From IMG/VR virus record IMGVR_UViG_2534681997_000007, positions 1 through 23,530 of that record: 23,530 bases of DNA. One strand, written 5' to 3'. This DNA is from a virus (Duplodnaviria; Heunggongvirae; Uroviricota; Caudoviricetes). The translations under genes were made by a program, and so were the position numbers. Below are positions 1 through 23,530 of this stretch, in pieces (positions within the stretch are counted from its first letter, which is position 1; the number at the start of each line of letters is the position of its first letter). The notes beneath the pieces were generated by a model, which worked only from the letters and a program-made list of their open reading frames with translations, was not told the origin of the DNA and did no database searches.

Positions 1-23
1 AACACCAGCAAACAGATAAAAAA

Positions 24-45
24 GGGCCAGCCAATTGGCCAGCCC
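24..45 (-). terminator. GC-rich imperfect palindrome (GGGCCAGCC AATT GGCCAGCCC) followed on the minus strand by TTTTTTAT; possible intrinsic terminator downstream of int, or a bidirectional terminator shared with a flanking host gene
   Basis: Palindrome and T-run read directly; stem has a 2x2 internal mismatch, so the hairpin is only moderately strong. Confidence 0.35.
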
Positions 46-171
46 TTCTTAACAGGATGTCGCTTAAGCGAAATCTTAGTTAAGACGCTCCTATTAACAC
101 CCCACAGCGAACAAACACTTACCATATAAAACAACTAGTTAAAGTAATTTTTAATGCAGTGAATTGCAGTG

Positions 172-1221
172 TTATGCAACCTCTGCCGCCACATTGTCGC
201 CAACATACAGCGATAACGGATTGAGGGTTACAGCTTGTTCAAGGTGGTCAGGAGCAAAGTGCGCATACTTCATTGTTTCTCGAATATTGGCATGTCCGAG
301 AATTTTCTGCAGCACCAGTATATTCCCTCCGTTCATCATAAAATGCGCACCAAAAGTATGACGCAAAACGTGCGTCTTCTGCCCTTCCGTCAATTCAATA
401 TTCGTTAGTTTGAGCATCTTTTTAAACTCCTGATAGCAGGGTTTAAACATTCTGCCTTGACGTACGGACAACTCGTCGTACAGCCATTTAGGAATAGGAA
501 CTGTGCGATTCTTCTTACCTTTGGTTTTGGTGAACGTTAGTTTATATGGAGAAAGTTGAGGTCGGGTCAATCTCTCCGCTTCCCCCCATCGAGCGCCGGT
601 TGCAAGGCACACCTTAACAATCATGGTGAGGTCTTCTTTGCCGTATTGCTCGCAGGCTCGAAACAGCTCCGGGAGCTGAGACAAAGTTAGCCAGGACATT
701 TCTTTCTCAGCTTCTTTGAATACTCGGATCCCATCAAGTGGATTGGGTAGGCTCCACTCCCCTAACCGGCGGAGCTCATTAAACACTGCTTCTAGGTATT
801 GTTGTTCGCGATTGACGGTTATAGGTTTGGCGATCCATTTCGAGGGGTCTTTATGATAACCATTGTCTATTTCACCACGTAATCGACGGTCACGATAATG
901 AGCCCAGTCTTTCGCGGTAAGGCGAGATGCAATCGGGTCGCCAAGTCCATTACATACGATTTGAAGCTTTGCAAACCTCGACTTACTGGCGACTAACGCT
1001 TGACCGTGCAAATTGTGCCAAAGCTGAATAATCTCGCTTAAGCGTCGGCGGTCTTCTTTCTTGCCGAGCCACGGCTTATCTTCACTCTCGCTTTTGGTAA
1101 ATGCTTCAAATGCCTCGGCCTCACCTTTGGTATTGAACTGCCGACGTATACGCCGCCCTTCTCGACCATTTGGATAGAGTTCACACAACCATTTTCCACT
1201 TTTTTGTTTACTTACAGTCAT
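172..1221 (-). CDS. int: Tyrosine recombinase, phage integrase (P2/186 family)
   Basis: 349-aa ORF; C-terminal catalytic region HVLRHTFGAHFMMNGGNILVLQKILGHANIRETMKYAHF (R...HxxR...Y signature); positioned at prophage end, transcribed toward the att side. Confidence 0.9.
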   Translation of the reverse strand: MTVSKQKSGKWLCELYPNGREGRRIRRQFNTKGEAEAFEAFTKSESEDKPWLGKKEDRRRLSEIIQLWHNLHGQALVASKSRFAKLQIVCNGLGDPIASRLTAKDWAHYRDRRLRGEIDNGYHKDPSKWIAKPITVNREQQYLEAVFNELRRLGEWSLPNPLDGIRVFKEAEKEMSWLTLSQLPELFRACEQYGKEDLTMIVKVCLATGARWGEAERLTRPQLSPYKLTFTKTKGKKNRTVPIPKWLYDELSVRQGRMFKPCYQEFKKMLKLTNIELTEGQKTHVLRHTFGAHFMMNGGNILVLQKILGHANIRETMKYAHFAPDHLEQAVTLNPLSLYVGDNVAAEVA

Positions 1222-1245
1222 TGCGATACCGAGGCTAAAAGAAAA

Positions 1246-1584
1246 TTAATTACAAAGGGCTGTAGCGGCATCAATCACCGGTGAAATTGAAATTTTAACG
1301 CCGTCATACTCAGGGTCATCCTTCCATACGTCATCTAAGTTAGACCCCTCCAGCTTTCCTGATTTAACAGCATCTACCGCCATGCCATTCAGAGGATATC
1401 TATCATCAGTTTTGATGTCATACACAAAAGCATAAGCACGGTTAACACATGATACCTTTGCCTTTTCAAAGGTTAGAGGCCACTTGTCACCATATGCAGC
1501 GCCGTCTATCTCTTTAAACTTCTCAGCGGCTATGGCTGAGGAAGAAAGTGCAATGCAGACTATCGCAAATATAAACTTTTTCAT
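1246..1584 (-). CDS. Small secreted/periplasmic protein of unknown function (moron between int and cI)
   Basis: 112 aa; N-terminal signal peptide MKKFIFAIVCIALSSSAIA-AEK; SD AAGGAG 5 nt upstream of ATG on the minus strand; AT-rich relative to the late genes. Confidence 0.6.
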   Translation of the reverse strand: MKKFIFAIVCIALSSSAIAAEKFKEIDGAAYGDKWPLTFEKAKVSCVNRAYAFVYDIKTDDRYPLNGMAVDAVKSGKLEGSNLDDVWKDDPEYDGVKISISPVIDAATALCN

Positions 1585-1593
1585 TACTGCTCC

Positions 1594-2439
1594 TTAAACA
1601 TGCTTTTCCAAAGTAAAAATAACCGCACCTGATGGTGTGATATCTGAAATATTACATTCAAACTCAGCAGACTTATTTGATAACCTGACCTTTCCGCCTG
1701 GCAACCTGATTACGTCAAAAACATCGAGTGCGCCATCAATACCAATAAGCCAGCGACCATTTCCTATCTTCGAGTTAGAACTATCAACAAGCCAAGATGT
1801 GCTCACACCATCAATAAACACTAAATCATCAGTATTTGATGGAACCATAGATATATCAGGAGTCCAGCGTCCGATATCTTTGAGTTCGCCAGCCTCGAGG
1901 CGGCACTTTCTAATCGTTAAAGCATTTGCCGGTTCACCATCATTACTGTTACGCATCTGGCCTTTTCCGGTTGATAACCATTCTAACGATACGCCAGTAT
2001 CAAGGGCGCAAGTGACAACCACGTCACCGGGGAAAAAATCGCGTCTAACCCAAGTGCTTATAGTGCCGGAAGATATACCTAATAAATCTCCAAGCTCTTT
2101 TTGCAGAGTAAAACCATACGCATCGAGAATCCGACGCAGAACCGCCCTCCCTCCATTTGCCATGATTTCATCATAGAGTTGCTTACCTTTAAGCTTAGTT
2201 TTCACCACTTCAAATCTTGCATTTGCAAGCTCACCATTAATTAGCCATCGCAGGTCAGCTCCAGTATCAAGAGCACACTCAACGAAAACGTTGCTAGGGA
2301 TTACGTTTCTAGCAAGCCAGCTACTCACGTTGTTTGCATGTATGCCAAGCCTTTCGGCTAGTTCCTTTTGCTGCTTAAAGCCGTATGCAGAAAGGACACG
2401 TTCCAATGCGGCAGACGCATTAACATCATTTTTAGACAT
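1594..2439 (-). CDS. cI: Immunity repressor, phage 186 CI-like, with two tandem copies of the CI-type HTH domain plus a C-terminal oligomerisation-type domain
   Basis: Start placed at the Met of MSKNDV (2439) rather than ORF-track 2628, which would run through the divergent promoter and the apl start; internal duplication LERVLSAYGFKQQKELAERLGI...CALDTGADLRWL / LRRILDAYGFTLQKELGDLLGI...CALDTGVSLEWL. Confidence 0.75.
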   Translation of the reverse strand: MSKNDVNASAALERVLSAYGFKQQKELAERLGIHANNVSSWLARNVIPSNVFVECALDTGADLRWLINGELANARFEVVKTKLKGKQLYDEIMANGGRAVLRRILDAYGFTLQKELGDLLGISSGTISTWVRRDFFPGDVVVTCALDTGVSLEWLSTGKGQMRNSNDGEPANALTIRKCRLEAGELKDIGRWTPDISMVPSNTDDLVFIDGVSTSWLVDSSNSKIGNGRWLIGIDGALDVFDVIRLPGGKVRLSNKSAEFECNISDITPSGAVIFTLEKHV

Positions 2440-2453
2440 ATGACACCAACAAG

Positions 2454-2475
2454 AATTTTGTTTACAACCAAAATT
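2454..2475. promoter_or_regulatory. Inverted repeat AATTTTG-N8-CAAAATT overlapping the -35 of the lytic promoter; candidate operator
   Basis: Perfect 7-bp arms at 2454-2460 and 2469-2475 read directly. Confidence 0.35.
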
Positions 2476-2489
2476 TAGCGATCTATATT
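2461..2489 (+). promoter_or_regulatory. Sigma70-type early lytic promoter (pR-like): TTTACA-17 bp-TATATT
   Basis: -35 at 2461-2466 and -10 at 2484-2489, each one mismatch from consensus, 17-bp spacer; sits in the cI/apl divergent intergenic region ~65 bp upstream of the apl ATG. Confidence 0.55.
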
Positions 2490-2552
2490 GGTGCTCACCG
2501 ACCAAGATGCACACCACTGCACTACATTTCAAACAACAGGAGATAATGCGAT

Positions 2553-2924
2553 ATGTCAGATGCAAAATCAATCTCGACGCACGACTCGCAAAACTCACAA
2601 AATCAAACTGTGCTGCTAGATCCAACACAGTTTGATGCCATCGTTACCGCCATGCTGCCAGCTCTACAGACAATGATTCGCTCCGCTATGTCAGACACGA
2701 TGACTGTGAAAGACTTCGCCGCTACTCGCGGTGTTAGCGAGCGTCTGGTCTGGCAATGGCTCGATGAGGGAGTCCTTCTCAAAGCTCCGACCAAAGACTT
2801 TTCCAACAAAGAGGAAGCTGCTAAACGAAGCCGAACCCTCGTAAATGTAAAAGCATGGCGCGATAAGCTGACTCAACAAGCGATTGATTGTCGCTACATC
2901 GACCAGCGCACCGCTCTTAACTGA
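2553..2924 (+). CDS. apl: Apl/Cox-like excisionase and transcriptional regulator (HTH)
   Basis: 123 aa; SD AGGAGA 9 nt upstream; HTH segment MTVKDFAATRGVSERLVWQWLDEGVL; first gene of the rightward operon opposite cI, as in 186. True start could be a downstream Met. Confidence 0.6.
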   Translation: MSDAKSISTHDSQNSQNQTVLLDPTQFDAIVTAMLPALQTMIRSAMSDTMTVKDFAATRGVSERLVWQWLDEGVLLKAPTKDFSNKEEAAKRSRTLVNVKAWRDKLTQQAIDCRYIDQRTALN

Positions 2925-2956
2925 ATTTGATTATGCAAGTTAGAGGGAATTTAACC

Positions 2957-3466
2957 ATGTTTGATTTTCAGGTTTCCAAACATCCCCACTATGACGAAGC
3001 ATGCCGCATTTTCGCACAGCGTCACAACATGGCGAAGCTGGCCGAGCGTGCAGGTATGAACGTTCAAACGTTACGTAACAAGCTCAACCCGGAACAGCCT
3101 CACCAGTTCACGCCGCATGAATTGTGGCTGCTGACTGACCTGACCGAAGACTCAACCCTCATTGATGGTTTTTTAGCGCAGATTCACTGCCTACCATGCG
3201 TGCCGGTTAATGAGTTGGCTAAAGACAAATTGCAGTCTTATGTCATGCGCGCAATGCGTGAACTCGGCGAACTGGCGAGCGGCGCGGTATCTGATGAACG
3301 TCTGACCACTGCCCGTAAGCACAACATGATTGAAAGCGTTAACTCCGGCATTCGCATGTTGTCATTGTCGGCTCTGGCGCTGCATGCACGTCTGCAGACT
3401 AATCCAGCTATGTCGAGCGTGATCGATACCATGAGCGGTATTGGCGCATCGTTTGGTCTGATTTGA
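2957..3466 (+). CDS. cII: CII-like lysogeny-establishment regulator (186 CII family)
   Basis: Start moved to ATG 2957 (MFDFQVSKHPHYDEAC...) with SD GAGGG 9 nt upstream; ORF-track start 2927 is TTG. Position immediately after apl. Confidence 0.7.
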   Translation: MFDFQVSKHPHYDEACRIFAQRHNMAKLAERAGMNVQTLRNKLNPEQPHQFTPHELWLLTDLTEDSTLIDGFLAQIHCLPCVPVNELAKDKLQSYVMRAMRELGELASGAVSDERLTTARKHNMIESVNSGIRMLSLSALALHARLQTNPAMSSVIDTMSGIGASFGLI

Positions 3467-3473
3467 GGTGCGT

Positions 3474-3674
3474 ATGCTGAAAAGTGAACCGTCATTCGCA
3501 TCTCTGCTCGTTAAGCAAAGCCCCGGCATGCACTACGGCCACGGCTGGATCGCAGGTAAGGACGGCAAGCGCTGGCACCCGAGCCACTCGCAGGCTGATT
3601 TACTGGCTGGCCTCTCTACTCAAAAGCGGGGGGGATCATGGCTATCGAAGCTGTTTCCGCGACTGTTCCGCTAA
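3474..3674 (+). CDS. Small early protein, possibly Fil-like (host filamentation) by position and recalled similarity
   Basis: ORF-track start 3468 is GTG; ATG at 3474 has SD GAGG 5 nt upstream; MLKSEPSFASLLVKQSPGMHYGHGWIAGKDGKRWHP... Confidence 0.45.
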   Translation: MLKSEPSFASLLVKQSPGMHYGHGWIAGKDGKRWHPSHSQADLLAGLSTQKRGGSWLSKLFPRLFR

Positions 3675-3976
3675 AAGCGGGTGAACGTCTGGCCGGTCTC
3701 AATCATGTTGCCGAATTGCGCGCGAGATATTGGGGCGATAGCTGGAAAGAGGTTGAACGTTTTGTCGATGATATGCGCGATAAACTTGACCCACAATTTG
3801 AAGAAAATAATCGGGCGCTGGCCGCTATTTTCTTTCTGGCAAAAATACCGGCGGCTCGTCATGAACTCGAATTAAGTGAGCTGACTACTGACGAGAAAAA
3901 GGCGCTTATTACAGCGATGAATCATTTTCGTGCAGTAGTGAGCTTATTTCCCAAACGGCTAACCATGCCGAATTAA
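3638..3976 (+). CDS. Hypothetical early protein
   Basis: 112 aa; ATG preceded by GGGGGGGA; overlaps the previous gene by 37 bp. Confidence 0.5.
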   Translation: MAIEAVSATVPLKAGERLAGLNHVAELRARYWGDSWKEVERFVDDMRDKLDPQFEENNRALAAIFFLAKIPAARHELELSELTTDEKKALITAMNHFRAVVSLFPKRLTMPN

Positions 3977-4043
3977 TCCAAACAGAAATTTAATGGCGTA
4001 AACCCGCCGGGCATCTTATTGCCCGAAAGCAGGAGAGTTAATT

Positions 4044-4271
4044 ATGCGTAATACCGAAATCCGTAGTTTTAACACTGATAGCGATGCGCTGGCCGTATTG
4101 CTGACCGATGCAAAAAAAGAAGAGCGTAAAGACCGCGCGCTCGCTGTTTCCATCCGCCTTGAGGCGCTGGCTATCCATATTACCAGAGAGGGTATGAGCG
4201 GCACCGAAGCTGCCGAACTGCTGCGCCGTGAAGCAACCCGCTTTGAGAATGAATCACAGGAGCTGCACTAA
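4044..4271 (+). CDS. Hypothetical early protein
   Basis: 75 aa; SD AGGAGA 8 nt upstream of ATG. Confidence 0.5.
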   Translation: MRNTEIRSFNTDSDALAVLLTDAKKEERKDRALAVSIRLEALAIHITREGMSGTEAAELLRREATRFENESQELH

Positions 4272-4492
4272 TGGCCGACGCAATGGATTTAGCACAACTG
4301 CGCGAGCAGGAAGACCGCGAACGCCACATCAGCAACGCACGCACCCGTATCGCTGCACCTTCCCGTTTTCTTTGCGAGGAATGTGACACACCAATCCCGG
4401 AAGCTCGCCGCATTGCGATTCCGGGCGTGGCTTTTTGCGTAACCTGCCAGCAAATAGCAGAGCTAAAAAACAAACACTATCGGGGGGTATAA
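4271..4492 (+). CDS. TraR/DksA-type C4 zinc-finger protein
   Basis: 73 aa; CEECDTPIPEARRIAIPGVAFCVTC (CxxC-N17-CxxC); start overlaps upstream stop (TAATG). Confidence 0.65.
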   Translation: MADAMDLAQLREQEDRERHISNARTRIAAPSRFLCEECDTPIPEARRIAIPGVAFCVTCQQIAELKNKHYRGV

Positions 4493-4493
4493 A

Positions 4494-6713
4494 TTGGCTG
4501 TTCAATTCGCTTATCCGTGGAACGTCCCACGGTCGGCAATCTCCAGCCCATACCTTACTTATGAGCAACAGCATCGTCGCGACCGTATGTTCGCGGCTTT
4601 GCTGCATGCAAAAAAGGTGCTTTCTCTCCAGCCCGACTGCGTACGGTTAGATGTTTATCGCACTGCTGCGGTGCTGGAGCAAAATCAGGGTAGTCAACGA
4701 GCCAATGCATTTTTAATCAGCTTCTGCAAAAAGGCATTGCCGCGTCTTGAACTGGTCGCAAAAAAATACGAATGCGCTGGTATCAACAGCAAGGTATCAA
4801 CCGCTGTTTTTGGAAGTCATTTTGATACTCAGCAAATGCAATATCTGTCGTCACGCATGGTTAATATGGTCGCCCAATATAACCGTCTCCCGGACATGTC
4901 GCGCGCTGATGTTGACCTGTTGGCCGCTGATATTGCTAATTTCATTCGTGGTGAACTTGCCAACATTAATGACCACGGATTCGGCGAGCTTAAAACGCTG
5001 TACACCTGGTATATTCGTGCTGGCTTTATTTCCCTCCAATTCAACGTTATCCCACCACATTGGGAGCGGGTTGAAAAAAAATATGTCGGTGCGGATGAAA
5101 TCGCACCGGCTATCGCCAAAATGTTTAACGATGGGTGGTGGCGCGGTCGTTTGCGCCGTGTTGCAGCTACGTGGCGCGAACACCTGCAAATTGCAGTCGG
5201 CAACGTCAGTAAGAAAAAAAACACTTACGCGAGTAAAAACTGCGTGACTGACTGGCGTGAACAAAAGCGCCGCACTCGTGAATTTCTCAAAGGTCTGGAT
5301 CTCGAAGACGAAGACGGCAACCGTATCAGCCTAATTGAAAAATATGATGGCTCAGTTGCTAACCCTGCGATTCGCCGCTGTGAGCTCATGACCCGCATTC
5401 GTGGGTTTGAAAACATCTGTAATGAGCTCGGTTATGTCGGTGAGTTTTACACTCTAACCGCGCCGTCAAAATATCACGCCACGACTAAAGCCGGTTACCG
5501 TAACAGCAAATGGAGCGGTGCCAGCCCGGCTGACACGCAAAACTATCTAACCGGTATCTGGGCGCGTATCCGTGCCAAACTACATCGGGAAGATGTCCGT
5601 ATTTTCGGTATTCGTGTCGCCGAGCCCCATCACGACGGCACTCCACACTGGCACATGCTGATGTTCATGCTGCCGGAAGATGTTGAATATGTTCGCTCCA
5701 TCGTCCGTAAATACGCATGGAAAGAAGACCGCCACGAACTGAAAAGCGATAAATCCAAAAAAGCACGTTTCCACGCCGAGTCCATTGACCCGGAGAAAGG
5801 CAGCGCAACCGGCTATGTTGCTAAATACATTTCAAAAAATATCGACGGTTATGCTCTCGATGGTGAAACCGATGATGAAAGCGGTGAGCTGCTGAAAGAG
5901 ACAGCCCCCGCCGTTTCAGCATGGGCTGCGCGCTGGCACATCCGTCAGTTTCAGTTTATTGGTGGTGCGCCGGTGACGGTTTACCGTGAGTTGCGTCGCC
6001 TCGCTGATACCGAAACCGCGCACGGTCTGAGCGTTGAGTTTGCCGCCGTCCATGATGCCGCCGACGCTGGTGACTGGGCTGGTTATGTTAATGCTCAAGG
6101 TGGGCCGTTTGTCCGTCGCGATGATTTACAGGTGCGCACACTGTATGAACCGCGTACCGAGCTTAATCAGTACGGTGAGGAAACGGTATGTATTAAGGGG
6201 GTCTACGATTCCTCCATAGGTGCAGGAAGCCCGATTTTAACCCGGCTCACTCAGTGGAAGATTGTTCCGAAGCGTGCTGTTGATTTGGCCGTTGACCTTC
6301 AGGACGGCAAAGCCGTCCCTCGGAGTTCTGTCAATAACTGTACGGGAAGCGAAAGCGATCCACCGGAACTCGATTTATCAAAACCCCTGAGTCGACGTGA
6401 AAGACGAGAGCTGACAAACCGACTCAGGAAGCAAAAGCCAGCAATACGGCGAAAATTCATCCACGGAACGGATGAGCAAAACGCAGCTATAGCTAAAACT
6501 ATCGACGAGATACAACTTACAACTGGCATCACAATCAGCCGGGGCGAAGCCCTGCACCTGATGGCCGGTGGTAAAAGTTGTTTTGATGACAAATGGCTAC
6601 GCGGAACATCAATGGGTGAAATATTTTCCGCTGCGCCATCACATCAGGCTAAAGCCAAGAAAATCCTTAATCGCGTTGCTGCGATGGCTGAAGCAGCAAA
6701 AACCAATACCTGA
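4494..6713 (+). CDS. A: Rolling-circle replication initiator endonuclease gpA (P2 A / 186 RepA family)
   Basis: 739-aa ORF; HUH-type motif PHHDGTPHWHMLMF and catalytic tyrosine motif TGYVAKYISKNIDGYA; ORF-track start 4494 is TTG one base after the upstream stop, first in-frame ATG is 4587, so the start is uncertain. Confidence 0.9.
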   Translation: MAVQFAYPWNVPRSAISSPYLTYEQQHRRDRMFAALLHAKKVLSLQPDCVRLDVYRTAAVLEQNQGSQRANAFLISFCKKALPRLELVAKKYECAGINSKVSTAVFGSHFDTQQMQYLSSRMVNMVAQYNRLPDMSRADVDLLAADIANFIRGELANINDHGFGELKTLYTWYIRAGFISLQFNVIPPHWERVEKKYVGADEIAPAIAKMFNDGWWRGRLRRVAATWREHLQIAVGNVSKKKNTYASKNCVTDWREQKRRTREFLKGLDLEDEDGNRISLIEKYDGSVANPAIRRCELMTRIRGFENICNELGYVGEFYTLTAPSKYHATTKAGYRNSKWSGASPADTQNYLTGIWARIRAKLHREDVRIFGIRVAEPHHDGTPHWHMLMFMLPEDVEYVRSIVRKYAWKEDRHELKSDKSKKARFHAESIDPEKGSATGYVAKYISKNIDGYALDGETDDESGELLKETAPAVSAWAARWHIRQFQFIGGAPVTVYRELRRLADTETAHGLSVEFAAVHDAADAGDWAGYVNAQGGPFVRRDDLQVRTLYEPRTELNQYGEETVCIKGVYDSSIGAGSPILTRLTQWKIVPKRAVDLAVDLQDGKAVPRSSVNNCTGSESDPPELDLSKPLSRRERRELTNRLRKQKPAIRRKFIHGTDEQNAAIAKTIDEIQLTTGITISRGEALHLMAGGKSCFDDKWLRGTSMGEIFSAAPSHQAKAKKILNRVAAMAEAAKTNT

Positions 6714-6731
6714 GTAATTCACATCCATATC

Positions 6732-6765
6732 ATGAACATACAGCAATCACCCTGTTCATTTTTTT
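6732..6765 (+). terminator. Weak terminator-like hairpin after gene A (ATGAACA-N14-TGTTCAT followed by a T7 run)
   Basis: 7-bp AT-rich stem with a large loop, then TTTTTTT; read directly. Confidence 0.3.
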
Positions 6766-6790
6766 CTTCCCATCTTTTGCCAATACGTGC

Positions 6791-6810
6791 TACTGTATAA
6801 ATATACAGTA
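6791..6810. promoter_or_regulatory. LexA box (SOS operator) TACTGTATAAATATACAGTA
   Basis: Perfect CTGT-N8-ACAG core with AT-rich spacer, one mismatch to the 20-bp consensus; 21 bp upstream of the 6831 ATG; a possible -35 TTGCCA lies at 6777-6782. Confidence 0.7.
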
Positions 6811-6830
6811 CACCCTATGGGAGGGATTTC

Positions 6831-7013
6831 ATGGTTGGCGAACATTTCAGCCGAACGCAGCAAAAGTGGGCTTGTGTGCAATTTATTGCCGAGGTATCTC
6901 TGATTGCAAACTGCAAACCAGCAGACTTAAAGCTCGCACTCACTCTCATTGCTGACCTTGCAAACAGCGAAAATAACGAAACAGAAGAAAAAATTTTTTA
7001 TAAGGTTGAATAG
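6831..7013 (+). CDS. Small ORF under the LexA box; candidate SOS-induced protein at the position where phage 186 encodes its antirepressor Tum
   Basis: 60 aa; SD GGGAGGG 7 nt upstream of ATG; no recognisable domain; much shorter than 186 Tum as I recall it. Confidence 0.4.
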   Translation: MVGEHFSRTQQKWACVQFIAEVSLIANCKPADLKLALTLIADLANSENNETEEKIFYKVE

Positions 7014-7195
7014 AAGCATGATTGAACGACTCTCTTTGCAGGTTTTTTGACAGAAGTTAATAGCTTTTTCGTTAACCAAAGAAAAGACTGATAGTACAAA
7101 CGACTAGTAGAATCATCACCATGGCAAAAAGATAGTTTATTTAACTGAAATCACTGGATTTTGATGAAGAAATAGACAGTTTTACATAATGTTTG

Positions 7196-7224
7196 TTGAT
7201 TCACCGAAGACACGAACCTATAAT
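7196..7224 (+). promoter_or_regulatory. Sigma70-type promoter TTGATT-17 bp-TATAAT upstream of the Panacea-domain gene
   Basis: Consensus -10 at 7219-7224, -35 at 7196-7201, 17-bp spacer; ~150 bp upstream of the 7373 ATG. Confidence 0.5.
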
Positions 7225-7308
7225 TCGCGCGCTACCATGCTTATCGTCATTGCTATTTACTGTTATTTGTAAGTATTGACGCTACTAGAGTAGTCAGTTA
7301 GTCTCAAA

Positions 7309-7328
7309 GTAGATGGTTATCCATCTAC
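7309..7328. promoter_or_regulatory. Perfect palindrome GTAGATGG-TTAT-CCATCTAC between promoter and Panacea gene; candidate operator or 5' UTR hairpin
   Basis: 8-bp arms with 4-bp spacer read directly. Confidence 0.4.
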
Positions 7329-7372
7329 ATAAGATGCATCGCTTTTATGCGAGGTTCATCTAAGGAGGTTTT

Positions 7373-7843
7373 ATGTACAACCCGATTTGCATCGTGAACG
7401 AATTTATCGAACGCGCTAAAAAAAACGGGGACAACCTCACCCACATGCAGGCTCAAAAGCTTCTTTATGTTGCTCATGGTTACAGCCTAGCTTTTCTTAA
7501 CGAGCCTTTGCTTGAAGAACCAGTGTGTGCGTGGAGGTACGGTCCGGTAATTCCATCGGTCTACTATGCGCTGCGCCATAATCGTTCAAACCCGATATCA
7601 GAAAAAGCATCATCAACATCGGTAGTACCGGAAAAGATAGACAGTAAAACTGCATCACTTCTGGACATGATTTACGAAACATACGGGAAGCTTTCCGGTG
7701 TTCTCTTATCTGAATTTACTCATCGCCCAGGTACTCCATGGTCACAGGCGATAGAAAAACGAGAAAACATCATCAGTGATGCCAGTATCAAAGACTATTA
7801 TTTGCGTCTAGCAAGACGAGATCCAGTTTGCAACGGATTGTAA
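7373..7843 (+). CDS. Panacea-domain (DUF4065, GepA/SocA-like) protein; candidate antitoxin or immunity component
   Basis: 156 aa; strong SD AAGGAGG 5 nt upstream; motif MQAQKLLYVAHGYSLAFLNEPLLEEPVCAWRYGPVIPSVYYAL matches the DUF4065 core as I recall it. Confidence 0.75.
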   Translation: MYNPICIVNEFIERAKKNGDNLTHMQAQKLLYVAHGYSLAFLNEPLLEEPVCAWRYGPVIPSVYYALRHNRSNPISEKASSTSVVPEKIDSKTASLLDMIYETYGKLSGVLLSEFTHRPGTPWSQAIEKRENIISDASIKDYYLRLARRDPVCNGL

Positions 7844-7860
7844 AATCAGATTATTATTGA

Positions 7861-7885
7861 CCCCGCTTAAACTGCGGGGTTTTTT
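7861..7885 (+). terminator. Intrinsic-terminator-like hairpin CCCCGC-TTAAACT-GCGGGG followed by TTTTTT, ending immediately at the start codon of the next gene
   Basis: 6-bp GC stem, 7-nt loop, 6 T; the only purine-rich SD-like element for the downstream ATG (GGGG, 7876-7879) is inside the 3' arm. Confidence 0.5.
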
Positions 7886-8482
7886 ATGTCGTCCGATAAT
7901 GAAACAATCAAAAATCTGATGAAAGAGGCTATACAGAGTCATGTTACTGATCTCTTCAAATCTCTTGATGTAGGCCCTAAACCAAAGCCGACAGAAAGAT
8001 CCTCTCCCGCCAATGATGACCCCGAAGCAAACCTTTCTGCTGAAGACAAAGCCAAAAAAGAAGAACAGGCTTTTGATTCGCCTACTGATGATGAGCACGA
8101 AGAGTTGCAAGGTCTTGCATACTGGAGTCTGGAGCACAGGCGTCGGATAGACTCTCTTACAATTCAAAAAACACAAGAAGAAATTGTACGTATCTCTTGT
8201 GAAAACGACGACCTTAGGGCTAAAACAAAGAACAACCATGCAGTTGCCCGTGGCCGTCAAATAGACAACAGACTGCGTTTACAATTAGCTGCTGCAACCT
8301 TTAAGTTCATGCAGTATTGGTGTGGTTTTGTCGCTTTCATTGTTGCTTGGTATGTATTCGCCCACTATGGCAAACCTGAAAAAGAAGTCATCATTGCACT
8401 ACTCGGAACCAGCACAATAAGTATTATTGGTTTAGTTGGTTTTGTAGTTAGCGGTTTATTTAAATCAAAAAAAGATGAATAG
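7886..8482 (+). CDS. Small membrane protein with acidic N-terminal region and two C-terminal transmembrane helices; candidate toxin/abortive-infection effector
   Basis: 198 aa; hydrophobic segments FKFMQYWCGFVAFIVAWYVFAHY and VIIALLGTSTISIIGLVGFVVSGLF; N-terminal ~130 aa rich in D/E/K; AT-rich. Confidence 0.65.
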   Translation: MSSDNETIKNLMKEAIQSHVTDLFKSLDVGPKPKPTERSSPANDDPEANLSAEDKAKKEEQAFDSPTDDEHEELQGLAYWSLEHRRRIDSLTIQKTQEEIVRISCENDDLRAKTKNNHAVARGRQIDNRLRLQLAAATFKFMQYWCGFVAFIVAWYVFAHYGKPEKEVIIALLGTSTISIIGLVGFVVSGLFKSKKDE

Positions 8483-8532
8483 CACAGCATACCTAAAACA
8501 GGCTAACCCCACTGAAGAAAAACTATTTTTTT

Positions 8533-8574
8533 GTGCCAGCAGAGTTGAACAACTCGCACCACGGGGCGTTAGTT
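8533..8574 (+). repeat. Left copy of an imperfect ~42-bp direct repeat (core GTTGAACAAC...GGCGTTAGT)
   Basis: 31 of 42 positions identical to 8938-8979, including exact 10-mer and 9-mer blocks in the same register. Confidence 0.35.
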
Positions 8575-8696
8575 CTGCCTTTCAAAGTTTCTCGATGTGT
8601 TATTGATTACACACCCGTGATGAATGGGACGTTACCTTGGCGGGTTTTATAGTGGCGCTTTGGCAGCACTAAATAAAATTCATTGAAGGCGATAAT

Positions 8697-8906
8697 ATGC
8701 ATCGACTACCGGGCGAGATTCCGCAGCACAAAACTAAAAGCATACAACTTATGGCTATCGTTCATCGTCTGCAGACGATAATGGTCAATGAGAACCTGAC
8801 TCCAGCAGAGCTAGTCGGGTGTGCAGAAATAGTCAGGGATAATTACGGCAAGCTGGATAATATCAGCAGACCGACACAATACTCACCTCCACCACGTCGG
8901 CGATAG
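8697..8906 (+). CDS. Small hypothetical ORF between the repeat copies
   Basis: 69 aa; ATG with weak SD GAAGG; no recognisable domain. Confidence 0.3.
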   Translation: MHRLPGEIPQHKTKSIQLMAIVHRLQTIMVNENLTPAELVGCAEIVRDNYGKLDNISRPTQYSPPPRRR

Positions 8907-8917
8907 CAAACGCCGTC

Positions 8918-8942
8918 AGCGCTGAAACTCGCTTTCAGTGCT
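8918..8942. other. Stem-loop AGCGCTGAAA-CTCGC-TTTCAGTGCT between convergent genes
   Basis: 10-bp stem with one G-U pair; no U-tract on either side, so not a canonical terminator. Confidence 0.35.
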
Positions 8943-8979
8943 GGCGGGGTTGAACAACGAGCTACGCGAGGCGTTAGTC
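8938..8979 (+). repeat. Right copy of the imperfect ~42-bp direct repeat; overlaps the stop codon of the HNH gene
   Basis: See left copy at 8533-8574. Confidence 0.35.
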
Positions 8980-9852
8980 GAATTTTACAGGCGACAATGG
9001 TTGTTTTAATTCTTTATCGTGGAAATGTTTGTAGCGTGGATCCTTACGAGCCTCATCGGAAAATACCGATCGATTATCTTCTATCCTAAGATGGCCCGAG
9101 TCTAATAAACGATGTAGGTCTGAAGCAAGTGCAATACCGTTTTCAACACTTGGCGCTCCGCCTGCCGCGTGGCTTAAAATGTGACACGCATCAATCGCAA
9201 AGCGAGAGCCCGTAATTGCGCAACATCCCCTCCAATTGGCTAATACGTCCTTTCTGAACCGGCCTTGAGCTTTTCGTATTTTTGTCAGCGAATAACCATC
9301 TTCAACATATGAACGCTGCTCGAATGTAGGTGATGGTTCGGTTATCTGGGGTAATTGTTGCAAACCATTCTGGTTAACCTTAAATTCTTCCCAAAGATGC
9401 TTACTAACTATTTTACCTTGGCGAGCGCACCAGTTGGTAAAATCTCTCTTTTCGTATTCATCTAAAGACGCCAGCCATTCGCGTAATTCAGAAGTGGCTA
9501 AAACATTTTGATGTAATTGACGATTTTGTGGCAGTGGTGCCAACCTCTCTTTTTTCTCGCCTCGCCGGTAAGGGGGAAGTTTCAATGTGTCCTTCATTGA
9601 AATCGTGCCAGCTGCGTTGGTTCGGACGCTGAATTGACCAGCATACTCAACTTTTTTAGCAGTTGTGGGAGTTGTTGGCTTTCTGTTATTAGCCATCCAA
9701 CGCTGTACTTGGTGCAAGACTTCACTAGCTTCCAGCCCCTTACTTATCAATTCTTTGACATATTTTTTAACCTCTTGTTTATTTGGTTGGTATTCGAATA
9801 AATACGGTGAAAGCTTTAAAATTTCTTTCATTGAAGTTTTTGTTTCAGCCAT
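8974..9852 (-). CDS. HNH-endonuclease-domain protein with ~200-aa N-terminal domain of unknown function; candidate defence nuclease
   Basis: Start at the Met of MAETKT (9852) preceded by GGGGGGA; C-terminal motif CCAITGSRFAIDACHILSHAAGGAPSVENGIALASDLHRLLDSGHLRIED, HNH_2-like as recalled; AT-rich. Confidence 0.75.
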   Translation of the reverse strand: MAETKTSMKEILKLSPYLFEYQPNKQEVKKYVKELISKGLEASEVLHQVQRWMANNRKPTTPTTAKKVEYAGQFSVRTNAAGTISMKDTLKLPPYRRGEKKERLAPLPQNRQLHQNVLATSELREWLASLDEYEKRDFTNWCARQGKIVSKHLWEEFKVNQNGLQQLPQITEPSPTFEQRSYVEDGYSLTKIRKAQGRFRKDVLANWRGCCAITGSRFAIDACHILSHAAGGAPSVENGIALASDLHRLLDSGHLRIEDNRSVFSDEARKDPRYKHFHDKELKQPLSPVKFD

Positions 9853-10028
9853 AAATCCCCCCATTTTAATTTTCTAAAAATGCACTTAATGTCATTTTTC
9901 TCAGCGTGCATTCATGGTGCATGGTTTTGCATGCGAATAATGTCTCATTTTTATGGGTGCGCCACCAGTGCTGGCGCGGATCCAGAGTAATCATGCAACT
10001 GCATTAAAACCGCCCCATAAAGCGGGCA

Positions 10029-10047
10029 GGCGTGGCGGGGAAAGCAT
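10029..10047. other. cos site (19-nt cohesive-end sequence GGCGTGGCGGGGAAAGCAT)
   Basis: Matches the phage 186 cohesive end as I recall it (P2 differs at two positions); lies between the cargo island and portal gene Q as expected for a P2-like prophage. Confidence 0.6.
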
Positions 10048-10057
10048 TGCGCGCCAG

Positions 10058-10158
10058 CGGTGGTGCGTATTATTAAAAATTATCGTCTGAGAACGTCGTG
10101 ACGGCGCTGTAGTGGCCGGGTGTGATCGTGGGCGCGTGGTGCGTCTGTGGCGTGGTGC
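10058..10158. repeat. Three copies of (C/G)GTGGTGC(G) within 100 bp on the Q-proximal side of cos; candidate terminase recognition repeats
   Basis: CGGTGGTGCGT at 10058-10068, CGTGGTGCG at 10135-10143, CGTGGTGC at 10151-10158. Confidence 0.35.
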
Positions 10159-10251
10159 TAAAGGATGGGATCAGTTGCACAATTTTACGGTTTCGCTTTG
10201 GCTAATATCCATATTGAGACTTTATGTTCCCCACAACAGTTGGAGGCTTTA

Positions 10252-10476
10252 ATGGATAACTATCATATTACAAAAGATGGCGATAAGTGGAAGTTGCAAA
10301 AAGAGGGCAATGATCGCCCTAGCAAGACCGCGACCACAAAGGCCGAGCTGATTAAAACAACATCTGAGTTTATGTCGAACAAAACAGGCTCGGTCAAAAT
10401 TCACAAGGAAGATGGGAAAATTCAGGAAGAACGCACTTATCAGAGAAAAGATGATCCTAAAAAGTCTAAAGGCTAA
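10252..10476 (+). CDS. Small basic protein, DUF2188-like, between cos and the portal gene
   Basis: Start at ATG 10252 (MDNYHITKDGDKWKLQKEGNDRPSK...) with SD GGAGG 5 nt upstream; ORF-track start 10165 lacks an SD. Confidence 0.55.
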   Translation: MDNYHITKDGDKWKLQKEGNDRPSKTATTKAELIKTTSEFMSNKTGSVKIHKEDGKIQEERTYQRKDDPKKSKG

Positions 10477-10484
10477 CATAGCAA

Positions 10485-10505
10485 AAGCCGCCAAAATGGC
10501 GGCTT
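10485..10505 (-). terminator. Hairpin AAGCCGCC-AAAAT-GGCGGCTT between convergent genes; best fits termination of the Q/P operon
   Basis: 8-bp stem; on the minus strand it is followed by TTTGCTATGTT; sits 10 bp beyond the Q stop. Confidence 0.5.
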
Positions 10506-10514
10506 AAAAGGTGA

Positions 10515-11561
10515 TTATTCCGGGTTGTCGAGTGTGTACTCTTTGAACCTGATGACCTCCATACCGAGCCAGTCGTTTACCTCCCTGAACCTATCCTGCA
10601 GGGGTGACAGCTCATTACGCACAAATACCTTTGCCACCTTCTCAACGTCACCGAGTGAACCGATATTCTCGGGCTTGCCGCCCATGAGCTGGAACGGCAC
10701 GCGGTGCGCGTCCATCAGGTCGGCGGCGCTGGCTTTCTTAATGTTGAAAAAGTCATCCTTTGTGGCGACCTCGCTCAGTGGCACGATTTTGATGCCGTCC
10801 GGTTTTCCGCCGGGGGCGTAGAAAAACAGGTTCTTAAAGTTGCCGAGTCCCTTCGAGTTACGCATCGCCTCGCGCAGCGATTCGACGTCGGTCGCACTTT
10901 GCGCCGGGTCAGTCACATACATGATGTAGCCTGCGTGCGCGCCGTTCTGATAATACTTGCGGCGGAACAGCGTCGCGGATTCATTCAGCCAAGCGGAATT
11001 AAGCGCGCTGAGATATTCCGGCAGACCGTAAATCTCCTGATTAATGTCGGGCTCCAGCAGGTGAAACACGGTATCAGGCGCGAACTCGTGCGGCTGGGTG
11101 AAGTTTTCCACAAACCAGAAAATCGAATCGTCGACTCCGCGTCGGGTGTATTTGGCTGGCGAGGCCAGCAGTTTGATTAACTGGCCGGTGACGCTGTGGC
11201 GCTGCTCAAGAAAGGCGTTACCGAATACCAGATAATCGAGCGCAAAGCGGCTGAAATCCTGACGGGATAACAACGGGTGCGGAATGTAGGTGCTCGCGAG
11301 CACGTTACGCTTAACATAAATTGGCGAGCTGTGATGCACGGCAGAGCGCAGGCTCTTTGCCAGCCCTGAGAAGCTGACCGGCGGCTCGTACCATTTGCCG
11401 TTACTGATGCACTCGACGTAATCCAGAATGTCGCGCTTATCGAGTACCGGCACCGGCTCGCCGAAGGTGAACGCTGTCGTTTTTGGCGGTGCGCTGGCGG
11501 TCAGTTGTTGTGGTTTGCTGGCCTTTTGTGCGTTGGCTTTACGGGATTTTTGTTTACCCAT
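10515..11561 (-). CDS. Q: Portal protein gpQ
   Basis: 348 aa, P2 Q-sized, basic N-terminus MGKQKSRKANAQK; position next to cos and downstream of terminase P. Confidence 0.9.
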   Translation of the reverse strand: MGKQKSRKANAQKASKPQQLTASAPPKTTAFTFGEPVPVLDKRDILDYVECISNGKWYEPPVSFSGLAKSLRSAVHHSSPIYVKRNVLASTYIPHPLLSRQDFSRFALDYLVFGNAFLEQRHSVTGQLIKLLASPAKYTRRGVDDSIFWFVENFTQPHEFAPDTVFHLLEPDINQEIYGLPEYLSALNSAWLNESATLFRRKYYQNGAHAGYIMYVTDPAQSATDVESLREAMRNSKGLGNFKNLFFYAPGGKPDGIKIVPLSEVATKDDFFNIKKASAADLMDAHRVPFQLMGGKPENIGSLGDVEKVAKVFVRNELSPLQDRFREVNDWLGMEVIRFKEYTLDNPE

Positions 11562-11562
11562 T

Positions 11563-13332
11563 TTAGTTGAACTCCAGAATAGATTTAGGCTGCATGCCGC
11601 TACCGGCAGAAAGCGGTTCGTTTAACAGGGCGTGCATGGTCGCCCATGCGATATCGGCGTGGCTGGCTTCCTCGGTGCGGCTGGCCTCATAGGTAGCGCT
11701 GCGCCCGCTGCTGGTCATGGTTTTGCGGATGGACATAAACGACTGCGTGACGTCGGTTGCTCCGGCGTCGTACTCCAGACAGCCACGGCGAATGGTGTCT
11801 TTCGCCTTGAGTACCATTGCGGTTTTCATTTCAGGTGTGTAACGGATGCCGCGTGCCGCCGGGTAAAATGAGCGCACCAGCTGGAACACGCCGAGACCGA
11901 GGCCGGTTGCGTCAATGCCGATGTATTCGACGTTGTATTTCTCGGTCAGCTTGCGGATGCCCTCTGCCTGTGCTGCAAAATCCATACCCTTCCACTGGTG
12001 GCGCTCCAGCATGCGGAACTTGCCACCAGAGACCACCGGCGGCGCGAGCACGACGCACCCGGCACTGTCGCCGGTGTGTGACGGGTCGTAGCCTATCCAG
12101 ACAGGACGAGAGCCGAACGGATGGTCGGCGAACGGGGCAAAGTCCTCCCATTCCTCCATCACATCGACCATGCAGCGCTGCAGCTCCTCGAACGGGAATA
12201 CCGACGCTTTATCGTCGACAAACTCGCACATAAACAGGTTCTTAAAGTCCTCATCACTGTTTTCGCGTTTGAGCTGGTCGAGGTCGAACAGGGTGCAGCC
12301 ACCCGCAAGGGCGTCCTCAATGGTGACAATCTGCCGCCACTGGCCATCGTCGCAGAGCTGGCCACCGGCGAGCGCGCTGTGACTGATGTCGATTTCGATG
12401 CGGTCGGCAATCCGGCTGCGCCCCTTGTTGAACAGCTCGCCAGACCAGAAGGGGTAAGCGCCGTGCGCCAGCGTGGAAGGTGTCGAAAAATAGGTCGAGC
12501 GCAGGTGCTTTTGCGAGGCCATGCCCGAGGCGACTTTGCGCAGTTTCTGAAAATTCGGGATCCAGAATATTTCATCGACATACAGATCGCCGTTATGGCT
12601 CTGCGCGGTGTTGGAATTGGTACCGAGAAAAATCAGTTTTGCGCCGTTGTTACCGATGACAATCGGGTCGCCAGTCAGGTCAACGTCGACCAGTCGCGCA
12701 AACTGGATGATGTATTCGCGGAACACGTAAGCCTGCGTTTTACTGGCTGATAAAAATATCTGGTTATGGCCGGTTTTGAGTGCGCGCAGCAGTGCCTCGC
12801 GGGAGAAATAGAATGTCGCGCCAATCTGGCGGGATTTGAGAATGTCACGAATACGGTGCTCCAGTCCTGCGCGGTACCACTGCAACTGGTACTCGAAAGA
12901 CTGGTCGAAAAATAATTCCTCTAGTTTATCGATAGCCTCGTCGCTGAAAAAATTCTTTTTCGGCTTTTTGCGCTCCCCTTTGTTGCGGTTGGCGACGTTG
13001 GGGTTAAGGTCGGCTTCGTTGCCGGTCTGGCTGTAGCGGTTGACTCGCGCCAACCGTTCAATCTGCCGTCCGAGCAGGTCAATCTCTTTGAAATCACCCC
13101 CTGTCTTTTGCGGCTTGGCGATGAGCTGAATCAGCCTAGCCTCAAGGCTGCTTTCAACGCGGGAAATCGGCGCGATGCCGTCCCAGCCGTCGCGCTGCTT
13201 CCAGCTCTGCACGGTCGGGCGCTTGACCTGCAGCATTTCGGCAATCTGTGGCACGGAAAAACCCTGCCAGTAAAGCAGCGATGCCTGCCGTCGCGGGTCA
13301 TGCAACAAGGTTGTATCGGTGGAAATGGTCAT
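11563..13332 (-). CDS. P: Terminase large (ATPase) subunit gpP
   Basis: 589 aa, P2 P-sized; divergent from scaffold gene O. Confidence 0.9.
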   Translation of the reverse strand: MTISTDTTLLHDPRRQASLLYWQGFSVPQIAEMLQVKRPTVQSWKQRDGWDGIAPISRVESSLEARLIQLIAKPQKTGGDFKEIDLLGRQIERLARVNRYSQTGNEADLNPNVANRNKGERKKPKKNFFSDEAIDKLEELFFDQSFEYQLQWYRAGLEHRIRDILKSRQIGATFYFSREALLRALKTGHNQIFLSASKTQAYVFREYIIQFARLVDVDLTGDPIVIGNNGAKLIFLGTNSNTAQSHNGDLYVDEIFWIPNFQKLRKVASGMASQKHLRSTYFSTPSTLAHGAYPFWSGELFNKGRSRIADRIEIDISHSALAGGQLCDDGQWRQIVTIEDALAGGCTLFDLDQLKRENSDEDFKNLFMCEFVDDKASVFPFEELQRCMVDVMEEWEDFAPFADHPFGSRPVWIGYDPSHTGDSAGCVVLAPPVVSGGKFRMLERHQWKGMDFAAQAEGIRKLTEKYNVEYIGIDATGLGLGVFQLVRSFYPAARGIRYTPEMKTAMVLKAKDTIRRGCLEYDAGATDVTQSFMSIRKTMTSSGRSATYEASRTEEASHADIAWATMHALLNEPLSAGSGMQPKSILEFN

Positions 13333-13497
13333 TGATGCCTCGCCGTAGTGGATTCAGGGCAAGGCTACTTAATGGCCGTCAGTGATTCGCTAAGGTGCTG
13401 TTGTGTGGGCGGTTGTCCAGTCGTCATTGGTGGTCTGGCGTGTCCTGAGTCTGGAAACTGGCGGTGACCAGTAACCTCAACCTCAGGACTCCTGACA

Positions 13498-14352
13498 ATG
13501 GCAAAAAAAGTCTCAAAATTCTTTCGCATCGGTGTCGAGGGTGACACCTGCGACGGCCGCATTATCAGCGGCAACGATATTCAGGAAATGGCCGAATCGT
13601 TTGACCCTCGCGTCTACGGTTGCCGCATTAACCTTGAGCATATTCGCGGTCTCTTTCCTGATGGCGACTTCAAACGCTTAGGCGATGTGGTTGAACTGAA
13701 AGCTGAAATAATTGACGACGATTCTGCGCTTAACGGCAAATGGGCGTTGTTCGCCAGAATCACCCCAACCGACGACCTGATTGCGATGAATAAAAAATTG
13801 CAGAAGGTCTACACCTCAATGGAAATTCAGCCGAATTTTGCCAATACCGGCAAATGCTACCTCGTCGGCCTTGCTGTCACCGATGACCCGGCGAGCCTCG
13901 GCACTGAATACCTCGAATTCTGCCGCAACGCGAAGCACAACCCTCTGCAGCGCTTTAAGGCCAACCCTGAAAACGTCTTTTCCGCTGCCACGCTGGCCGA
14001 ATTGGAATTTGAAGACGTTCCCGATACGGTGCTAAACAGCCTGGCAGATAAGGTGAAAGCCATTTTCAGCCGTAAGCAGGTCAGCGACGATGCGCGCCTG
14101 AATGATGTGCATGAAGCGGTGACCACCGTCAGCGAGCATGTGCAGACCAACCTCACTGCGCAGGATAAGCGTCTTTCCGCTATGGAAGCCGCGCTTACCA
14201 CCTTTAAACAGGAACTGACCGGCAAGATTGAAGAAACCAGCCAGGCATTTTCCGCCCTGAAAGCCACCCTCGACAAAACCGAAAGTTTCAGCCAGCCGCG
14301 ACGCACGAAAGCCAGCGGCGGCGGTGGCGATGAGCTGCTGACCGACTGCTGA
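13498..14352 (+). CDS. O: Capsid scaffolding protein gpO
   Basis: 284 aa, same length as P2 O; immediately upstream of the major capsid gene. Confidence 0.9.
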   Translation: MAKKVSKFFRIGVEGDTCDGRIISGNDIQEMAESFDPRVYGCRINLEHIRGLFPDGDFKRLGDVVELKAEIIDDDSALNGKWALFARITPTDDLIAMNKKLQKVYTSMEIQPNFANTGKCYLVGLAVTDDPASLGTEYLEFCRNAKHNPLQRFKANPENVFSAATLAELEFEDVPDTVLNSLADKVKAIFSRKQVSDDARLNDVHEAVTTVSEHVQTNLTAQDKRLSAMEAALTTFKQELTGKIEETSQAFSALKATLDKTESFSQPRRTKASGGGGDELLTDC

Positions 14353-14371
14353 TAAACCGCAGACCAGAAAC

Positions 14372-14390
14372 CGGGCGGTAACTCCGCCCG
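14372..14390 (+). other. Stem-loop CGGGCGG-TAACT-CCGCCCG between scaffold and capsid genes
   Basis: Perfect 7-bp GC stem, no U-tract; possible attenuator or processing site. Confidence 0.3.
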
Positions 14391-14428
14391 ATGCAGTGAC
14401 TAACCGATAAATTCAAACAGGAAATACT

Positions 14429-15496
14429 ATGCGCCCGGAAACCCGTTTTAAGTTCAATGCCTATCTGACCCGCGTCGCTGAGCTGAACGGCATCAGCACT
14501 GATGACGTCAGTAAAAAATTCACCGTCGAGCCGTCCGTCACGCAAACGCTGATGAACAAAGTGCAGGAGTCATCCGCGTTTCTGCAGACGATTAACATTC
14601 TGCCGGTCGCAGAAATGAAGGGTGAGAAAATCGGCGTCGGTGTGACCGGTACTATCGCCAGCACGACCGACACCTCGGGCGATGATGAGCGTAAGACCGC
14701 AGACTTCACCGCGCTTGAGTCCAACAAGTACGAGTGCGACCAGATTAACTTTGACTTCCATCTGAAATATAAAACCCTCGACCTGTGGGCGCGTTTTCAG
14801 GACTTTCAGCGCCGCATCCGTGACGCCATTGTTAAGCGTCAGGCGCTCGATTTCATCATGGCCGGTTTTAACGGTACCACCCGCGCCGCCACCTCTGACC
14901 GCACCAAAAATCCGATGCTGCAGGATGTAGCCGTCGGCTGGCTGCAGAAATACCGCAACGAAGCCCCGACGCGTGTGATGAGCAATATCACCGATGCTGA
15001 CGGTAAGGTCGTTTCGGCAGTGATTCGCGTCGGTAAAAACGGCGACTATGAGAACCTCGACGCGCTGGTGATGGATGCTACCAACAACCTGATTGACGAG
15101 GTTTATCAGGATGACCCGAAACTCGTTGCCATCGTTGGCCGTAAGCTGCTGGCCGACAAATATTTCCCGCTGGTGAACAAGCCGCAAGAAAACAGCGAAG
15201 CGCTCGCGGCAGATATCATCATCAGCCAGAAGCGAATCGGCAACCTGCCTGCTGTGCGTGTACCGTACTTCCCGGCGAATGCCGTGTTAGTGACAACGCT
15301 GGAAAACCTCTCTATCTATTTCATGGATGAGAGCCACCGCCGCAGCATTGATGAAAACCCGAAAAAAGACCGCGTGGAAAACTACGAGTCAATGAATATC
15401 GACTATGTGGTCGAGGCGTATGCCGCCGGGTGTCTGCTGGAAAACATCACCCTGGGCGATTTCACCGCACCTGCAGCACCGGAAAGCGGAGAGTAA
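14429..15496 (+). CDS. N: Major capsid protein gpN
   Basis: 355 aa, P2 N-sized, in the expected position. Confidence 0.9.
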   Translation: MRPETRFKFNAYLTRVAELNGISTDDVSKKFTVEPSVTQTLMNKVQESSAFLQTINILPVAEMKGEKIGVGVTGTIASTTDTSGDDERKTADFTALESNKYECDQINFDFHLKYKTLDLWARFQDFQRRIRDAIVKRQALDFIMAGFNGTTRAATSDRTKNPMLQDVAVGWLQKYRNEAPTRVMSNITDADGKVVSAVIRVGKNGDYENLDALVMDATNNLIDEVYQDDPKLVAIVGRKLLADKYFPLVNKPQENSEALAADIIISQKRIGNLPAVRVPYFPANAVLVTTLENLSIYFMDESHRRSIDENPKKDRVENYESMNIDYVVEAYAAGCLLENITLGDFTAPAAPESGE

Positions 15497-15500
15497 GCCC

Positions 15501-16250
15501 ATGACGAGCCCCGCACAGCGTCACATGATGCGGGTCTCGGCCTCTCAAGCCGCGCAGCGGGAACAAGCCCCGCTGCGCCATGCAACCGCCTACGAGCAGA
15601 TGCTGGTAAAGCTGGCCGATGACCGCCGCACGTTGAAAACCATCCGTTCAAACGAACTGAAAGCCGCGAAAAAGCGTGAGCTGCTGCCGTTCTATGCGCC
15701 GTGGGTCGCCGGTGTGCTGGCTGATGGCCGTGGTGCGCAGGATGACATTCTGATGACCGTCATGCTGTGGCGTCTCGATGCCGGTGATATCGCTGGCGCG
15801 CTGGAAATTGCGCCATACGCGCTGAAGTACGGCCTCACCTCTGACTATCGCCGCACGACACCTTACATGCTGATTGAGGAGGTGGCGCTTGCCGCGCTGC
15901 GCCTGCGCGATGCCGGTGAGCCTGTCGACCTCGCATTACTGCTGACCACCCTTAGCCTGACCGACGGCGCTGACGTTCCCGATATGGTGCGCGCTCGACT
16001 GCATAAGGTGACCGGTCTAACCCTGCGCGATGCCGGTCAGAGCGCCGAAGCGCTGGCACAGTTTCAGCGCGCGATGCAGCTCGACCGCAATGCCGGTGTG
16101 CGCAAAGAGATTGAGCGACTGGAGCGCGCATTGAAGCCAAAGCCAGAGGCAGCATCCCGTAAAACGACTAAACCGCGCACGCGCAAACCTGCCAACAAAC
16201 CGGCGGCAAAGCGCGGGCGTCCACCAAAGGCGGTAAAAACCGCCGGTTAA
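15501..16250 (+). CDS. M: Terminase small (endonuclease) subunit gpM
   Basis: Start moved to ATG 15501 (MTSPAQRHMM...) with SD GGAG upstream; the ORF-track start lies inside N. Confidence 0.85.
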   Translation: MTSPAQRHMMRVSASQAAQREQAPLRHATAYEQMLVKLADDRRTLKTIRSNELKAAKKRELLPFYAPWVAGVLADGRGAQDDILMTVMLWRLDAGDIAGALEIAPYALKYGLTSDYRRTTPYMLIEEVALAALRLRDAGEPVDLALLLTTLSLTDGADVPDMVRARLHKVTGLTLRDAGQSAEALAQFQRAMQLDRNAGVRKEIERLERALKPKPEAASRKTTKPRTRKPANKPAAKRGRPPKAVKTAG

Positions 16251-16279
16251 CTGAACGCTCCCCGAGCCGGGCGGCACGC

Positions 16280-16299
16280 CGGTCAAAGCGGGTTTTGAC
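16280..16299 (+). other. Stem-loop GGTCAAA-GCGGGT-TTTGACC between M and L
   Basis: 7-bp stem read directly, no U-tract. Confidence 0.25.
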
Positions 16300-16343
16300 C
16301 CTGACGGCGACCGGCGTCCACCGCCCAACCTAATGAGGTTGTC

Positions 16344-16853
16344 ATGACGACAGTAATACTGAATCAGCCCGACGAACCGCAGGACGTACCGGGCGTGGTG
16401 ATTCCCGCACCGGAGACGGGCGACGCAGTGATTAAAAACACGTTCTTTTTCCCTGATGTGGATCCGAAGCGGGTGCGCGAACTGATGCGCCTTGAGCAGA
16501 CGGTTTCCGATGCGCGCCTGCGCAACGCCATCAAGACCGGTATAGCGGAAACCAATGCGGAGCTTTACGACTACCGGCTGCGCCAGATTGCCGCAGGGTT
16601 TAAGACACTGGCCGACGTGCCTGACGCCGAGGAAATCGACGGCGAGAATGTGCGCGTTTTCCACTACCTCAGCGCCGTGACGGCGATGGCGACCGCCACC
16701 CTGTATGAGCGTTATCGCGGGGTTGAGGCCACCGGCAAGGGTGACAAAAAAGCCGACAGCGTCGAAACCACCATTGATGACCTGTGGCGGGATATGCGCT
16801 GGTCGGTCTCGCGCCTGCAGGATAAGCCGCGCTGCATCGTGGGTCAGCTCTGA
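16344..16853 (+). CDS. L: Head completion/stabilisation protein gpL
   Basis: 169 aa, same length as P2 L, in the expected position. Confidence 0.85.
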   Translation: MTTVILNQPDEPQDVPGVVIPAPETGDAVIKNTFFFPDVDPKRVRELMRLEQTVSDARLRNAIKTGIAETNAELYDYRLRQIAAGFKTLADVPDAEEIDGENVRVFHYLSAVTAMATATLYERYRGVEATGKGDKKADSVETTIDDLWRDMRWSVSRLQDKPRCIVGQL

Positions 16854-17056
16854 TGAAAGTCTACGCGATGCAGGGCGACATCATCGACGCGCTTTGCGCC
16901 CGGTATTACGGGCGCACTGAGGGCGTGGTCGAGGCGGTGCTGCAGGCTAATCCCGGTCTGTCTGAGCTGGGCGTCATTCTGCCGCATGGCACGGCAATTG
17001 ACCTGCCCGACGTGGCATCGTCACCCGTAACAGAAACTATCAACCTTTGGGAGTAA
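16853..17056 (+). CDS. X: Tail protein gpX
   Basis: 67 aa, same length as P2 X; overlapping start/stop with L. Confidence 0.8.
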   Translation: MKVYAMQGDIIDALCARYYGRTEGVVEAVLQANPGLSELGVILPHGTAIDLPDVASSPVTETINLWE

Positions 17057-17059
17057 ACC

Positions 17060-17356
17060 ATGACAGAAGGGGAAAAAGGCGTCCTATCACTGTTTGTGAT
17101 TGGCGTGATGATTGTTGTCGGAAAAGTGCTGGCGGGTGGTGAGCCCATTACCCCGCGCCTGTTTATCGGCCGCATGCTGCTCGGCGGTTTTGTTTCAATG
17201 GTCGCCGGTGTTGTTCTGGTGCAGTTTCCAGATATGTCACTGCCTGCCGTTTGTGGGATTGGATCCATGCTCGGCATTGCAGGTTATCAGGTGGTGGAAA
17301 TCGCCATTCAGCGCCGCTTTAAGTCACAACAGGGGGATAGCGATGCCGGTCATTAA
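17060..17356 (+). CDS. Holin
   Basis: 98 aa with three hydrophobic segments and a charged C-terminus; directly upstream of the endolysin gene. Confidence 0.7.
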   Translation: MTEGEKGVLSLFVIGVMIVVGKVLAGGEPITPRLFIGRMLLGGFVSMVAGVVLVQFPDMSLPAVCGIGSMLGIAGYQVVEIAIQRRFKSQQGDSDAGH

Positions 17357-17840
17357 TACTCACCAGAATATCGCCGCGTTTCTGGACATGCTGGCCTATT
17401 CCGAAGGGACGGCGATGCATCCGCTGACGAAAAATCGTGGTTACGACGTCATTGTCACTGGCATTGATGGCAAGCCGGAAATTTTCACCGACTACACCGA
17501 CCACCCTTTCGCACATGGCAGACCAGCGAAAGTGTTTAATCGACGCGGCGAAAAATCCACGGCATCAGGGCGTTACCAGCAGCTTTATCTCTACTGGCCG
17601 CACTATCAGAAACAGCTCGCATTGCCTGATTTCAGCCCGTTGTCGCAGGACAAACTTGCGATTCAGTTAATCCGGGAGCGCGGTGCCATTGAGGATATTA
17701 AAGCGGGGCGTATTGAGCGAGCAATTTCACGTTGCCGCAATATATGGGCGTCGCTGCCGGGTGCAGGTTACGGCCAGCGTGAGCACAGCCTCGACAAACT
17801 GGTCACTGTGTGGCGCACGGCTGGCGGGGTGATGGCATGA
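17343..17840 (+). CDS. K: Endolysin, lambda R-type lytic transglycosylase (P2 K position)
   Basis: Motifs FLDMLAYSEGT, GYDVIVTG, DYTDHPF, CRNIWASLPGAGYGQREH resemble lambda R as recalled; start at ATG 17343 overlapping the holin 3' end. Confidence 0.85.
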   Translation: MPVINTHQNIAAFLDMLAYSEGTAMHPLTKNRGYDVIVTGIDGKPEIFTDYTDHPFAHGRPAKVFNRRGEKSTASGRYQQLYLYWPHYQKQLALPDFSPLSQDKLAIQLIRERGAIEDIKAGRIERAISRCRNIWASLPGAGYGQREHSLDKLVTVWRTAGGVMA

Positions 17841-18250
17841 AAATCCTGATAACGCTGCTGGTGCTGGCCGTGCTCGGGCTGCTGTGGTTGCGCCATGAGA
17901 ACGGCAATTTATCCCGCTCCTTTGAGACGGCAAACCGCGTCGCAAGCGAACAAAAGACGACGATTGGCATGCTGAAAAATCAGCTCAGTGTTACCGGTCA
18001 GCTTGCCAGACGTAATGAATCTGCGCAGGTGGCACTGCGTGAACAGCTCGCAAAGGCCAGCGAGGAAGCCAGCCGCCGCGAGCAATCAATAACGAGGTTA
18101 CTTAATGAAAATGAAGCCTTTCGCCGCTGGTATAACGCTGCTTTACCTGATGTTGTGCGTCGGTTGCACATCCGCACCGCCTGCGCCAGCGCCGGTGATT
18201 GTGGTCAACGGATGCCCGAGAGTGAGCCTTTGCCCGATGCCGGGAAGTGA
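17837..18250 (+). CDS. lysB: i-spanin (Rz/LysB-like)
   Basis: N-terminal TM helix MKILITLLVLAVLGLLWL then charged helical periplasmic domain; ATGA overlap with the endolysin stop. Confidence 0.75.
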   Translation: MKILITLLVLAVLGLLWLRHENGNLSRSFETANRVASEQKTTIGMLKNQLSVTGQLARRNESAQVALREQLAKASEEASRREQSITRLLNENEAFRRWYNAALPDVVRRLHIRTACASAGDCGQRMPESEPLPDAGK

Positions 18251-18395
18251 CCCGAAAACCAATGGTGACCTGAGCGCAGATATCCGCCGCCTTGAGGGCG
18301 CGCTGATCGCCTGCGCGCTACAGGTCAAAACCGTCAAACACTGTCAGGATGAACTCGATGCAGAAGCACAAAAGCCTGCGCAAAGCGCTGATTAA
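18105..18395 (+). CDS. lysC: o-spanin (Rz1/LysC-like lipoprotein), starting inside the i-spanin gene in another frame
   Basis: Signal peptide with lipobox-like LCVGC, proline-rich mature region TSAPPAPAPV; SD ACGAGG upstream. Confidence 0.7.
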   Translation: MKMKPFAAGITLLYLMLCVGCTSAPPAPAPVIVVNGCPRVSLCPMPGSDPKTNGDLSADIRRLEGALIACALQVKTVKHCQDELDAEAQKPAQSAD

Positions 18396-18825
18396 CGCCG
18401 TGCCGCAGCTCCGAAACAACCCCGATATGCTGCGCCTTTTTGCCGACAACGGCCATACCGATTCCAGACTGGCGAGCTCGCTGTCGTTTGAAAAGGTGTA
18501 CGTGCTTAACGTGGTGGTGACCGACTTCACCGGTGACCTTGATTTGATATTCGTGCCGGTGCAGGCGTGGCTGCGTGAACATCAGCCGGACATTATGACC
18601 ACCGACGACGGGCGGGAAAAAGGATTCACCTGGATTATTGATATCAATAACGACGATTCGCTCGATATCAGTATCAGCCTGAGGCTCACCGAGCGCACGC
18701 TCGTCAAAGAGGTCGACGGCGCGCTGCATGTCAGCTATGCCCCTGAGCCGCCGCTGCCTGAGCCGGTGACGCGCCCGGTCGAGCTGTACGTTAACGGCGA
18801 ACTGGTGAGTAAATGGGATGAGTGA
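18349..18825 (+). CDS. R: Tail completion protein gpR
   Basis: 158 aa, conserved position after the lysis cassette; start could be the Met at 18358. Confidence 0.8.
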   Translation: MNSMQKHKSLRKALINAVPQLRNNPDMLRLFADNGHTDSRLASSLSFEKVYVLNVVVTDFTGDLDLIFVPVQAWLREHQPDIMTTDDGREKGFTWIIDINNDDSLDISISLRLTERTLVKEVDGALHVSYAPEPPLPEPVTRPVELYVNGELVSKWDE

Positions 18826-19267
18826 GTTAACTGCACTGCAGGAACGCCTTGCCGGTCTGATTGCCAGCCTGTCACCGGCGGCGCGTCGGCAAATGGCGGC
18901 TGAGATTGCGAAAAAGCTGCGTACCAGTCAGCAACAGCGTATCAAGCGCCAGCAGGCACCAGACGGCACCCCGTATGCGGCACGAAAGCGCCAGCCGGTG
19001 AGGAGCAAGAAAGGTCGGATTAAACGTGAAATGTTCGCCAAACTGCGCACCAGTCGCTTTATGAAAGCCAAAGGCAGCGACAGTGCGGCGGTGGTGGAGT
19101 TTACCGGCAAGGTGCAGCGCATGGCGCGGGTGCATCAGTACGGGCTCAAAGACAGACCAAACCGCAACAGCCGGGATGTGCAGTACGAGGCGCGCCCGTT
19201 ACTCGGTTTCACCCGCGACGATGAGCAGATGATTGAAGACGTCATTATCAGGCATCTCGGCAAATAA
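18818..19267 (+). CDS. S: Tail completion/virion morphogenesis protein gpS
   Basis: 149 aa, P2 S-sized, overlaps the R stop. Confidence 0.8.
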   Translation: MSELTALQERLAGLIASLSPAARRQMAAEIAKKLRTSQQQRIKRQQAPDGTPYAARKRQPVRSKKGRIKREMFAKLRTSRFMKAKGSDSAAVVEFTGKVQRMARVHQYGLKDRPNRNSRDVQYEARPLLGFTRDDEQMIEDVIIRHLGK

Positions 19268-19335
19268 ATATTGTGTGAACCACCACCGAAGCCGCGCGAA
19301 TTGGCGCGACTCCAGACCAGAGGCATCCTTGCACT

Positions 19336-19971
19336 ATGAATACGTTATCCACGATACAGGAGCTCGCGCGCGCGATTCGCAACCTCATCCGCTCAGGTGT
19401 GGTGACTGAGGTTGATACCGTGCAGGGGCTGTGCCGCGTACAAAGCGGCGGGATCCAGACTACATGGCTGAACTGGCTGACCACCCGCGCCGGTCGTTCG
19501 CGGACGTGGTGGGCTCCCTCGGTCGGTGAGCAGGTTCTGCTGCTGGCAATCGGTGGCGAGCTTGATACCGCTTTCGTGCTGCCTGGAATTTTCTCCGACG
19601 ATAACCCCGCCCCCTCTGCCTCGGCGGATGCGTGGCAGGTGGTTTTCCCTGATGGTGCGGTCATTGAGTACGAGCCCGAGACCAGTGCGCTGACGGTCAG
19701 CGGCATCAAAACGGCCGACGTGACGGCATCGGGATCCATCACCGCAACCGTGCCGCTGGTACTGGTGAAAGCCTCAACCAGTATCACCCTCGACACCCCC
19801 GAGGTGATTTGCACCAACAAGCTGACGACAGCGACGCTTGAGGTGCAAAAGGGCGGAACGATGAAAGGCAACATCGAGCATACAGGCGGGTCACTGTCAT
19901 CTAATGACAAGGTGCTCCACACCCATAAACACCCCGGCGACAGCGGCGGGCAAACGGGGGCTCCGTTATGA
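19336..19971 (+). CDS. V: Baseplate spike/assembly protein gpV
   Basis: 211 aa, same length as P2 V. Confidence 0.85.
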   Translation: MNTLSTIQELARAIRNLIRSGVVTEVDTVQGLCRVQSGGIQTTWLNWLTTRAGRSRTWWAPSVGEQVLLLAIGGELDTAFVLPGIFSDDNPAPSASADAWQVVFPDGAVIEYEPETSALTVSGIKTADVTASGSITATVPLVLVKASTSITLDTPEVICTNKLTTATLEVQKGGTMKGNIEHTGGSLSSNDKVLHTHKHPGDSGGQTGAPL

Positions 19972-20315
19972 CGGCGCGCTATCAGGGTATGAACCGAAAT
20001 ACCGGCCTCGGCATCAGCGACACTGAGCACATCAGCCAGAGCATGCGCGACATACTGCTGACGCCGGTCGGCTCGCGGGTAATGCGCCGTGAATATGGCT
20101 CGCTTCTGTCGGCGCTGATTGATATGCCGCAAAACCCGGCACTCAGGCTGCAAATTATGGTGGCGTGCTATTCGGCTATCCAGAAGTGGGAGCCGCGCAT
20201 CAGGCTTACCGCCATCAGCTTTGAGACCGGCGACGCTGGCGAAATGTATGTCGATATTACCGGGATGCGCACCGATACCGGTGCGTCAGTTTCAACCACT
20301 GTTTCACTGAGTTAA
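19968..20315 (+). CDS. W: Baseplate protein gpW
   Basis: 115 aa, same length as P2 W; overlaps the V stop. Confidence 0.85.
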   Translation: MTARYQGMNRNTGLGISDTEHISQSMRDILLTPVGSRVMRREYGSLLSALIDMPQNPALRLQIMVACYSAIQKWEPRIRLTAISFETGDAGEMYVDITGMRTDTGASVSTTVSLS

Positions 20316-20321
20316 ATCACT

Positions 20322-21230
20322 ATGGCAACCGTTGACCTGAGTCAGTTACCCGTTCCCGATGTGGTTGAGGAACTGGACTATGAAACCATCCTTGCGGAAC
20401 GCAAAGCGACGCTGATATCGCTCTATCCAGAAGACCAGCAGGACGCTGTCGCCCGCGTGCTCGCGCTGGAGTCCGACCCGATTGTTAAGTTGCTGCAGGA
20501 AAACGCCTACCGTGAAGTTATCTGGCGTCAGCGGGTGAACGAAGCCGCGCAGGCGGTGACGCTGGCCTACTCCGCCGGTAACGACCTCGACGTCGTAGCC
20601 GGGAACAATAATACCGAACGCCTGACCATCACCCCGGCGGATGACACCACCATCCCGCCGACACCTGCCGTTATGGAGTCTGATACCGACCTGCGACTGC
20701 GCACGCAACAGGCGTTTGAGGGATTGAGCGTGGCGGGTCCGGTCGGTGCATATGAGTATCACGGTCGCAGCGCCGACGGGCGGGTCGCTGACGTTTCGGT
20801 CGCCAGCCCGTCGCCAGCCTGCGTGACGATTACCGTGCTATCGCGTGAGGGTGACGGCACTGCCAGCCCTGAGCTACTGGCGATTGTTGATAAAGCGCTG
20901 AACGCCGAAGATGTGCGCCCGGTGGCTGACCGGGTGACCGTCCAGTCAGCCGAGATTGTGCCGTACCAGATTGACGCGACGATCTACGTTTACCCCGGCC
21001 CCGAATCTGAACCCATCAGGCAGGCGTCAGAGCAGAAGCTGCAGAGCTACATCAGCGCGCAGCACCGCCTCGGGCGTGATATCCGTCTGTCAGCCATTTA
21101 TGCGGCGCTGCATGTTGAGGGGGTGCAGCGTGTCGAGCTGACATCACCGCAGGCCGACATAGTGCTGAGTAAGTCGCAGGCGTCGAACTGTACCGAGTAC
21201 CAGATAACTATCGGGGGCTCGGATGAATGA
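20322..21230 (+). CDS. J: Baseplate protein gpJ
   Basis: 302 aa, same length as P2 J. Confidence 0.9.
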   Translation: MATVDLSQLPVPDVVEELDYETILAERKATLISLYPEDQQDAVARVLALESDPIVKLLQENAYREVIWRQRVNEAAQAVTLAYSAGNDLDVVAGNNNTERLTITPADDTTIPPTPAVMESDTDLRLRTQQAFEGLSVAGPVGAYEYHGRSADGRVADVSVASPSPACVTITVLSREGDGTASPELLAIVDKALNAEDVRPVADRVTVQSAEIVPYQIDATIYVYPGPESEPIRQASEQKLQSYISAQHRLGRDIRLSAIYAALHVEGVQRVELTSPQADIVLSKSQASNCTEYQITIGGSDE

Positions 21231-21831
21231 CCGGCTATTACCCGTTGGCTCGTCGCCGCTGGAAGTCGCCGCCGCCGCTGCGTTCTCTGAGATTCAGCGC
21301 GTGCCGGTACCGCTGCGCACCCTGTGGAACTGGCGCACCTGCCCGGTAAAGCTGCTGCCGTATCTGGCGTGGGCGCTGTCGGTCGACAGATGGGATGAGA
21401 AATGGCCGGAGGCGACAAAGCGCAGCGTCTGCGCGTCCTCGTTTTTCGTCCATCAGCACAAAGGCACCATCAGCGCATTGCGTCGGGTCGTCGAGCCGCT
21501 CGGCTTTCTGATTGAGGTGCGCGAGTGGTGGCAACTCGACGAGGAGCCAGGCACATTCCGCCTCGTTGTTGGCGTCCTCGACAGCGGCATCACTGACGAA
21601 ATGTATCAGGAGCTTGAGCGCCTGATTGAAGACGCCAAACCGGCAAGTCGCCACCTGACCGGGCTGGCTATCAGTCTGAGCTCGACCGGCGAACTGTATG
21701 TCGGCGCGGGATGCTATCACGGCGACGCGCTGACTGTTTACCCCTACACCCCCGAGGAGATTGTCGTCGGCGGTGAATATTACCCGGCCTCGGCCATCCA
21801 TTTGATTGATAACCTGAGAGTGAACGCATGA
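21223..21831 (+). CDS. I: Baseplate/tail protein gpI
   Basis: 202 aa; overlaps the J stop; conserved position before the tail fibre gene. Confidence 0.85.
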   Translation: MNDRLLPVGSSPLEVAAAAAFSEIQRVPVPLRTLWNWRTCPVKLLPYLAWALSVDRWDEKWPEATKRSVCASSFFVHQHKGTISALRRVVEPLGFLIEVREWWQLDEEPGTFRLVVGVLDSGITDEMYQELERLIEDAKPASRHLTGLAISLSSTGELYVGAGCYHGDALTVYPYTPEEIVVGGEYYPASAIHLIDNLRVNA

Positions 21832-22937
21832 CCGCAAAATATTTTGCCATTCTGACCAATCAGGGCGCGGCGCGGCTGGCGAACGCGGCGGCACTCGGTA
21901 CCAAACTCAACCTGACGCAGATGGCCGTCGGTGATGCGAATGGTACGTTGCCGACCCCTGACCCGTCGCAGACGAAGCTCATTAACCAGAAACGCATCGC
22001 GCCGCTGAACCTGCTGACCGTTGACCCGGCCAATACCAGTCAGATTATCGCGGAACAGATTATTCCCGAGAATGAAGGTGGTTTCTGGATCCGCGAGATT
22101 GGTCTCTATGACGATGATGGTATTCTGATTGCCGTGGCGAACTGTCCGGAGACCTACAAGCCACAACTGCAGGAGGGAAGCGGTCGCACGCAGACCATTC
22201 GCATGATTCTGGTTGTGTCGAGCACATCGGCAATCACCCTGAAAATCGACCCGGCAGTCGTGCTGGCAACGCGCCAGTATGTCGACGACAAGATTATCGA
22301 GGTGAAAGGATATGCTGATGACCTGATGAAAAAACATGTTGAGGCCGCCAATCCACACAAGCAGTACCCGTTAATCGCTAATGCTCTGAAAGAAATGGTT
22401 GACGCGGGACTGGCCGGCGACGTTCTTAAAAACCTTCGTTTGGGAGCGGGTGCACCTGCCATCGGTATTCCGTTCTTCTGGCCATCCTCGGCGATGCCTA
22501 ATACTGTTATGACAGAATGGGCCGATATGGTGTTTTTGAAGTTCAACGGGGCGACATTCTCAGCGGCTACTTACCCGAAACTGGCACTGGTAATCCCCAG
22601 CCTGACGCTACCAGATGCTCGCGGTGAGTTTCCGCGCATCTGGGATGACGGGCGAGGCGTTGATAGTGGGCGGGCGCTTTTATCTACTCAGGGTGATGCA
22701 GTGCAACGAATGACGGGTTCATTGTCGCAAATGGTGTATTCAATTGCTCAACAAGCATCCGATATAAATGGCGTATTTAGTGCGACATCAGGCACACCTA
22801 ATATTGTGCAGGCGTACTCATCAGCTGGCGCATTACGCTATATGAATGTTAGCTTTGATACACAAAATGTCGTGAGAACATCAACAGAAACTCGCTCCCG
22901 CAATATCGCGTTTAACTTCCTCGTAAGGGCGAAATAA
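21828..22937 (+). CDS. H: Tail fibre protein gpH, short variant with a tail-collar-like distal domain
   Basis: 369 aa; N-terminus conserved with P2 H as recalled (MAVGD, GGFWIREIGLYDDDGILIAVAN, GSGRTQTIRMILVVSS); C-terminal part contains LPDARGEFPRIWDDGRGVDSGR; much shorter than 669-aa P2 H. Confidence 0.8.
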   Translation: MTAKYFAILTNQGAARLANAAALGTKLNLTQMAVGDANGTLPTPDPSQTKLINQKRIAPLNLLTVDPANTSQIIAEQIIPENEGGFWIREIGLYDDDGILIAVANCPETYKPQLQEGSGRTQTIRMILVVSSTSAITLKIDPAVVLATRQYVDDKIIEVKGYADDLMKKHVEAANPHKQYPLIANALKEMVDAGLAGDVLKNLRLGAGAPAIGIPFFWPSSAMPNTVMTEWADMVFLKFNGATFSAATYPKLALVIPSLTLPDARGEFPRIWDDGRGVDSGRALLSTQGDAVQRMTGSLSQMVYSIAQQASDINGVFSATSGTPNIVQAYSSAGALRYMNVSFDTQNVVRTSTETRSRNIAFNFLVRAK

Positions 22938-23530
22938 TGAAACCTGTATTTGATGAAAATGGGCTGGCTAGAGTGCCGGGTGATATGCGTTGTTTTTATT
23001 ATAATGCAGTAACGTATGAATATACCGGCTGGTCTGATGAATATATTAATACTGGCGTAAGTATGCCCGCCTGTTCCACTGGTATTGACCCGGGCGAAAA
23101 CATTCCGGGAAAAGTGGCAGTATTTACAGGTAAGGGATGGAGCCATGAAGAGGACCATCGCAATGAGACTGTTTACTCAATCGAAAATGGCGCAGCTGTT
23201 ACAGTGGATTATATCGGTGACATCAAAAACGGTTATGTCACGCTTTCACCGTTAACGCCATATGATAAATGGGATGGTGAGAAATGGGTGACAGATTCTG
23301 AGGCACAACACGGTGCCGCAGTAGAAGCAGCAGAAGCACAGCGCCAGTCGCTGATTGATACTGCAATGGCTTCCATCAGTCTGATTCAACTGAAATTGCA
23401 GGCCGGACGTAAACTGACGCAGGCAGAAACCACCCGACTTAACGCTGTGCTGGATTACATTGACGCGGTGACGGCAACAGATACCAGCACCGCGCCGGAT
23501 GTCATCTGGCCTGAACTGCCGGAGGCGTAG
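22937..23530 (+). CDS. G: Tail fibre assembly chaperone gpG
   Basis: 197 aa immediately after H; stop codon is the last three bases of the window. Confidence 0.8.
   Translation: MKPVFDENGLARVPGDMRCFYYNAVTYEYTGWSDEYINTGVSMPACSTGIDPGENIPGKVAVFTGKGWSHEEDHRNETVYSIENGAAVTVDYIGDIKNGYVTLSPLTPYDKWDGEKWVTDSEAQHGAAVEAAEAQRQSLIDTAMASISLIQLKLQAGRKLTQAETTRLNAVLDYIDAVTATDTSTAPDVIWPELPEA

Follow-up and report, generated by a model that had tools for sequence, protein, structure and literature searches.

The left end of the 23,530-nucleotide stretch of viral DNA analysed here (the window; positions 1 to 23,530 of IMG/VR record IMGVR_UViG_2534681997_000007) carries a bacterial segment, a short sequence common to host and phage, and a phage arm that leads into a tyrosine integrase gene, with the following features:

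1..77, no strand: host chromosome, assigned to the yfiB-rplS intergenic region from the match in all 5426 complete E. coli genomes and the gene layout of DH1
19..50, minus strand: predicted host rho-independent terminator of rplS (trmD operon), containing the palindrome 24-45, recognised from stem and T run, fold z and conservation
76..90, minus strand: 3' remnant of rplS at attL, with the stop codon TAA (76-78) preceded by the codons of the four C-terminal residues, Glu-Arg-Leu-Asn (79-90), according to the DH1 rplS CDS
78..90, no strand: att core AGTTAAGACGCTC, from comparison of attL, attR, attB and attP
91..202, no strand: phage P' arm of attL, lacking in E. coli without the prophage and aligning with the attP of SW9, Midge, RCIP0057 and PSP3
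129..141, plus strand: candidate IHF-like site AAACAACTAGTTA, one mismatch to WATCAANNNNTTR, from a pattern scan
152..170, plus strand: tandem repeat AATGCAGTG / AATTGCAGTG, seen in the sequence just past the int stop codon
172..1221, minus strand: tyrosine integrase (Int) of 349 aa, assigned to the PSP3 specificity type by Pfam, motifs and identity
184..202, plus strand: two arm-type repeats, putatively integrase-binding, TGCCGCCA (184-191) and TGTCGCCA (195-202), 11 bp apart, from motif scans

The first-pass annotation had correctly placed the 3' end of an integrase gene at 172, and the translation of this minus-strand open reading frame matches Int_N (PF24624, 1.3e-30, residues 57-169), which is the N-terminal arm-binding domain, and Phage_integrase (PF00589, 3.3e-19), with the catalytic-domain motifs TGAR, HVLRH, LGH and KYAH all present. 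Identity of Int amounts to 98.3% with SW9, 94-95% with Midge and RCIP0057 and 90.8% with PSP3, and among the phage records ten reach at least 90% while all others remain below 60%. Because Int falls into the PSP3 cluster, separated by this gap from integrases with less than 60% identity, the element in the window can be assigned to the genus Eganvirus (186-like) and, within it, to the PSP3 specificity type, the genus placement being taken from the taxonomy lines of the phage records. A further minus-strand gene, located between int and cI (window 1246-1584), encodes a DUF2511 protein (PF10709, 1.1e-18) and is kept in SW9, Midge and PSP3; its counterpart in the Midge record is named as a putative periplasmic protein, and it looks like a lysogeny-expressed accessory gene.

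Using window 1-171 as a query, all 5426 complete E. coli genomes were found to match, and 68 of them cover most of 1-171. In prophage-free E. coli among the matches listed, only window 1-90 is matched, under rplS (with one row starting at 18), and the phage-arm sequence from 91 on is absent. In the sampled rows of such genomes, window 1-90 joins the rest of rplS directly, constituting a precise empty site. In strain DH1, the yfiB stop codon, window 1-90 and the remaining part of rplS form one contiguous stretch in which rplS converges on yfiB: the yfiB CDS ends at position 1500 of this locus (L002), the window match occupies L002 1501-1590, and the rplS CDS (L002 1576-1923, minus strand) corresponds to window 76 onward. 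In this comparison, window base 1 is the first base past the yfiB stop codon, and identity with rplS, which closes the rpsP-rimM-trmD-rplS operon, holds through 90 with divergence beginning at 91. On these grounds, bases 1-77 are attributed to E. coli DNA, namely the yfiB-rplS spacer including the rplS terminator hairpin. Comparison with prophage-free strains, a check that the first-pass annotation had itself proposed, resolves the boundary, and attL does lie where it was expected, in the first 171 bp, with its core at 78-90. The accompanying statement that the core cannot be defined here is accurate for the window alone but not when prophage-free genomes, a lysogen and the attP of free phages are added, as these lead to 78-90.

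The opposite junction was read from near-identical lysogens, which are molecules other than the window's own genome. One of them, NZ_CP061758.1 (L001), shares 99.9% identity with window 1-1300 and 98.8% with 1-6791, and its prophage, measuring 30,481 bp core to core, resides between yfiB and rplS with an ogr-like late activator gene adjoining rplS. In the orientation of the window, its attR presents in succession the ogr stop codon, the ogr terminator, three TG(C/T)CGCCA repeats, the phage hairpin ggggttagcaattcgctaacccc and the core joined to rplS. Since the window is collinear with this lysogen, its own attR should be located about 7 kb past the right edge, which agrees with the earlier expectation that attR lies outside the window. 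Within the window, the 13-bp core occurs once, no second copy being present when up to 2 mismatches are allowed, and no direct repeat of any segment of 1-171 was found. Among the 5426 complete E. coli genomes, attL-type junctions are present in 68 and attR-type junctions in 68, with about 1.25% (68/5426) being lysogenic at the rplS site.

The sequence AGTTAAGACGCTC (window 78-90, 13 bp), which spans the last four rplS codons, is the only perfect identity between attL and attR in NZ_CP061758.1 and is common to attL, attR, attB and attP, with attR read from this lysogen. The attL of the window reads ...aaatcttAGTTAAGACGCTCctattaac, or in its longer form ...gcgaaatcttAGTTAAGACGCTCctattaac..., and attR of NZ_CP061758.1 reads ...phage hairpin...cgttatcAGTTAAGACGCTCtttgatacg, continuing as rplS. 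By the logic of a crossover, attL, read from left to right, has to be host-derived up to the exchange point and phage-derived beyond it, and attR the other way round. In NZ_CP061758.1, attL carries the host allele (T) at position 77 and the phage allele (C) at position 91, and attR carries the phage allele (C) at 77 and the host allele (T) at 91, which places the strand exchange within 78-90. The exchange probably took place in AGACGCTC (83-90), as suggested by E. coli SA53-3, a lysogen whose prophage has a Midge-like P arm and in which attL has A and attR has C at position 82. This left bound at 82 derives from that one lysogen and assumes that its phage had C at integration, as Midge and RCIP0057 do; in a second Midge-like lysogen, MRSN346647, A is present at position 82 in both junctions. 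The length of 83-90 fits a tyrosine-recombinase overlap region. No convincing symmetric core-type inverted-repeat pair (Int sites) centred on 83-90 was found; a GTTAA/TTAAC pair is located at 79-83 and 96-100, centred at 89.5.

Perfect identity of the attachment sites covers 13 bp in the lineage of the window and 16 bp for SW9 and PSP3. A longer core, extending roughly over window 55-90 (36 bp), would accord with position 55 being where SW9, SI22 and Midge begin to align with the window in megablast, and with the long cores of 50-110 nt of 186-type phages that target tRNA genes (PMC3448106). However, phage and host resemble each other within 55-77 without being identical, as seen when L001 attL gatgtcgcttaagcgaaatctt is set against attR gatgtagcgcgaatacgttatc, and this likeness is more readily explained if the phage has its own, diverged version of the rplS 3' untranslated region. 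Such a long core is considered very unlikely, and 55-90 was dropped as a candidate since its similarity falls short of identity, leaving the 13-bp segment 78-90 as the core.

The palindrome at 24-45, to which the first-pass annotation had drawn attention, does exist but is imperfect on the plus strand, with two C/A mismatches. On the minus strand, G-U pairing lengthens it to a 14-pair stem (50..19) that is followed by a T run, as revealed by a terminator scan. The minus-strand fold of 8-78 has a dG of -28.5 kcal/mol with z = -4.2, none of 200 shuffles being as good, and the plus-strand fold of 1-60 reaches only z = -1.6. The hairpin is kept at the same position in the Escherichia sp., Enterobacter and Citrobacter junctions. 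As window 1-90 continues into rplS in DH1, the palindrome is identified as the predicted host rplS terminator on the bacterial side of the junction, outside of the att machinery, and in the lysogen this displaced host terminator is found downstream of int. It is the sole conspicuous symmetric element within 1-171 and a similar hairpin occurs in phage attP at an equivalent distance from the core, so that the palindrome might be taken for the att core or for a site bound by the recombinase, with the boundary located there or further left. This is extremely improbable, given that the hairpin and all bases to 90 occur in every listed prophage-free E. coli and hence belong to the host side, that its GC stem and T run, with the above z value on the strand from which rplS is read, have the shape of a terminator, and that host and phage hairpins differ in sequence, which makes an exchange there impossible. 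The palindrome was ruled out as att core by its host-side location in the empty-site comparison, and its assignment as the rplS terminator is retained.

tRNA genes are the usual target of 186-type integrases (PMC3448106). The prophage might accordingly target a tRNA, tmRNA or other small RNA gene, in the way of phage 186 (tRNA-Ile) and Fels-2 (ssrA), and the 3' part of that gene would then be hidden in 1-171. To this reading we give practically no credence: ARAGORN identified 0 tRNA or tmRNA genes over the whole window, Rfam applied to 1-600 with a permissive E-value returned nothing credible beyond one meaningless viral hit with E = 0.26, and the empty site is composed of yfiB, terminator and rplS with no RNA gene annotated. 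The remark in the first-pass annotation that no tRNA-like sequence is visible was borne out, with the refinement that a protein gene, rplS, is targeted at its 3' end.

Consistent with the use of this target by a group of phages, the attP of SW9 (a Salmonella phage) and of PSP3 is located between ogr/pag and int and reads ...hairpin...cTTAGTTAAGACGCTCcta..., and the attP of Escherichia phage Midge and Klebsiella phage RCIP0057 reads TTAGTTCAGACGCTC. The C variant present in Midge and RCIP0057 is the rplS allele of two Enterobacter attL junctions. In a scan using one genome per species, the same attL junction was observed in representatives of Escherichia sp., two Enterobacter and one Citrobacter. 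Int is 94-96% identical in three of those species representatives, and the E. vonholyi locus ends too near the junction to show Int. Two of the six genome-contig hits, from a Pseudomonadota MAG and a Caulobacter MAG, were rejected as chance matches without an integrase. For phages of the PSP3 type, the rplS 3' end thus serves as attB across Escherichia, Enterobacter and Citrobacter, and Salmonella and Klebsiella phages share the attP.

The phage arm of attL is not confined to the first 171 bp but runs past this limit, with arm-type sites at 184-202 positioned within the int coding sequence. These repeats, in their context TGCCGCCAcat at 184 and TGTCGCCAaca at 195, encode the C-terminal tail of Int, VGDNVAAEVA (last ten residues). 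In the P arm at attR of L001, three further repeats are present in the same orientation, two of them 11 bp apart. The arm consensus of the 186 type is tgccGCCActt (PMC3448106), which is matched by repeats of the window type and carried exactly, as tgccgccactt, by PSP3. In SA53-3, the arm pair stays exactly 94 bp from the core despite displacement of int by two inserted genes, which argues for a cis-acting role of this DNA over conservation due to coding of the Int tail. Over the whole window, the motif TGYCGCCA is found 3 times with 2.7 expected, which is not significant, and hence the case for arm sites rests on where they lie, on their pairing and conservation and on the published consensus. 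The IHF-like site at 129-141 shows no change across the attPs of SW9, Midge, RCIP0057 and PSP3 or in the majority of attL junctions, with one substitution in the Escherichia sp. junction (L008), and may be bound by IHF. The tandem repeat at 152-170 recurs, with one or two changes, in every related attP and attL and could be a candidate site for an accessory or excision factor. As a peculiarity of SA53-3, two hypothetical genes occupy the interval between the P' arm repeats and int (L007 9595-10828), and the 3' remnant of int is a free-standing arm site.

Taken together, it is very probable that 1-171 represents the attL of a prophage of the 186-like group (Eganvirus, P2 family) and that its tyrosine integrase, of the PSP3 type, joined attP to attB at the extreme 3' end of rplS, the gene for ribosomal protein L19. 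With host DNA in 1-77, the common core in 78-90 and the phage P' arm from 91 on, integration can be envisaged as follows. The N-terminal domain of Int would bind the TG(C/T)CGCCA arm repeats, of which the P' arm has two (184-202) and the P arm, now at attR, has three. IHF would bend the arm at the candidate site 129-141, and Int would bridge to the core and perform the exchange; the system may still be active at present. Insertion severs the rplS stop codon and terminator, for which the P side of the phage carries replacements. At attR, rplS retains its last four codons followed by a phage-derived stop (TGA-TAA) and the phage hairpin terminator, the latter predicted to halt transcription of the trmD operon ahead of the prophage.

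The stop codon of rplS at attR in the window lineage changes from TAA to a phage TGA directly followed by TAA (reverse complement of ...TTATCAgttaag; L001 9086-9100, minus strand), and on the phage side of SW9 and PSP3 it stays TAA. Since rplS at attR keeps the last four codons ahead of a phage-derived stop, the L19 protein is unchanged by the insertion, with accession WP_000065253.1 being identical in three lysogens and the empty strain. The phage hairpin has an 11-pair stem followed by a U run; the 80-nt fold that contains it reaches -28.9 kcal/mol and z = -4.1. From hairpin to core, the phage segment has a layout like that of the host 3' untranslated region, comprising an A run, a hairpin, 'ggatgt.gc' and the stop codon, and it may be an old captured copy or the result of convergence. 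One could go further and regard the swap of 3' ends as regulatory rather than merely reparative, exerting a control of int that depends on the integration state and/or slightly changing L19 expression. This idea draws on the predicted ending of the int mRNA at the displaced host terminator in the lysogen, on the phage stop and terminator acquired by rplS and on the P' sites encoding the last ten residues of Int, and it could take the form of an analogue of lambda sib retroregulation or of autoregulation by Int binding within its own gene. Nothing in the data requires a regulatory role, which is considered unlikely.

Phage 21 and e14 insert into the 3' end of icd, where the phage supplies a substitute 3' end and the gene product is preserved. 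Like them, and like tRNA-targeting phages in general, the element in the window has inserted at the 3' end of a host gene of importance and restores that gene. The difference from phage 21 and e14 lies in the extent of this restoration, because here only four codons are contained in the duplicated core, and it is mainly the stop codon and terminator that are replaced and not a long coding segment. The core together with the phage-supplied stop and terminator amounts to textbook restoration of a target gene, and no new mechanism is implied.

The closest known system is Salmonella phage PSP3 (Eganvirus PsP3), with an Int 90.8% identical, an identical attP core TTAGTTAAGACGCTC, the same arm repeats and IHF-like site, and the same layout of ogr/pag, attP and int. 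It differs in having Salmonella as host instead of E. coli, in its cargo genes and in the phage-side rplS stop, which is TAA in PSP3 and SW9 and TGA-TAA in the window lineage. The PsP3-like prophage phiSPU2 of Salmonella Pullorum occupies the same chromosomal locus as the prophage in the window, since a table entry gives its insertion site as 'yfiN-rplS' (PMC6449608), and in a 2011 survey the PsP3 site was left blank. In the searchable literature, no nucleotide-level description of the PSP3 core or of an rplS attB for P2-like phages was found, the 'yfiN-rplS' entry being the only mention (PMC6449608).

With coliphage 186, the element has in common the genome organisation at the genus level, namely int, cI, cII, fil and the late activator gene beside attP, as well as the arm consensus tgccGCCActt (PMC3448106) and transcription of int toward attP. 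However, 186 uses tRNA-Ile genes (ileY/ileX), whereas the element in the window uses a protein gene with a core of 13-16 bp, in contrast to the common cores of 50-110 nt of the tRNA-integrating relatives of 186, and integrases not of the PSP3 type are less than 60% identical to that of the window. Another difference from 186 is that the window protein at the Apl position is without a family match. The 123-aa open reading frame at this Apl/Cox (excisionase and switch) position, window 2553-2924 on the plus strand, has no Pfam match, in agreement with the description of its PsP3 counterpart as a singleton of unknown type (PMC3448106).

The architecture as a whole is standard for phages of the P2/186 family, and the junction is an ordinary attL, belonging to a phage type already known and located at a reported site. 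As the locus was already known, definition of the core at the nucleotide level is a small gain in annotation and not a discovery; its value is that the left end of the prophage is fixed at 78-90 and that the palindrome receives an identity as host terminator.

Between replication gene A and the portal gene, a variable cargo region (window 6800-10500) contains several candidate defence or toxin-antitoxin genes. These include an antitoxin-like gene with a SocA/Panacea domain at 7373-7843 (PF13274, 1.3e-18), followed by an open reading frame of 198 aa without a family (7886-8482) that may be its toxin partner, an HNH_2 endonuclease of 296 aa on the opposite strand (8974-9864) and a DUF2188 / PADLOC PDC-S16 gene (10165-10476). 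In SA53-3, a SIR2-family gene is located in the cargo hotspot (L007 18247-19146), and the cargo region of NZ_CP061758.1 (L001 31305-32792) carries a group II intron reverse transcriptase/maturase gene (ltrA), where the window has different genes.

Follow-up and report, generated by a model that had tools for sequence, protein, structure and literature searches.

CI of phage 186 is a textbook alternative to lambda CI; its dimers build a 14-mer wheel, by which DNA is wrapped or looped. The protein consists of 192 aa (PDB 2FJR and 2FKD), and its one helix-turn-helix (HTH) head is reported to read two types of inverted repeat (PMC1904268). The positions and sequences of the 186 sites used here were taken from the GenBank annotation of 186: ATTCAC-N5-GTGAAT occurs at FL, FR, and pB, and TATCTC-N8-GAGATA at pR, where three sites are present. 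CI of PSP3 (AAN08403, 286 aa) is larger; its extra length was ascribed to a longer C-terminal domain by Nilsson et al. 2011 (PMC3448106), and the upstream half-gene is reported to be the antirepressor in PSP3 (PMC3121763). Here, we analysed a stretch of 23,530 nucleotides from a Caudoviricetes record (IMGVR_UViG_2534681997_000007; hereafter, the window), in which the 186-type CI carries two heads.

Architecture of the repressor

Translation of the minus-strand ORF from 2439 to 1594 (stop included) gave the 281-aa protein quoted in the preliminary description, which had read it as two related Phage_CI_repr copies in tandem followed by a C-terminal domain. Two of the analyses proposed there for checking this, alignment of the halves and an HMM search, supported it. 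BLASTP aligned the halves without gaps at 31/61 identities (51%) with an E value of 1e-23, far beyond chance. Pfam placed PF07022 (Phage_CI_repr) twice on the chain (E 1.5e-47 for the whole protein; strongest match at 99–163) and PF16452 (Phage_CI_C) at residues 176–269 (E 4.6e-19), the same families as for the head and the C-terminal domain (CTD) of 186 CI. A purpose-built domain HMM located the heads at aa 9–74 (D1) and 98–163 (D2), and D1 keeps a full-length Phage_CI_repr match and a typical recognition helix. In contrast, the domain HMM found a single head in 186 CI, as had been stated in the preliminary description, and the structure 2FJR aligned collinearly with residues 100–274 only. 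The frame was open and the linker in frame in about 65 loci; hence, an arrangement of D1 and D2-CTD as separate genes was rejected. We concluded that the product is a CI of the 186 family in which the N-terminal HTH domain has been covalently duplicated.

Foldseek aligned the CTD with that of 186 CI (2FKD) at a TM score of 0.90 and an rmsd of 2.0 Å; LexA chains were distant fold matches only (TM about 0.4–0.6, 13–20% identity). The AF2 monomer model (pTM 0.52) has low-confidence linkers and says nothing on head arrangement or oligomerisation. In the linker between the heads, it predicted a helix at residues 86–95 and gave pLDDT values below 50 at 73–81; this helix is similar to the N-terminus of single-domain relatives (LYDEIMANGG versus QLDELEGG). 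The window CI resembles lambda CI in outline, as an HTH head with an oligomerising CTD, and the fold of its CTD is distantly LexA/lambda-like, but its head belongs to a different family and it is not a member of the lambda family. Peptidase_S24 was absent among the Pfam matches of the window CI up to E = 1. NCBIfam has no specific model for the window CI, and neither PADLOC nor Pfam beyond PF07022 and PF16452 returned anything further relevant to the repressor itself.

Table 1 Positions of the repressor domains, candidate operators, promoters, and neighbouring genes in the window
Feature	Position	Strand	Basis and remarks
cI, tandem-head 186-type immunity repressor	1594..2439	-	281 codons + stop; ORF, translation
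C-terminal oligomerisation domain Phage_CI_C, aa 176–281	1597..1914	-	Pfam E 4.6e-19; Foldseek
D2, canonical Phage_CI_repr head, aa 98–163	1951..2148	-	Recognition helix SSGTISTWVRRD, almost invariant
Inter-head linker, aa 75–97	2149..2217	-	23 residues; AF2 model and alignment with upstream regions of single-domain relatives
D1, extra N-terminal Phage_CI_repr HTH head, aa 9–74	2218..2415	-	Domain HMM; recognition helix HANNVSSWLARN
FL-like D2-class operator candidate inside cI, TCTTGCATTTGCAAGC	2215..2230		12/14 to ACTTGCAnnTGCAAGT
pR operator candidate, D1 class, AATTTTGTTTACAACCAAAATT	2454-2475		AATTTTG-N8-CAAAATT; spans pR -35
Predicted pR	2461..2489	+	TTTACA 2461-2466, 17 nt, TATATT 2484-2489; 10/12; promoter scan
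Further inverted repeats over pR -10/+1	2467..2508		ATWTTGGT half-sites; palindrome listing
Repeat ACCAAAAT-N10-ATATTGGT	2467-2492		Palindrome listing
Repeat ATATTGGT-N8-ACCAAGAT	2485-2508		Palindrome listing
Tentative pL for cI	2543..2571	-	TTGATT, 17 nt, CATTAT; 8/12, below scan threshold; read from sequence
First rightward gene, Apl/Cox analogue, 123 aa	2553..2924	+	ORF
FR-like D2-class operator candidate, ATTTGATTATGCAAGT	2925..2940		11/14; in the spacer from apl-analogue stop (2922-2924) to cII start (2957)
cII (Phage_CP76)	2957..3466	+	Pfam E 2.2e-46; start set at MFDFQ, following 186 cII
LexA-box-like sequence TACTGTATAAATATACAGTA	6791-6810	+	CTGT-N8-ACAG; sequence
tumA homologue, 60 aa	6831-7013	+	Behind LexA-like box; 92% identical to PSP3 TumA

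Origin and distribution of the second head

Relatives of about 190 aa all aligned to CI residues 95–280 only. Because these proteins and 186 CI align only to D2 and the CTD, D1 is the added N-terminal head. In a neighbour-joining domain tree, the D1 domains formed their own clade and the D2 domains nested among single-domain N-terminal domains (NTDs). From these comparisons, the best explanation is that D2+CTD represents the ancestral complete unit and that a second HTH head was acquired at the N-terminus. A search with D1 alone as protein query for the source of the extra head returned only six fragments; D1 may have arisen by ancient internal duplication or by fusion from another lineage.

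The cI DNA was 99.9% identical in E. coli chromosomes, where it is annotated as 'phage repressor protein CI'. The tandem architecture was common to phages PSP3, SW9, and Midge and to prophage CIs in many Enterobacterales genera. CIs of PSP3 (deposited in GenBank as AY135486), SW9, SEN1, Midge, and RCIP0057 share it at 67–92% overall identity (91.5% for SW9 and 73% for PSP3 CI). Judged by its sequence, the extra length of PSP3 CI is therefore a second head, which corrects the published description of a longer C-terminal domain. Our literature search found no paper describing a two-headed 186-type CI.

Among these relatives, D2+CTD was nearly invariant, with dense invariant columns in D2, and in PSP3 and its relatives the Apl analogue and TumA were also nearly the same as in the window. 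Across immunity groups, D2 was 76–97% identical, but D1 only 50–67%; for the window heads set against the other groups, the figures were 76–92% for D2 and 50–67% for D1. D1 of SW9 was 97% identical to that of the window, whereas the other PSP3-type phages differed in D1 and in the operator region at pR -35; their immunities presumably differ from that of the window. The DNA from the apl analogue to pR -10 was almost identical in the window, PSP3, SW9, and Midge, and divergence appeared only around pR -35 and into D1. Thus, D1 and about 40 bp around pR -35 varied together. This co-variation may reflect linkage alone, the two lying about 60 bp apart, and the high conservation of D2 could also come from binding of the conserved TumA.

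Promoters and neighbouring genes

The gene order int-cI / apl-cII in the window matches that of 186, which has a convergent-promoter layout. The predicted pR was the only sigma-70-like promoter found by the scan between cI and the first rightward gene; its -35 (TGTAAA) and -10 region were conserved across relatives. The tentative pL is a guess that the promoter scan did not support; it is convergent with pR, at a position analogous to 186 pL at the start of apl. The first rightward gene product had no Pfam match; it matched phrog_3554 (unknown function) and, weakly, the Cox-like phrog_575 at residues 48–110, and its counterpart in Midge is annotated as Cox. As in 186, a putative Tum-type antirepressor gene lies behind a LexA-like box; the tumA homologue, whose counterpart in PSP3 is annotated as TumA, is the likely SOS-controlled antirepressor. 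Induction is expected to proceed through this antirepressor, not through RecA-stimulated self-cleavage. If the window CI behaves like those of 186 and lambda, distant operators and looping of the DNA would stabilise repression.

Candidate operator of D1 at pR

A palindrome over pR -35 had been put forward in the preliminary description as an operator candidate, and it proved a good one. AATTTTG-N8-CAAAATT was the sole zero-mismatch match in the 23.5-kb window. E. coli MB06232 has the same switch, and in a 41.8-kb stretch of it the palindrome likewise occurred once only; the best genome-wide match in SW9 lay at the pR operator candidate. AATTTTG-N7/8-CAAAATT at a score of at least 13/14 was present in only four loci, all of which encode the D1 recognition helix ANN[VI]SSWLAR. 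Other D1 groups had other palindromes at pR, for instance AATCGCAAATGCGATT in the Kosakonia group. Taken together, these matches suggest that the palindrome is the likely target of D1.

One clear pR palindrome was present in the window, in contrast to the three pR sites of 186. A search of the window for further copies with up to two mismatches gave four matches against 1.8 expected, none plausibly placed. Since copies did not exceed chance, D1-class flanking sites are unsupported. The inverted repeats over pR -10/+1 are possible, though uncertain, additional D1 sites; in the Yokenella locus L009, the first of them was kept through paired changes (ACATCAATAT...ATTTTGATGT).

Conserved palindromes at the FL, FR, and pB positions

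Sites of a second class were scored against ACTTGCA-N2-TGCAAGT with a genome-wide threshold of at least 11/14, at which shuffles gave about 0.9–1 per genome. In the window, only the FL-like and FR-like sites reached this score (shuffles mean 0.98); the pB-like site, upstream of the late activator gene B/ogr, falls outside the window. The genome of SW9 contained exactly three such sites, one preceding B/ogr, one within cI, and one between apl and cII, and the same three were found in PSP3. In Midge, the top three matches lay at the same positions, and E. coli MB06232 had the same three plus one in rDNA. These positions match FL, FR, and pB of 186, with FR in the apl-cII spacer in both; FL of 186 is located between NTD and CTD, but that of the window after D1. 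Weak TTGATTTTG repeats at 2558-2573 and 2593-2608 were rejected as D2 sites, as the match (8/14) was too weak.

The FL-like site encodes E-L-A-N-A-R at the junction of D1 and the linker. Its position scored at least 11/14 in 30 of 67 tandem loci, and the FR-like position in 23 of the 67. The FR-like site is asymmetric, with ATTTGAT as one half and a score of only 11/14, and adjoins the ribosome-binding site of cII. Codon 72 was GCA and codon 73 AAT, each in 35/36 sequences; the synonymous entropy of these two codons was the lowest of 175 columns, and codon 74 ranked sixth. We count this freezing of synonymous codons as support for selection at the DNA level. Lineages with a different linker peptide retained a related palindrome shifted by 9 nt. 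The Lonsdalea lineage and part of the Kosakonia group were tandem lineages without a clear FL or FR match. In Serratia-type tandem loci, a D2-class site (12/14) was present at pR itself, side by side with a palindrome specific to the D1 group; therefore, a division of labour between D1 and D2 would not be absolute.

The same palindrome accompanied one-headed repressors. Prophage CIs of Rahnella, Ewingella, and Franconibacter (about 196 aa; loci L069–L086) have an NTD 74–79% identical to D2, and those of Rahnella and Ewingella (196 aa; 76–79%) share the helix SSGTISTWVRR with it. In the loci of the latter two, AACTTGCAtTTGCAAGTT lay exactly in the spacer of the promoter TTGACA-17-TAGATT (pR). 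In all three genera, ACTTGCA-N2-TGCAAGT is at a similar distance upstream of the head (-74 nt versus -71 nt in the window), but in the pR spacer rather than inside the gene, and the first lytic gene differs from that of the window. In Rahnella and Ewingella, this gene was unrelated to the Apl analogue; thus, the palindrome tracks the head, not the Apl analogue. The preliminary description had held that single-domain relatives using the same operators would count against its reading; they do carry the D2-class palindrome, at their own pR, which is informative and does not refute the duplication. Together, the matches suggest that ACTTGCA-N2-TGCAAGT at FL, FR, and pB is the likely target of D2.

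Discussion

A 186-style operator layout, with a candidate palindrome at pR and distal D2-class palindromes, was thus present at the sequence level. It suggests two operator classes: an immunity-specific one at pR, associated with D1, and a conserved one at the FL-, FR-, and pB-like positions, associated with D2. We propose, with a probability of roughly 0.6, that D1 binds pR and D2 binds FL, FR, and pB, so that two tasks are split between two heads. The CTD would assemble dimers, probably into a higher-order wheel similar to that of 186, as the resemblance of the two CTDs hints. Paired D2 heads would bind the conserved 16-bp palindrome at FL, FR, and pB, and paired D1 heads the immunity-specific operator over pR -35; the repeats next to it may be further sites for D1. 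With pR held via D1 and FL or FR via D2, a single oligomer could give looped, cooperative repression as in 186. The assignment of heads to sites, the oligomeric state, and the looping in this model are what we infer from the observed architecture, homology, and placement, conservation, and co-variation of the sites.

Could D2 alone carry out the sequence-specific binding, with D1 serving, for example, as an antirepressor target or decoy, as a help in oligomerisation, or as a clamp that holds DNA non-specifically? In position, D2 corresponds to the 186 NTD, a domain reported to recognise both site types on its own (PMC1904268), and pR does bear D2-class sites in single-domain relatives and in tandem loci of the Serratia type. 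However, the intact Phage_CI_repr match and recognition helix of D1 speak against a non-operator module, a good D2-class site is missing around pR in the window (best 8/14), and the pR palindrome follows the helix type of D1. Moreover, phages that share 91–97% identity in D2 have different operator regions at pR, so that distinct immunities could not come from D2 alone. We therefore regard this explanation as unlikely. Binding of ACTTGCA-N2-TGCAAGT by another conserved factor, such as the Apl/Cox analogue, CII, or a host protein, or its retention for coding or RNA reasons, appears very improbable. The Apl analogue and CII are likewise conserved among PSP3, SW9, Midge, and the window, FL lies within coding sequence, and FR lies beside the cII ribosome-binding site; but in Rahnella and Ewingella the palindrome at pR and a D2-like CI go together with a first lytic gene that is unrelated to the Apl analogue, the 186 GenBank record describes direct repeats as the binding sites of Cox/Apl proteins, and all three palindromes fall where CI sites are annotated in 186. 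Coding constraint alone is countered by the lineages that keep the palindrome at FL with a different linker peptide.

The preliminary description had deduced from the duplicated HTH a different operator geometry. In such a geometry, D1 and D2 of one chain would act as an intramolecular pseudo-dimer on the two halves of composite operators. In favour of this, the chain carries both heads, with 23 linker residues between them that the model places partly at low confidence, and Serratia-type loci have a D1-group palindrome and a D2-class site next to each other at pR. The strong candidate sites are nevertheless all symmetric and built from a single half-site type (ACTTGCA/TGCAAGT or AATTTTG/CAAAATT), which points to homotypic pairs of heads; single-domain relatives carry the same full palindrome, and no conserved heterotypic pair of half-sites was seen. 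This part of the description was not upheld, and we consider the pseudo-dimer quite unlikely. The symmetry of the candidate sites fits D1:D1 or D2:D2 pairs provided by a CTD-mediated dimer, as the proposed split of pR and distal sites between the heads would have it.

We further suggest, more tentatively and at slightly less than even odds, that the locus is a modular switch. Its minimal exchangeable immunity cassette would consist of D1 together with about 40 bp of operator at pR, and D2 would keep the immunity-independent FL/FR/pB network and a common interface for the antirepressor. FL precedes D2 by 71 nt, and the operator of the one-headed repressors precedes their head by 74 nt; FL may be what is left of an ancestral operator at pR that became part of the reading frame upon fusion of the D1 module upstream. 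If the division of labour between the heads is true, an exchange of D1 and about 40 bp of operator would be enough to change immunity, and the pB/FL/FR wiring, and probably the sensitivity to the conserved TumA, would stay constant. If the modular switch is also true, FL, FR, and pB of heteroimmune relatives should be recognised by a resident CI of any one immunity type, and a single TumA should be able to induce several types.

In 186, a single head is reported to read two unrelated operator types, an oddity of this phage; in a natural and widespread relative, these two jobs seem to be split between two heads. The two-headed CI offers a direct way to dissect how a 186-type wheel uses pR versus flanking sites. 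It would also explain diversification of immunity by exchange of a very small cassette, and predicts cross-talk among heteroimmune prophages of E. coli, Salmonella, Klebsiella, and Enterobacter via shared D2 sites and the antirepressor.

The window CI carries a second, N-terminal head

The cI reading frame of the window translates to a 281-aa protein. Its Pfam matches are two stretches of Phage_CI_repr (PF07022; E 1.5e-47 for the whole protein) and, at residues 176-269, Phage_CI_C (PF16452; E 4.6e-19). A domain HMM built in this analysis placed the outer head, D1, at residues 9-74 and the inner head, D2, at 98-163. The two halves aligned pairwise without gaps (51% identity, E 1e-23). The duplicated head and its coordinates proposed in the preliminary description were thus borne out, as was its statement that 186 CI has a single head (192 aa, one head by the domain HMM).

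The ~190-aa relatives retrieved from 1.84 billion representative proteins all match residues ~95-280 of the window CI, the 186 CI structure 2FJR is collinear with residues 100-274, and the modelled C-terminal domain (CTD) superposes on 2FKD with a TM of 0.90. D2 plus the CTD is therefore the standard unit of 186-type repressors, to which D1 and its linker (~85 residues) have been added at the N-terminus. When the heads were placed in a neighbour-joining tree, D2s from the window group nested among single-domain N-terminal domains, and the D1s formed a separate clade with long branches.

The best 120 matches to the window CI in a 5.8-billion-protein collection were all 267-289 aa. A scan with one genome per species recovered 62 tandem loci in Enterobacter, Klebsiella-related genera, Kosakonia, Serratia, Pectobacterium, Dickeya, Erwinia, Pantoea, and others; these, phage records, and the window make up the set of 67 tandem loci used below. 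The tandem architecture is also present in PSP3 CI (GenBank AY135486). The sole paper found commenting on PSP3 CI length describes "a longer C-terminal domain" than that of 186 CI (Nilsson et al. 2011, Discussion; PMC3448106); contrary to this, the added residues form a further head at the N-terminus in our alignments.

The head tree also suggested further tandem duplications, and repeated Phage_CI_repr heads in other CI-like proteins seem to be of independent origin. Both heads of Klebsiella phage 4LV2017 CI (L005, cI 1417-2358; 313 aa) fall in a different single-domain clade, away from the window heads. Three matched stretches occur in CI-like proteins of 315-358 aa, six or seven partial repeats in a 525-aa protein, and five in a 1170-aa protein (repeated-head set: P0138, P0180, P0193, P0194, P0224, and P0252). 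In the cI of Enterobacter sp. EA-1 (L044), ICWISRPGPSAPH takes the place of LGDLLDISSGTIST in the recognition-helix region of D2, with the frame restored downstream. The gene is otherwise conserved, and this looks like a compensating frameshift pair or a sequencing error.

A compact palindrome accompanies D2

Eighteen single-domain CI genes (~196 aa; Rahnella, Ewingella, and Franconibacter) were recovered through their sole head, which shares 74-79% identity with D2. The D2 recognition helix, SSGTISTWVRR, recurs unchanged in the proteins from Rahnella and Ewingella, and their loci carry a near-perfect palindrome, AACTTGCAtTTGCAAGTT, 82 nt (81 nt in one locus) upstream of the head. This palindrome falls precisely within the 17-nt spacer of a promoter (TTGACA...TAGATT) directed away from cI. 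Across the compared sequences, this D2-class palindrome (ACTTGCA-N2-TGCAAGT, scored out of 14) goes with the D2-like head rather than with the Apl analogue (first rightward gene), because the first lytic gene of the Rahnella-type phages is unrelated to that analogue.

Matches of at least 11/14 were counted in 30-nt bins relative to D1, against a background of 0.007 per bin per locus. They fell at +180 in 30 of the 67 tandem loci and at -570/-540 in 23, with further enrichment at -90 (11/67) and -270 (6/67). Just two such matches occur in the window, compared with 0.98 per window in shuffles. The complete SW9 and PSP3 genomes contain exactly three each: one within cI, a second in the apl-cII spacer, and a third 45-60 bp upstream of the late activator gene B/ogr/pag, where the site overlaps a TTGCAA -35-like hexamer. 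The three best matches of Midge lie at the same positions, as do three sites in an E. coli chromosome whose switch is 99.9% identical to that of the window (pB site, 13/14). The prophage of this strain, MB06232, is defective, a deletion having fused the capsid gene to the tail assembly gene (L092 32344-33145; both annotated partial), yet it retains cI and the FL, FR, and pB sites.

The palindrome inside cI was examined at the codon level in 48 non-redundant tandem cI genes (175 evaluable columns). The codons for A72 (GCA, 35/36) and N73 (AAT, 35/36) had the lowest synonymous entropy and that for A74 ranked 6th; codon 71, where it encodes Leu, is CTT with one exception, and the codons for T68, G69, and E70 are free to vary. 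Lineages with the linker peptide NSHLQ or NLNLQ bear a related palindrome, TTCGCATTTGCAAA or ATTTGAATTTGCAAGA, displaced by 9 nt. These patterns are evidence that the FL-like palindrome is under selection as DNA. The Pectobacterium group combines the D2 helix STATISTWIRR with a variant TTCGCA half-site, which hints that helix and half-site co-vary.

D1 varies together with the candidate pR operator

Identity to the window CI in D1, D2, and CTD was 61%, 91%, and 78% for PSP3, 50%, 91%, and 75% for Midge, and 67%, 92%, and 75% for Enterobacter MGH24. In the alignment of 48 sequences, invariant columns were densest in D2, including T126, I127, S128, T129, W130, R132, and R133 of its recognition helix. 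D2 conservation could also serve binding of TumA, the putative antirepressor. The DNA upstream of cI hardly differs among the window, PSP3, SW9, and Midge between the Apl analogue and the -10 of the predicted lytic promoter pR; its divergence is limited to the final ~40 bp, around the pR -35. The variable unit is thus D1 together with a short stretch of operator, as would be expected of an immunity cassette.

The pR palindrome, AATTTTG-N7/8-CAAAATT, scored at least 13/14 only in the window, SW9, Yokenella L009, and Enterobacter L008, the four loci with the D1 recognition helix ANN[VI]SSWLAR; the others scored at most 11. Other D1 groups have different symmetric elements at or beside the -35, such as TCGCAAAATGCGA in Serratia and a repeated AAATCGA in Midge; in the Kosakonia group (L013-L032) the pR palindrome is AATCGCAAATGCGATT, ~70 nt upstream of D1. 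This suggests that pR operator geometry differs among D1 groups, that of the window being 7-N8-7. The Kosakonia element has the 7-N2-7 geometry of the D2-class site with different outer bases, and a third AAATCGC half-site lies 3' of the -35. In the window, further half-site repeats overlap the pR -10, one of which is preserved by paired changes in Yokenella.

Prophage context

The window is a PSP3/SW9/Midge-type prophage of E. coli (Peduoviridae, Eganvirus); several E. coli chromosomes match its switch region at 99.9% identity, and PSP3, SW9, and Midge at 83-93%.

Features of the switch region and neighbouring genes in the window
Feature	Position	Strand	Remarks
int	172-1221	-	
DUF2511 gene	1246-1584	-	between cI and int
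cI	2439..1594	-	
FL-like candidate site	2215-2230		inside cI; TCTTGCATTTGCAAGC; at least 11/14
pR palindrome	2454-2475		AATTTTG-N8-CAAAATT
ATWTTGGT half-site repeats	2467-2508		candidate sites only
Apl/Cox analogue	2553-2924	+	
Inverted repeat	2602-2636		ATCAAACTGTGCTG/CAACACAGTTTGAT; 14-nt arms
FR-like candidate site	2925-2940		between Apl-analogue stop and cII start; ATTTGATTATGCAAGT; at least 11/14
cII	2957-3466	rightward	
fil-like and other early genes	downstream of cII	rightward	
Replication gene A	4494-6713	rightward	
tumA homologue	6831-7013		behind LexA-box-like TACTGTATAAATATACAGTA; 92% identical to PSP3 TumA
SocA/Panacea antitoxin-like gene	7373-7843		
198-aa ORF	7886-8482		without family
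HNH_2 protein	8974-9864	-	
DUF2188 protein	10165-10476		matches PADLOC candidate PDC-S16

The DUF2511 protein (112 aa) has a hydrophobic N-terminus resembling a signal peptide, and its gene is conserved in PSP3 (gp28), SW9, and Midge. In the lysogen this gene would share a transcript with the repressor and may therefore be a lysogenic-conversion gene. The Apl/Cox analogue had no Pfam match; it belongs to a PHROG of unknown function and showed a weak Cox-like match at residues 48-110 only. The first ~45 codons of the predicted ORF are of low complexity, overlapping the guessed lysogenic promoter pL and two TTGATTTTG repeats, and the inverted repeat within its early codons folds better than 200/200 shuffles (z = -4.3). 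For PSP3, the antirepressor is reported to be encoded by the upstream half of a split tum region (PMC3121763). A DinI/TumB gene lies 3' of tumA in PSP3, SW9, Midge, and MB06232; in the window (7014-10476) it is replaced by ~360 bp without ORFs and then different cargo, suggestive of a variable hotspot for defence or toxin-antitoxin genes.

A three-part operator model

The CI sites annotated for 186 comprise three at pR, two at pB, FL inside cI, and FR in the apl-cII spacer. ATTCAC-N5-GTGAAT is common to FL, FR, and pB, and the central one of the pR sites has another palindrome, TATCTC-N8-GAGATA. Two types of inverted repeat are stated to be recognised by the single HTH of 186 CI (PMC1904268, citing Shearwin et al. 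2002), and FL and FR are stated to loop to a CI wheel at pR (PMC3675496). Like 186, the window has a wide-spaced palindrome (7-N8-7) at pR and a compact class at FL- and FR-like places, with pB-like sites in SW9, PSP3, Midge, and MB06232; unlike that of 186, its CI has two heads instead of one.

A three-part CI operator model is the most economical reading of these comparisons. Dimers or oligomers formed through the CTD would read ACTTGCA-N2-TGCAAGT at FL, FR, and pB with paired D2 heads, and the same assemblies would use paired D1 heads at the immunity-specific pR operator. A single oligomer would span pR and a flanking site in the manner of the 186 wheel. The preliminary description was right in part, about the tandem 186-type heads. 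An intramolecular pseudo-dimer, in which D1 and D2 of one chain read a composite operator, is less consistent with the site symmetry, the mosaic pattern of constant D2 and variable D1, and the single-domain comparison. These observations also fit less well with a D1 that is not an operator reader, or with D2-class palindromes bound by a factor other than CI. D1 and the pR operator are physically linked, and some tandem lineages lack a clear FL or FR match or have a D2-class site at pR.

As for origin, with the sequences anchored on the head, the FL palindrome lies ~71 nt upstream of D2 in tandem genes, compared with ~74 nt between the pR operator and the only head of single-domain relatives, and the stretch preceding D2, LYDEIMANGG, resembles the N-terminus of single-domain proteins, MQLDELEGG. 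Both the distances and the likeness fit an in-frame 5' extension and are suggestive of D1 having arrived with a new pR, the old operator and leader becoming linker codons.

In the literature searched, no description of the duplicated head was found. Within that literature, the tandem-head CI is an undescribed variant of the known 186-type CI rather than a system of a new kind. It occurs widely and leads to a proposed mechanism that is specific and testable.

Follow-up and report, generated by a model that had tools for sequence, protein, structure and literature searches.

The gene A-cos interval and its features

The window analysed here is the whole 23,530-nucleotide stretch of viral DNA, in which the replication gene A (PF05840, E 2e-130) ends at 6713 and the portal gene Q lies at 10515-11561. 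Between gene A and the cos site, at 6714-10028, there are five open reading frames (ORFs), accompanied by regulatory and structured elements:

6793-6808, + strand: LexA box CTGTATAAATATACAG, in a p95-like SOS promoter upstream of tumA
6831-7013, + strand: tumA, 60-residue putative antirepressor for prophage SOS induction
7196-8482, + strand: PanAT cassette, predicted type II toxin-antitoxin, in the place of PSP3 tumB (dinI-like)
7196-7224, + strand: sigma-70-type promoter, TTGATT-17-TATAAT, 10 of 12 consensus positions
7225-7372, + strand: PanA leader with two hairpins (e.g. 7309-7328) and the SD sequence AAGGAGG; fold z = -4.1
7373-7843, + strand: panA, Panacea-domain antitoxin of 156 residues (PF13274, SocA_Panacea)
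7860-7881, + strand: GC-rich hairpin between the two genes, then T6 and the panT ATG; terminator-like call, z = -4.3
7886-8482, + strand: panT, predicted toxin of 198 residues; charged N-terminal region, conserved membrane hairpin at the C-terminus
8493-8578, + strand: 87-nt structured element, diverged copy 1, starting 11 nt past the panT stop
8697-8906, + strand: gp37-like conserved small ORF, 69 residues (phrog_11386, E 2e-47)
8897-8983, + strand: 87-nt element copy 2, AAC-[17-bp stem]-GTT-G-AACAACGAGC-nnn-GCGAGGCGTT-AG, left border of the cos-proximal cargo slot
8974-9864, - strand: predicted HNH_2 nuclease, 296 residues (possibly 292 from Met5), a single-gene cassette (PF13391, E 2.4e-8)
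9906-10028, no strand: conserved cos-proximal block bounding the cargo slot on the right; homology to 613R3, PSP3 and 186 sets in again at 9906-9918
10029-10047, no strand: cos cohesive-end sequence GGCGTGGCGGGGAAAGCAT, matching P2 cosR GGCGAGGCGGGGAAAGCAC at 17 of 19 positions
10252-10476, + strand: DUF2188 gene in its 74-residue form (103-residue ORF from 10165; PF09954, E 7e-18)

The original prediction described an AT-rich block with genes in differing orientation, and both features are borne out, with four ORFs on the + strand and one on the - strand. GC content at 6714-10028 is 0.423 (42.3%), compared with 0.520 for the whole window and 0.566 for 10515-23530; the lowest-GC window of the same length (3315 bp) starts at 6651 with 0.421, and 0.7% of such windows fall below the region itself. 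The contrast extends to codons, with a GC3 of 0.34-0.47 in the island genes versus 0.63-0.73 in Q, P, O, N, M and L. Two caveats apply on the left side: gene A is mildly GC-rich at most (GC 0.506, or about 0.51; GC3 0.49), and the int/CI arm left of the region is also AT-rich (0.42-0.47).

Gene A is 87% identical to A of phage 186 and 38% identical to that of P2, by which measure the phage is 186/PSP3-like and not P2 proper. Flank alignment had been proposed earlier as a way to define the cassette boundaries; against PSP3, 613R3 and 186 it located the breakpoints: homology to PSP3 and 613R3 covers 6000-7014, 8518/8544-8977/8985 and 9906/9918 to 10028 and beyond, with none between these stretches. 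The right end of 186 (...GGGCA) aligns to 10024-10028 and the 186 record ends at the base matching 10028, so that the end coordinate of the region is the end of the mature genome.

The position was correctly recognised as the hotspot of Rousset et al. 2022 (PMC9122126), where P2 has tin and old. As also predicted, neither gene has a homologue here: a tblastn search of the window with P2 Tin and Old returned nothing below E = 1, and Pfam and PADLOC searches gave no OLD- or Tin-type match. On the far side of cos, beyond 6714-10028 and within the same hotspot, lies the DUF2188 gene (PADLOC PDC-S16, E 1.3e-14); most members of its cluster have 74 residues, and GGAGG stands upstream of the ATG at 10252.

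The left third is a conserved SOS-induction module

Only two sequences in the window match CTGW-N8-WCAG, and the LexA box upstream of tumA is one of them. In 20/20 related loci a corresponding box precedes tumA by 35-40 nt, and the annotation of phage 186 puts a LexA site and promoter p95 at the equivalent place. TumA is 92% identical to PSP3 TumA and matches phrog_1993 (E 1e-30); its similarity to 186 Tum is not detectable by BLASTP and takes the form of a short local alignment to Tum residues 13-42 (score 55, z = 7.4, reached in 0/2000 shuffles). All 18 species-representative loci have tumA and the LexA box about 120 nt after gene A. By sequence and position, the two are lineage-core regulation and the counterpart of the 186 SOS-induction operon. 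Their GC content (0.415) is nevertheless as low as that of the cargo, so AT-richness cannot be used at this locus to tell cargo and core apart.

By analogy with 186 Tum (Shearwin 1998, as cited in PMC7067206), TumA would act as an antirepressor: tumA would be driven by a LexA-repressed promoter, and its product, upon DNA damage, would induce the prophage by inactivating the CI repressor. A DinI-like gene follows tumA in 7 of the 18 species loci as well as in PSP3 and 613R3, and is absent from the window.

A predicted toxin-antitoxin cassette follows tumA

PanA matches the SocA_Panacea family with an E-value of 1.3e-18 and 68.4 bits (cut-off 25.7), and the PanA of phage PhiR47_1 shares 43% identity with it. 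PanT is likewise 43% identical (E 5e-39) to the PhiR47_1 protein annotated PanT, and matches phrog_13343. Its C-terminal 60 residues are near-invariant among 24 homologues, with a hydropathy peak at residues 166-192, and panT stands directly after a panA gene in 50/52 viral loci. By gene order, 22-nt spacer, annotation and host type, the PhiR47_1 pair matches the validated E. coli STEC PanAT of Kurata 2022, the tested accessions of which are WP_000019185.1 and WP_000287252.1, the link being drawn from annotation, host type and spacer length and not from sequence comparison. PanT of the STEC PanAT cluster causes depolarisation, forms pores and enters a complex with PanA (Kurata 2022, PMC8832971).

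The cassette carries its own control elements. Both promoter hexamers are invariant in Enterobacter and Serratia cassettes, and homology to these covers 7196-8482, starting exactly at the promoter. Stems in the PanA leader pair via differing sequences in three genera (ATGG/CCAT, ACGA/TCGT and GCGA/TCGC); as three sequences were compared, this pairing is suggestive of hairpins conserved as structure.

A previously unannotated, covarying RNA-like feature lies between panA and panT. Across 18 P2-hotspot PanAT cassettes, compensatory changes occur in 7 of the 9 pairs of this hairpin and 8 pairs are never broken; Vibrio has another stem at the same place, and the lambdoid-type pair has a 22-nt spacer and no hairpin. 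We propose that it serves as an attenuator and/or an SD-sequestering hairpin. With a 3' arm holding the only SD-like sequence before panT, the hairpin and T-run would keep toxin output below antitoxin output. PanA would bind and neutralise PanT, which most likely depolarises or permeabilises the inner membrane, and the pair would probably act in abortive infection against superinfecting phages, with prophage retention as an alternative or additional role.

No terminator was predicted between tumA and panA, so SOS read-through into PanAT is possible and the modules may not be fully independent transcriptionally. Because PanAT sits inside the former tum operon, it could instead serve the prophage, either as an addiction/anti-curing module or by assisting SOS-linked killing or lysis. 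Such a role would fit a cassette that has taken the place of tumB immediately after the LexA-controlled tumA, in the same orientation. Stabilisation of mobile elements is a classical function of type II toxin-antitoxin systems (PMC8832971); moreover, we found in the literature consulted neither a phage-defence test of a membrane PanT nor a report of anti-phage activity for membrane-type PanAT pairs. We consider this role possible but rather unlikely, as the cassette has its own conserved promoter, and its Enterobacter and Serratia counterpart occupies the cos-proximal slot, preceded by DinI or in loci with no tum, indicating that linkage to tumA is not conserved. The cos-proximal gpA-gpQ interval has, in addition, been documented as a site rich in anti-phage genes (Rousset et al. 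2022, PMC9122126).

A structured 87-nt element borders the cos-proximal slot

The two element copies, which form direct repeat D1, differ in how closely they match covariance model R1: copy 1 aligns along the whole model and scores 42.3 bits (E 2.7e-8), and copy 2 scores 88.1 bits (E 4e-20; fold z = -3.8). It is within copy 1, at 8518-8544, that homology to PSP3 and 613R3 resumes. Compensatory changes were found in 13/17 pairs of helix 1, where 94.8% of alignment cells pair, compared with 26-46% when the pairing is slid, and 0/500 shuffles reach the observed value. The alignment contains 114 G-U cells and 7 A-C cells, which indicates that the structure is strand-specific.

This previously unannotated element has no Rfam match and occurs in at least 119 viral contigs and 542/5426 E. 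coli genomes; throughout the 80 loci analysed it lies between gpA and Q after the last SOS-operon gene, and it forms the left cargo-slot border in many P2-family phages. The gp37-like ORF is 90% identical to PSP3 gp37 and to the 613R3 ORF, belongs to a cluster widespread in Salmonella, E. coli and Citrobacter, and is common to PSP3, 613R3 and 186 together with the two element copies. Flanking this ORF, the element would end the SOS operon and mark the left edge of the cos-proximal slot.

A single-gene cassette for a probable nuclease adjoins cos

The HNH protein also shows HNH-domain matches, below threshold, to NF045808 and to PDB 6yex, the latter of which we take to be the modification-dependent enzyme VcaM4I (EVE-HNH). 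C215, H228, H232, N242, H251 and D255 are invariant across 13 homologues. With its catalytic residues intact and no methyltransferase partner, the protein is most likely a stand-alone restriction-like nuclease, which would act against foreign, possibly modified DNA and use its rare N-terminal region for target choice. This choice of target is a guess, since the N-terminal ~190 residues gave no match to any of the known modified-base reader domains, the AlphaFold model is poor (pLDDT 57) and a fold search returned no result; the N-terminal 188 residues have matches in only 4 clusters of 1.84 billion representatives.

A consensus scan found no promoter for the gene. Transcription would run leftwards from beside cos, as for P2 old; the P2 equivalent of the 9906-10028 block holds the old-tin mRNA start, with annotated starts about 150 nt from cosR. 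Together with its upstream region, the cassette is 77% identical to Pectobacterium P2-like prophages, and in these prophages and the P2-like prophage L039 the HNH gene is cos-adjacent, the sole shared gene, and unaccompanied by PanAT. A Serratia fonticola homologue (40% identical) adjoins DUF4238, HEPN_AbiV and ApeA genes, of which DUF4238 is a validated anti-T7 gene (Rousset 2022, PMC9122126).

The gene might alternatively have no part in defence, and be a selfish homing endonuclease acting on a cos-proximal site or a packaging helper. HNH proteins assist cos cleavage in HK97-type phages, every P2-family instance we saw adjoins cos and is oriented like Q and P, the homology between genera takes in the cos-proximal block, and the family is small and patchy, as free-standing homing genes often are. 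We judge this improbable: packaging proceeds with no HNH gene in most P2-family phages, P2, 186 and PSP3 among them, the domain is of the HNH_2 type with a restriction-type model and 6yex as its nearest matches, and the S. fonticola homologue sits in a chromosomal defence-gene cluster with no phage packaging genes nearby.

The interval is probably a mosaic of independent modules

The original prediction treated the entire block as acquired cargo. This holds for PanAT and the HNH gene, which were swapped in, and does not hold for tumA with its LexA box, the gp37-like ORF and the 87-nt elements, which are shared across the lineage. Neither cassette is conserved core, as both are missing from the 18 species-representative tumA-bearing loci. 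In 5426 complete E. coli genomes, the sole match to PanAT DNA is a 119-nt stretch, 72% identical and present in 19 of them, and HNH DNA has no match; the names of the cargo proteins come from E. coli, Salmonella and Citrobacter.

At its most extreme, the cargo reading would make 6714-10028 one imported island in which tumA, panA, panT, the 69-residue ORF and the HNH gene cooperate as a single anti-phage system. The block is AT-rich throughout, its first four genes are all on the + strand, no terminator is predicted between tumA and panA, and the whole five-gene arrangement recurs, identical, in several public assemblies (L003-L007). These assemblies represent one nearly identical prophage and not independent co-occurrences. 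The tumA-LexA box pair, the 69-residue ORF and the stem-loop element are kept in PSP3, 613R3 and 186, all of which have neither PanAT nor HNH. PanAT also occurs between gpA and gpQ in prophages of Enterobacter and Serratia and in 20 IMG/VR contigs, with the HNH gene in 0/20 of these P2-type viral loci and absent from the Enterobacter and Serratia cases, and, likewise without it, in a Vibrio element, where it adjoins serine recombinases; HNH is found without PanAT in Pectobacterium prophages, L039 and the Serratia chromosomal island. A single cooperating island is thus highly improbable, and the suggestion that the components may act independently is upheld, since the two cassettes are found apart in other P2-family phages.

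We conclude that the gene A-cos interval is probably a mosaic in which conserved regulatory parts are interspersed with two cassettes, independent and exchangeable, that were acquired separately and work separately, and we infer an anti-phage role for both cassettes.

Comparison with known systems

The region is a typical instance of a cargo hotspot already known from phages. It occupies the same place as the P2-family hotspot ('tin/old' or TO; PMC9122126; Moura de Sousa et al. 2026, PMC13586616), from gene A to portal gene Q and adjoining cos, and shares with it a content that varies among kin phages, short AT-rich cargo and the presence of multiple systems at a locus; the catalogued P2-hotspot arrangements include 'DUF4065 + hypothetical' and 'HNH_2 + hypothetical' (Rousset 2022, PMC9122126). 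Unlike the usual P2-family hotspot, its left third is a conserved tum SOS operon and not cargo, because the backbone is of the 186/PSP3 type. Like the coliphage 186 SOS operon (p95-tum-t95a-orf97-t95b) and Salmonella phage PSP3 tumA/tumB, this operon has a LexA box and then a tum-type gene directly after gene A, and at its 3' end stands the structured 87-nt element, which in 186 follows orf97. What is lacking here is the DinI-like part, represented by the C-terminal portion of 186 Tum or by PSP3 tumB; PanAT occupies its place, and orf97 of 186 has no homologue. PanAT thus lies inside the tum operon, whereas its Enterobacter and Serratia kin occupy the cos-proximal slot.

With the PanAT pairs that have membrane toxins (cluster T3, E. 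coli STEC O31; PMC8832971), the cassette shares a stand-alone upstream Panacea antitoxin and a toxin architecture of charged N-terminal region and C-terminal transmembrane segments. It belongs to a diverged P2-hotspot subfamily with a 40-47-nt spacer containing the covarying hairpin and T-run, in contrast to the 22-nt, hairpin-free spacer of the lambdoid/STEC type. The HNH protein shares the C-terminal HNH_2 Cys/His/Asn/His pattern with 6yex and with NF045808 (phosphorothioated-DNA-binding restriction endonuclease), a likeness confined to about 85 residues and below family thresholds, and like HNH_2 restriction-type nucleases it consists of one polypeptide and lacks a methyltransferase partner. 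Its gene lies in the same slot as P2 old and shares its leftward orientation from a start near cos, while bearing no sequence similarity to Old or Tin.

An AT-rich interval next to cos in a 186-type backbone

Between the end of the replication gene A and cos (6714-10028), GC content falls to 0.423, compared with 0.520 for the window, and the minimum-GC 3315-bp window of the entire sequence begins at 6651. The compositional contrast described in the original prediction is thus real, although of the two flanks described there as GC-rich only the structural genes at the right (0.566) fit that description, gene A being only mildly so (0.506). At third codon positions, GC ranges from 0.34 to 0.47 in the island genes and from 0.63 to 0.73 in Q, P, O, N, M and L; the int/CI arm is likewise AT-rich. 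Gene orientation does differ within the island, with four ORFs on the + strand and one on the - strand.

Features of the region and its surroundings (coordinates, strand where assigned, description)
4494-6713, replication gene A (PF05840)
6793-6808, perfect LexA box CTGTATAAATATACAG, directly downstream of gene A and upstream of tumA
6831-7013, tumA, 60 aa, product 92% identical to TumA of phage PSP3
from 7196, predicted PanAT promoter, TTGATT-17-TATAAT, hexamers invariant in three genera
7225-7372, +, panA leader of ~150 nt with two hairpins
7373-7843, panA (predicted antitoxin), Panacea (DUF4065) domain PF13274 (E 1.3e-18, 68.4 bits, cut-off 25.7)
7860-7881, +, GC-rich hairpin, then TTTTTT and the panT ATG, within the 42-nt panA-panT spacer
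7886-8482, panT (predicted toxin), homologue of annotated PanT, no Pfam domain
8493-8578, +, copy 1 of an 87-nt structured element, beginning 11 nt past the panT stop
8697-8906, gp37-like ORF, 69 aa, phrog_11386, common to PSP3 gp37 and 613R3
8897-8983, +, copy 2 of the element, beginning at the stop codon of the gp37-like ORF
8974-9864, -, HNH nuclease, C-terminal HNH_2 domain PF13391 (E 2.4e-8)
10029-10047, cos cohesive-end sequence GGCGTGGCGGGGAAAGCAT
10165-10476, +, DUF2188 gene, PADLOC candidate PDC-S16, between cos and Q, outside the region
10515-11561, portal gene Q (PF04860)

Since the cohesive-end sequence starts at 10029, the region ends exactly at the mature genome end. The region adjoins cos inside the gene A-Q interval, which is the location of the P2-family gpA-gpQ hotspot, and gene content here varies between phages with similar flanks, in agreement with the proposal that this is a position where genes are swapped. 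A 16-nt inverted repeat (9963-9978 and 10050-10065, 88% complementary) places one arm on each side of cos and probably belongs to the region recognised by the terminase.

Gene A is 87% identical to A of phage 186 and 38% identical to A of P2, the left arm holds 186-type CI, CP76/CII and Fil, and the nearest phage DNA matches are 613R3, SW9, PSP3 and SEN1, all of which identify the backbone as 186/PSP3-like. This assignment matters because in such phages gene A is immediately followed by an SOS operon under LexA control. In the left arm, a YebY-like gene of 112 aa (1246-1584, - strand; PF10709) lies between the integrase and the CI repressor, an interval that is also a reported accessory-gene site in P2-family phages.

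Part of the AT-rich block is conserved SOS regulation

The original prediction regarded the whole block as acquired cargo. This view stands for two cassettes within it, PanAT (panA and panT) and HNH (the single nuclease gene), but not for tumA, the LexA box and the 69-aa gp37-like ORF, which are conserved. All related loci (20/20) have an equivalent LexA box, 35-40 nt ahead of tumA, and gene A is followed by tumA in all species-representative loci across Enterobacterales (18/18). The same gene set is not core, as PanAT and HNH occur in none of these 18 loci, in which tumA and Q lie ~0.9 to 4.1 kb apart. In the phage 186 record a LexA site and p95 are annotated at the corresponding place, and the SOS operon after gene A consists of p95, tum, t95a, orf97 and t95b.

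The tumA product gave no BLASTP match to 186 Tum, and its relation to the N-terminal part of that protein consists of a short local alignment of 29 residues (z = 7.4). In phage 186, SOS induction is driven by Tum, which acts as an antirepressor (Shearwin 1998, as related in PMC5322425 and PMC7067206). Together with the conservation of tumA and its LexA box, this role of Tum argues that the segment is lineage-core regulation, with a GC content (0.415) at the low level of the cargo. In the related prophage BTP5 no transcript is more abundant than that of tum, and post-transcriptional control is suspected there (Owen et al., PMC7067206).

PanAT occupies the place of tumB, the dinI-like gene of PSP3, and no DinI-like sequence remains in the window, where tblastn with TumB, E. 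coli DinI and the C-terminal part of 186 Tum found nothing significant. Separately, the 90%-identity cluster that contains the 60-aa TumA also holds dissimilar 77-aa proteins of the DinI family, which probably reflects an artefact of the clustering, with tumA-tumB ORFs that are fused or mis-called acting as the bridge.

Two replaceable segments with sharp borders

Aligning the flanks with related phages, as had been suggested, gave breakpoints: BLASTN homology to PSP3 and 613R3 covers 6000-7014, 8518/8544-8977/8985 and 9906/9918-10028 onward, separated by gaps without any, which define two replaceable segments at ~7015-8517 and ~8985-9905. A third variable segment lies past cos (10119-10514) and carries the DUF2188 gene, whose start is more likely at 10252, which gives a 74-aa form with GGAGG upstream.

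PanAT and HNH are found together only in one prophage type, nearly identical in several public assemblies, and outside this type each travels alone; of the two alternatives left open at the outset, that the components act together or independently, their distribution favors independence. Entries for the cargo proteins carry the names of E. coli, Salmonella and Citrobacter. A search of 5426 complete E. coli genomes gave no close DNA relative for either cassette, and exact fragments of the window's proteins had no match among the protein sequences in the searched part of Table S5B of Rousset et al. The region is therefore the known hotspot in a 186-type backbone, holding core SOS regulation and two independent cassettes; the AT-rich contrast is confirmed, and its earlier interpretation is supported in part.

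A diverged, putative PanAT toxin-antitoxin cassette

PanA and PanT are each 43% identical to an annotated PanA/PanT pair at the end of Escherichia phage PhiR47_1 (E 5e-39 for PanT). Against the NCBIfam SocA_antitoxin model PanA scored 91.7 bits, under the equivalog cut-off of 190. The panT product combines a charged, variable N-terminal region with a C-terminal membrane hairpin that hardly varies. PADLOC returned no named defence system for PanA or PanT; its weak match of PanT to CARF/HEPN (E 0.003) was regarded as chance.

The toxin family comprises 76 clusters, almost all from Enterobacterales. In 50 of 52 IMG/VR loci, as well as in loci of Enterobacter, Serratia and Vibrio, panA lies directly upstream of panT; 20 of the IMG/VR loci are in the gpA-gpQ interval of P2-family phages and 31 are of lambdoid type. 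The Enterobacter cassette follows tum and dinI and adjoins cos, that of Serratia comes directly after gene A, and that of Vibrio lies beside serine recombinases. Nucleotide homology between PanAT cassettes spans 7196-8482, its first base coinciding with the predicted promoter. This diverged subfamily, recurrent in P2-family hotspots, could reveal whether membrane PanT toxins take part in abortive infection.

The cassette also contains putative regulatory structures. The two hairpins of the panA leader, one of which is GTAGATGG-TTAT-CCATCTAC at 7309-7328, remain paired in the cassettes of Enterobacter and Serratia, where the bases differ (three sequences compared), and could serve as an operator or a regulatory RNA. 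In the panA-panT hairpin, nine pairs are kept across 18 P2-hotspot cassettes, with compensatory changes in seven and with eight never broken. The Vibrio cassette has an unrelated stem at the same spot, and the lambdoid/STEC-type PanAT pair has none. The sole Shine-Dalgarno-like sequence before panT is the 3' arm of this hairpin (GCGGGG). Rfam's only match, a sub-threshold one to Trp-leader, was regarded as spurious. We infer that the hairpin attenuates transcription and/or occludes the ribosome-binding site of the toxin gene, either of which would hold toxin output under antitoxin output.

A rare single-gene cassette with a predicted HNH nuclease

Six residues of the HNH protein (C215, H228, H232, N242, H251 and D255) are invariant in 13 homologues, which leaves the metal-binding and catalytic positions of the domain intact, as in type IV (modification-dependent) HNH_2 restriction enzymes, and its HNH domain gave sub-threshold matches to a phosphorothioate-DNA restriction model and to PDB 6yex. 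The family is tiny (15 clusters), with close homologues also named from Pantoea. PADLOC assigned no named defence system, only generic 'HNH' models, and PDB sequence and profile searches matched the HNH domain alone. Residues 1-188 found four clusters, all of this same HNH family, in an exhaustive phmmer search of 1.84 billion representatives. For residues 1-190 there was no Pfam, NCBIfam, PADLOC or PDB match, and hence no modified-DNA reader such as EVE, SRA or SBD among these resources; it is possible that this part is a novel reader. An AlphaFold2 model built from 13 sequences was poor (mean pLDDT 56.8), and Foldseek with this model found nothing in the PDB at E <= 0.001.

In Pectobacterium prophages and in another P2-like prophage the gene is cos-adjacent and on the Q/P strand, with other neighbours or none, and without PanAT. 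Nucleotide homology with Pectobacterium spans 8942-10054, cos included. A homologue in Serratia fonticola, 40% identical, resides in a chromosomal cluster with DUF4238, HEPN_AbiV and ApeA genes; DUF4238 is a validated anti-T7 gene (Rousset et al. 2022, PMC9122126). We infer a stand-alone, restriction-like nuclease, and would guess by analogy that its target may be modified DNA, as it has no methyltransferase partner and related HNH_2 enzymes act in this way. This very rare HNH_2 protein with its orphan N-terminal region is a candidate for a new single-gene nuclease defence.

A structured element at the edge of the variable cargo

The 87-nt element came to light through a 54-nt direct repeat (8520-8573 and 8925-8978) and consists of AAC, a 17-bp stem capped by a 5-nt loop, GTT, and then G-AACAACGAGC-nnn-GCGAGGCGTT-AG. 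The 3' motif AACAACGAGC...GCGAGGCGTTAG that follows AAC-stem-GTT is invariant in the large alignment, partly as imposed by the search pattern; in a smaller set, picked by a 10-mer alone, GAGGCGTTAG is kept in 14 of 15 sequences. Copy 1 was considered as a truncated remnant, which is ruled out by the match of the covariance model to its full length.

Covariation points to a genuine helix. Compensatory changes occur in 13 of the 17 pairs of helix 1, and 94.8% of cells pair, compared with 26-46% when the pairing is slid; none of 500 shuffles attained the observed value. Moreover, G-U cells outnumber A-C cells (114 vs 7), an excess which assigns the structure to the sense strand. An Rfam search with the element gave no match, and a literature search by its sequence found nothing relevant.

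The element is widespread and constant in position. PSP3 has two copies (2742-2827 and 3146-3232), as does 613R3, and phage 186 has one, unannotated, after orf97 (4833-4919). It is present in at least 119 IMG/VR contigs and in ~10% (542/5426) of complete E. coli genomes. The 80 viral loci analysed have it on the tum strand, inside the gpA-Q interval, with Q 0.6-3.7 kb past it, and the preceding gene is DinI/TumB in 49 and gp37, Orf97, TumA or 186 Tum in nearly all others. In hundreds of P2-family prophages the left edge of the variable cargo falls exactly at this element. Here, the HNH gene ends in a stop codon (TAA on the - strand, 8974-8976) formed by the TTA within the element's terminal GTTAG (8973-8977), and homology to the Pectobacterium HNH cassette reaches 32 nt into the element, placing the junction exactly at the element's 3' end.

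On our reading, the element signals the 3' boundary of the SOS operon and borders the cos-proximal cargo slot on its left. An intrinsic terminator is not supported, as no T-run follows the element in the alignment. The element may also act on the RNA of the tum SOS operon, as a previously undescribed signal for its 3' end, processing or stability, a proposition that we consider evenly balanced. A bolder alternative is an undescribed single-strand recombination signal mediating cassette exchange. The attC sites of integrons are imperfect palindromes with complementary R''/R' boxes (RYYYAAC...GTTRRRY), recombined by the integron integrase. The stem of the element is likewise closed by AAC...GTT, but the right side reads GTTGAAC and the left box is complementary for AAC alone, and the window holds no integron integrase, going by the gene list of an assembly with the whole arrangement; the attC-type assignment was rejected, and recombination in general we judge very improbable. 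If true, it would supply a mechanism by which defence genes at the hotspot turn over at the very high rate reported. The element may bear on the control of tum expression or on cassette swapping, and, together with the panA-panT hairpin, it forms a pair of unannotated, covarying RNA-like structures that are the least expected result of this analysis.

Comparison with known systems

Since the hotspot is already catalogued, as are both kinds of cargo, the main value of these results lies in a corrected anatomy: the AT-rich "island" of a 186-type prophage is sorted into core regulation and exchangeable parts, the cassette borders are placed to within a few bases, and the two cassettes are shown as independent. 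PanAT-type cargo counts as catalogued because "DUF4065 + hypothetical" is among the P2-hotspot arrangements of Rousset et al. 2022 (PMC9122126); we found no anti-phage test of this cargo in the literature. In layout, the order of the genes (A, then T) and the 22-nt spacer, the PhiR47_1 pair resembles the PanAT of E. coli STEC O31, which has been validated experimentally. The STEC O31 toxin causes depolarisation and permeabilisation of the membrane and is found in complex with PanA (Kurata et al., PMC8832971).

Unlike P2, the window holds no sequence homologue of Old (586 aa) or Tin (253 aa), as originally predicted (best tblastn E 1.0 and 2.5, respectively). In the P2 annotation the old-tin mRNA starts ~150 nt from cosR and runs leftwards, and the HNH gene has this same geometry.

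Follow-up and report, generated by a model that had tools for sequence, protein, structure and literature searches.

A LexA-controlled, PSP3-type tumA gene as the probable SOS-induction module of a 186/PSP3-type prophage

Results and discussion

Probable SOS-induction module downstream of replication gene A

The segment directly downstream of replication gene A in the window (the whole stretch of 23,530 nucleotides that was analysed) is very probably an SOS-induction module, in which a LexA-repressed promoter drives the antirepressor TumA and TumA in turn induces the prophage (probability about 0.88). The window itself is an intact 186/PSP3-type prophage (Peduoviridae, Eganvirus-like), and its main landmarks are listed together with the features of the module in Table 1. 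The reading was built on the observed LexA box and its conservation, on the identity of the tumA gene and the selection acting on it, and on the absence of tumB and the breakpoints that accompany it. LexA control of the p95 promoter, sequestration of the CI repressor by Tum and the activity of PSP3 tumA were taken from the literature and from the annotation of relatives.

In an undamaged cell, host LexA would occupy the near-consensus box and tumA would stay silent, because the box overlaps the -10 and start region of a p95-type promoter. DNA damage would lead to RecA-stimulated self-cleavage of LexA, by which the p95-type promoter would be freed. The 60-residue, two-helix TumA would then be made and would bind non-covalently to the prophage CI, and the TumA-bound CI would no longer hold the lytic promoter off, so that the prophage would switch to lytic growth. 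In this scheme TumA would be the N-terminal antirepressor half of the 146-aa Tum of phage 186, and the C-terminal DinI-like half of Tum corresponds to a separate gene, tumB, in PSP3. We infer that the TumA of the window would inactivate the CI of the window. The induction switch of the window prophage would thereby be identified, and the database label of the gene corrected, since tumA is called 'hypothetical protein' by RefSeq in every match listed.

Table 1 Features of the window that bear on the SOS-induction module
Feature	Positions	Strand	Basis
Integrase-sized ORF	172-1221	-	
cI, PSP3-type immunity repressor with tandem HTH repeats	1594-2439	-	PF07022 twice, PF16452 once
DksA/TraR-type zinc-finger protein; other early genes upstream	4271-4492	+	
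Replication protein gpA	4494-6713	+	
p95-type promoter and tumA region	6767-7013	+	
-35 hexamer TTCCCA of p95-type SOS promoter	6767-6772	+	Homology to 186
-10 hexamer TACTGT of p95-type promoter (LexA box bases 1-6)	6791-6796	+	Homology to 186
LexA (SOS) box TACTGTATAAATATACAGTA	6791-6810	.	20-mer consensus match, PWM, conservation
RBS GGGAGGG	6819-6825	+	5 nt upstream of the start codon (6831); block kept in 25-sequence alignment
tumA, 60-aa putative SOS-induced antirepressor	6831-7013	+	Homology to 186 Tum N-terminal domain
359-bp AT-rich leader, left end of the cassette replacing tumB	7014-7372	+	Homology break after tumA stop
Panacea-domain (PanA/SocA-like) antitoxin gene, hotspot cargo	7373-7843	+	PF13274
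198-aa protein, putative PanT-type membrane toxin	7886-8482	+	Charged N-terminus, hydrophobic C-terminal segments
Accessory cargo	about 7014-10500	mixed	
Portal	10515-11561	-	
Terminase	11563-13332	-	

LexA box and promoter

Since a LexA operator is a 20-bp palindrome, TACTG(TA)5CAGTA, with a CTGT-N8-ACAG core, both the core and the full consensus were searched for in the window. The perfect core pointed out in the earlier note was confirmed by reading the sequence and occurs once in the 23.5 kb. The core by itself is weak evidence, because at least one match was also present in 23 of 100 shuffled windows. When the 20-mer was searched for with up to three mismatches allowed, a single site was recovered, TACTGTATAAATATACAGTA, whose coordinates were verified by reading the sequence. 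It agrees with the consensus at 19 of 20 positions (one mismatch), and no such site was found in any of the 100 shuffles, so the description of the box as near-consensus stands. The site was further scored, as the earlier note had proposed, with a LexA position weight matrix (PWM) made from 18 classical E. coli SOS boxes of a published compilation; the matrix is approximate. With this approximate matrix TACTGTATAAATATACAGTA reached 29.0 of a maximum of 30.7 bits and all 18 training sites scored lower (13-28 bits), while the second-best 20-mer of the window reached 7.6 bits; it is the only LexA box of the window. An identical 20-bp box is carried by PSP3.

The promoter was assigned through its homology to the one annotated in 186. 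Position by position, the window aligns with the p95 region annotated in 186, over a stretch that begins about 110 bp upstream and includes the LexA box; this supports the proposal of the earlier note that a direct SOS input lies at the 186 tum position. In this alignment the window -35 TTCCCA is placed on the annotated 186 p95 -35 TTCACA with an 18-bp spacer in both, and the window -10 is placed on the 186 p95 -10 (record positions 29044-29049), where the LexA site annotated in 186 also starts. Judged by consensus, the p95-type promoter of tumA would be weak: its hexamers match at 4/6 and 3/6 positions and were not called in a consensus promoter scan. An alternative -35, TTGCCA (6777-6782, apparently the start coordinate used in the earlier note), was rejected and the 186-mapped hexamers were adopted, because TTGCCA is without an acceptable -10 at 16-18 bp. 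With the promoter placed by homology in this way, the LexA box would overlap the core promoter, allowing bound LexA to occlude RNA polymerase. The tumA ORF begins 20 nt downstream of the box and is preceded by a good RBS, as had been described.

Conservation of the operator among relatives

The box, the 186-mapped p95 -35 and -10 hexamers and the spacing were kept without exception among the 108 relatives that could be scored, which comprise 29 species genomes and 79 viral contigs. The LexA box was located 17-23 nt upstream of the tumA ATG at 29/29 loci of the species representative genomes, and 18-22 nt from it at 79/79 loci of the IMG/VR viral contigs. The species set takes in Pantoea loci, in which TumA is only about 50% identical. 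In an alignment of 25 sequences from different genera, the CTGT and ACAGT half-sites were the invariant non-coding columns and their flanks varied; the next best conserved non-coding blocks were the -35 block, which is kept as CTTC(A/C)CA across genera, and the RBS. Taken comparatively, this pattern argues strongly for a functional operator.

Identity of the tumA gene

The ORF behind the box runs from the ATG at 6831 to a TAG stop and encodes 60 aa. A tblastn search against phage records gave ten matches at 90-92% identity, all of them covering the 60 residues in full. The TumA of Salmonella phage PSP3 (AAN08399) is 91.7% identical to that of the window over all 60 residues, and the GenBank note on PSP3 tumA (AY135486) reads 'similar to 5' end 186 tum; UV induction of prophage'; the label 'UV induction of prophage' was given to the tumA homologue in another phage record too. 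No TumA model was found in Pfam, NCBIfam or PADLOC.

The homology between TumA and 186 Tum rests on profiles, because pairwise BLASTP gives no alignment between the two. The window TumA belongs in full length to the family phrog_1993 (residues 4-60, E 1e-30), to which 186 Tum is assigned through its residues 1-61 (E 1e-22). By hhalign, residues 16-48 of TumA were aligned with residues 14-46 of Tum (E 3.3e-5, probability 72%), and the pattern V..IA...C..D...AL.LIA..A is common to both proteins. The AlphaFold2 model of TumA is a two-helix hairpin (residues 8-25 and 30-50, mean pLDDT 68). A PDB sequence search and a Foldseek search with this model returned nothing below E = 1; a 60-residue helical hairpin is too simple for a fold search to be informative.

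It had been remarked in the earlier note that the ORF is far shorter than Tum, which is correct (60 against 146 aa), and that it could be either a compact antirepressor-like product or the remnant of a longer gene. The first of these is supported by the match to PSP3-type tumA and to phrog_1993. The second does not hold, because a length of about 60 aa is usual in the family and purifying selection acts on the gene: 188 homologues were detectable across the Enterobacteriaceae, nearly all of 59-63 aa, and the selection on tumA is strong, with a pN/pS of 0.19 overall and 0.077 for the core residues 13-46 at a pS near saturation (15 gap-free orthologues). The region was matched in 83 of 5,426 complete E. 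coli genomes, and 137 indexed blocks of an assembly collection contain the exact TumA allele. From these comparisons the window ORF is identified as PSP3-type tumA, the split form of 186 tum and a real full-length gene.

Loss of tumB and the Panacea cassette

In PSP3-type phages, tumB starts 4 nt past the tumA stop and encodes about 77 aa, and it is annotated in phage records as 'similar to dinI and 3' end of 186 tum'. The PSP3-type split tumA-tumB operon, defined by a DinI-like gene 3-18 nt after tumA, is not present in the window, and neither is a 186-type fused Tum, since the window ORF stops at residue 60 without a DinI-like domain. An iterated DinI HMM found nothing in the window; the same HMM recovered the C-terminus of 186 Tum, PSP3 tumB and 8 species loci. 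The 86 residues of 186 Tum that are absent here are a separable DinI-like module (tumB), a point that the earlier note had missed.

Homology of the window to PSP3, 613R3 and Midge stops just past the tumA stop and resumes near 8505-8520, and a homologue of orf37 lies at 8697-8906, beyond the point where the PSP3 homology resumes. Judged from these breakpoints, tumB has been replaced here by a 1.5-kb AT-rich cassette of a Panacea antitoxin gene and a membrane-protein gene, so that the absence of tumB is explained by an exchange of the DNA that directly follows the tumA stop. Such a replacement is a common kind of mosaicism. tumB is missing in 21/29 species loci and in 31/79 viral loci, and directly past the tumA stop the loci part into more than 15 different types, some of them with only a vestigial tumB start. 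In 186-type phages the DinI-like half of Tum is thus dispensable, and it is often absent from them.

The leader at the left end of the cassette has a GC content of 35% against 52% for the whole window, and the ORFs that lie wholly inside it are all of 33 aa or less; the stretch of about 360 bp without an ORF reported in the earlier note is 359 bp long. The Panacea domain (PF13274) was found with an E value of 1.3e-18 and 68.4 bits against a cut-off of 25.7, and the NCBIfam SocA equivalog scored below its cut-off on the same protein. The 198-aa protein gave no Pfam family and no PADLOC match above noise. Its architecture is similar to that of the validated E. coli membrane PanT toxins (Kurata et al., PMC8832971), and together with the Panacea gene it may form a PanA-PanT pair, in which both the toxin and its neutralisation are putative.

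The same cassette was located at +360 after the exact tumA allele in all contigs listed, while the backbones and the further cargo differ. The hosts that carry this allele together with the cassette are E. coli and Citrobacter (exact-protein look-up in draft assemblies), and no match to the 1.5-kb cassette was obtained by megablast among phage records or complete E. coli genomes. The variable DNA that follows tumA occupies the gpA-gpQ hotspot, known from P2-like phages as a site of defence genes. Its cargo in the window consists of the Panacea toxin-antitoxin pair, an HNH protein and a DUF2188/PDC-S16 protein, and in relatives this cargo differs extremely from one to the next, some of them carrying it on the opposite strand.

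Transcription beyond tumA

Among the other explanations of the segment, the one that survives best is that the LexA-controlled promoter mainly drives the downstream cargo, which would be a role additional to tumA and not a replacement of it. Transcripts of the p95 type would run through the leader into the Panacea gene and be attenuated before the membrane-toxin gene, and SOS would raise the antitoxin relative to the toxin, which might, for example, keep an inducing prophage from setting off its own abortive-infection system. This is considered rather unlikely as the main function of the promoter. As a possibility independent of how TumA acts on CI, the SOS promoter may still read into the hotspot cargo and raise the Panacea antitoxin on induction.

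Read-through from the SOS promoter into the Panacea and membrane genes had been suggested in the earlier note. SOS-driven read-through from tumA into panA is plausible because no intrinsic terminator separates tumA from the cassette: none was found between tumA and panA in two independent scans, one of which covered 420 nt from the tumA stop and recovered the 186 t95a control. The genes tumA, panA and the 198-aa gene are co-oriented, and the attenuation could be due to a hairpin resembling a terminator that separates panA from the 198-aa gene (7859-7881). An Rfam search of 6600-8700 gave only a sub-threshold Trp-leader match, on the terminator-like hairpin at 7823-7887. A precedent for read-through is provided by 186 (NC_001317), in which the tum transcript is annotated as passing the partial terminator t95a into orf97, and orf97 blocks 186 infection when expressed from a plasmid. 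The occurrence of the tumA allele and the cassette together, at a fixed spacing and on several prophage backbones among the contigs listed, also fits a cargo-driving role.

However, the cassette has a good promoter of its own, a sigma-70-like site TTGATT-17-TATAAT in the leader (7196-7224) that matches at 10/12 positions, and the PWM scan of the window found no LexA box near it. The 359 untranslated, AT-rich nucleotides of the leader are moreover a plausible target of Rho or H-NS, and silencing of the leader by either of them is equally plausible as read-through. The predicted RNA fold of this spacer (7014-7372) was unremarkable in comparison with shuffled sequence (z = -1.1). Because the cargo after tumA is so variable, and is on the opposite strand in some relatives, no general coupling of SOS to the cargo is under selection.

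CI repressor as the presumed target of TumA

It has been reported that, after SOS de-repression of p95, Tum of 186 sequesters CI (PMC7708051), and in the 186 record (NC_001317) Tum is annotated with 'expression repressed by LexA; inhibits CI DNA binding' and the LexA site begins at the p95 -10. For PSP3, antirepressor activity of the upstream tum gene was relayed by Lemire et al. (2011, PMC3121763) from a personal communication of G.E. Christie cited in Bunny et al. (2002). In the P2-like prophage of E. coli HS, mitomycin C induction is abolished by deletion of tum or by lexA(Ind-) (Phollow paper, PMC12055606). A CI of the 186/PSP3 family (PF07022 + PF16452) is present in the window and in 62/62 complete relatives. 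The window CI is 73% identical to that of PSP3, with a tandem HTH duplication in both, and 32% identical to the 192-aa CI of 186; the latter lines up with HTH repeat 2, to which its N-terminal domain corresponds, followed by the C-terminal domain.

That TumA is SOS-induced and acts on a target other than CI, such as Apl/CII, LexA/RecA or a host factor, is regarded as improbable. In its favour, no structural homologue was found in the PDB sequence and Foldseek searches that would point to a mechanism. Co-variation was also examined at the 62 viral loci with TumA, CI and gpA by Spearman correlation of distances. The TumA distance correlated at 0.49 with that of CI and at 0.68 with that of the adjacent gpA, and because the correlation with gpA exceeds that with CI, there is no signal of co-evolution between TumA and the whole CI beyond linkage. 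Against another target stand the homology of TumA to the N-terminus of 186 Tum, for which inhibition of CI DNA binding is documented, and the reported antirepressor role of PSP3 tumA.

A further argument for CI comes from the constraint on its parts, which was measured in 53 distinct tandem-HTH CIs from TumA-bearing phages. HTH repeat 1 is conserved at 57-78% with a pN/pS of 0.39, and the C-terminal domain at 62-90% with a pN/pS of 0.31. HTH repeat 2 is conserved at 91-95% with a pN/pS of 0.11 at a pS of 0.71 and is the only CI region as constrained as the nearly invariant TumA core, so that the TumA core and repeat 2 are two comparably invariant elements of the switch. One identical TumA sequence was paired with 21 CIs whose mutual identity is 65-100%. 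These values suggest that repeat 1 carries the immunity specificity while TumA docks on repeat 2. As a tentative extension that is less likely than not, TumA could act as a universal antirepressor of the SOS response, with the invariant repeat 2 of CI, and not its specificity part, as the docking site. If this were true, immunity specificity and induction signal would be separate modules, and the TumA of one prophage should cross-induce heteroimmune 186/PSP3-type relatives in the same cell.

Remaining alternatives to a functional, LexA-controlled antirepressor gene can be dealt with briefly. The ORF could be regarded as a decayed, non-functional stump of a 186-type fused tum, since 186 Tum exceeds it by 86 residues and the window nowhere contains the DinI-like part. 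This very improbable explanation is already refuted by the comparative data, namely the standard length of the homologues, the end-to-end match to phrog_1993, the low core pN/pS at near-saturated pS, the conservation of RBS, ATG and LexA box, the presence of the exact allele in more than 100 collection blocks, and the same 60-aa gene, named and functional, in PSP3. A chance palindrome, or a site of a non-LexA regulator, is hardly credible at all, since the frequency of the bare core in shuffled windows (23%) is outweighed by the 20-mer match, by a PWM score above all classical boxes, by half-sites that are invariant across genera between variable flanks, and by a position that is the annotated LexA site of 186.

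Comparison with known systems

The SOS module is already known from the annotation of PSP3 and from the literature: the 20-bp operator of the window is identical to that of PSP3, and the two TumA proteins agree at 92% of their residues. The established view of how antirepressors bring about SOS induction is left as it was, and the annotation is refined. The closest relative is the tumA-tumB pair of PSP3 (AY135486), and likewise of SEN1, SW9, Midge and vB_EcoM-613R3, with the same promoter, RBS and position after gene A. PSP3 further resembles the window in its tandem-HTH type of CI and in the orf37 homologue further downstream, whereas its tumB follows tumA directly and the window has the Panacea and membrane-protein cassette in that place and no DinI-like gene.

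The p95-tum-orf97 operon of 186 (NC_001317) is similar in the LexA box over the -10, in the location of the promoter just downstream of gene A on homologous DNA, in the N-terminal ~60 residues of Tum that belong to the same profile family, and in the logic of a CI-sequestering antirepressor. Its transcript runs on into accessory cargo, which is annotated for 186 and plausible for the window. The window differs from 186 in that the latter encodes Tum as one 146-aa polypeptide, whose C-terminal half is DinI-like and whose gene has internal starts said to 'modulate SOS induction'; moreover, the 186 CI has one HTH, and the partial terminator t95a follows tum, where none was found in the window. 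The resemblance of the second half of 186 Tum to DinI, and the splitting of tum in two by a stop codon in Fels-2 and PSP3, have been described (Lemire et al. 2011, PMC3121763).

A small, LexA-repressed antirepressor that binds a non-cleavable repressor is also found in GfoA/GftA of the Gifsy prophages, FsoA of Fels-1 and AntC of N15, and some of these antirepressors work in trans against other prophages (PMC3121763). These proteins belong to unrelated families, however, and their targets are lambdoid or N15 repressors; in the Gifsy operon, a dinI homologue comes first (PMC3121763).

The slot that follows tumA corresponds to the gpA-gpQ hotspot (Rousset et al. 2022, PMC9122126; NAR 2026, PMC13586616) in lying between gene A and the portal gene Q and in carrying defence-like cargo. 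Neither tum nor LexA nor SOS is mentioned in the main text of these two papers. In 186-type phages the left edge of the hotspot is not gpA but the stop codon of tumA (or tumB), which in the window is that of tumA, and the LexA-controlled promoter points into the hotspot.

Conserved repressor repeat and the TumA family

The CI immunity repressor of the window contains two tandem PF07022 HTH repeats. It was compared among 53 distinct CIs of TumA-bearing phages; the loci covered were the window and L057-L136 of relatives. Repeat 2 was 91-95% conserved, with a pN/pS of 0.11 at a pS of 0.71; repeat 1 diversifies (pN/pS 0.39), as does the C-terminal domain (0.31). The CI of phage 186, which has a single HTH, is collinear with repeat 2 plus the C-terminal domain of the tandem-repeat CI. 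This pattern of constraint suggests that repeat 2 may be a docking module for TumA, the predicted antirepressor, which is equally invariant.

The protein cluster of TumA (nominal 90% identity) also includes 77-aa proteins annotated as 'DinI family' and a Klebsiella 91-aa 'SOS operon TUM protein', and this mixed membership is probably a clustering artefact arising from overlapping or fused gene calls. Upstream of tumA, a motif preceding the -35 of the p95-type promoter was kept in 186 and, in the form TATCATGnACATA, in many genera.

Distribution of tumA and the Panacea cassette in E. coli

The tumA region was found in 83 of the 5,426 complete E. coli genomes in RefSeq, and every full-length match among those listed (H31-H70) lies under the annotation 'hypothetical protein'. 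The Panacea cassette (the Panacea gene and the gene of a putative membrane toxin) had no match in the same 5,426 genomes; draft assemblies of E. coli and Citrobacter do carry it.

Features of the window from the CI gene to the DUF2188 gene
Feature	Position	Strand	Sequence or context
CI repressor gene	1594-2439	-	two PF07022 repeats
Conserved motif	6725-6743		CCATATCATGAACATACAG; between gene A stop and -35
tumA	6831-7013	+	60 aa
Promoter-like site of Panacea cassette	7196-7224		
Perfect palindrome	7309-7328		GTAGATGG-TTAT-CCATCTAC
Terminator-like hairpin, strong	7859-7887		GACCCCGC-TTAAACT-GCGGGGTT + T-run
54-nt direct repeat	8520-8573; 8925-8978		two copies
orf37 homologue	8697-8906		
HNH_2 protein gene	8974-9864	-	296 aa; beside DUF2188 gene
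DUF2188 protein gene	10165-10476	+	directly ahead of portal gene

Putative regulatory elements and cargo boundaries

The perfect palindrome, located between the promoter-like site and the Panacea RBS, may allow the toxin-antitoxin pair to regulate itself, acting either as an operator or as an RNA hairpin. The terminator-like hairpin is placed between the Panacea stop (7843) and the ATG (7886) of the 198-aa membrane protein, a position from which it may attenuate the toxin relative to the antitoxin; Rfam gave only a sub-threshold Trp-leader match there.

Copies of the 54-nt direct repeat, 72% identical, lie either side of the orf37 homologue. The same element is located after tumB, the DinI-like second half of Tum, in PSP3, 613R3 and Midge, and a short way 3' of tumA in two TumA-bearing relatives (L048 and L114). 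It appears to be a sequence that recurs at cassette boundaries in the gpA-gpQ hotspot. The DUF2188 protein, which matched the candidate defence family PDC-S16 in PADLOC (E 1e-14), and the HNH_2 protein are further cargo of this hotspot.

Follow-up and report, generated by a model that had tools for sequence, protein, structure and literature searches.

The operons of type II toxin-antitoxin systems are commonly autoregulated through palindromic operators, as was discussed in PMC10440598. Conditional cooperativity is part of this type of control. In the PanA-PanT pairs (Kurata et al. 2022, PMC8832971; Ernits et al. 2023, PMC10440598), the antitoxin gene comes first, HTH domains are present in only a subset of the PanA proteins (PMC8832971), and Panacea was judged unlikely to autoregulate (PMC10440598). 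The native control of panAT operons is described in neither of these papers. P2-like phages are known to contain a variable cargo slot, the tin/old slot, which separates gene A/tum from the portal gene and in which "moron" or lysogenic-conversion cassettes with their own promoters are swapped among phages (Rousset et al. 2022, PMC9122126).

The DNA analysed here, referred to as the window, is a stretch of 23,530 nucleotides (IMG/VR record IMGVR_UViG_2534681997_000007) and is a P2/186-like prophage. Its genes are arranged in the order integrase-side region, replication gene A (4494-6713, with the gpA domain PF05840), a 60-aa Tum-like ORF (6831-7013), whose DNA matches the tumA region of PSP3, cargo, and the portal gene (10515-11561 on the minus strand, identified by Pfam) with late genes beyond. 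In nucleotide comparisons, similarity to PSP3/SEN1-type phage DNA ends exactly at position 7014, so that all DNA between 7015 and about 10500 is regarded as cargo in the variable slot. The sequence TACTGTATAAATATACAGTA (6791-6810) is located 20 nt upstream of the Tum-like ORF and is a near-consensus LexA box. This combination suggests that the 60-aa ORF specifies an SOS-inducible antirepressor comparable to that of phage 186.

Within the cargo, panA (7373-7843, plus strand) encodes a 156-aa antitoxin of the Panacea/SocA family without additional domain. Its start codon ATG (7373-7375) and the preceding Shine-Dalgarno (SD) sequence GGAGG (7364-7368, plus strand) are invariant in the clade to which the window belongs. 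The Panacea domain PF13274 spans residues 28-123 (E 1.3e-18), and the SocA model of NCBIfam covers residues 2-131. In the Pfam search only Panacea was detected and no DNA-binding domain (HTH, RHH, AbrB or other), for which a protein of 156 aa has no room. Among the described antitoxins, PanA of the window resembles the "noNTD" class, which likewise consists of Panacea only. The neighbouring gene (7886-8482, plus strand) specifies a protein of 198 aa, putative PanT, with a charged N-terminal part and two hydrophobic C-terminal segments, which matched no family. It resembles the membrane PanT class of PMC8832971, and a charged N-terminal part followed by C-terminal hydrophobic helices is also characteristic of the validated toxins from E. 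coli STEC O31 and Bartonella. The gap between the two genes is 42 nt, and the partner adjoins panA in all relatives. Judged by sequence, the two genes are a PanAT-type pair, that is, a Panacea protein with a conserved partner less than 100 nt away, with putative toxicity and neutralisation. The validated E. coli pair has a gap of 22 nt and is labelled NotPhage, in difference to the prophage-borne pair of the window.

Relatives of PanA were gathered by exact-protein and pattern look-ups, which yielded homologues from 99% to 35% identical, and the corresponding loci were fetched. The exact PanA protein is present on many contigs, every time in the same slot between gene A/tum and portal, and in diverged P2-like phages the pair again occupies this slot, with different neighbours. 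Similarity to diverged relatives starts at about 7180-7200. Comparison with one contig (L008) carrying the same pair and other downstream cargo places the 3' edge about 20 to 40 nt past the partner stop codon, and the cassette thus extends from about 7190 to about 8500. Because of these edges, the promoter described below (P1), the leader and both genes are considered one mobile unit, and since the breakpoint lies less than about 40 nt from the partner stop codon, cargo units in the slot appear to be swapped independently. Three contigs (L004, L006 and L008, about 4283-5166) contain the cassette followed by ORFs of 175 and 118 aa; in the window (8500-9900), a 69-aa ORF and an HNH gene are found at this place. 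With its own promoter, its location between gene A/tum and portal and its exchange among P2-like phages, the cassette is similar to the "moron" cassettes of the P2 hotspot (PMC9122126), but differs from them in that no terminator was detected 3' of the partner gene by the terminator scan.

The exact proteins of the cassette are annotated from E. coli and Citrobacter. Near-identical cargo DNA was not matched in complete E. coli genomes, phage records or plasmids, and 7015-8520 was not matched by Megablast in any of the 5,426 complete E. coli genomes from RefSeq, among which the cassette seems to be rare or absent. The cassette proteins are annotated from E. coli draft assemblies and are also carried by the 5.24-Mb chromosome CP101080.1. 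Twelve intergenic positions vary among near-identical copies, of which 10 are located upstream of P1 (within 7038-7184) and two (7252 and 7338) between P1 and panA. Although the numbers are small, this distribution is consistent with constraint beginning at the promoter.

The initial annotation had pointed to a promoter close to consensus in the long region upstream of panA, and this element, P1, indeed matches the sigma-70 consensus at 10 of 12 positions (TTGATT 7196-7201, 17-nt spacer, TATAAT 7219-7224, plus strand). It is the top site between 6500 and 9000 in a promoter scan. When the 359-nt intergenic region was shuffled with its dinucleotides kept, 11.5% of the shuffles also contained a plus-strand site with at least 10 of 12 matches, and P1 taken alone is therefore not significant, being within chance. 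Its conservation is more informative. In 27 of 30 distinct upstream regions, representing PanA proteins 42-100% identical, TTGnnn is followed at 17 nt by TATAAT or TATACT and a GC-rich discriminator; the spacer is always 17 nt in these 27 relatives, with unconserved sequence. A 28th region (L111), read by eye only, has the variant TTGAAA-17-TAGTAT. The promoter is found in front of PanA genes whose products share as little as 46% identity. Hexamers conserved around a spacer of constant length and variable sequence argue for a functional promoter, and the comparison supports P1 as a real, conserved sigma-70 promoter with a predicted start. When viral contigs were scanned for CTATAATNCGCGCGC, 68 hits were found, of which only the PanA-linked ones had the full set of a proper -35 region and a downstream TTGAC element. 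The possibility that the -10/GC block is a general signal of the hotspot was rejected on these grounds, and P1 is regarded as belonging to the cassette rather than to the hotspot.

The -10 region of P1 is followed by the GC-rich discriminator TCGCGCGC (7225-7232, plus strand), in which CGCGCGC is invariant in the clade of the window. The discriminators of all listed relatives are GC-rich, mostly nCGCGCGC, and the second base after the -10 region is C in nearly all of them. Transcription from P1 is predicted to start near 7231, which would give a leader of about 142 nt, against about 150 nt in the initial annotation. G/C-rich discriminators go along with stringent control and sensitivity to supercoiling (PMC8422995). 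With its conserved GC-rich discriminator, P1 is likely to form short-lived open complexes and hence to be sensitive to ppGpp/DksA as well as to relaxation of the DNA. The arrangement is reminiscent of tandem promoters of the rrn P1/P2 type (PMC8422995), which share the near-consensus -10 region, the GC-rich discriminator with C at the second position and a second promoter-like element downstream; the latter, however, is weak in the window.

This putative second element (TTGACG 7276-7281, 17-nt spacer, TAGTCT 7299-7304, plus strand) matches only 8 of 12 positions, with 3 of 6 in the -10 region, and was not listed by the promoter scanner because it falls below its threshold. In most relatives, TTGAC[GA] is followed at 15 to 18 nt by TAnnnT with unconserved spacer sequence, and in some the element is near consensus (TTGACA-15-TATAAT in L189, TTGCCG-17-TATAAG in L110 and L112). 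It ends 5 nt before the palindrome. With a start 7-8 nt past its -10 region, it would give a transcript whose 5' end is at 7311-7312, within the base of the palindrome, and according to folding a hairpin of 5-6 bp would be left at the very 5' end. The distance between the end of the P1 -10 region and the second -35 region is 14-15 nt in "short" relatives and 51-64 nt in the clade of the window; in the window itself, the variable segment is located at 7233-7275 (plus strand). In some relatives, two to five tandem 10-nt units resembling a -35 region, for example CTATTCATGA, CTATTCATTAG and CATTGACG, are present between P1 and the second element. Arrays with a period of 10 were detected by TRF in L106 (2871-2893) and L014 (2871-2902), and none was detected by this program in the window (about 7245-7281). 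The units could be derived from slippage in the -35 region or could constitute a direct-repeat array bound by a protein; presumably, they resemble the direct-repeat sites of OmpR/PhoB-type regulators or of the phage proteins Cox and Apl.

The perfect 20-bp palindrome reported between promoter and ribosome binding site is located at 7309-7328 and consists of the arms GTAGATGG (7309-7316) and CCATCTAC (7321-7328) separated by TTAT (7317-7320). A repeat finder returned arms of 8 nt with 100% complementarity. As RNA of the plus strand, it would form hairpin 1, with a stem of 8 bp and a loop of 4 nt, a predicted energy of -12 kcal/mol and a z-score of -6.1, and this hairpin is kept when the full leader is folded. 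After shuffling, the 359-nt intergenic region contains a perfect 8-bp stem with a loop of 3-8 nt in 4.1% of cases, and in the whole window seven such stems are present against 2.5 +/- 1.7 expected; the palindrome alone is within chance and not significant. A chance inverted repeat without function, carried along with the cassette, would agree with this frequency and also with the absence of the hairpin from PanA relatives of 62% identity or less. Yet its pairing survives at least four independent double substitutions as well as several G.U intermediates while loops and flanks diverge, and a palindrome without function is thus considered very improbable.

These changes became apparent in an alignment of 10 distinct leaders from the clade in which PanA identity is 81% or more, which was fitted to the structure with a covariance model. 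The stem variants are GUAGAUGG/CCAUCUAC in the window and GUAGGCG/CGCCUAU, UUAGGCGA/UCGUCUAA, UAGGUAG/CUGCCUA, GUAGACGA/UCGUCU(A/G)C and GGCGA/UCGCC in relatives. In hairpin 1, both sides are changed in five of the eight pairs and 93.8% of the cells are paired. Over the structure as a whole the paired cells make up 95%, compared with 28-52% when the partners are slid by one to three columns, and the seven pairs with double changes, five in hairpin 1 and two in hairpin 2 (see below), were reached by 2 of 500 shuffles. One-sided changes in hairpin 1 lead to G.U and A.C in a ratio of 4:1 on the plus strand and, since they are mostly G.U, the RNA appears to be read from this strand. Loops of hairpin 1 comprise 3, 4 or 5 nt and effectively 7 nt in one leader (L013). 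Taken together, the comparison supports the palindrome being an RNA stem-loop in the panA leader; pairing that is kept while the sequence changes, G.U intermediates and variable loops point to such a structure and not to an operator for a dimer.

The initial annotation had offered both possibilities, a binding site for the Panacea protein or its complex and an RNA hairpin in the leader, and it is the second that is supported by covariation. An operator would be bound by a dimeric PanA, by a complex of PanA with its partner, or by a host or phage repressor, resulting in repression. Like the operators of type II systems, the palindrome is an inverted repeat between promoter and antitoxin gene, the symmetry of its arms is preserved in relatives, and its centre (7318.5) would correspond to about +8 of the putative transcript from the second element, a classic position for a repressor. 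The compensatory changes could also have arisen in an operator that evolved together with some other protein. In contrast to type II antitoxins acting on operators, however, PanA lacks a DNA-binding domain, and its partner is predicted to be a membrane protein. Substitutions in the palindrome follow the pattern of an RNA helix: the half-site sequence is unconserved, four stem positions swap the type of pair, and one-sided changes result in G.U, which is tolerated only in RNA. Arm spacings of 3, 4, 5 and 7 nt among PanA proteins 81-100% identical would not be tolerated by a dimer, and even a relative with PanA 95% identical (L188) has a spacing shorter by 1 nt. Hairpin 2, with only 4-6 bp too small for an operator, covaries as well. 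The start of hairpin 1 is 78 nt from the P1 start, which puts the centre at about +88 without overlap with P1, and the half-site does not occur above chance elsewhere in the window, including the phage switch. An operator function of the palindrome is therefore held to be unlikely.

Hairpin 1 is followed in the leader by hairpin 2 (UCGC 7339-7342 paired with GCGA 7349-7352, plus strand), in which both sides are changed in two of four pairs among the 10 leaders. It is enclosed by the helix AGAUG (7332-7336)/CAUCU (7357-7361) on the plus strand, which is part of the minimum free energy (MFE) or centroid folds of most variants. Together with a CUC/GAG helix reaching the SD sequence, a three-way junction would result, by which the leader could act as a translational riboregulator: the conserved GUCUC (7301-7305) would pair with the SD sequence GGAGG, and a cue such as temperature, a protein or a phage product would gate translation of PanA. 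The three-way fold is the MFE structure of several diverged variants and appears in the consensus fold, and within the clade, pairing in the CUC/GAG and AGAUG/CAUCU helices amounts to 98-100%. Both helices are invariant, however, so that covariation is uninformative for them, and GUCUC can just as well be accounted for by the -10/start region of the second element. Opening the SD sequence is predicted to cost only 3-5 kcal/mol, with or without the anti-SD segment and from either start; with this moderate accessibility, independent of the start site, sequestration by GUCUC was dropped as the main model. Furthermore, no Rfam family matches, neither at gathering scores in the window nor at E <= 10 in 7150-7372, and the pairing is unconserved in more distant relatives. 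Gated translation of this kind is accordingly given little credence, about as little as the operator. With the covariance model, no leader structure of this kind was recognised in relatives whose PanA is 62% identical or less, and hairpin 1 is thus regarded as specific to the clade and inessential to the family.

Several other candidates were rejected. An intrinsic terminator or the end of a small RNA at the palindrome is not in accordance with the sequence following the stem, AUAAGAUG, which contains no U-run, and the terminator scan did not list the site. Regarding an antisense transcript, no promoter-like site was found on the minus strand in 6500-9000, and on this strand G.U would be A.C. 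Short ORFs that might specify a leader peptide, such as that of 11 codons beginning with ATG at 7238, are without ribosome binding site and unconserved when the alignments of relatives are read. The arms of hairpin 1 in the window hold AGAUG and CAUCU, the words of the downstream helix, but the alternative pairing thereby offered is not conserved in relatives, and the same applies to a CAUAA/UUAUG pairing over the start codon in the fold of the window.

Between panA and its partner, a terminator-like hairpin was detected by the terminator scan (stem 7859-7881, T-run to 7885, plus strand). It has the sequence GACCCCGC-N7-GCGGGGTT and its T-run ends directly at the ATG of the partner. Like the second promoter-like element (7276-7304) and hairpin 2, it had been overlooked in the initial annotation. 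As a conserved signal it is stronger than the palindrome. The hairpin is kept in all 20 relatives aligned, with PanA identity down to 46%, and in a plain MAFFT alignment all 160 cells are paired, with both sides changed in five of eight pairs. A weak Trp_leader-like match was obtained from Rfam (25 bits, below threshold). GGGG, the sole purine-rich candidate from which the partner could have its SD sequence, forms the 3' arm of the stem. By this arrangement, transcription as well as translation of the partner would be kept below those of panA, and the presence of the hairpin before the partner gene fits a hard-wired cassette better than control by an operator.

The locus as a whole is probably best explained as a hard-wired PanAT-type cassette with a real promoter P1 and a palindrome acting as an RNA stem-loop, an explanation in which we place somewhat better than even confidence. 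Its expression seems to be fixed in this way, without autoregulation through an operator: control would be exerted by tandem promoter elements, leader hairpins and the internal terminator-like hairpin. The palindrome would act as RNA, as the first stem-loop of a leader containing a second, covarying hairpin, and would set the amount of PanA per transcript by shielding the 5' region of the mRNA from decay, while the terminator-like hairpin would hold expression of the toxin under that of the antitoxin. In E. coli, 5' stem-loops impede entry of RppH and RNase E and stabilise mRNAs (PMC3997798). A role in mRNA stability or in tuning of translation is inferred for hairpin 1, and most likely PanA output is adjusted through stability of the mRNA. 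With the second element firing near 7311, the stem-loop would come to lie at the 5' end of a shorter transcript, as in stabilised E. coli mRNAs. The 5' stem-loop stabilisers of ompA and papA (Emory, Bouvet and Belasco 1992, as cited in PMC3997798) would then be comparable in being short, stable 5'-UTR hairpins at the 5' terminus, conserved in structure and not in sequence. On the longer transcript, in contrast to what is reported there for ompA and papA, hairpin 1 would sit 78 nt inside the leader. A 5'-terminal stem would result only from a start near 7309-7312, arising from the element at 7276-7304, and protection of the 5' end becomes a weaker idea if P1 alone starts transcription, because hairpin 1 is internal in this case.

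A more far-reaching role of the leader is conceivable, although it is deemed even less probable than the operator or the gated translation considered above. Tandem promoter elements, the rrn-like discriminator and the three-way junction at the SD sequence would constitute the sensor of a defence-type cassette. Loss of panA transcription or translation upon infection or stress, and not regulated proteolysis or a protein sensor, would free the membrane toxin, and the terminator-like hairpin would provide a safety margin.

The elements described are familiar kinds of control, found here in a system whose native regulation is undescribed in PMC8832971 and PMC10440598; for this reason, the field would remain unchanged even if they were confirmed. 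The locus nevertheless offers a concrete picture of control for one widespread prophage-borne PanAT cassette. If confirmed, this picture would explain how a safe ratio of antitoxin to toxin is maintained although the antitoxin lacks a DNA-binding domain, and it would indicate the 180 nt that have to be taken along when such systems are cloned "with native promoter".

Apart from the cassette, the slot contains the gene for an HNH_2-domain protein (8974-9864, minus strand) and that for a DUF2188 protein (10165-10476, plus strand), for which a match to PDC-S16, a candidate defence family of PADLOC, was obtained (E 1e-14). Only one other plus-strand promoter site with at least 10 of 12 matches is present in the window, TTTACA-17-TATATT (2461-2489), which by its position is probably a phage early promoter of the switch region.

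Follow-up and report, generated by a model that had tools for sequence, protein, structure and literature searches.

Two adjacent genes on the plus strand of a 23,530-nucleotide stretch of viral DNA (hereafter referred to as the window), panA at positions 7373-7843 and panT at positions 7886-8482, very probably constitute a diverged PanAT pore-toxin/antitoxin pair of toxin cluster T3 carried as cargo by a P2-like prophage, as judged from the similarity of both gene products to an experimentally tested pair of E. coli. A first-pass annotation of the window had regarded the membrane protein encoded by the second open reading frame (ORF2) as the effector and the Panacea protein encoded by the first (ORF1) as its neutraliser, and this assignment of roles is supported by homology to the tested pair. 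The two open reading frames, their coordinates and strand, the motif attributed to ORF1 and the strong ribosome-binding site ahead of it were all found as described there.

ORF1 encodes a standalone Panacea (DUF4065) protein of 156 amino acids, assigned as an antitoxin from Pfam, phrog and homology matches. The Pfam model PF13274 (SocA_Panacea) matches it with an E-value of 1.3e-18 and a score of 68.4 bits against a cut-off of 25.7, in agreement with the family proposed in the first-pass annotation, and phrog_1281 matches with an E-value of 4e-46. At NCBI, the exact ORF1 sequence is named as a DUF4065/Panacea/SocA-domain antitoxin. The Shine-Dalgarno sequence AAGGAGG, read from the sequence at 7362-7368 on the plus strand, is located 4 nt ahead of the ATG. 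The Panacea domain is common to SocA, and the best NCBIfam match of ORF1 is SocA_antitoxin (NF047745), which could point to a type VI system of the SocA/SocB kind, with ORF1 serving as a ClpXP adaptor that sends the toxin to degradation and not as a protein that blocks it by binding. However, the NCBIfam score of 91.7 falls below the equivalog cut-off of 190 and ORF2 is a membrane protein, unlike the non-membrane partner of the SocB type. In the assays of Kurata 2022 (PMC8832971), moreover, neither ClpXP nor Lon was needed for neutralisation by PanA, and a degradation mechanism for the present pair is considered very improbable.

ORF2 encodes a putative membrane toxin of 198 amino acids, assigned to cluster T3 by homology, in which an acidic N-terminus and a long helix precede a C-terminal membrane hairpin of two helices. 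The acidic N-terminal region and the two hydrophobic helices noticed at the first pass are borne out by charge analysis, with a pI of 4.4 for residues 1-75, by hydropathy, which places the C-terminal hydrophobic helices at about 139-160 and 166-191 with the second reaching a Kyte-Doolittle value of 2.25, and by the helices of an AlphaFold2 model. The model, obtained with 36 homologues, has a mean pLDDT of 78 and predicts helices at 4-27 and 52-64, separated by a disordered acidic linker. These are followed by a very long helix (68-159), which continues into the first membrane segment, and, after a short loop, by the second membrane helix (166-191). Database searches identified 76 relatives of ORF2 in the Enterobacterales and Vibrio, and the phage protein family of unknown function phrog_13343 matches it with an E-value of 3e-81. 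In the alignment of 36 homologues, the N-terminal half is variable and charged and the C-terminal module is strongly conserved, with the motif GxxIDNxLR, the invariant FMxxWCxFVA of the first membrane helix and an almost invariant LLGTSTISIVGLVGFVVSGLFK in the second, to which the invariant motif GLVGFVVSGLF belongs. The spacing of small residues in the second helix suggests helix-helix packing within an oligomer.

Comparison of ORF2 with Pfam and NCBIfam, holin families included, gave no match, nor did a sequence search against solved structures. A Foldseek search of the model against the PDB returned only noise (E > 7), as is expected for long helices. A role as a holin was considered for ORF2 and rejected, as no holin family matches and the gene is present in the hotspot between gpA and cos, away from the lysis genes.

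Sequence searches with the two proteins led to the same E. coli locus. ORF1 is 43% identical over its full length to WP_000287252.1, a validated PanA (E 9e-46). ORF2 is 43% identical to WP_000019186.1, a protein of 182 amino acids found in the PanT position of a T3 pair (BLASTP E 2e-38); 34 of the last 37 aligned residues are the same, and the N-terminal 40 residues of ORF2 have no alignment to the E. coli protein. The E. coli cluster of 182-aa proteins (P0034) is also present among the relatives of ORF2, with an E-value of 7.5e-25. The gene for the 182-aa protein is located 22 nt downstream of a gene for a Panacea protein of 157 amino acids, in a lambdoid prophage, at its edge next to zur/dinF, and in annotated RefSeq genomes this Panacea gene is WP_000287252.1. 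In the six genomes considered, the gene that follows WP_000287252.1 encodes one of four near-identical alleles of 182 amino acids (WP_000019186.1, WP_000019187.1, WP_021563277.1 and WP_000089360.1).

The STEC O31 pair as listed in Kurata 2022 (PMC8832971) consists of the antitoxin WP_000287252.1 and the toxin WP_000019185.1; the entry gives "Membrane" as the mode of action, T3 as the toxin cluster, the order antitoxin-then-toxin and an intergenic distance of 22 nt, and the locus is flagged 'NotPhage'. From its position and the 22-nt spacing, the listed toxin WP_000019185.1 would be another allele of the 182-aa family. According to that paper, STEC O31 PanT is toxic, causes strong depolarisation and entry of SYTOX Green, interpreted as the formation of large pores, shuts down transcription, translation and replication indiscriminately, and is neutralised by PanA. 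Pull-downs described there indicated complexes between cognate PanA and PanT proteins, the pairs used being left unspecified in the text consulted. The first-pass annotation could match ORF2 to no named toxin family and suggested that the pairing might be undescribed. Neither statement holds, because both proteins are 43% identical to the tested PanA and PanT, and the genes of E. coli are already labelled "PanA antitoxin" and "PanT toxin" in the GenBank record of phage PhiR47_1.

The window pair resembles STEC O31 PanA-PanT in several respects: a standalone Panacea antitoxin of 156-157 amino acids precedes a toxin of about 180-200 amino acids encoded on the same strand, the toxin combines a charged N-terminus with a pair of C-terminal membrane helices, of which the second is nearly identical, and both pairs are prophage cargo. 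The two differ in that the STEC O31 pair is found at a lambdoid prophage edge by zur/dinF, with a spacer of 21-22 nt, an AGGGA Shine-Dalgarno sequence and no hairpin, whereas the genes of the window pair, in the P2 gpA-cos hotspot, are separated by 42 nt that contain a promoter-like element and a terminator-like hairpin with covariation; in addition, the N-terminal parts of the two toxins are not alignable. A more distant parallel is PanT(D11/T12):PanA of Bartonella choladocola (apis), in which a standalone Panacea protein likewise neutralises a pore-forming toxin with a charged N-terminus and C-terminal membrane helices (Kurata 2022; Ernits 2023). The Bartonella pair belongs to a separate sequence cluster, its homology to T3 being only suspected by its authors, and it is likened to the window pair here by description. 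RosmerTA (RmrT/RmrA) is also a toxin-antitoxin pair with a membrane-depolarising toxin, and anti-phage activity has been shown for RmrTA of the Gordonia phage Kita; however, its antitoxin (an ImmA-type protease/HTH protein) and its toxin are unrelated to those of the window.

We infer that the window pair behaves like its E. coli homologue. PanT would enter the inner membrane via its C-terminal helical hairpin, would probably oligomerise through the invariant, small-residue-rich GLVGFVVSGLF helix, and would thereby depolarise and permeabilise the cell. PanA, as a standalone Panacea domain, would bind the cytoplasmic part of PanT and keep it harmless, which would correspond to type II neutralisation by direct binding. 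In the Bartonella pair, a standalone Panacea domain neutralises directly, and the predicted Panacea contact comprises the N-terminal region of the toxin and the helix ahead of its membrane segment (Ernits 2023, PMC10440598).

To examine the association of the two genes, which the first-pass annotation had proposed as a check, 92 related loci were assembled, drawing on look-ups of exact proteins, contigs from one genome per species, annotated records and IMG/VR. In all 90 loci with upstream sequence, the ORF2 homologue is immediately preceded by a Panacea open reading frame in the same orientation; the exceptions concern two loci truncated by the end of a contig and a third in which the toxin gene is incomplete. 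The linkage extends from the Enterobacterales (E. coli, Enterobacter, Pantoea, Pectobacterium, Dickeya, Erwinia, Buttiauxella and Providencia) to Vibrio, Aeromonas and the Alphaproteobacteria (Caulobacter, Methylocystis and Niveispirillum). The pairing of PanA with PanT is far beyond chance. The pairwise identities of PanA and PanT are correlated over 42 distinct pairs (Spearman 0.70), and the two proteins are inherited as a unit.

The limits of this unit could be defined by comparison with Enterobacter P2-like phages, the backbones of which are about 67% identical. Homology to these otherwise diverged phages begins exactly at 7196, and the mobile cassette extends over 7196-8482, from the -35 element of the predicted panA promoter to the panT stop codon. 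In the closest relatives (L001-L004), homology runs to 8553 and is followed by different genes, so that the HNH gene to the right of the PanAT cassette is a separate cassette. As a self-contained unit, the PanAT cassette was found in P2-like, lambdoid and island contexts. The exact cassette at 7373-8482 appears to be rare: a near-identity DNA search with 7100-8600 gave no match in phage records and in 5,426 complete RefSeq E. coli genomes, and a search in distant mode recovered only a 119-nt stretch of panA. At NCBI, E. coli is given for the exact ORF1 and ORF2 proteins and Citrobacter for near-identical ones.

The cassette begins with a predicted sigma-70 promoter for panA on the plus strand (TTGATT-17-TATAAT, 7196-7224; 10/12 in a consensus scan), the TATAAT of which is kept across the upstream alignment of 8 loci. 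Within 7218-7232, this -10 element is followed by a conserved GC-rich sequence, TCGCGCGC, which resembles the discriminators of promoters under stringent control. There may be tandem promoters, since a second conserved motif is present at 7276-7304, with TTGACG followed after 17 nt by TAGTCT. The panA leader also contains, at 7310-7327, a 7-bp palindrome (TAGATGG-TTAT-CCATCTA), and the Enterobacter homologue carries at the same site a different yet self-complementary sequence (GACGA...TCGTC); the palindrome may form an RNA structure or serve as an operator.

The 42-nt spacer between panA and panT is filled by a terminator-like hairpin at 7859-7881, a feature absent from the first-pass annotation. 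As identified in a terminator scan of the plus strand, the hairpin with its T-run occupies 7859-7885: a stem of 8 bp (7859-7866 paired with 7874-7881) with 6 GC pairs and a loop at 7867-7873 is followed by T6, which runs to 7885 and abuts the panT ATG, with a folding energy of -15.3 kcal/mol. A GC-rich stem followed by a T-run on the transcribed strand, as expected of an intrinsic (Rho-independent) terminator, is present. The sole Shine-Dalgarno-like sequence available to panT (GGGG, 7876-7879) is contained within the 3' arm of the hairpin. Rfam gave no match anywhere in the window.

The hairpin is conserved in the lineage of the P2 hotspot, where it was observed in 22 distinct junctions with spacers of 40-47 nt and with compensated stem variants (ACCCCGC, AGCCTCG, AATCCCG, GGCCCCG and AACCCCA). 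In an alignment of 19 junctions, 97.1% of the cells are paired and 7 of the 9 pairs show compensatory double changes, against a pairing of 28-54% when the partner is slid by 1-3 columns as a control; covariation was also computed on a smaller alignment of 10 sequences. The occurrence of G-U pairs on the plus strand only, a loop of variable length (3-7 nt) and the T-run suggest that the hairpin is an RNA structure of the terminator type. The possibility that the inverted repeat is a DNA operator was rejected, as the stem varies freely with compensatory substitutions and is followed by a T-run.

A putative internal promoter for panT was picked up on the plus strand by a blind consensus scan at 7828-7857, overlapping the last codons of panA and the spacer, with a -35 element TTGCAA (7828-7833), an 18-nt spacer and a -10 element TATTAT (7852-7857). 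Each of the 22 distinct junctions of the hairpin type carries the pattern TTGCAx-N17/18-TAnnAT, placed just ahead of the stem and separated from it by 0-1 nt. In the alignment of 19 sequences, TTGC and TA..AT are invariant and the middle two positions of the -10 element vary, as does the neighbouring spacer. Since the -35 element overlaps the codon of a conserved PanA cysteine, part of the conservation of TTGC may be coding; this codon is always TGC after T in the hairpin lineage and TGT, without TTG, in the lambdoid lineage. The promoter and terminator roles at the junction are putative, being based on consensus matches and conservation.

The type of junction follows the genomic context: with the exception of a Vibrio island copy, every hairpin-type junction is flanked by P2-type gpA and portal genes. 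In lambdoid prophages, the spacers are of 21-25 nt with an ordinary Shine-Dalgarno sequence; the validated pair is of this kind and has neither the hairpin nor the promoter-like element. In the alphaproteobacterial copies, panA and panT overlap by 4-32 nt. In the part of the T3 table of Kurata 2022 (PMC8832971) that was available, the spacers are mostly short or overlapping and no other Enterobacterales entry occurs.

A terminator-like hairpin and a putative separate promoter between the two genes might suggest that a plain terminator parts independent genes, and that ORF2 is a stand-alone membrane protein not neutralised by ORF1, for example in superinfection exclusion or in the timing of holin-like lysis; the location of the Providencia pair between the Q antiterminator and the lysis genes would also suit such a role. 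Against this, the two genes are adjacent at every locus that could be assessed (90/90) and co-diverge, the homologous E. coli pair has been shown to consist of a toxin and its neutraliser, ORF2 has no holin or other Pfam match, and the distant relatives overlap (-4 to -32 nt), as is typical of coupled expression. Independence of the two genes is regarded as very unlikely.

For the toxin-antitoxin pair, the arrangement of the junction suggests that in the P2-hotspot lineage panA and panT would be expressed unequally or separately. Transcripts from the promoter at 7196-7224 would mostly end at the hairpin or would mask the panT ribosome-binding site within it. panT would have a weak promoter of its own, with a predicted start about 7 nt past the -10 element, at about 7864-7865. 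Since this start falls inside the 5' arm, transcripts beginning there could not form the hairpin and would lack it. The operation of the conserved promoter-in-terminator junction in the manner modelled is a reasonable possibility, though placed somewhat below an even chance. A little more tentative is the wider proposal that PanAT of the P2 hotspot is wired unlike the operon-type pair: the terminator would insulate the toxin gene, and the embedded promoter would start transcripts in the 5' arm that alone escape termination and expose the ribosome-binding site, making toxin output independent of the antitoxin, possibly with transcriptional interference from the latter, and conceivably providing a switch for abortive infection by the cassette. 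The conserved hairpin-plus-promoter signal is possibly the one new feature of the locus.

Judged from its gene content, the setting is a P2-like prophage with the PanAT cassette in the gpA-cos hotspot. The first-pass annotation had placed the pair between gene A and cos, and this agrees with the positions of gpA (4494-6713; PF05840, E 2e-130), of a cos-like site, GGCGTGGCGGGGAAAGCAT, at 10029-10047 and of a portal-gene homologue on the minus strand at 10515-11561, identified through Phage_portal in related loci; the portal and terminase open reading frames are on the minus strand from 10515. The cos-like site is two mismatches away from the cos sequence of P2. It is contained in a conserved block of about 65 bp (9990-10054) that is 81-88% identical in the otherwise diverged P2-like loci L005, L028, L030 and L044 and that forms the right end of the hotspot, the stretch of low GC content from 6713 to 10500 being the variable hotspot itself.

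Other genes are also present in this region of the window. An HNH_2 protein of 296 amino acids is encoded on the minus strand at 8974-9864 (HNH_2, E 2e-8; phrog_31713, E 1e-213); it has a weak match to a family of restriction endonucleases for phosphorothioated DNA, and the gene is possibly a nuclease-type defence gene. In L001-L004, its slot is occupied by two unrelated genes encoding 175 and 118 amino acids. Open reading frames of 60 amino acids just past gpA (6831-7013, plus strand), called as a gene in L001-L004, and of 69 amino acids (8697-8906, plus strand; phrog_11386, E 2e-47) are also present. A DUF2188 gene at 10165-10476 (plus strand; E 7e-18; phrog_3220) separates the cos-like site from the portal gene, where cargo is unusual in a P2-like genome.

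At related loci, the neighbours of PanAT include a CBASS pair consisting of a DncV-like cyclase and Cap15 (6051-7962 of L036), an RVT_1 reverse transcriptase (6964-8724 of L005), the methylase and specificity subunit of a type I restriction-modification system in a lambdoid context, with the Q antiterminator on one side and the lysis genes on the other (5866-8692 of L035), and, in Vibrio, serine recombinases of an island inserted in a Mg-chelatase-like (comM-type) gene (2588-6409 of L032). The P2 gpA-cos region is an established hotspot with tested anti-phage systems (Rousset 2022, PMC9122126; Vassallo 2022, PMC9519451). Table S5 of Rousset 2022 (PMC9122126) lists "DUF4065 + hypothetical" among the P2 loci of E. 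coli; with its partner WP_001112381, which a distant-mode DNA search did not reach, this entry is alike by description, having the same hotspot and the same two-gene Pfam description, and it does not appear in the table of systems evaluated for defence in that paper.

As inferred from location only, the most likely role of the pair would be the killing or arrest of the lysogen on infection by another phage, i.e. abortive infection or exclusion, and such a defence or exclusion role is plausible. Prophage or cassette addiction, an alternative no less classical and compatible with defence, would be a second benefit. In its exclusive form, the alternative holds that PanAT is a purely selfish addiction module that stabilises the prophage or cassette by post-segregational killing and gives no protection from other phages. 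Classical toxin-antitoxin logic and the movement of the self-contained cassette among P2-like, lambdoid and island contexts are consistent with it, as are the searches for known defence systems, in which PADLOC-DB v2 models gave no match to ORF1 and a marginal match to ORF2 (E 0.003) that was judged spurious; in the literature searched, no paper was found in which a PanAT pair was tested against phages. However, it is specifically in the P2 gpA-cos hotspot that the cassette occurs repeatedly, with CBASS, reverse-transcriptase and nuclease genes as neighbours; tested defence systems are known from this hotspot through published screens, and addiction does not exclude defence. Addiction as the only function is considered rather unlikely.

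Recognition that the pair is not an undescribed one but a diverged PanAT, from a cluster for which the formation of membrane pores has already been demonstrated, removes a false lead. Repeated occurrence in the P2 defence hotspot, with CBASS, reverse-transcriptase and nuclease genes nearby, makes PanAT a sensible candidate for a test of phage protection. The authors of the Panacea work themselves ask what triggers toxin release; in the lineage of the P2 hotspot, the conserved hairpin-plus-promoter junction could account for the setting of toxin and antitoxin levels as well as for the release of the toxin.

Follow-up and report, generated by a model that had tools for sequence, protein, structure and literature searches.

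A conserved RNA hairpin and a promoter-like element between the panA and panT genes of a P2/186-like prophage

The question raised by this locus is how a toxin gene is expressed when a stable hairpin abuts its start codon. The original prediction, made on the window (the whole 23,530-nt stretch of viral DNA analysed here), placed a terminator-like hairpin between a Panacea gene and a gene for a putative membrane toxin. The downstream gene was proposed to be held at low expression relative to the upstream one, either by termination or by burial of its only Shine-Dalgarno (SD)-like purines.

The gene pair and its prophage setting

The two genes concerned are the following.

7373 to 7843, plus strand: panA, Panacea-domain antitoxin of 156 aa, without HTH extension
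7886 to 8482, plus strand: panT, 198 aa, N-terminal region charged, C-terminal membrane segment highly conserved

The upstream reading frame encodes a Panacea/DUF4065 protein (Pfam PF13274, E 1.3e-18) which is 43% identical over its full length (E 9e-46) to WP_000287252.1, the product of the homologous upstream gene in E. coli APEC O78. Kurata et al. 2022 (PMC8832971) validated a PanA/PanT pair whose antitoxin has this very accession. The window PanT displays the same level of identity (43%, E 2e-38) with the product of the gene located 3' of the validated E. coli PanA. Hydropathy and alignment delimit in PanT a strongly hydrophobic segment at about residues 166-192, nearly invariant among homologs and directly preceded on its N-terminal side by an aromatic-rich conserved stretch (about residues 138-160). 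The E. coli PanT depolarises and permeabilises the membrane and is described as pore-forming, and both toxicity and neutralisation by PanA are known for these 43%-identical homologs (PMC8832971). Since the pair is homologous to the experimentally tested PanAT, the two genes of the window are, by homology, a PanA/PanT toxin-antitoxin pair, and the arrangement put forward in the original prediction is thereby supported. In PanAT systems the partner is a conserved neighbouring gene less than 100 nt away in at least two species; here the pairing is kept in all informative loci, across many genera. A DNA-binding domain is carried by some PanAs only (PMC8832971), and a Pfam search detected no HTH or other recognisable DNA-binding domain in the PanA of the window. 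PADLOC contains no model for PanA or PanT, and its CARF match (E 0.0027) was judged spurious. The minus-strand reading frame at 7808-8260 was likewise taken as spurious. An alternative panT start at the in-frame ATG 7919 was discarded, as it is devoid of an SD while the ATG at 7886 and the codon following it are conserved.

The window is a P2/186-like prophage in which gpA occupies 4494-6713 (Pfam Phage_GPA) and the portal and terminase genes lie on the minus strand from 10515. Similarity to the PSP3-like backbone extends up to 7014, the end of a 60-aa tumA-like reading frame, and resumes at about 8520; the region of about 7015-8520 is therefore an inserted cassette of about 1.5 kb in the gpA-portal hotspot. 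This hotspot is known to collect anti-phage genes (PMC9122126). A megablast of 7100-8700 against complete E. coli genomes returned no match, and the phage GenBank records matched the flanking backbone alone and not the cassette. Other cargo of the hotspot includes an HNH_2 endonuclease-domain protein of 296 aa (8974-9864, minus strand) and a DUF2188 protein (10165-10476, plus strand) matching the PADLOC candidate system PDC-S16 (E 1e-14). A LexA-box-like palindrome, tACTGTATAAATATACAGt, is found at 6793-6811, just 5' of the 60-aa reading frame (6831-7013). This frame is a match to the tumA gene of PSP3, which carries elsewhere the annotation 'UV induction of prophage'. Because of this palindrome and of the tumA match, the prophage looks 186/PSP3-like and SOS-inducible, with the LexA-box/tum unit directed straight toward the PanAT cassette.

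The PanAT module is also encountered outside P2 hotspots, in Providencia (loci L083/L084), Vibrio (L085/L086) and E. coli APEC O78 (L088). One of these sites follows a lambdoid antiterminator gene beside a type I restriction-modification system, the Vibrio site is an island between serine recombinases, and another lies at a prophage end beside a truncated tRNA-dihydrouridine synthase gene. Since its sites are of several kinds, the module behaves as a mobile cassette. Four Logan contigs (L090-L093, 1.6-1.8 kb) are independent short assemblies whose ends roughly coincide with the limits of the cassette. Assembly graphs may break at these points because the cassette is flanked by conserved phage backbone in mixed populations. 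The possibility that these contigs are transcript assemblies revealing 5' and 3' ends was rejected, as they merely span the cassette.

A hairpin conserved by compensatory change

The intergenic features are the following.

7859 to 7881, plus strand: RNA hairpin, with 5' arm GACCCCGC (anti-SD-like), loop TTAAACT and 3' arm GCGGGGTT carrying the SD-like GGGGU at 7876-7880
7880 to 7885, plus strand: T6 run, serving both as U-tract of the intrinsic-terminator-like site and as SD-AUG spacer

The hairpin originally described is present as such (CCCCGC 7861-7866, TTAAACT 7867-7873, GCGGGG 7874-7879, T6 7880-7885, ATG 7886-7888), and its stem is lengthened by the A7860-T7880 and G7859-T7881 pairs to a total of eight pairs, six of them G-C, around a 7-nt loop. 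It does not, as had been stated, constitute the only spacer between the two genes: the spacer measures 42 nt (7844-7885), and the 17 nt preceding the stem, AATCAGATTATTATTGA, include a -10-like TATTAT at 7852-7857. The fold of 7858-7888 reaches -15.3 kcal/mol, compared with -4.6 +/- 2.0 for shuffled sequences (z -5.3, none of 200 as good). The GC-rich stem followed by a U-rich tract has the anatomy of an intrinsic terminator, and the stem stands clear of a ribosome terminating on panA, the stop codon being located 16 nt upstream. This same distance led to the rejection of translational coupling, in which the terminating ribosome would melt the stem. A terminator acting on the minus strand was also discarded: no T-run follows the stem in that direction and the scan revealed no minus-strand promoter there. 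The Rfam search produced only a sub-threshold match to Trp_leader RF00513 (25.1 bits for a gathering score of 41, E 0.03). The likeness to an attenuator terminator lies in the GC stem followed by a U-run, and membership of the family was rejected given the score and the absence of a leader peptide. In the Vibrio locus L085 a separate terminator-like hairpin is located 3' of panT (3132-3150); in the window, the stretch from the end of panT (8482) to the point where the backbone resumes (about 8520) yielded no comparable plus-strand terminator.

A hairpin of this kind could arise by chance and have no function, the region being rich in terminator-like matches (17 found, 9.8 expected). The present one is nevertheless the top terminator-like site of the scan between 4000 and 12000, and its exact pattern occurs once in the window for 0.02 copies expected by chance; being a single copy, it was also not retained as a repeated element. 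The PanT family comprises 76 homolog clusters, in Enterobacterales and Vibrio. About 90 loci were collected from viral and metagenome scans and exact-protein look-ups, the genome-contig scan giving 4 of them. Apart from the uninformative matches (L011, L058, L067/L068), panT is always found directly 3' of a Panacea gene ending with C-x-G-L-stop (A-N-G-L in Vibrio). Two types of spacer were distinguished. Type 1 spacers (26 distinct sequences) are 40-47 nt long, or 60 nt in Vibrio, and display a hairpin and a T-run abutting the start codon. Carriers of such hairpin-type cassettes include E. coli 8.0566, Enterobacter hormaechei and Serratia marcescens. Type 2 spacers, present in E. coli, Klebsiella, Salmonella and Providencia and including the validated pair, are 18-25 nt long, with no hairpin and an exposed weak SD. 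In the PanA tree the type 2 loci form a single clade whose neighbour is the type 1 Vibrio. The hairpin is therefore probably ancestral and lost once.

Among 24 distinct type 1 sequences, 96.8% of the cells of the stem alignment are paired, and compensatory double changes (for example C-G to U-A, G-C to A-U and U-A to C-G) affect seven of the nine pairs. One natural version of the stem reads CCTCGC/GCGAGG. None of 500 shuffles performed as well, and sliding of the partner strand reduced pairing to 28-55%. RNAalifold, applied to a wider stretch of 96 nt, predicts the helix of the terminator-like hairpin and no other. In Vibrio, a stem of unrelated sequence (CCCTTCC.../...GGAAGGG) occupies the same position. 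A functionless chance hairpin is effectively refuted by this covariation, which extends across relatives whose proteins are only about 40-45% identical.

The half-sites of a palindrome can also co-vary with the specificity of a protein. The inverted repeat, at about -6 to +17 of the promoter-like element P3 described in the next section, could be the operator of a dimeric repressor, possibly the toxin-antitoxin complex; it covers the start site, as operators classically do. The distance between the half-sites is however variable (loops of 3-7 nt, stems of 8-13 pairs), and the outer pair is a G-U wobble in eight sequences, which corresponds to an A-C mismatch on the other strand. In addition, a T-run follows the repeat on its 3' side and the PanA of the window has no recognisable DNA-binding domain. 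An operator is consequently regarded as highly improbable. The variable loop and the G-U outer pair favour plus-strand RNA over a protein-binding DNA palindrome, and the comparative evidence indicates that the hairpin is under selection as a plus-strand RNA structure.

Conservation extends to the SD. The GGGG of the 3' arm had been singled out as the only SD-like stretch ahead of the panT ATG, and both the sequence and the scoring of SD hybrids agree with this. The 3' arm is SD-like in 26/26 relatives (GGGGU, GGGA, GAGG or GGAAGGG) and ends 4-9 nt 5' of the start codon, and a C-run forms the 5' arm in all type 1 loci. In the window and in all 26 relatives, the only SD is thus located inside a stable stem and at a functional distance from the start, as expected of an SD-sequestering structure. 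The predicted hybrid of the panT SD with the 16S 3' end amounts to -5.7 kcal/mol in the window, with a family mean of about -5.3. For panA, a canonical SD was identified.

7362 to 7368, plus strand: Shine-Dalgarno AAGGAGG of panA

In the window its hybrid reaches -12.7 kcal/mol, for a mean of -11.4 among 19 scored loci, and a strong panA SD is found in the examined loci with a clear panA start. At least five T are present in the 8 nt 3' of the stem in 24 of the 26 distinct relatives, the exceptions being Erwinia (L009) and Pantoea (L013/L079). The Pantoea loci retain an 11-pair stem with GAGG and the promoter in the absence of a T-run, so that termination cannot be the sole selected function.

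These data also bear on an explanation in which the hairpin only marks a transcript boundary: it would be the terminator of panA, panT would be transcribed separately, and the SD-like arm would reflect GC-richness with no translational role. The strong terminator anatomy and the conserved promoter-like element agree with it. It does not account for the constant order of C-run (5') and G-run (3'), which the unrelated Vibrio stem obeys as well, for the stem-start distance held at 4-9 nt with no separate SD, or for the stem kept with its GAGG in Pantoea when the T-run is lost. A mere boundary is, on balance, quite unlikely.

Promoter-like elements upstream of panA and within its end

Three promoter-like elements were retained around the pair.

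7196 to 7224, plus strand: P1, promoter-like, panA, TTGATT-17-TATAAT followed by the invariant GC-rich TCGCGCGC, scan score 10/12
7276 to 7304, plus strand: P2, promoter-like, panA, TTGACG-17-TAGTCT
7828 to 7857, plus strand: P3, promoter-like, -35 TTGCAA at 7828-7833 (last panA codons), 18-nt spacer, -10 TATTAT at 7852-7857

P1 with its TCGCGCGC spans 7196-7232 and keeps its position in diverged loci, the proteins of which share no more than about 40-45% identity. The GC-rich stretch resembles a stringent-type discriminator. P2 is family-wide in the upstream alignment (TTGACG, 17-nt spacer, TAGnnT or TACnnT), and the distance between P1 and P2 varies among loci from about 0 to 60 nt. A further hairpin is present in the panA leader at 7309-7328 (GTAGATGG-TTAT-CCATCTAC), with apparent compensatory changes in close relatives (GTAGACGA..TCGTCTAC in L003, GGCGA..TCGCC in L078).

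P3 consists of two sigma-70-like hexamers separated by a spacer within 17 +/- 1 nt and scores 9/12 in the scan. Taken alone this score is unremarkable, sites of such quality showing no enrichment in the window (5 found, 9.1 expected); its significance stems from family-wide conservation. All 25 distinct enteric type 1 sequences display TTGC(A/C)(A/T), a spacer of 17-18 nt and TAnnAT, with TTGC and TA..AT invariant in the midst of variable adjoining non-coding columns. The end of the -10 box is separated from the stem by 0-1 nt in every hairpin locus (1 nt in the window). The -35 overlaps the conserved C-x-G-L codons and its conservation is partly due to coding. The synonymous positions are fixed as well: the codon preceding the C-terminal Cys of PanA has T as third base in 22/22 genes, for seven different amino acids (background of T at third positions 0.33-0.58), and the Cys codon itself is TGC in 22/22 genes, compared with 14 TGC for 21 TGT (40%) at other Cys positions. 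The constraint on the -35 therefore exceeds that of coding. Most relatives have TTGCAT, which matches the consensus at three of six positions, and the scan flags only the subgroup of the window and Vibrio. In Vibrio the promoter-like element, TTGTAA-18-TATAAT, scores 10/12 and lies at the same place relative to the stem; the intergenic spacer is longer there, the -35 is shifted onto the Leu-stop codons and the perfect TATAAT -10 abuts the stem. In type 2 loci the Cys codon is TGT and TTGC is absent, so that this clade is devoid of both hairpin and promoter element; as these loci form one clade, the co-occurrence of the two features counts as roughly one evolutionary event.

From the geometry of the -10 box, the start site of P3 is predicted at C7864/G7865, 7-8 nt after the -10, within the 5' arm of the hairpin and on a conserved pyrimidine-purine step. 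In 26/26 loci the same geometry would leave 1-5 nt of the 5' arm in the predicted P3 RNA. The leader from the predicted start is unstructured (-3.7 kcal/mol, z +0.5). With this conserved promoter-like element placed immediately ahead of the stem, the hairpin is likely confined to RNA arriving from upstream, and panT is likely not simply an attenuated second cistron.

The main competitor, which is also the scheme of the original prediction, is a plain operon attenuator, in which panA and panT form one unit with a leaky terminator and/or an SD clamp and no working internal promoter. The conserved hairpin, T-run and SD within the stem are all accommodated by this scheme, the 42-nt gap is typical of toxin-antitoxin operons, the validated homologs form a plain unit of two genes and the -35 boxes are mostly weak. 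Left unexplained are the invariant TA..AT at the stem, its fixed distance of 17-18 nt to TTGC, the synonymous constraint and the near-consensus Vibrio promoter at the same place. A stem of -15 kcal/mol over an SD of -5.7 kcal/mol is moreover expected to leave translation near-silent (de Smit and van Duin), and read-through RNA would then yield almost no toxin. The attenuator is thus considered possible but doubtful. As for the proposal of a toxin expressed at a lower level than its antitoxin, it fits the conserved hairpin and T-run and the weak panT SD; what it had overlooked is the conserved promoter-like element.

A proposed insulation of the toxin gene and its known relatives

The reading preferred here is that the hairpin insulates panT from upstream transcription and that panT has a weak promoter of its own; a probability of about 0.45, somewhat short of even odds, is attributed to this full model. 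From the features described above, we infer termination and SD masking by the hairpin and an internal start site at P3. The proposed mechanism can be briefly summarized as follows. RNA initiated at P1, P2 or further upstream, for example at the LexA-box/tum unit, would form the full stem, which together with the U-run would act as an intrinsic terminator and end the panA message at about 7885. In RNA reading through this site, the weak SD of panT (GGGGU) would be paired with the anti-SD-like C-run and the toxin would remain untranslated. Expression of panT would instead rely on a weak sigma-70 promoter embedded in the 3' end of panA, with a start at about C7864/G7865. The resulting mRNA, deprived of the 5' arm, would form no hairpin, would escape termination and would leave the SD accessible at 6 nt from the AUG. 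Two better promoter-like elements and a canonical SD would serve the antitoxin and the toxin would depend on a weak promoter and a weak SD, so that the antitoxin would be kept in excess and panT would be insulated from position effects.

A stronger version would have a single stem of about 20 nt serve at once as terminator, anti-SD clamp and GC-rich discriminator/start region, making the toxin transcriptionally autonomous from its antitoxin; this is considered unlikely. GC-rich discriminators are seen at both P1 (TATAAT-TCGCGCGC) and the toxin promoter (TAnnAT-GACCCCG), and the antitoxin:toxin ratio could therefore respond to ppGpp, to supercoiling or to takeover of transcription by a phage. 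In the same version, the insulator could also spare the prophage an activation of the toxin by SOS-driven read-through from the adjacent tum gene at the time of its induction.

Among known systems, insertion sequences offer the closest functional analogues, a dangerous gene being shielded there from impinging transcription. In IS10 and IS50, fold-back inhibition reportedly operates through read-through RNA that hides the ribosome-binding site in a stem, the native transcript being devoid of the 5' arm (Davis, Simons and Kleckner 1985). The left end of IS200 carries a rho-independent terminator that halts transcription entering from outside, a stem that sequesters the SD, and a weak native promoter whose start site lies just past the terminator (PMC4513863). 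The window differs from these elements in that one hairpin appears to do both jobs, that it would shield the toxin gene of a toxin-antitoxin pair, that transcription of the cognate antitoxin counts among the 'outside' sources, and that no antisense RNA is evident. To our knowledge, this insulator logic is known from insertion sequences and not from type II toxin-antitoxin pairs. Membrane toxins of type I systems (hok, tisB and others) are encoded by mRNAs in which the SD is locked in a stable local structure of the primary long RNA. No RNA antitoxin is found in the window, unlike in these systems, and release would rely on an alternative start site and not on processing.

In type II systems, ratios set by internal promoters, truncated transcripts or differences in translation rate are described (PMC5535158, PMC8708949), with RnlAB (internal promoter) and axe-txe as examples and internal terminators hypothesised for DinJ-YafQ and YafNO. 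The internal promoter of RnlAB feeds the antitoxin, whereas P3 would feed the toxin; the class-3 terminators of DinJ-YafQ and YafNO are hypothetical, and none of these systems combines promoter, terminator and SD clamp within about 60 nt. No description of such a combined element was found. The element amounts to a regulatory variation on components known before, within an already known toxin-antitoxin family.

PanAT modules, at once toxin-antitoxin and candidate defence cassettes, are widespread and hyperpromiscuous. The PanA of the window has no recognisable DNA-binding domain, and the data suggest a compact, portable means of balancing expression at the RNA/DNA level: the toxin gene would be walled off from any promoter behind which the cassette lands and would carry its own weak expression signals. 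Insulation of this kind could explain the safe travel of lethal pore-forming toxins between phage hotspots.

In the PanAT of E. coli STEC O31 (PMC8832971), as in the window, the Panacea antitoxin comes first and is followed by a toxin whose N-terminal part is charged and whose membrane segments are C-terminal. Its spacer differs: it measures 22 nt, leaves an AGGGA exposed and is devoid of the hairpin, the T-run and the TTGC/-10 element. The word 'terminator' is absent from the main text of that paper. As the validated E. coli pair works with this plain 22-nt spacer, the hairpin element is dispensable for toxin-antitoxin function, and the hairpin-less pair provides a natural control.

Follow-up and report, generated by a model that had tools for sequence, protein, structure and literature searches.

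A gene situated beside cos in a P2-like prophage encodes a protein of 292 amino acids, in which an intact HNH_2 nuclease motif is fused to an N-terminal half limited to its own protein family. As judged by comparison of related loci, the gene is an optional cassette, is not tied to the packaging genes and has no partner gene. The protein could function as a defence or exclusion nuclease. From the sequence the chances of this are about even, and it is the favoured reading; a role in DNA packaging is very unlikely.

The prophage and its cos-proximal hotspot

The window (the whole stretch of DNA analysed, 23,530 nucleotides) is a 186/P2-like prophage. Its gene order is integrase, CI, CII (CP76), Fil, A, Q (portal), P (terminase), O (scaffold), N (capsid) and M (small terminase). 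Gene P, which encodes a Terminase_6C nuclease domain of its own, and gene M are both complete. The interval between replication gene A (4494–6713) and portal gene Q (10515–11561), beside cos, corresponds to a region described as a hotspot of anti-phage systems in P2-like phages (Rousset et al. 2022, PMC9122126). The HNH_2 gene is a variable gene located in the A–Q interval of a P2-like prophage and adjacent to cos, which is how the cargo of this hotspot is defined. Other hotspot content of the window includes a Panacea-domain antitoxin gene with a gene for a protein with two transmembrane segments (7373–8482), an open reading frame of 69 codons ending at 8906, and a DUF2188/PDC-S16 gene beyond cos, on its opposite side. 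Neither a methyltransferase gene nor an Rfam intron was found in the window. As an argument for defence, the hotspot association is suggestive but does not amount to proof. Neither PMC9122126 nor PMC13586616 mentions an HNH system in its main text; in the work of Rousset et al. (PMC9122126) "HNH_2 + hypothetical" arrangements appear in the supplementary table alone, and a link between the accessions given there and this protein could not be established.

The coordinates of the features are collected in Table 1. The pattern of the cos 19-mer is also present at cosR of P2 (L009, 6076–6093). The start codon of the HNH_2 gene is 177 bp from this 19-mer, in agreement with the distance of about 180 bp estimated in the preliminary description, and the gene reads away from cos. 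The same description had pointed out the reverse orientation of the gene; this is correct, yet in P2 the gene that comes first when moving inward from cos normally has this orientation (old, tin).

Table 1. Features of the HNH_2 gene and its surroundings up to cos (positions in the window)
Feature	Positions	Strand	Details
Imperfect inverted repeat, possible bidirectional terminator	8915..8955		Between the end of the 69-aa ORF (8906) and the HNH stop (8974)
HNH_2 nuclease CDS, 292 aa	8974..9852	-	Stop codon 8974-8976, ATG 9850-9852
C-terminal nuclease module, residues ~186-292	8977..9297	-	Helix RKAQGRFRKDVLANW, then HNH_2 core
Second three-helix module, residues 117-163	9364..9504	-	AF2 helices 119-129, 132-145, 151-163; pLDDT 83-88
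Conserved basic segment, residues 72-98	9559..9639	-	Invariant R77, N79, I84, T89, PPYRR (93-97)
Three-helix module, residues 1-58	9679..9852	-	AF2 helices 8-14, 25-37, 42-55; pLDDT 76-89
Cassette-specific leader with Shine-Dalgarno GGGGGG (9857-9862)	9853..9904	-	Right breakpoint ~9904/9905
Phage backbone from cassette to cos	9905..10028		Repeats rich in ATGCA, present upstream of P2 old too
cos 19-mer GGCGTGGCGGGGAAAGCAT (cohesive-end sequence, P2-type phages)	10029..10047	+	Unique match, 0 expected by chance

The limits of the cassette are defined by an empty site. In blastn comparison with the prophage of E. coli EC12 (L015), positions 8496–8977 and 9905–11300 of the window are matched, and the segment 8978–9904 (927 bp) stands in place of 85 bp. 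The backbone between the cassette and cos is 98.5% identical to this prophage, which lacks the gene; its conservation extends to Pectobacterium prophages and, in part, to P2. A hairpin followed by a T-run, terminator-like on the minus strand, is located at 10010–10029. The backbone segment probably carries the recognition sequences flanking cos together with the counterpart of the P2 old promoter region, with which it aligns just partially. Among 5,426 complete E. coli genomes the flanks were found in 327 and the HNH_2 gene in 0. A DNA-level search for the gene gave no match in either the phage collection or the complete E. coli genomes, and tblastn in phages returned just an unrelated HNH protein of a Pantoea phage (37% identity over the core).

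At the protein level, 37 matches were obtained in 5.8 billion proteins. The close cluster comes from E. coli, Salmonella, Citrobacter and Enterobacter, and the identical 292-residue protein is recorded on 32 E. coli contigs under the sole name "HNH endonuclease". Full-length orthologues (40–88% identity) occur in three kinds of location. Four other P2-like prophages (L001, L002, L010, L014) carry one in the same slot, 172–179 bp from cos; the neighbouring cargo differs among the prophages with an orthologue, and in one it includes a 3HP system (Hp1-3). The orthologue of Serratia fonticola belongs to a chromosomal island next to fis, alongside DUF4238, AbiV-like HEPN and ApeA/PDC-S58 genes. A further orthologue is part of an ICE-like element with TraU/TraG, anti-restriction genes of the ArdA/ArdC type and GmrSD. 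No cos or terminase was found by the Serratia island orthologue or the ICE-like one, tblastx of the flanks revealed no gene common to the different contexts, and no methyltransferase gene lies beside any orthologue.

Paralogues share the nuclease and possess other N-termini, for which Pfam gave no match; their genes adjoin McrBC, another HNH_2 gene or an HNH_5 gene. Since a scan of species-representative genomes detected C-terminal paralogues alone, the full-length proteins are rare accessories at the level of strains.

The gene and the two halves of its product

The program-made list of open reading frames gives the minus-strand frame as 8974..9864 (296 aa). As judged by the signals and alignments considered here, the ATG at 9852, which gives 292 aa, is to be preferred, because the Shine-Dalgarno sequence lies 4 nt upstream of it, phrog_31713 of PHROGs, an unnamed phrog, covers the protein end to end from this position (1–292/292), the first Met of the orthologues is the same in alignments, and the recorded E. 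coli protein has 292 residues.

The preliminary description called the gene AT-rich and convergent, and both properties were found. Its GC content is 42.4% (GC3 36%) compared with 55–57% in the neighbouring genes Q and P, and it converges with the plus-strand hotspot genes at 7373–8906. The dN/dS ratio against the Pectobacterium orthologue is 0.09 for the whole gene, 0.10 for the N-terminal part and 0.065 for the C-terminal part; on these estimates both halves of the protein are under purifying selection, which is strong over the whole gene. The contrast in GC and GC3 together with the low dN/dS indicates that the gene is real, constrained and foreign-looking. The inverted repeat downstream of the stop codon folds with an energy of -26.3 kcal/mol, but its z-score is just -1.4, which is weak support for a terminator. 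A promoter scan found no convincing sigma-70 promoter upstream of the ATG, and it is by comparison with P2 old that the gene is assumed to be expressed in the lysogen; on the same comparison its transcript would start near 9895–9900 on the minus strand.

The C-terminal module matches Pfam HNH_2 (PF13391) over residues 211–257 with 34.2 bits against a cut-off of 21. The segments CCAITG, ACHILSHAAGG and ENGIALASDLHRLLDSGHLRIED, from which an HNH_2-like motif had been proposed, are all present. The assignment to HNH_2 nucleases therefore stands, but the size of about 70 residues proposed with it does not: the likeness to HNH_2 nucleases spans residues ~186–275, so the nuclease module comprises about 100 residues. 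No variation is seen among 19 homologues at residues R193, Q196, F199, R200, C211–G215, H224, N238, G239, D245, H247 and D251. The columns of the catalytic His/Asn and the metal-binding His/Asp align with the HI..NG..H..D motif of VcaM4I, and H224 is presumed to be the general base. The only cysteines of the protein are C142, C210, C211 and C223, with no CxxC pair among them. A PDB search with the family profile retrieved a single solved relative, 6yex (E 1.6e-6), which is VcaM4I, a modification-dependent enzyme of the EVE-HNH type (PMC7897488). With the predicted model, the best structural match in Foldseek was TagI (SRA-HNH, 6ghs; E 0.02, over 103 columns), which the program rates as almost certainly homologous. 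PADLOC matches to the protein were weak and concerned the nuclease part alone.

The N-terminal half (residues 1–185) is predicted to consist of two three-helix modules separated by a basic segment. The first module is basic (pI 9.5) and contains the sequence SMKEILKLSPY at residues 7–17. The pI of residues 59–116 is 10.4, and residues 1–116 are basic as a whole. Within the segment 72–98, the columns of R77, N79, I84, T89 and PPYRR are unchanged in 12 orthologues with identity down to 40%. This segment could be a beta-hairpin or disordered; its AF2 strands (76–79 and 82–85) are of low confidence (pLDDT ~50–60), and about one third of the N-terminal half is a low-confidence model. In the second helical module L123, W126, F138, W141, C142, G146 and K147 are conserved, and this module can be aligned also in a paralogue clade of ~390 residues (alignment columns 260–300). 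The 11-residue motif SMK[ED]xLKL[SP]PY occurs in two copies, at 7–17 and at 85–95 (SMKDTLKLPPY), which at the DNA level form a 33-nt direct repeat. An internal duplication of the N-terminal half was considered and rejected, since only the 11-residue motif is repeated (hhalign E 0.028, with a very low probability of homology). An AbrB/SpoVT-like swapped hairpin at residues 75–95 was likewise dropped, being without profile or fold support.

The preliminary description could assign no name to the N-terminal part, and the profile, remote-homology and structure-prediction searches led to the same result. Pfam gave no match for residues 1–185, nor for four sub-segments at E<=10. PHROGs, PADLOC and NCBIfam yielded a nuclease or an unnamed phrog alone, with no assignment of the N-terminal half. 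The PDB profile search with the N-terminal alignment returned zero matches. In fold searches this half matched no entry, and no SRA, EVE/PUA, SBD or winged-helix fold was detected. Residues 1–58 taken separately were without a family or fold match in the Pfam sub-segment, PDB profile and fold searches. A match to a packaging or homing-endonuclease family, named at the outset as evidence that would speak against defence, was looked for in Pfam, the PDB and fold searches, and none was found. Exhaustive phmmer with residues 1–185 against 1.84 billion representatives gave 4 clusters (50% identity), all of the same family. The N-terminal profile gave 14 matches in 5.8 billion proteins, all of this family and every one fused to HNH_2. 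The N-terminal half is found in only about a dozen protein clusters.

Possible functions of the HNH_2 protein

The HNH_2 gene could be a "moron" of the 186/P2-like prophage, an accessory gene acquired horizontally and sufficient in itself, whose single-chain nuclease would defend the lysogen from mobile DNA or other phages. The basic N-terminal half, with its two helical modules and the R-x-N...PPYRR segment, may serve as the target-recognition module. The HNH_2 domain would then cut or nick the bound DNA, H224 acting as the general base and N238 and H247 holding the metal. Because there is no methyltransferase or immunity gene and the lysogen tolerates the nuclease, such a protein must recognise something absent from the host DNA. 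Of the conceivable logics, that of type IV (modification-dependent) sensor-HNH enzymes such as VcaM4I and TagI is the most likely, with a new kind of sensor. A specifically modification-dependent logic, proposed by analogy with these two enzymes, is possible but on balance doubtful. It is tentatively suggested, with similar reservation, that the two helical modules, the R-x-N...PPYRR segment and the repeated SMKxxLKLxPY motif form a new sensor directing HNH_2 to a feature of invading DNA. What is sensed could be a base modification that has so far escaped recognition, or else a DNA structure, for example cohesive ends.

The same architecture could be used in abortive infection. The N-terminal half would act as a sensor or autoinhibitor binding a phage protein or a replication/recombination intermediate, and the freed, non-specific HNH_2 nuclease would degrade both host and phage DNA. 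An N-terminal part without a modification-reader fold, predicted to be partly flexible and containing a conserved linear motif, fits a protein-binding or regulatory segment. The neighbours at homologous loci are mostly of the Abi type (AbiV-like, ApeA HEPN and 3HP, with the Panacea toxin-antitoxin pair in the window itself), and P2 old and tin, located in the same slot, are annotated as working by exclusion and cell-death mechanisms. However, the nearest characterised HNH_2 relatives are direct restriction enzymes, and the basic character of residues 1–116 suggests nucleic-acid binding. This mode of action is the main rival of the favoured reading, but is rather unlikely. The position beside cos permits two further explanations. 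A selfish endonuclease of the homing type would cut the cos-proximal region of P2-like genomes without the gene and be copied in by repair. The start lies at a nearly fixed distance from cos in all five P2-like prophages, the cargo on the other side being variable; a clean empty-site allele exists; and when E. coli prophages are compared with those of Pectobacterium, the block of cassette plus cos is slightly more conserved (77.5%) than the late genes (71–74%). The fixed distance is explained equally well by the boundary of the hotspot, where the backbone flanking cos must be kept. Moreover, HNH_2 is not the typical homing class of HNH, Pfam detected no NUMOD, IENR1 or AP2-type module and Rfam no intron RNA, and the orthologues in the chromosomal defence island and the ICE have unrelated flanks. 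The gene is also very rare in P2-like prophages, being found in none of the 327 E. coli genomes that carry the site, and homing appears quite improbable.

In the other cos-related explanation, the main alternative of the preliminary description, the HNH protein would aid cos cutting by the P2-type terminase in the manner of HK97-like gp74. The gene is indeed close to cos and shares its strand with Q and P, and HNH genes beside cos or terminase are a known theme (PMC3592412). Yet M is complete and so is P, which brings a nuclease domain of its own; the 327 E. coli genomes have closely related cos, Q and A flanks and lack the gene; orthologues exist away from cos and terminase; and the protein, with 292 residues of the HNH_2 type, has no [CxxC]2 zinc site of the cos-associated HNH proteins (PMC3592412). 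In addition, the hairpin with its T-run separates the HNH_2 gene from the P–Q transcription unit, and in P2 the slot holds the non-essential exclusion gene old. The chance of a packaging function is close to negligible. Defence or exclusion was originally placed ahead of packaging, and this order is upheld by the hotspot slot, the flank-bearing genomes without the gene, the cos-free orthologues and the missing zinc site.

If the suggestion of a new sensor is true, the protein would represent a new single-gene defence family kept by P2-like phages in the "old" slot. An active enzyme would add a compact single-gene nuclease with an unprecedented recognition module to the prophage-borne defences, and its specificity could serve as a DNA-modification reagent, like other sensor-HNH enzymes. 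It would also be a further example of the swapping of P2-like cargo at the cos boundary, with the HNH cassette exactly where P2 has old. The gain is incremental, since neither the hotspot nor the nuclease family is new, and the logic of a sensor and a nuclease in a single chain is known as well.

Comparison with known systems

The closest likeness in sequence and fold among solved structures is to type IV sensor-HNH enzymes: EVE-HNH (VcaM4I/TspA15I), SRA-HNH (TagI, ScoA3IV) and the wH-HNH enzymes of the SruGXI type. Common features are the HNH_2-type C-terminal module, the Q-x-x-F-R helix ahead of the core, the size (~230–310 aa), the solitary gene without a methyltransferase (PMC6765204, PMC11037411) and the presence in defence islands. 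A precedent exists among single-chain type IV enzymes of 224–283 residues, in which HNH is joined to a small helical sensor domain (PMC11037411). Unlike these enzymes, the protein described here has no EVE, SRA, PUA, SBD or recognisable winged-helix domain; its N-terminal half, two helical bundles and a basic PPYRR segment, is limited to its own family.

P2 Old/Tin is the positional counterpart. As in P2, the gene comes first when moving from cos towards gpA and points away from cos, and the start of old is at a similar distance (195 bp). The old–tin transcript starts are annotated 44–46 nt upstream of old, and old itself is annotated as a non-essential exonuclease of lysogenic conversion. The ATGCA-rich upstream backbone is partly common to both, and both genes are non-essential cargo with a nuclease product. 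There is no sequence relationship between the proteins: Old is an ATPase-Toprim protein of 586 residues from the OLD family, and the HNH_2 protein, half that size, has no ATPase.

Phosphorothioate-dependent restriction enzymes (NCBIfam NF045808, ScoMcrA-like SBD-HNH) share the HNH_2 core, residues 187–275 being aligned to profile positions 152–249. The match reaches 36.8 bits, far below the family cut-off of 180, with the HNH part alone aligned, and their sulfur-binding N-terminal domain is unmatched here. The cos-associated HNH proteins of HK97-like phages (gp74 type) are similar in being HNH-superfamily proteins encoded beside cos. They belong to PF01844 and possess the [CxxC]2 zinc site, whereas the present protein belongs to PF13391 (PMC3592412), has roughly three times their size, is optional among the phages of its group and occurs also outside phages. 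In the type IIS enzymes of the HphI, AlwI and BbrI group, too, an HNH_2 domain is preceded by a distinct domain for recognition, whose fold is unknown (PMC5714182), but they are accompanied by cognate methyltransferases, in contrast to the solitary HNH_2 gene of the prophage and its orthologues.

Repeated motif within the HNH gene, and the ORF convergent with this gene

The 33-nt direct repeat inside the HNH gene (Table) encodes the motif SMK[ED]xLKL[SP]PY twice, at residues 7–17 and 85–95 of the HNH protein, and both copies are kept in the orthologues. When the two halves were aligned by profile comparison, the match was limited to the 11 motif residues (E 0.028); on this sequence comparison the repeat is therefore read as a short motif present twice and not as a proven domain duplication.

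The 69-aa ORF convergent with the HNH gene gave no match in the family search. It is no partner specific to the HNH gene, since its region is conserved (84–87% DNA identity) in E. coli prophages without the HNH cassette, whose annotation shows a hypothetical protein of 69 aa at this place.

Coordinates of the features discussed (window positions unless a locus is named)
Feature	Position	Strand	Remarks
DUF2511 gene	1246–1584	-	between integrase and repressor
Repressor ORF	1594–2628	-	long, 344 aa counted from GTG
Panacea-domain (SocA-like) antitoxin gene	7373–7843	+	PF13274, E 1.3e-18
198-aa protein gene	7886–8482	+	follows the Panacea gene
69-aa ORF	8697–8906	+	convergent with HNH gene
Direct repeat, 33 nt	9569–9601 and 9803–9835		inside HNH gene; copies 73% identical, 234 nt apart
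Cassette-to-cos backbone	9905–10028		repeated ATGCA motifs (ATGCAGTTGCAT; GCATGCAAAACCATGCACCATGAATGCAC)
GC hairpin and T-run	10010–10029	-	abuts cos
DUF2188 gene	10165–10476	+	PF09954; PADLOC candidate PDC-S16, E 1e-14
HNH orthologue and 3HP system	L014 8299–11040		Logan contig DRR253327, P2-like prophage
Nuclease paralogues near second HNH gene	L004 11578–12636 and L006 9500–10291		

Other genes and sequences of the prophage

The hotspot between gpA and gpQ that holds the HNH gene probably also houses a PanA-type toxin-antitoxin pair, formed by the Panacea-domain gene and the 198-aa protein gene following it. The C-terminus of the 198-aa protein is hydrophobic and two-helix, and the family search returned no match for this protein. 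Comparison with the window reveals a DinI-like gene in place of the pair in related E. coli prophages.

Conservation of the backbone that links the cassette to cos extends to E. coli and Pectobacterium, and in part to P2. This stretch could be recognized by the terminase, could terminate the P-Q operon or could provide the promoter region for whichever gene comes first in the hotspot. Across cos from the HNH gene, the DUF2188 gene is flanked by cos and portal gene Q and is kept in E. coli prophages devoid of the HNH cassette; DUF2188 is among the hotspot arrangements in the supplement of PMC9122126. In the repressor region, the long repressor ORF contains two Phage_CI_repr stretches, as does its 372-aa homologue from a Pectobacterium prophage.

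Relatives of the HNH gene at other loci

The nuclease paralogues of L004 and L006 (Citrobacter and an enterobacterial contig) are about 390 aa long, with N-termini that differ from that of the HNH gene product and have no family assignment. No more than a few kb away from them there is another solitary nuclease gene, of the HNH_2 or HNH_5 type, a neighborhood that hints at stand-alone HNH nucleases occurring in small clusters. The hotspot of L014, a P2-like prophage, holds an HNH orthologue (57% identical) together with the complete Hp1-Hp2-Hp3 (3HP) system, the components of which match the PADLOC models near-perfectly (E 1e-77 to 1e-183).
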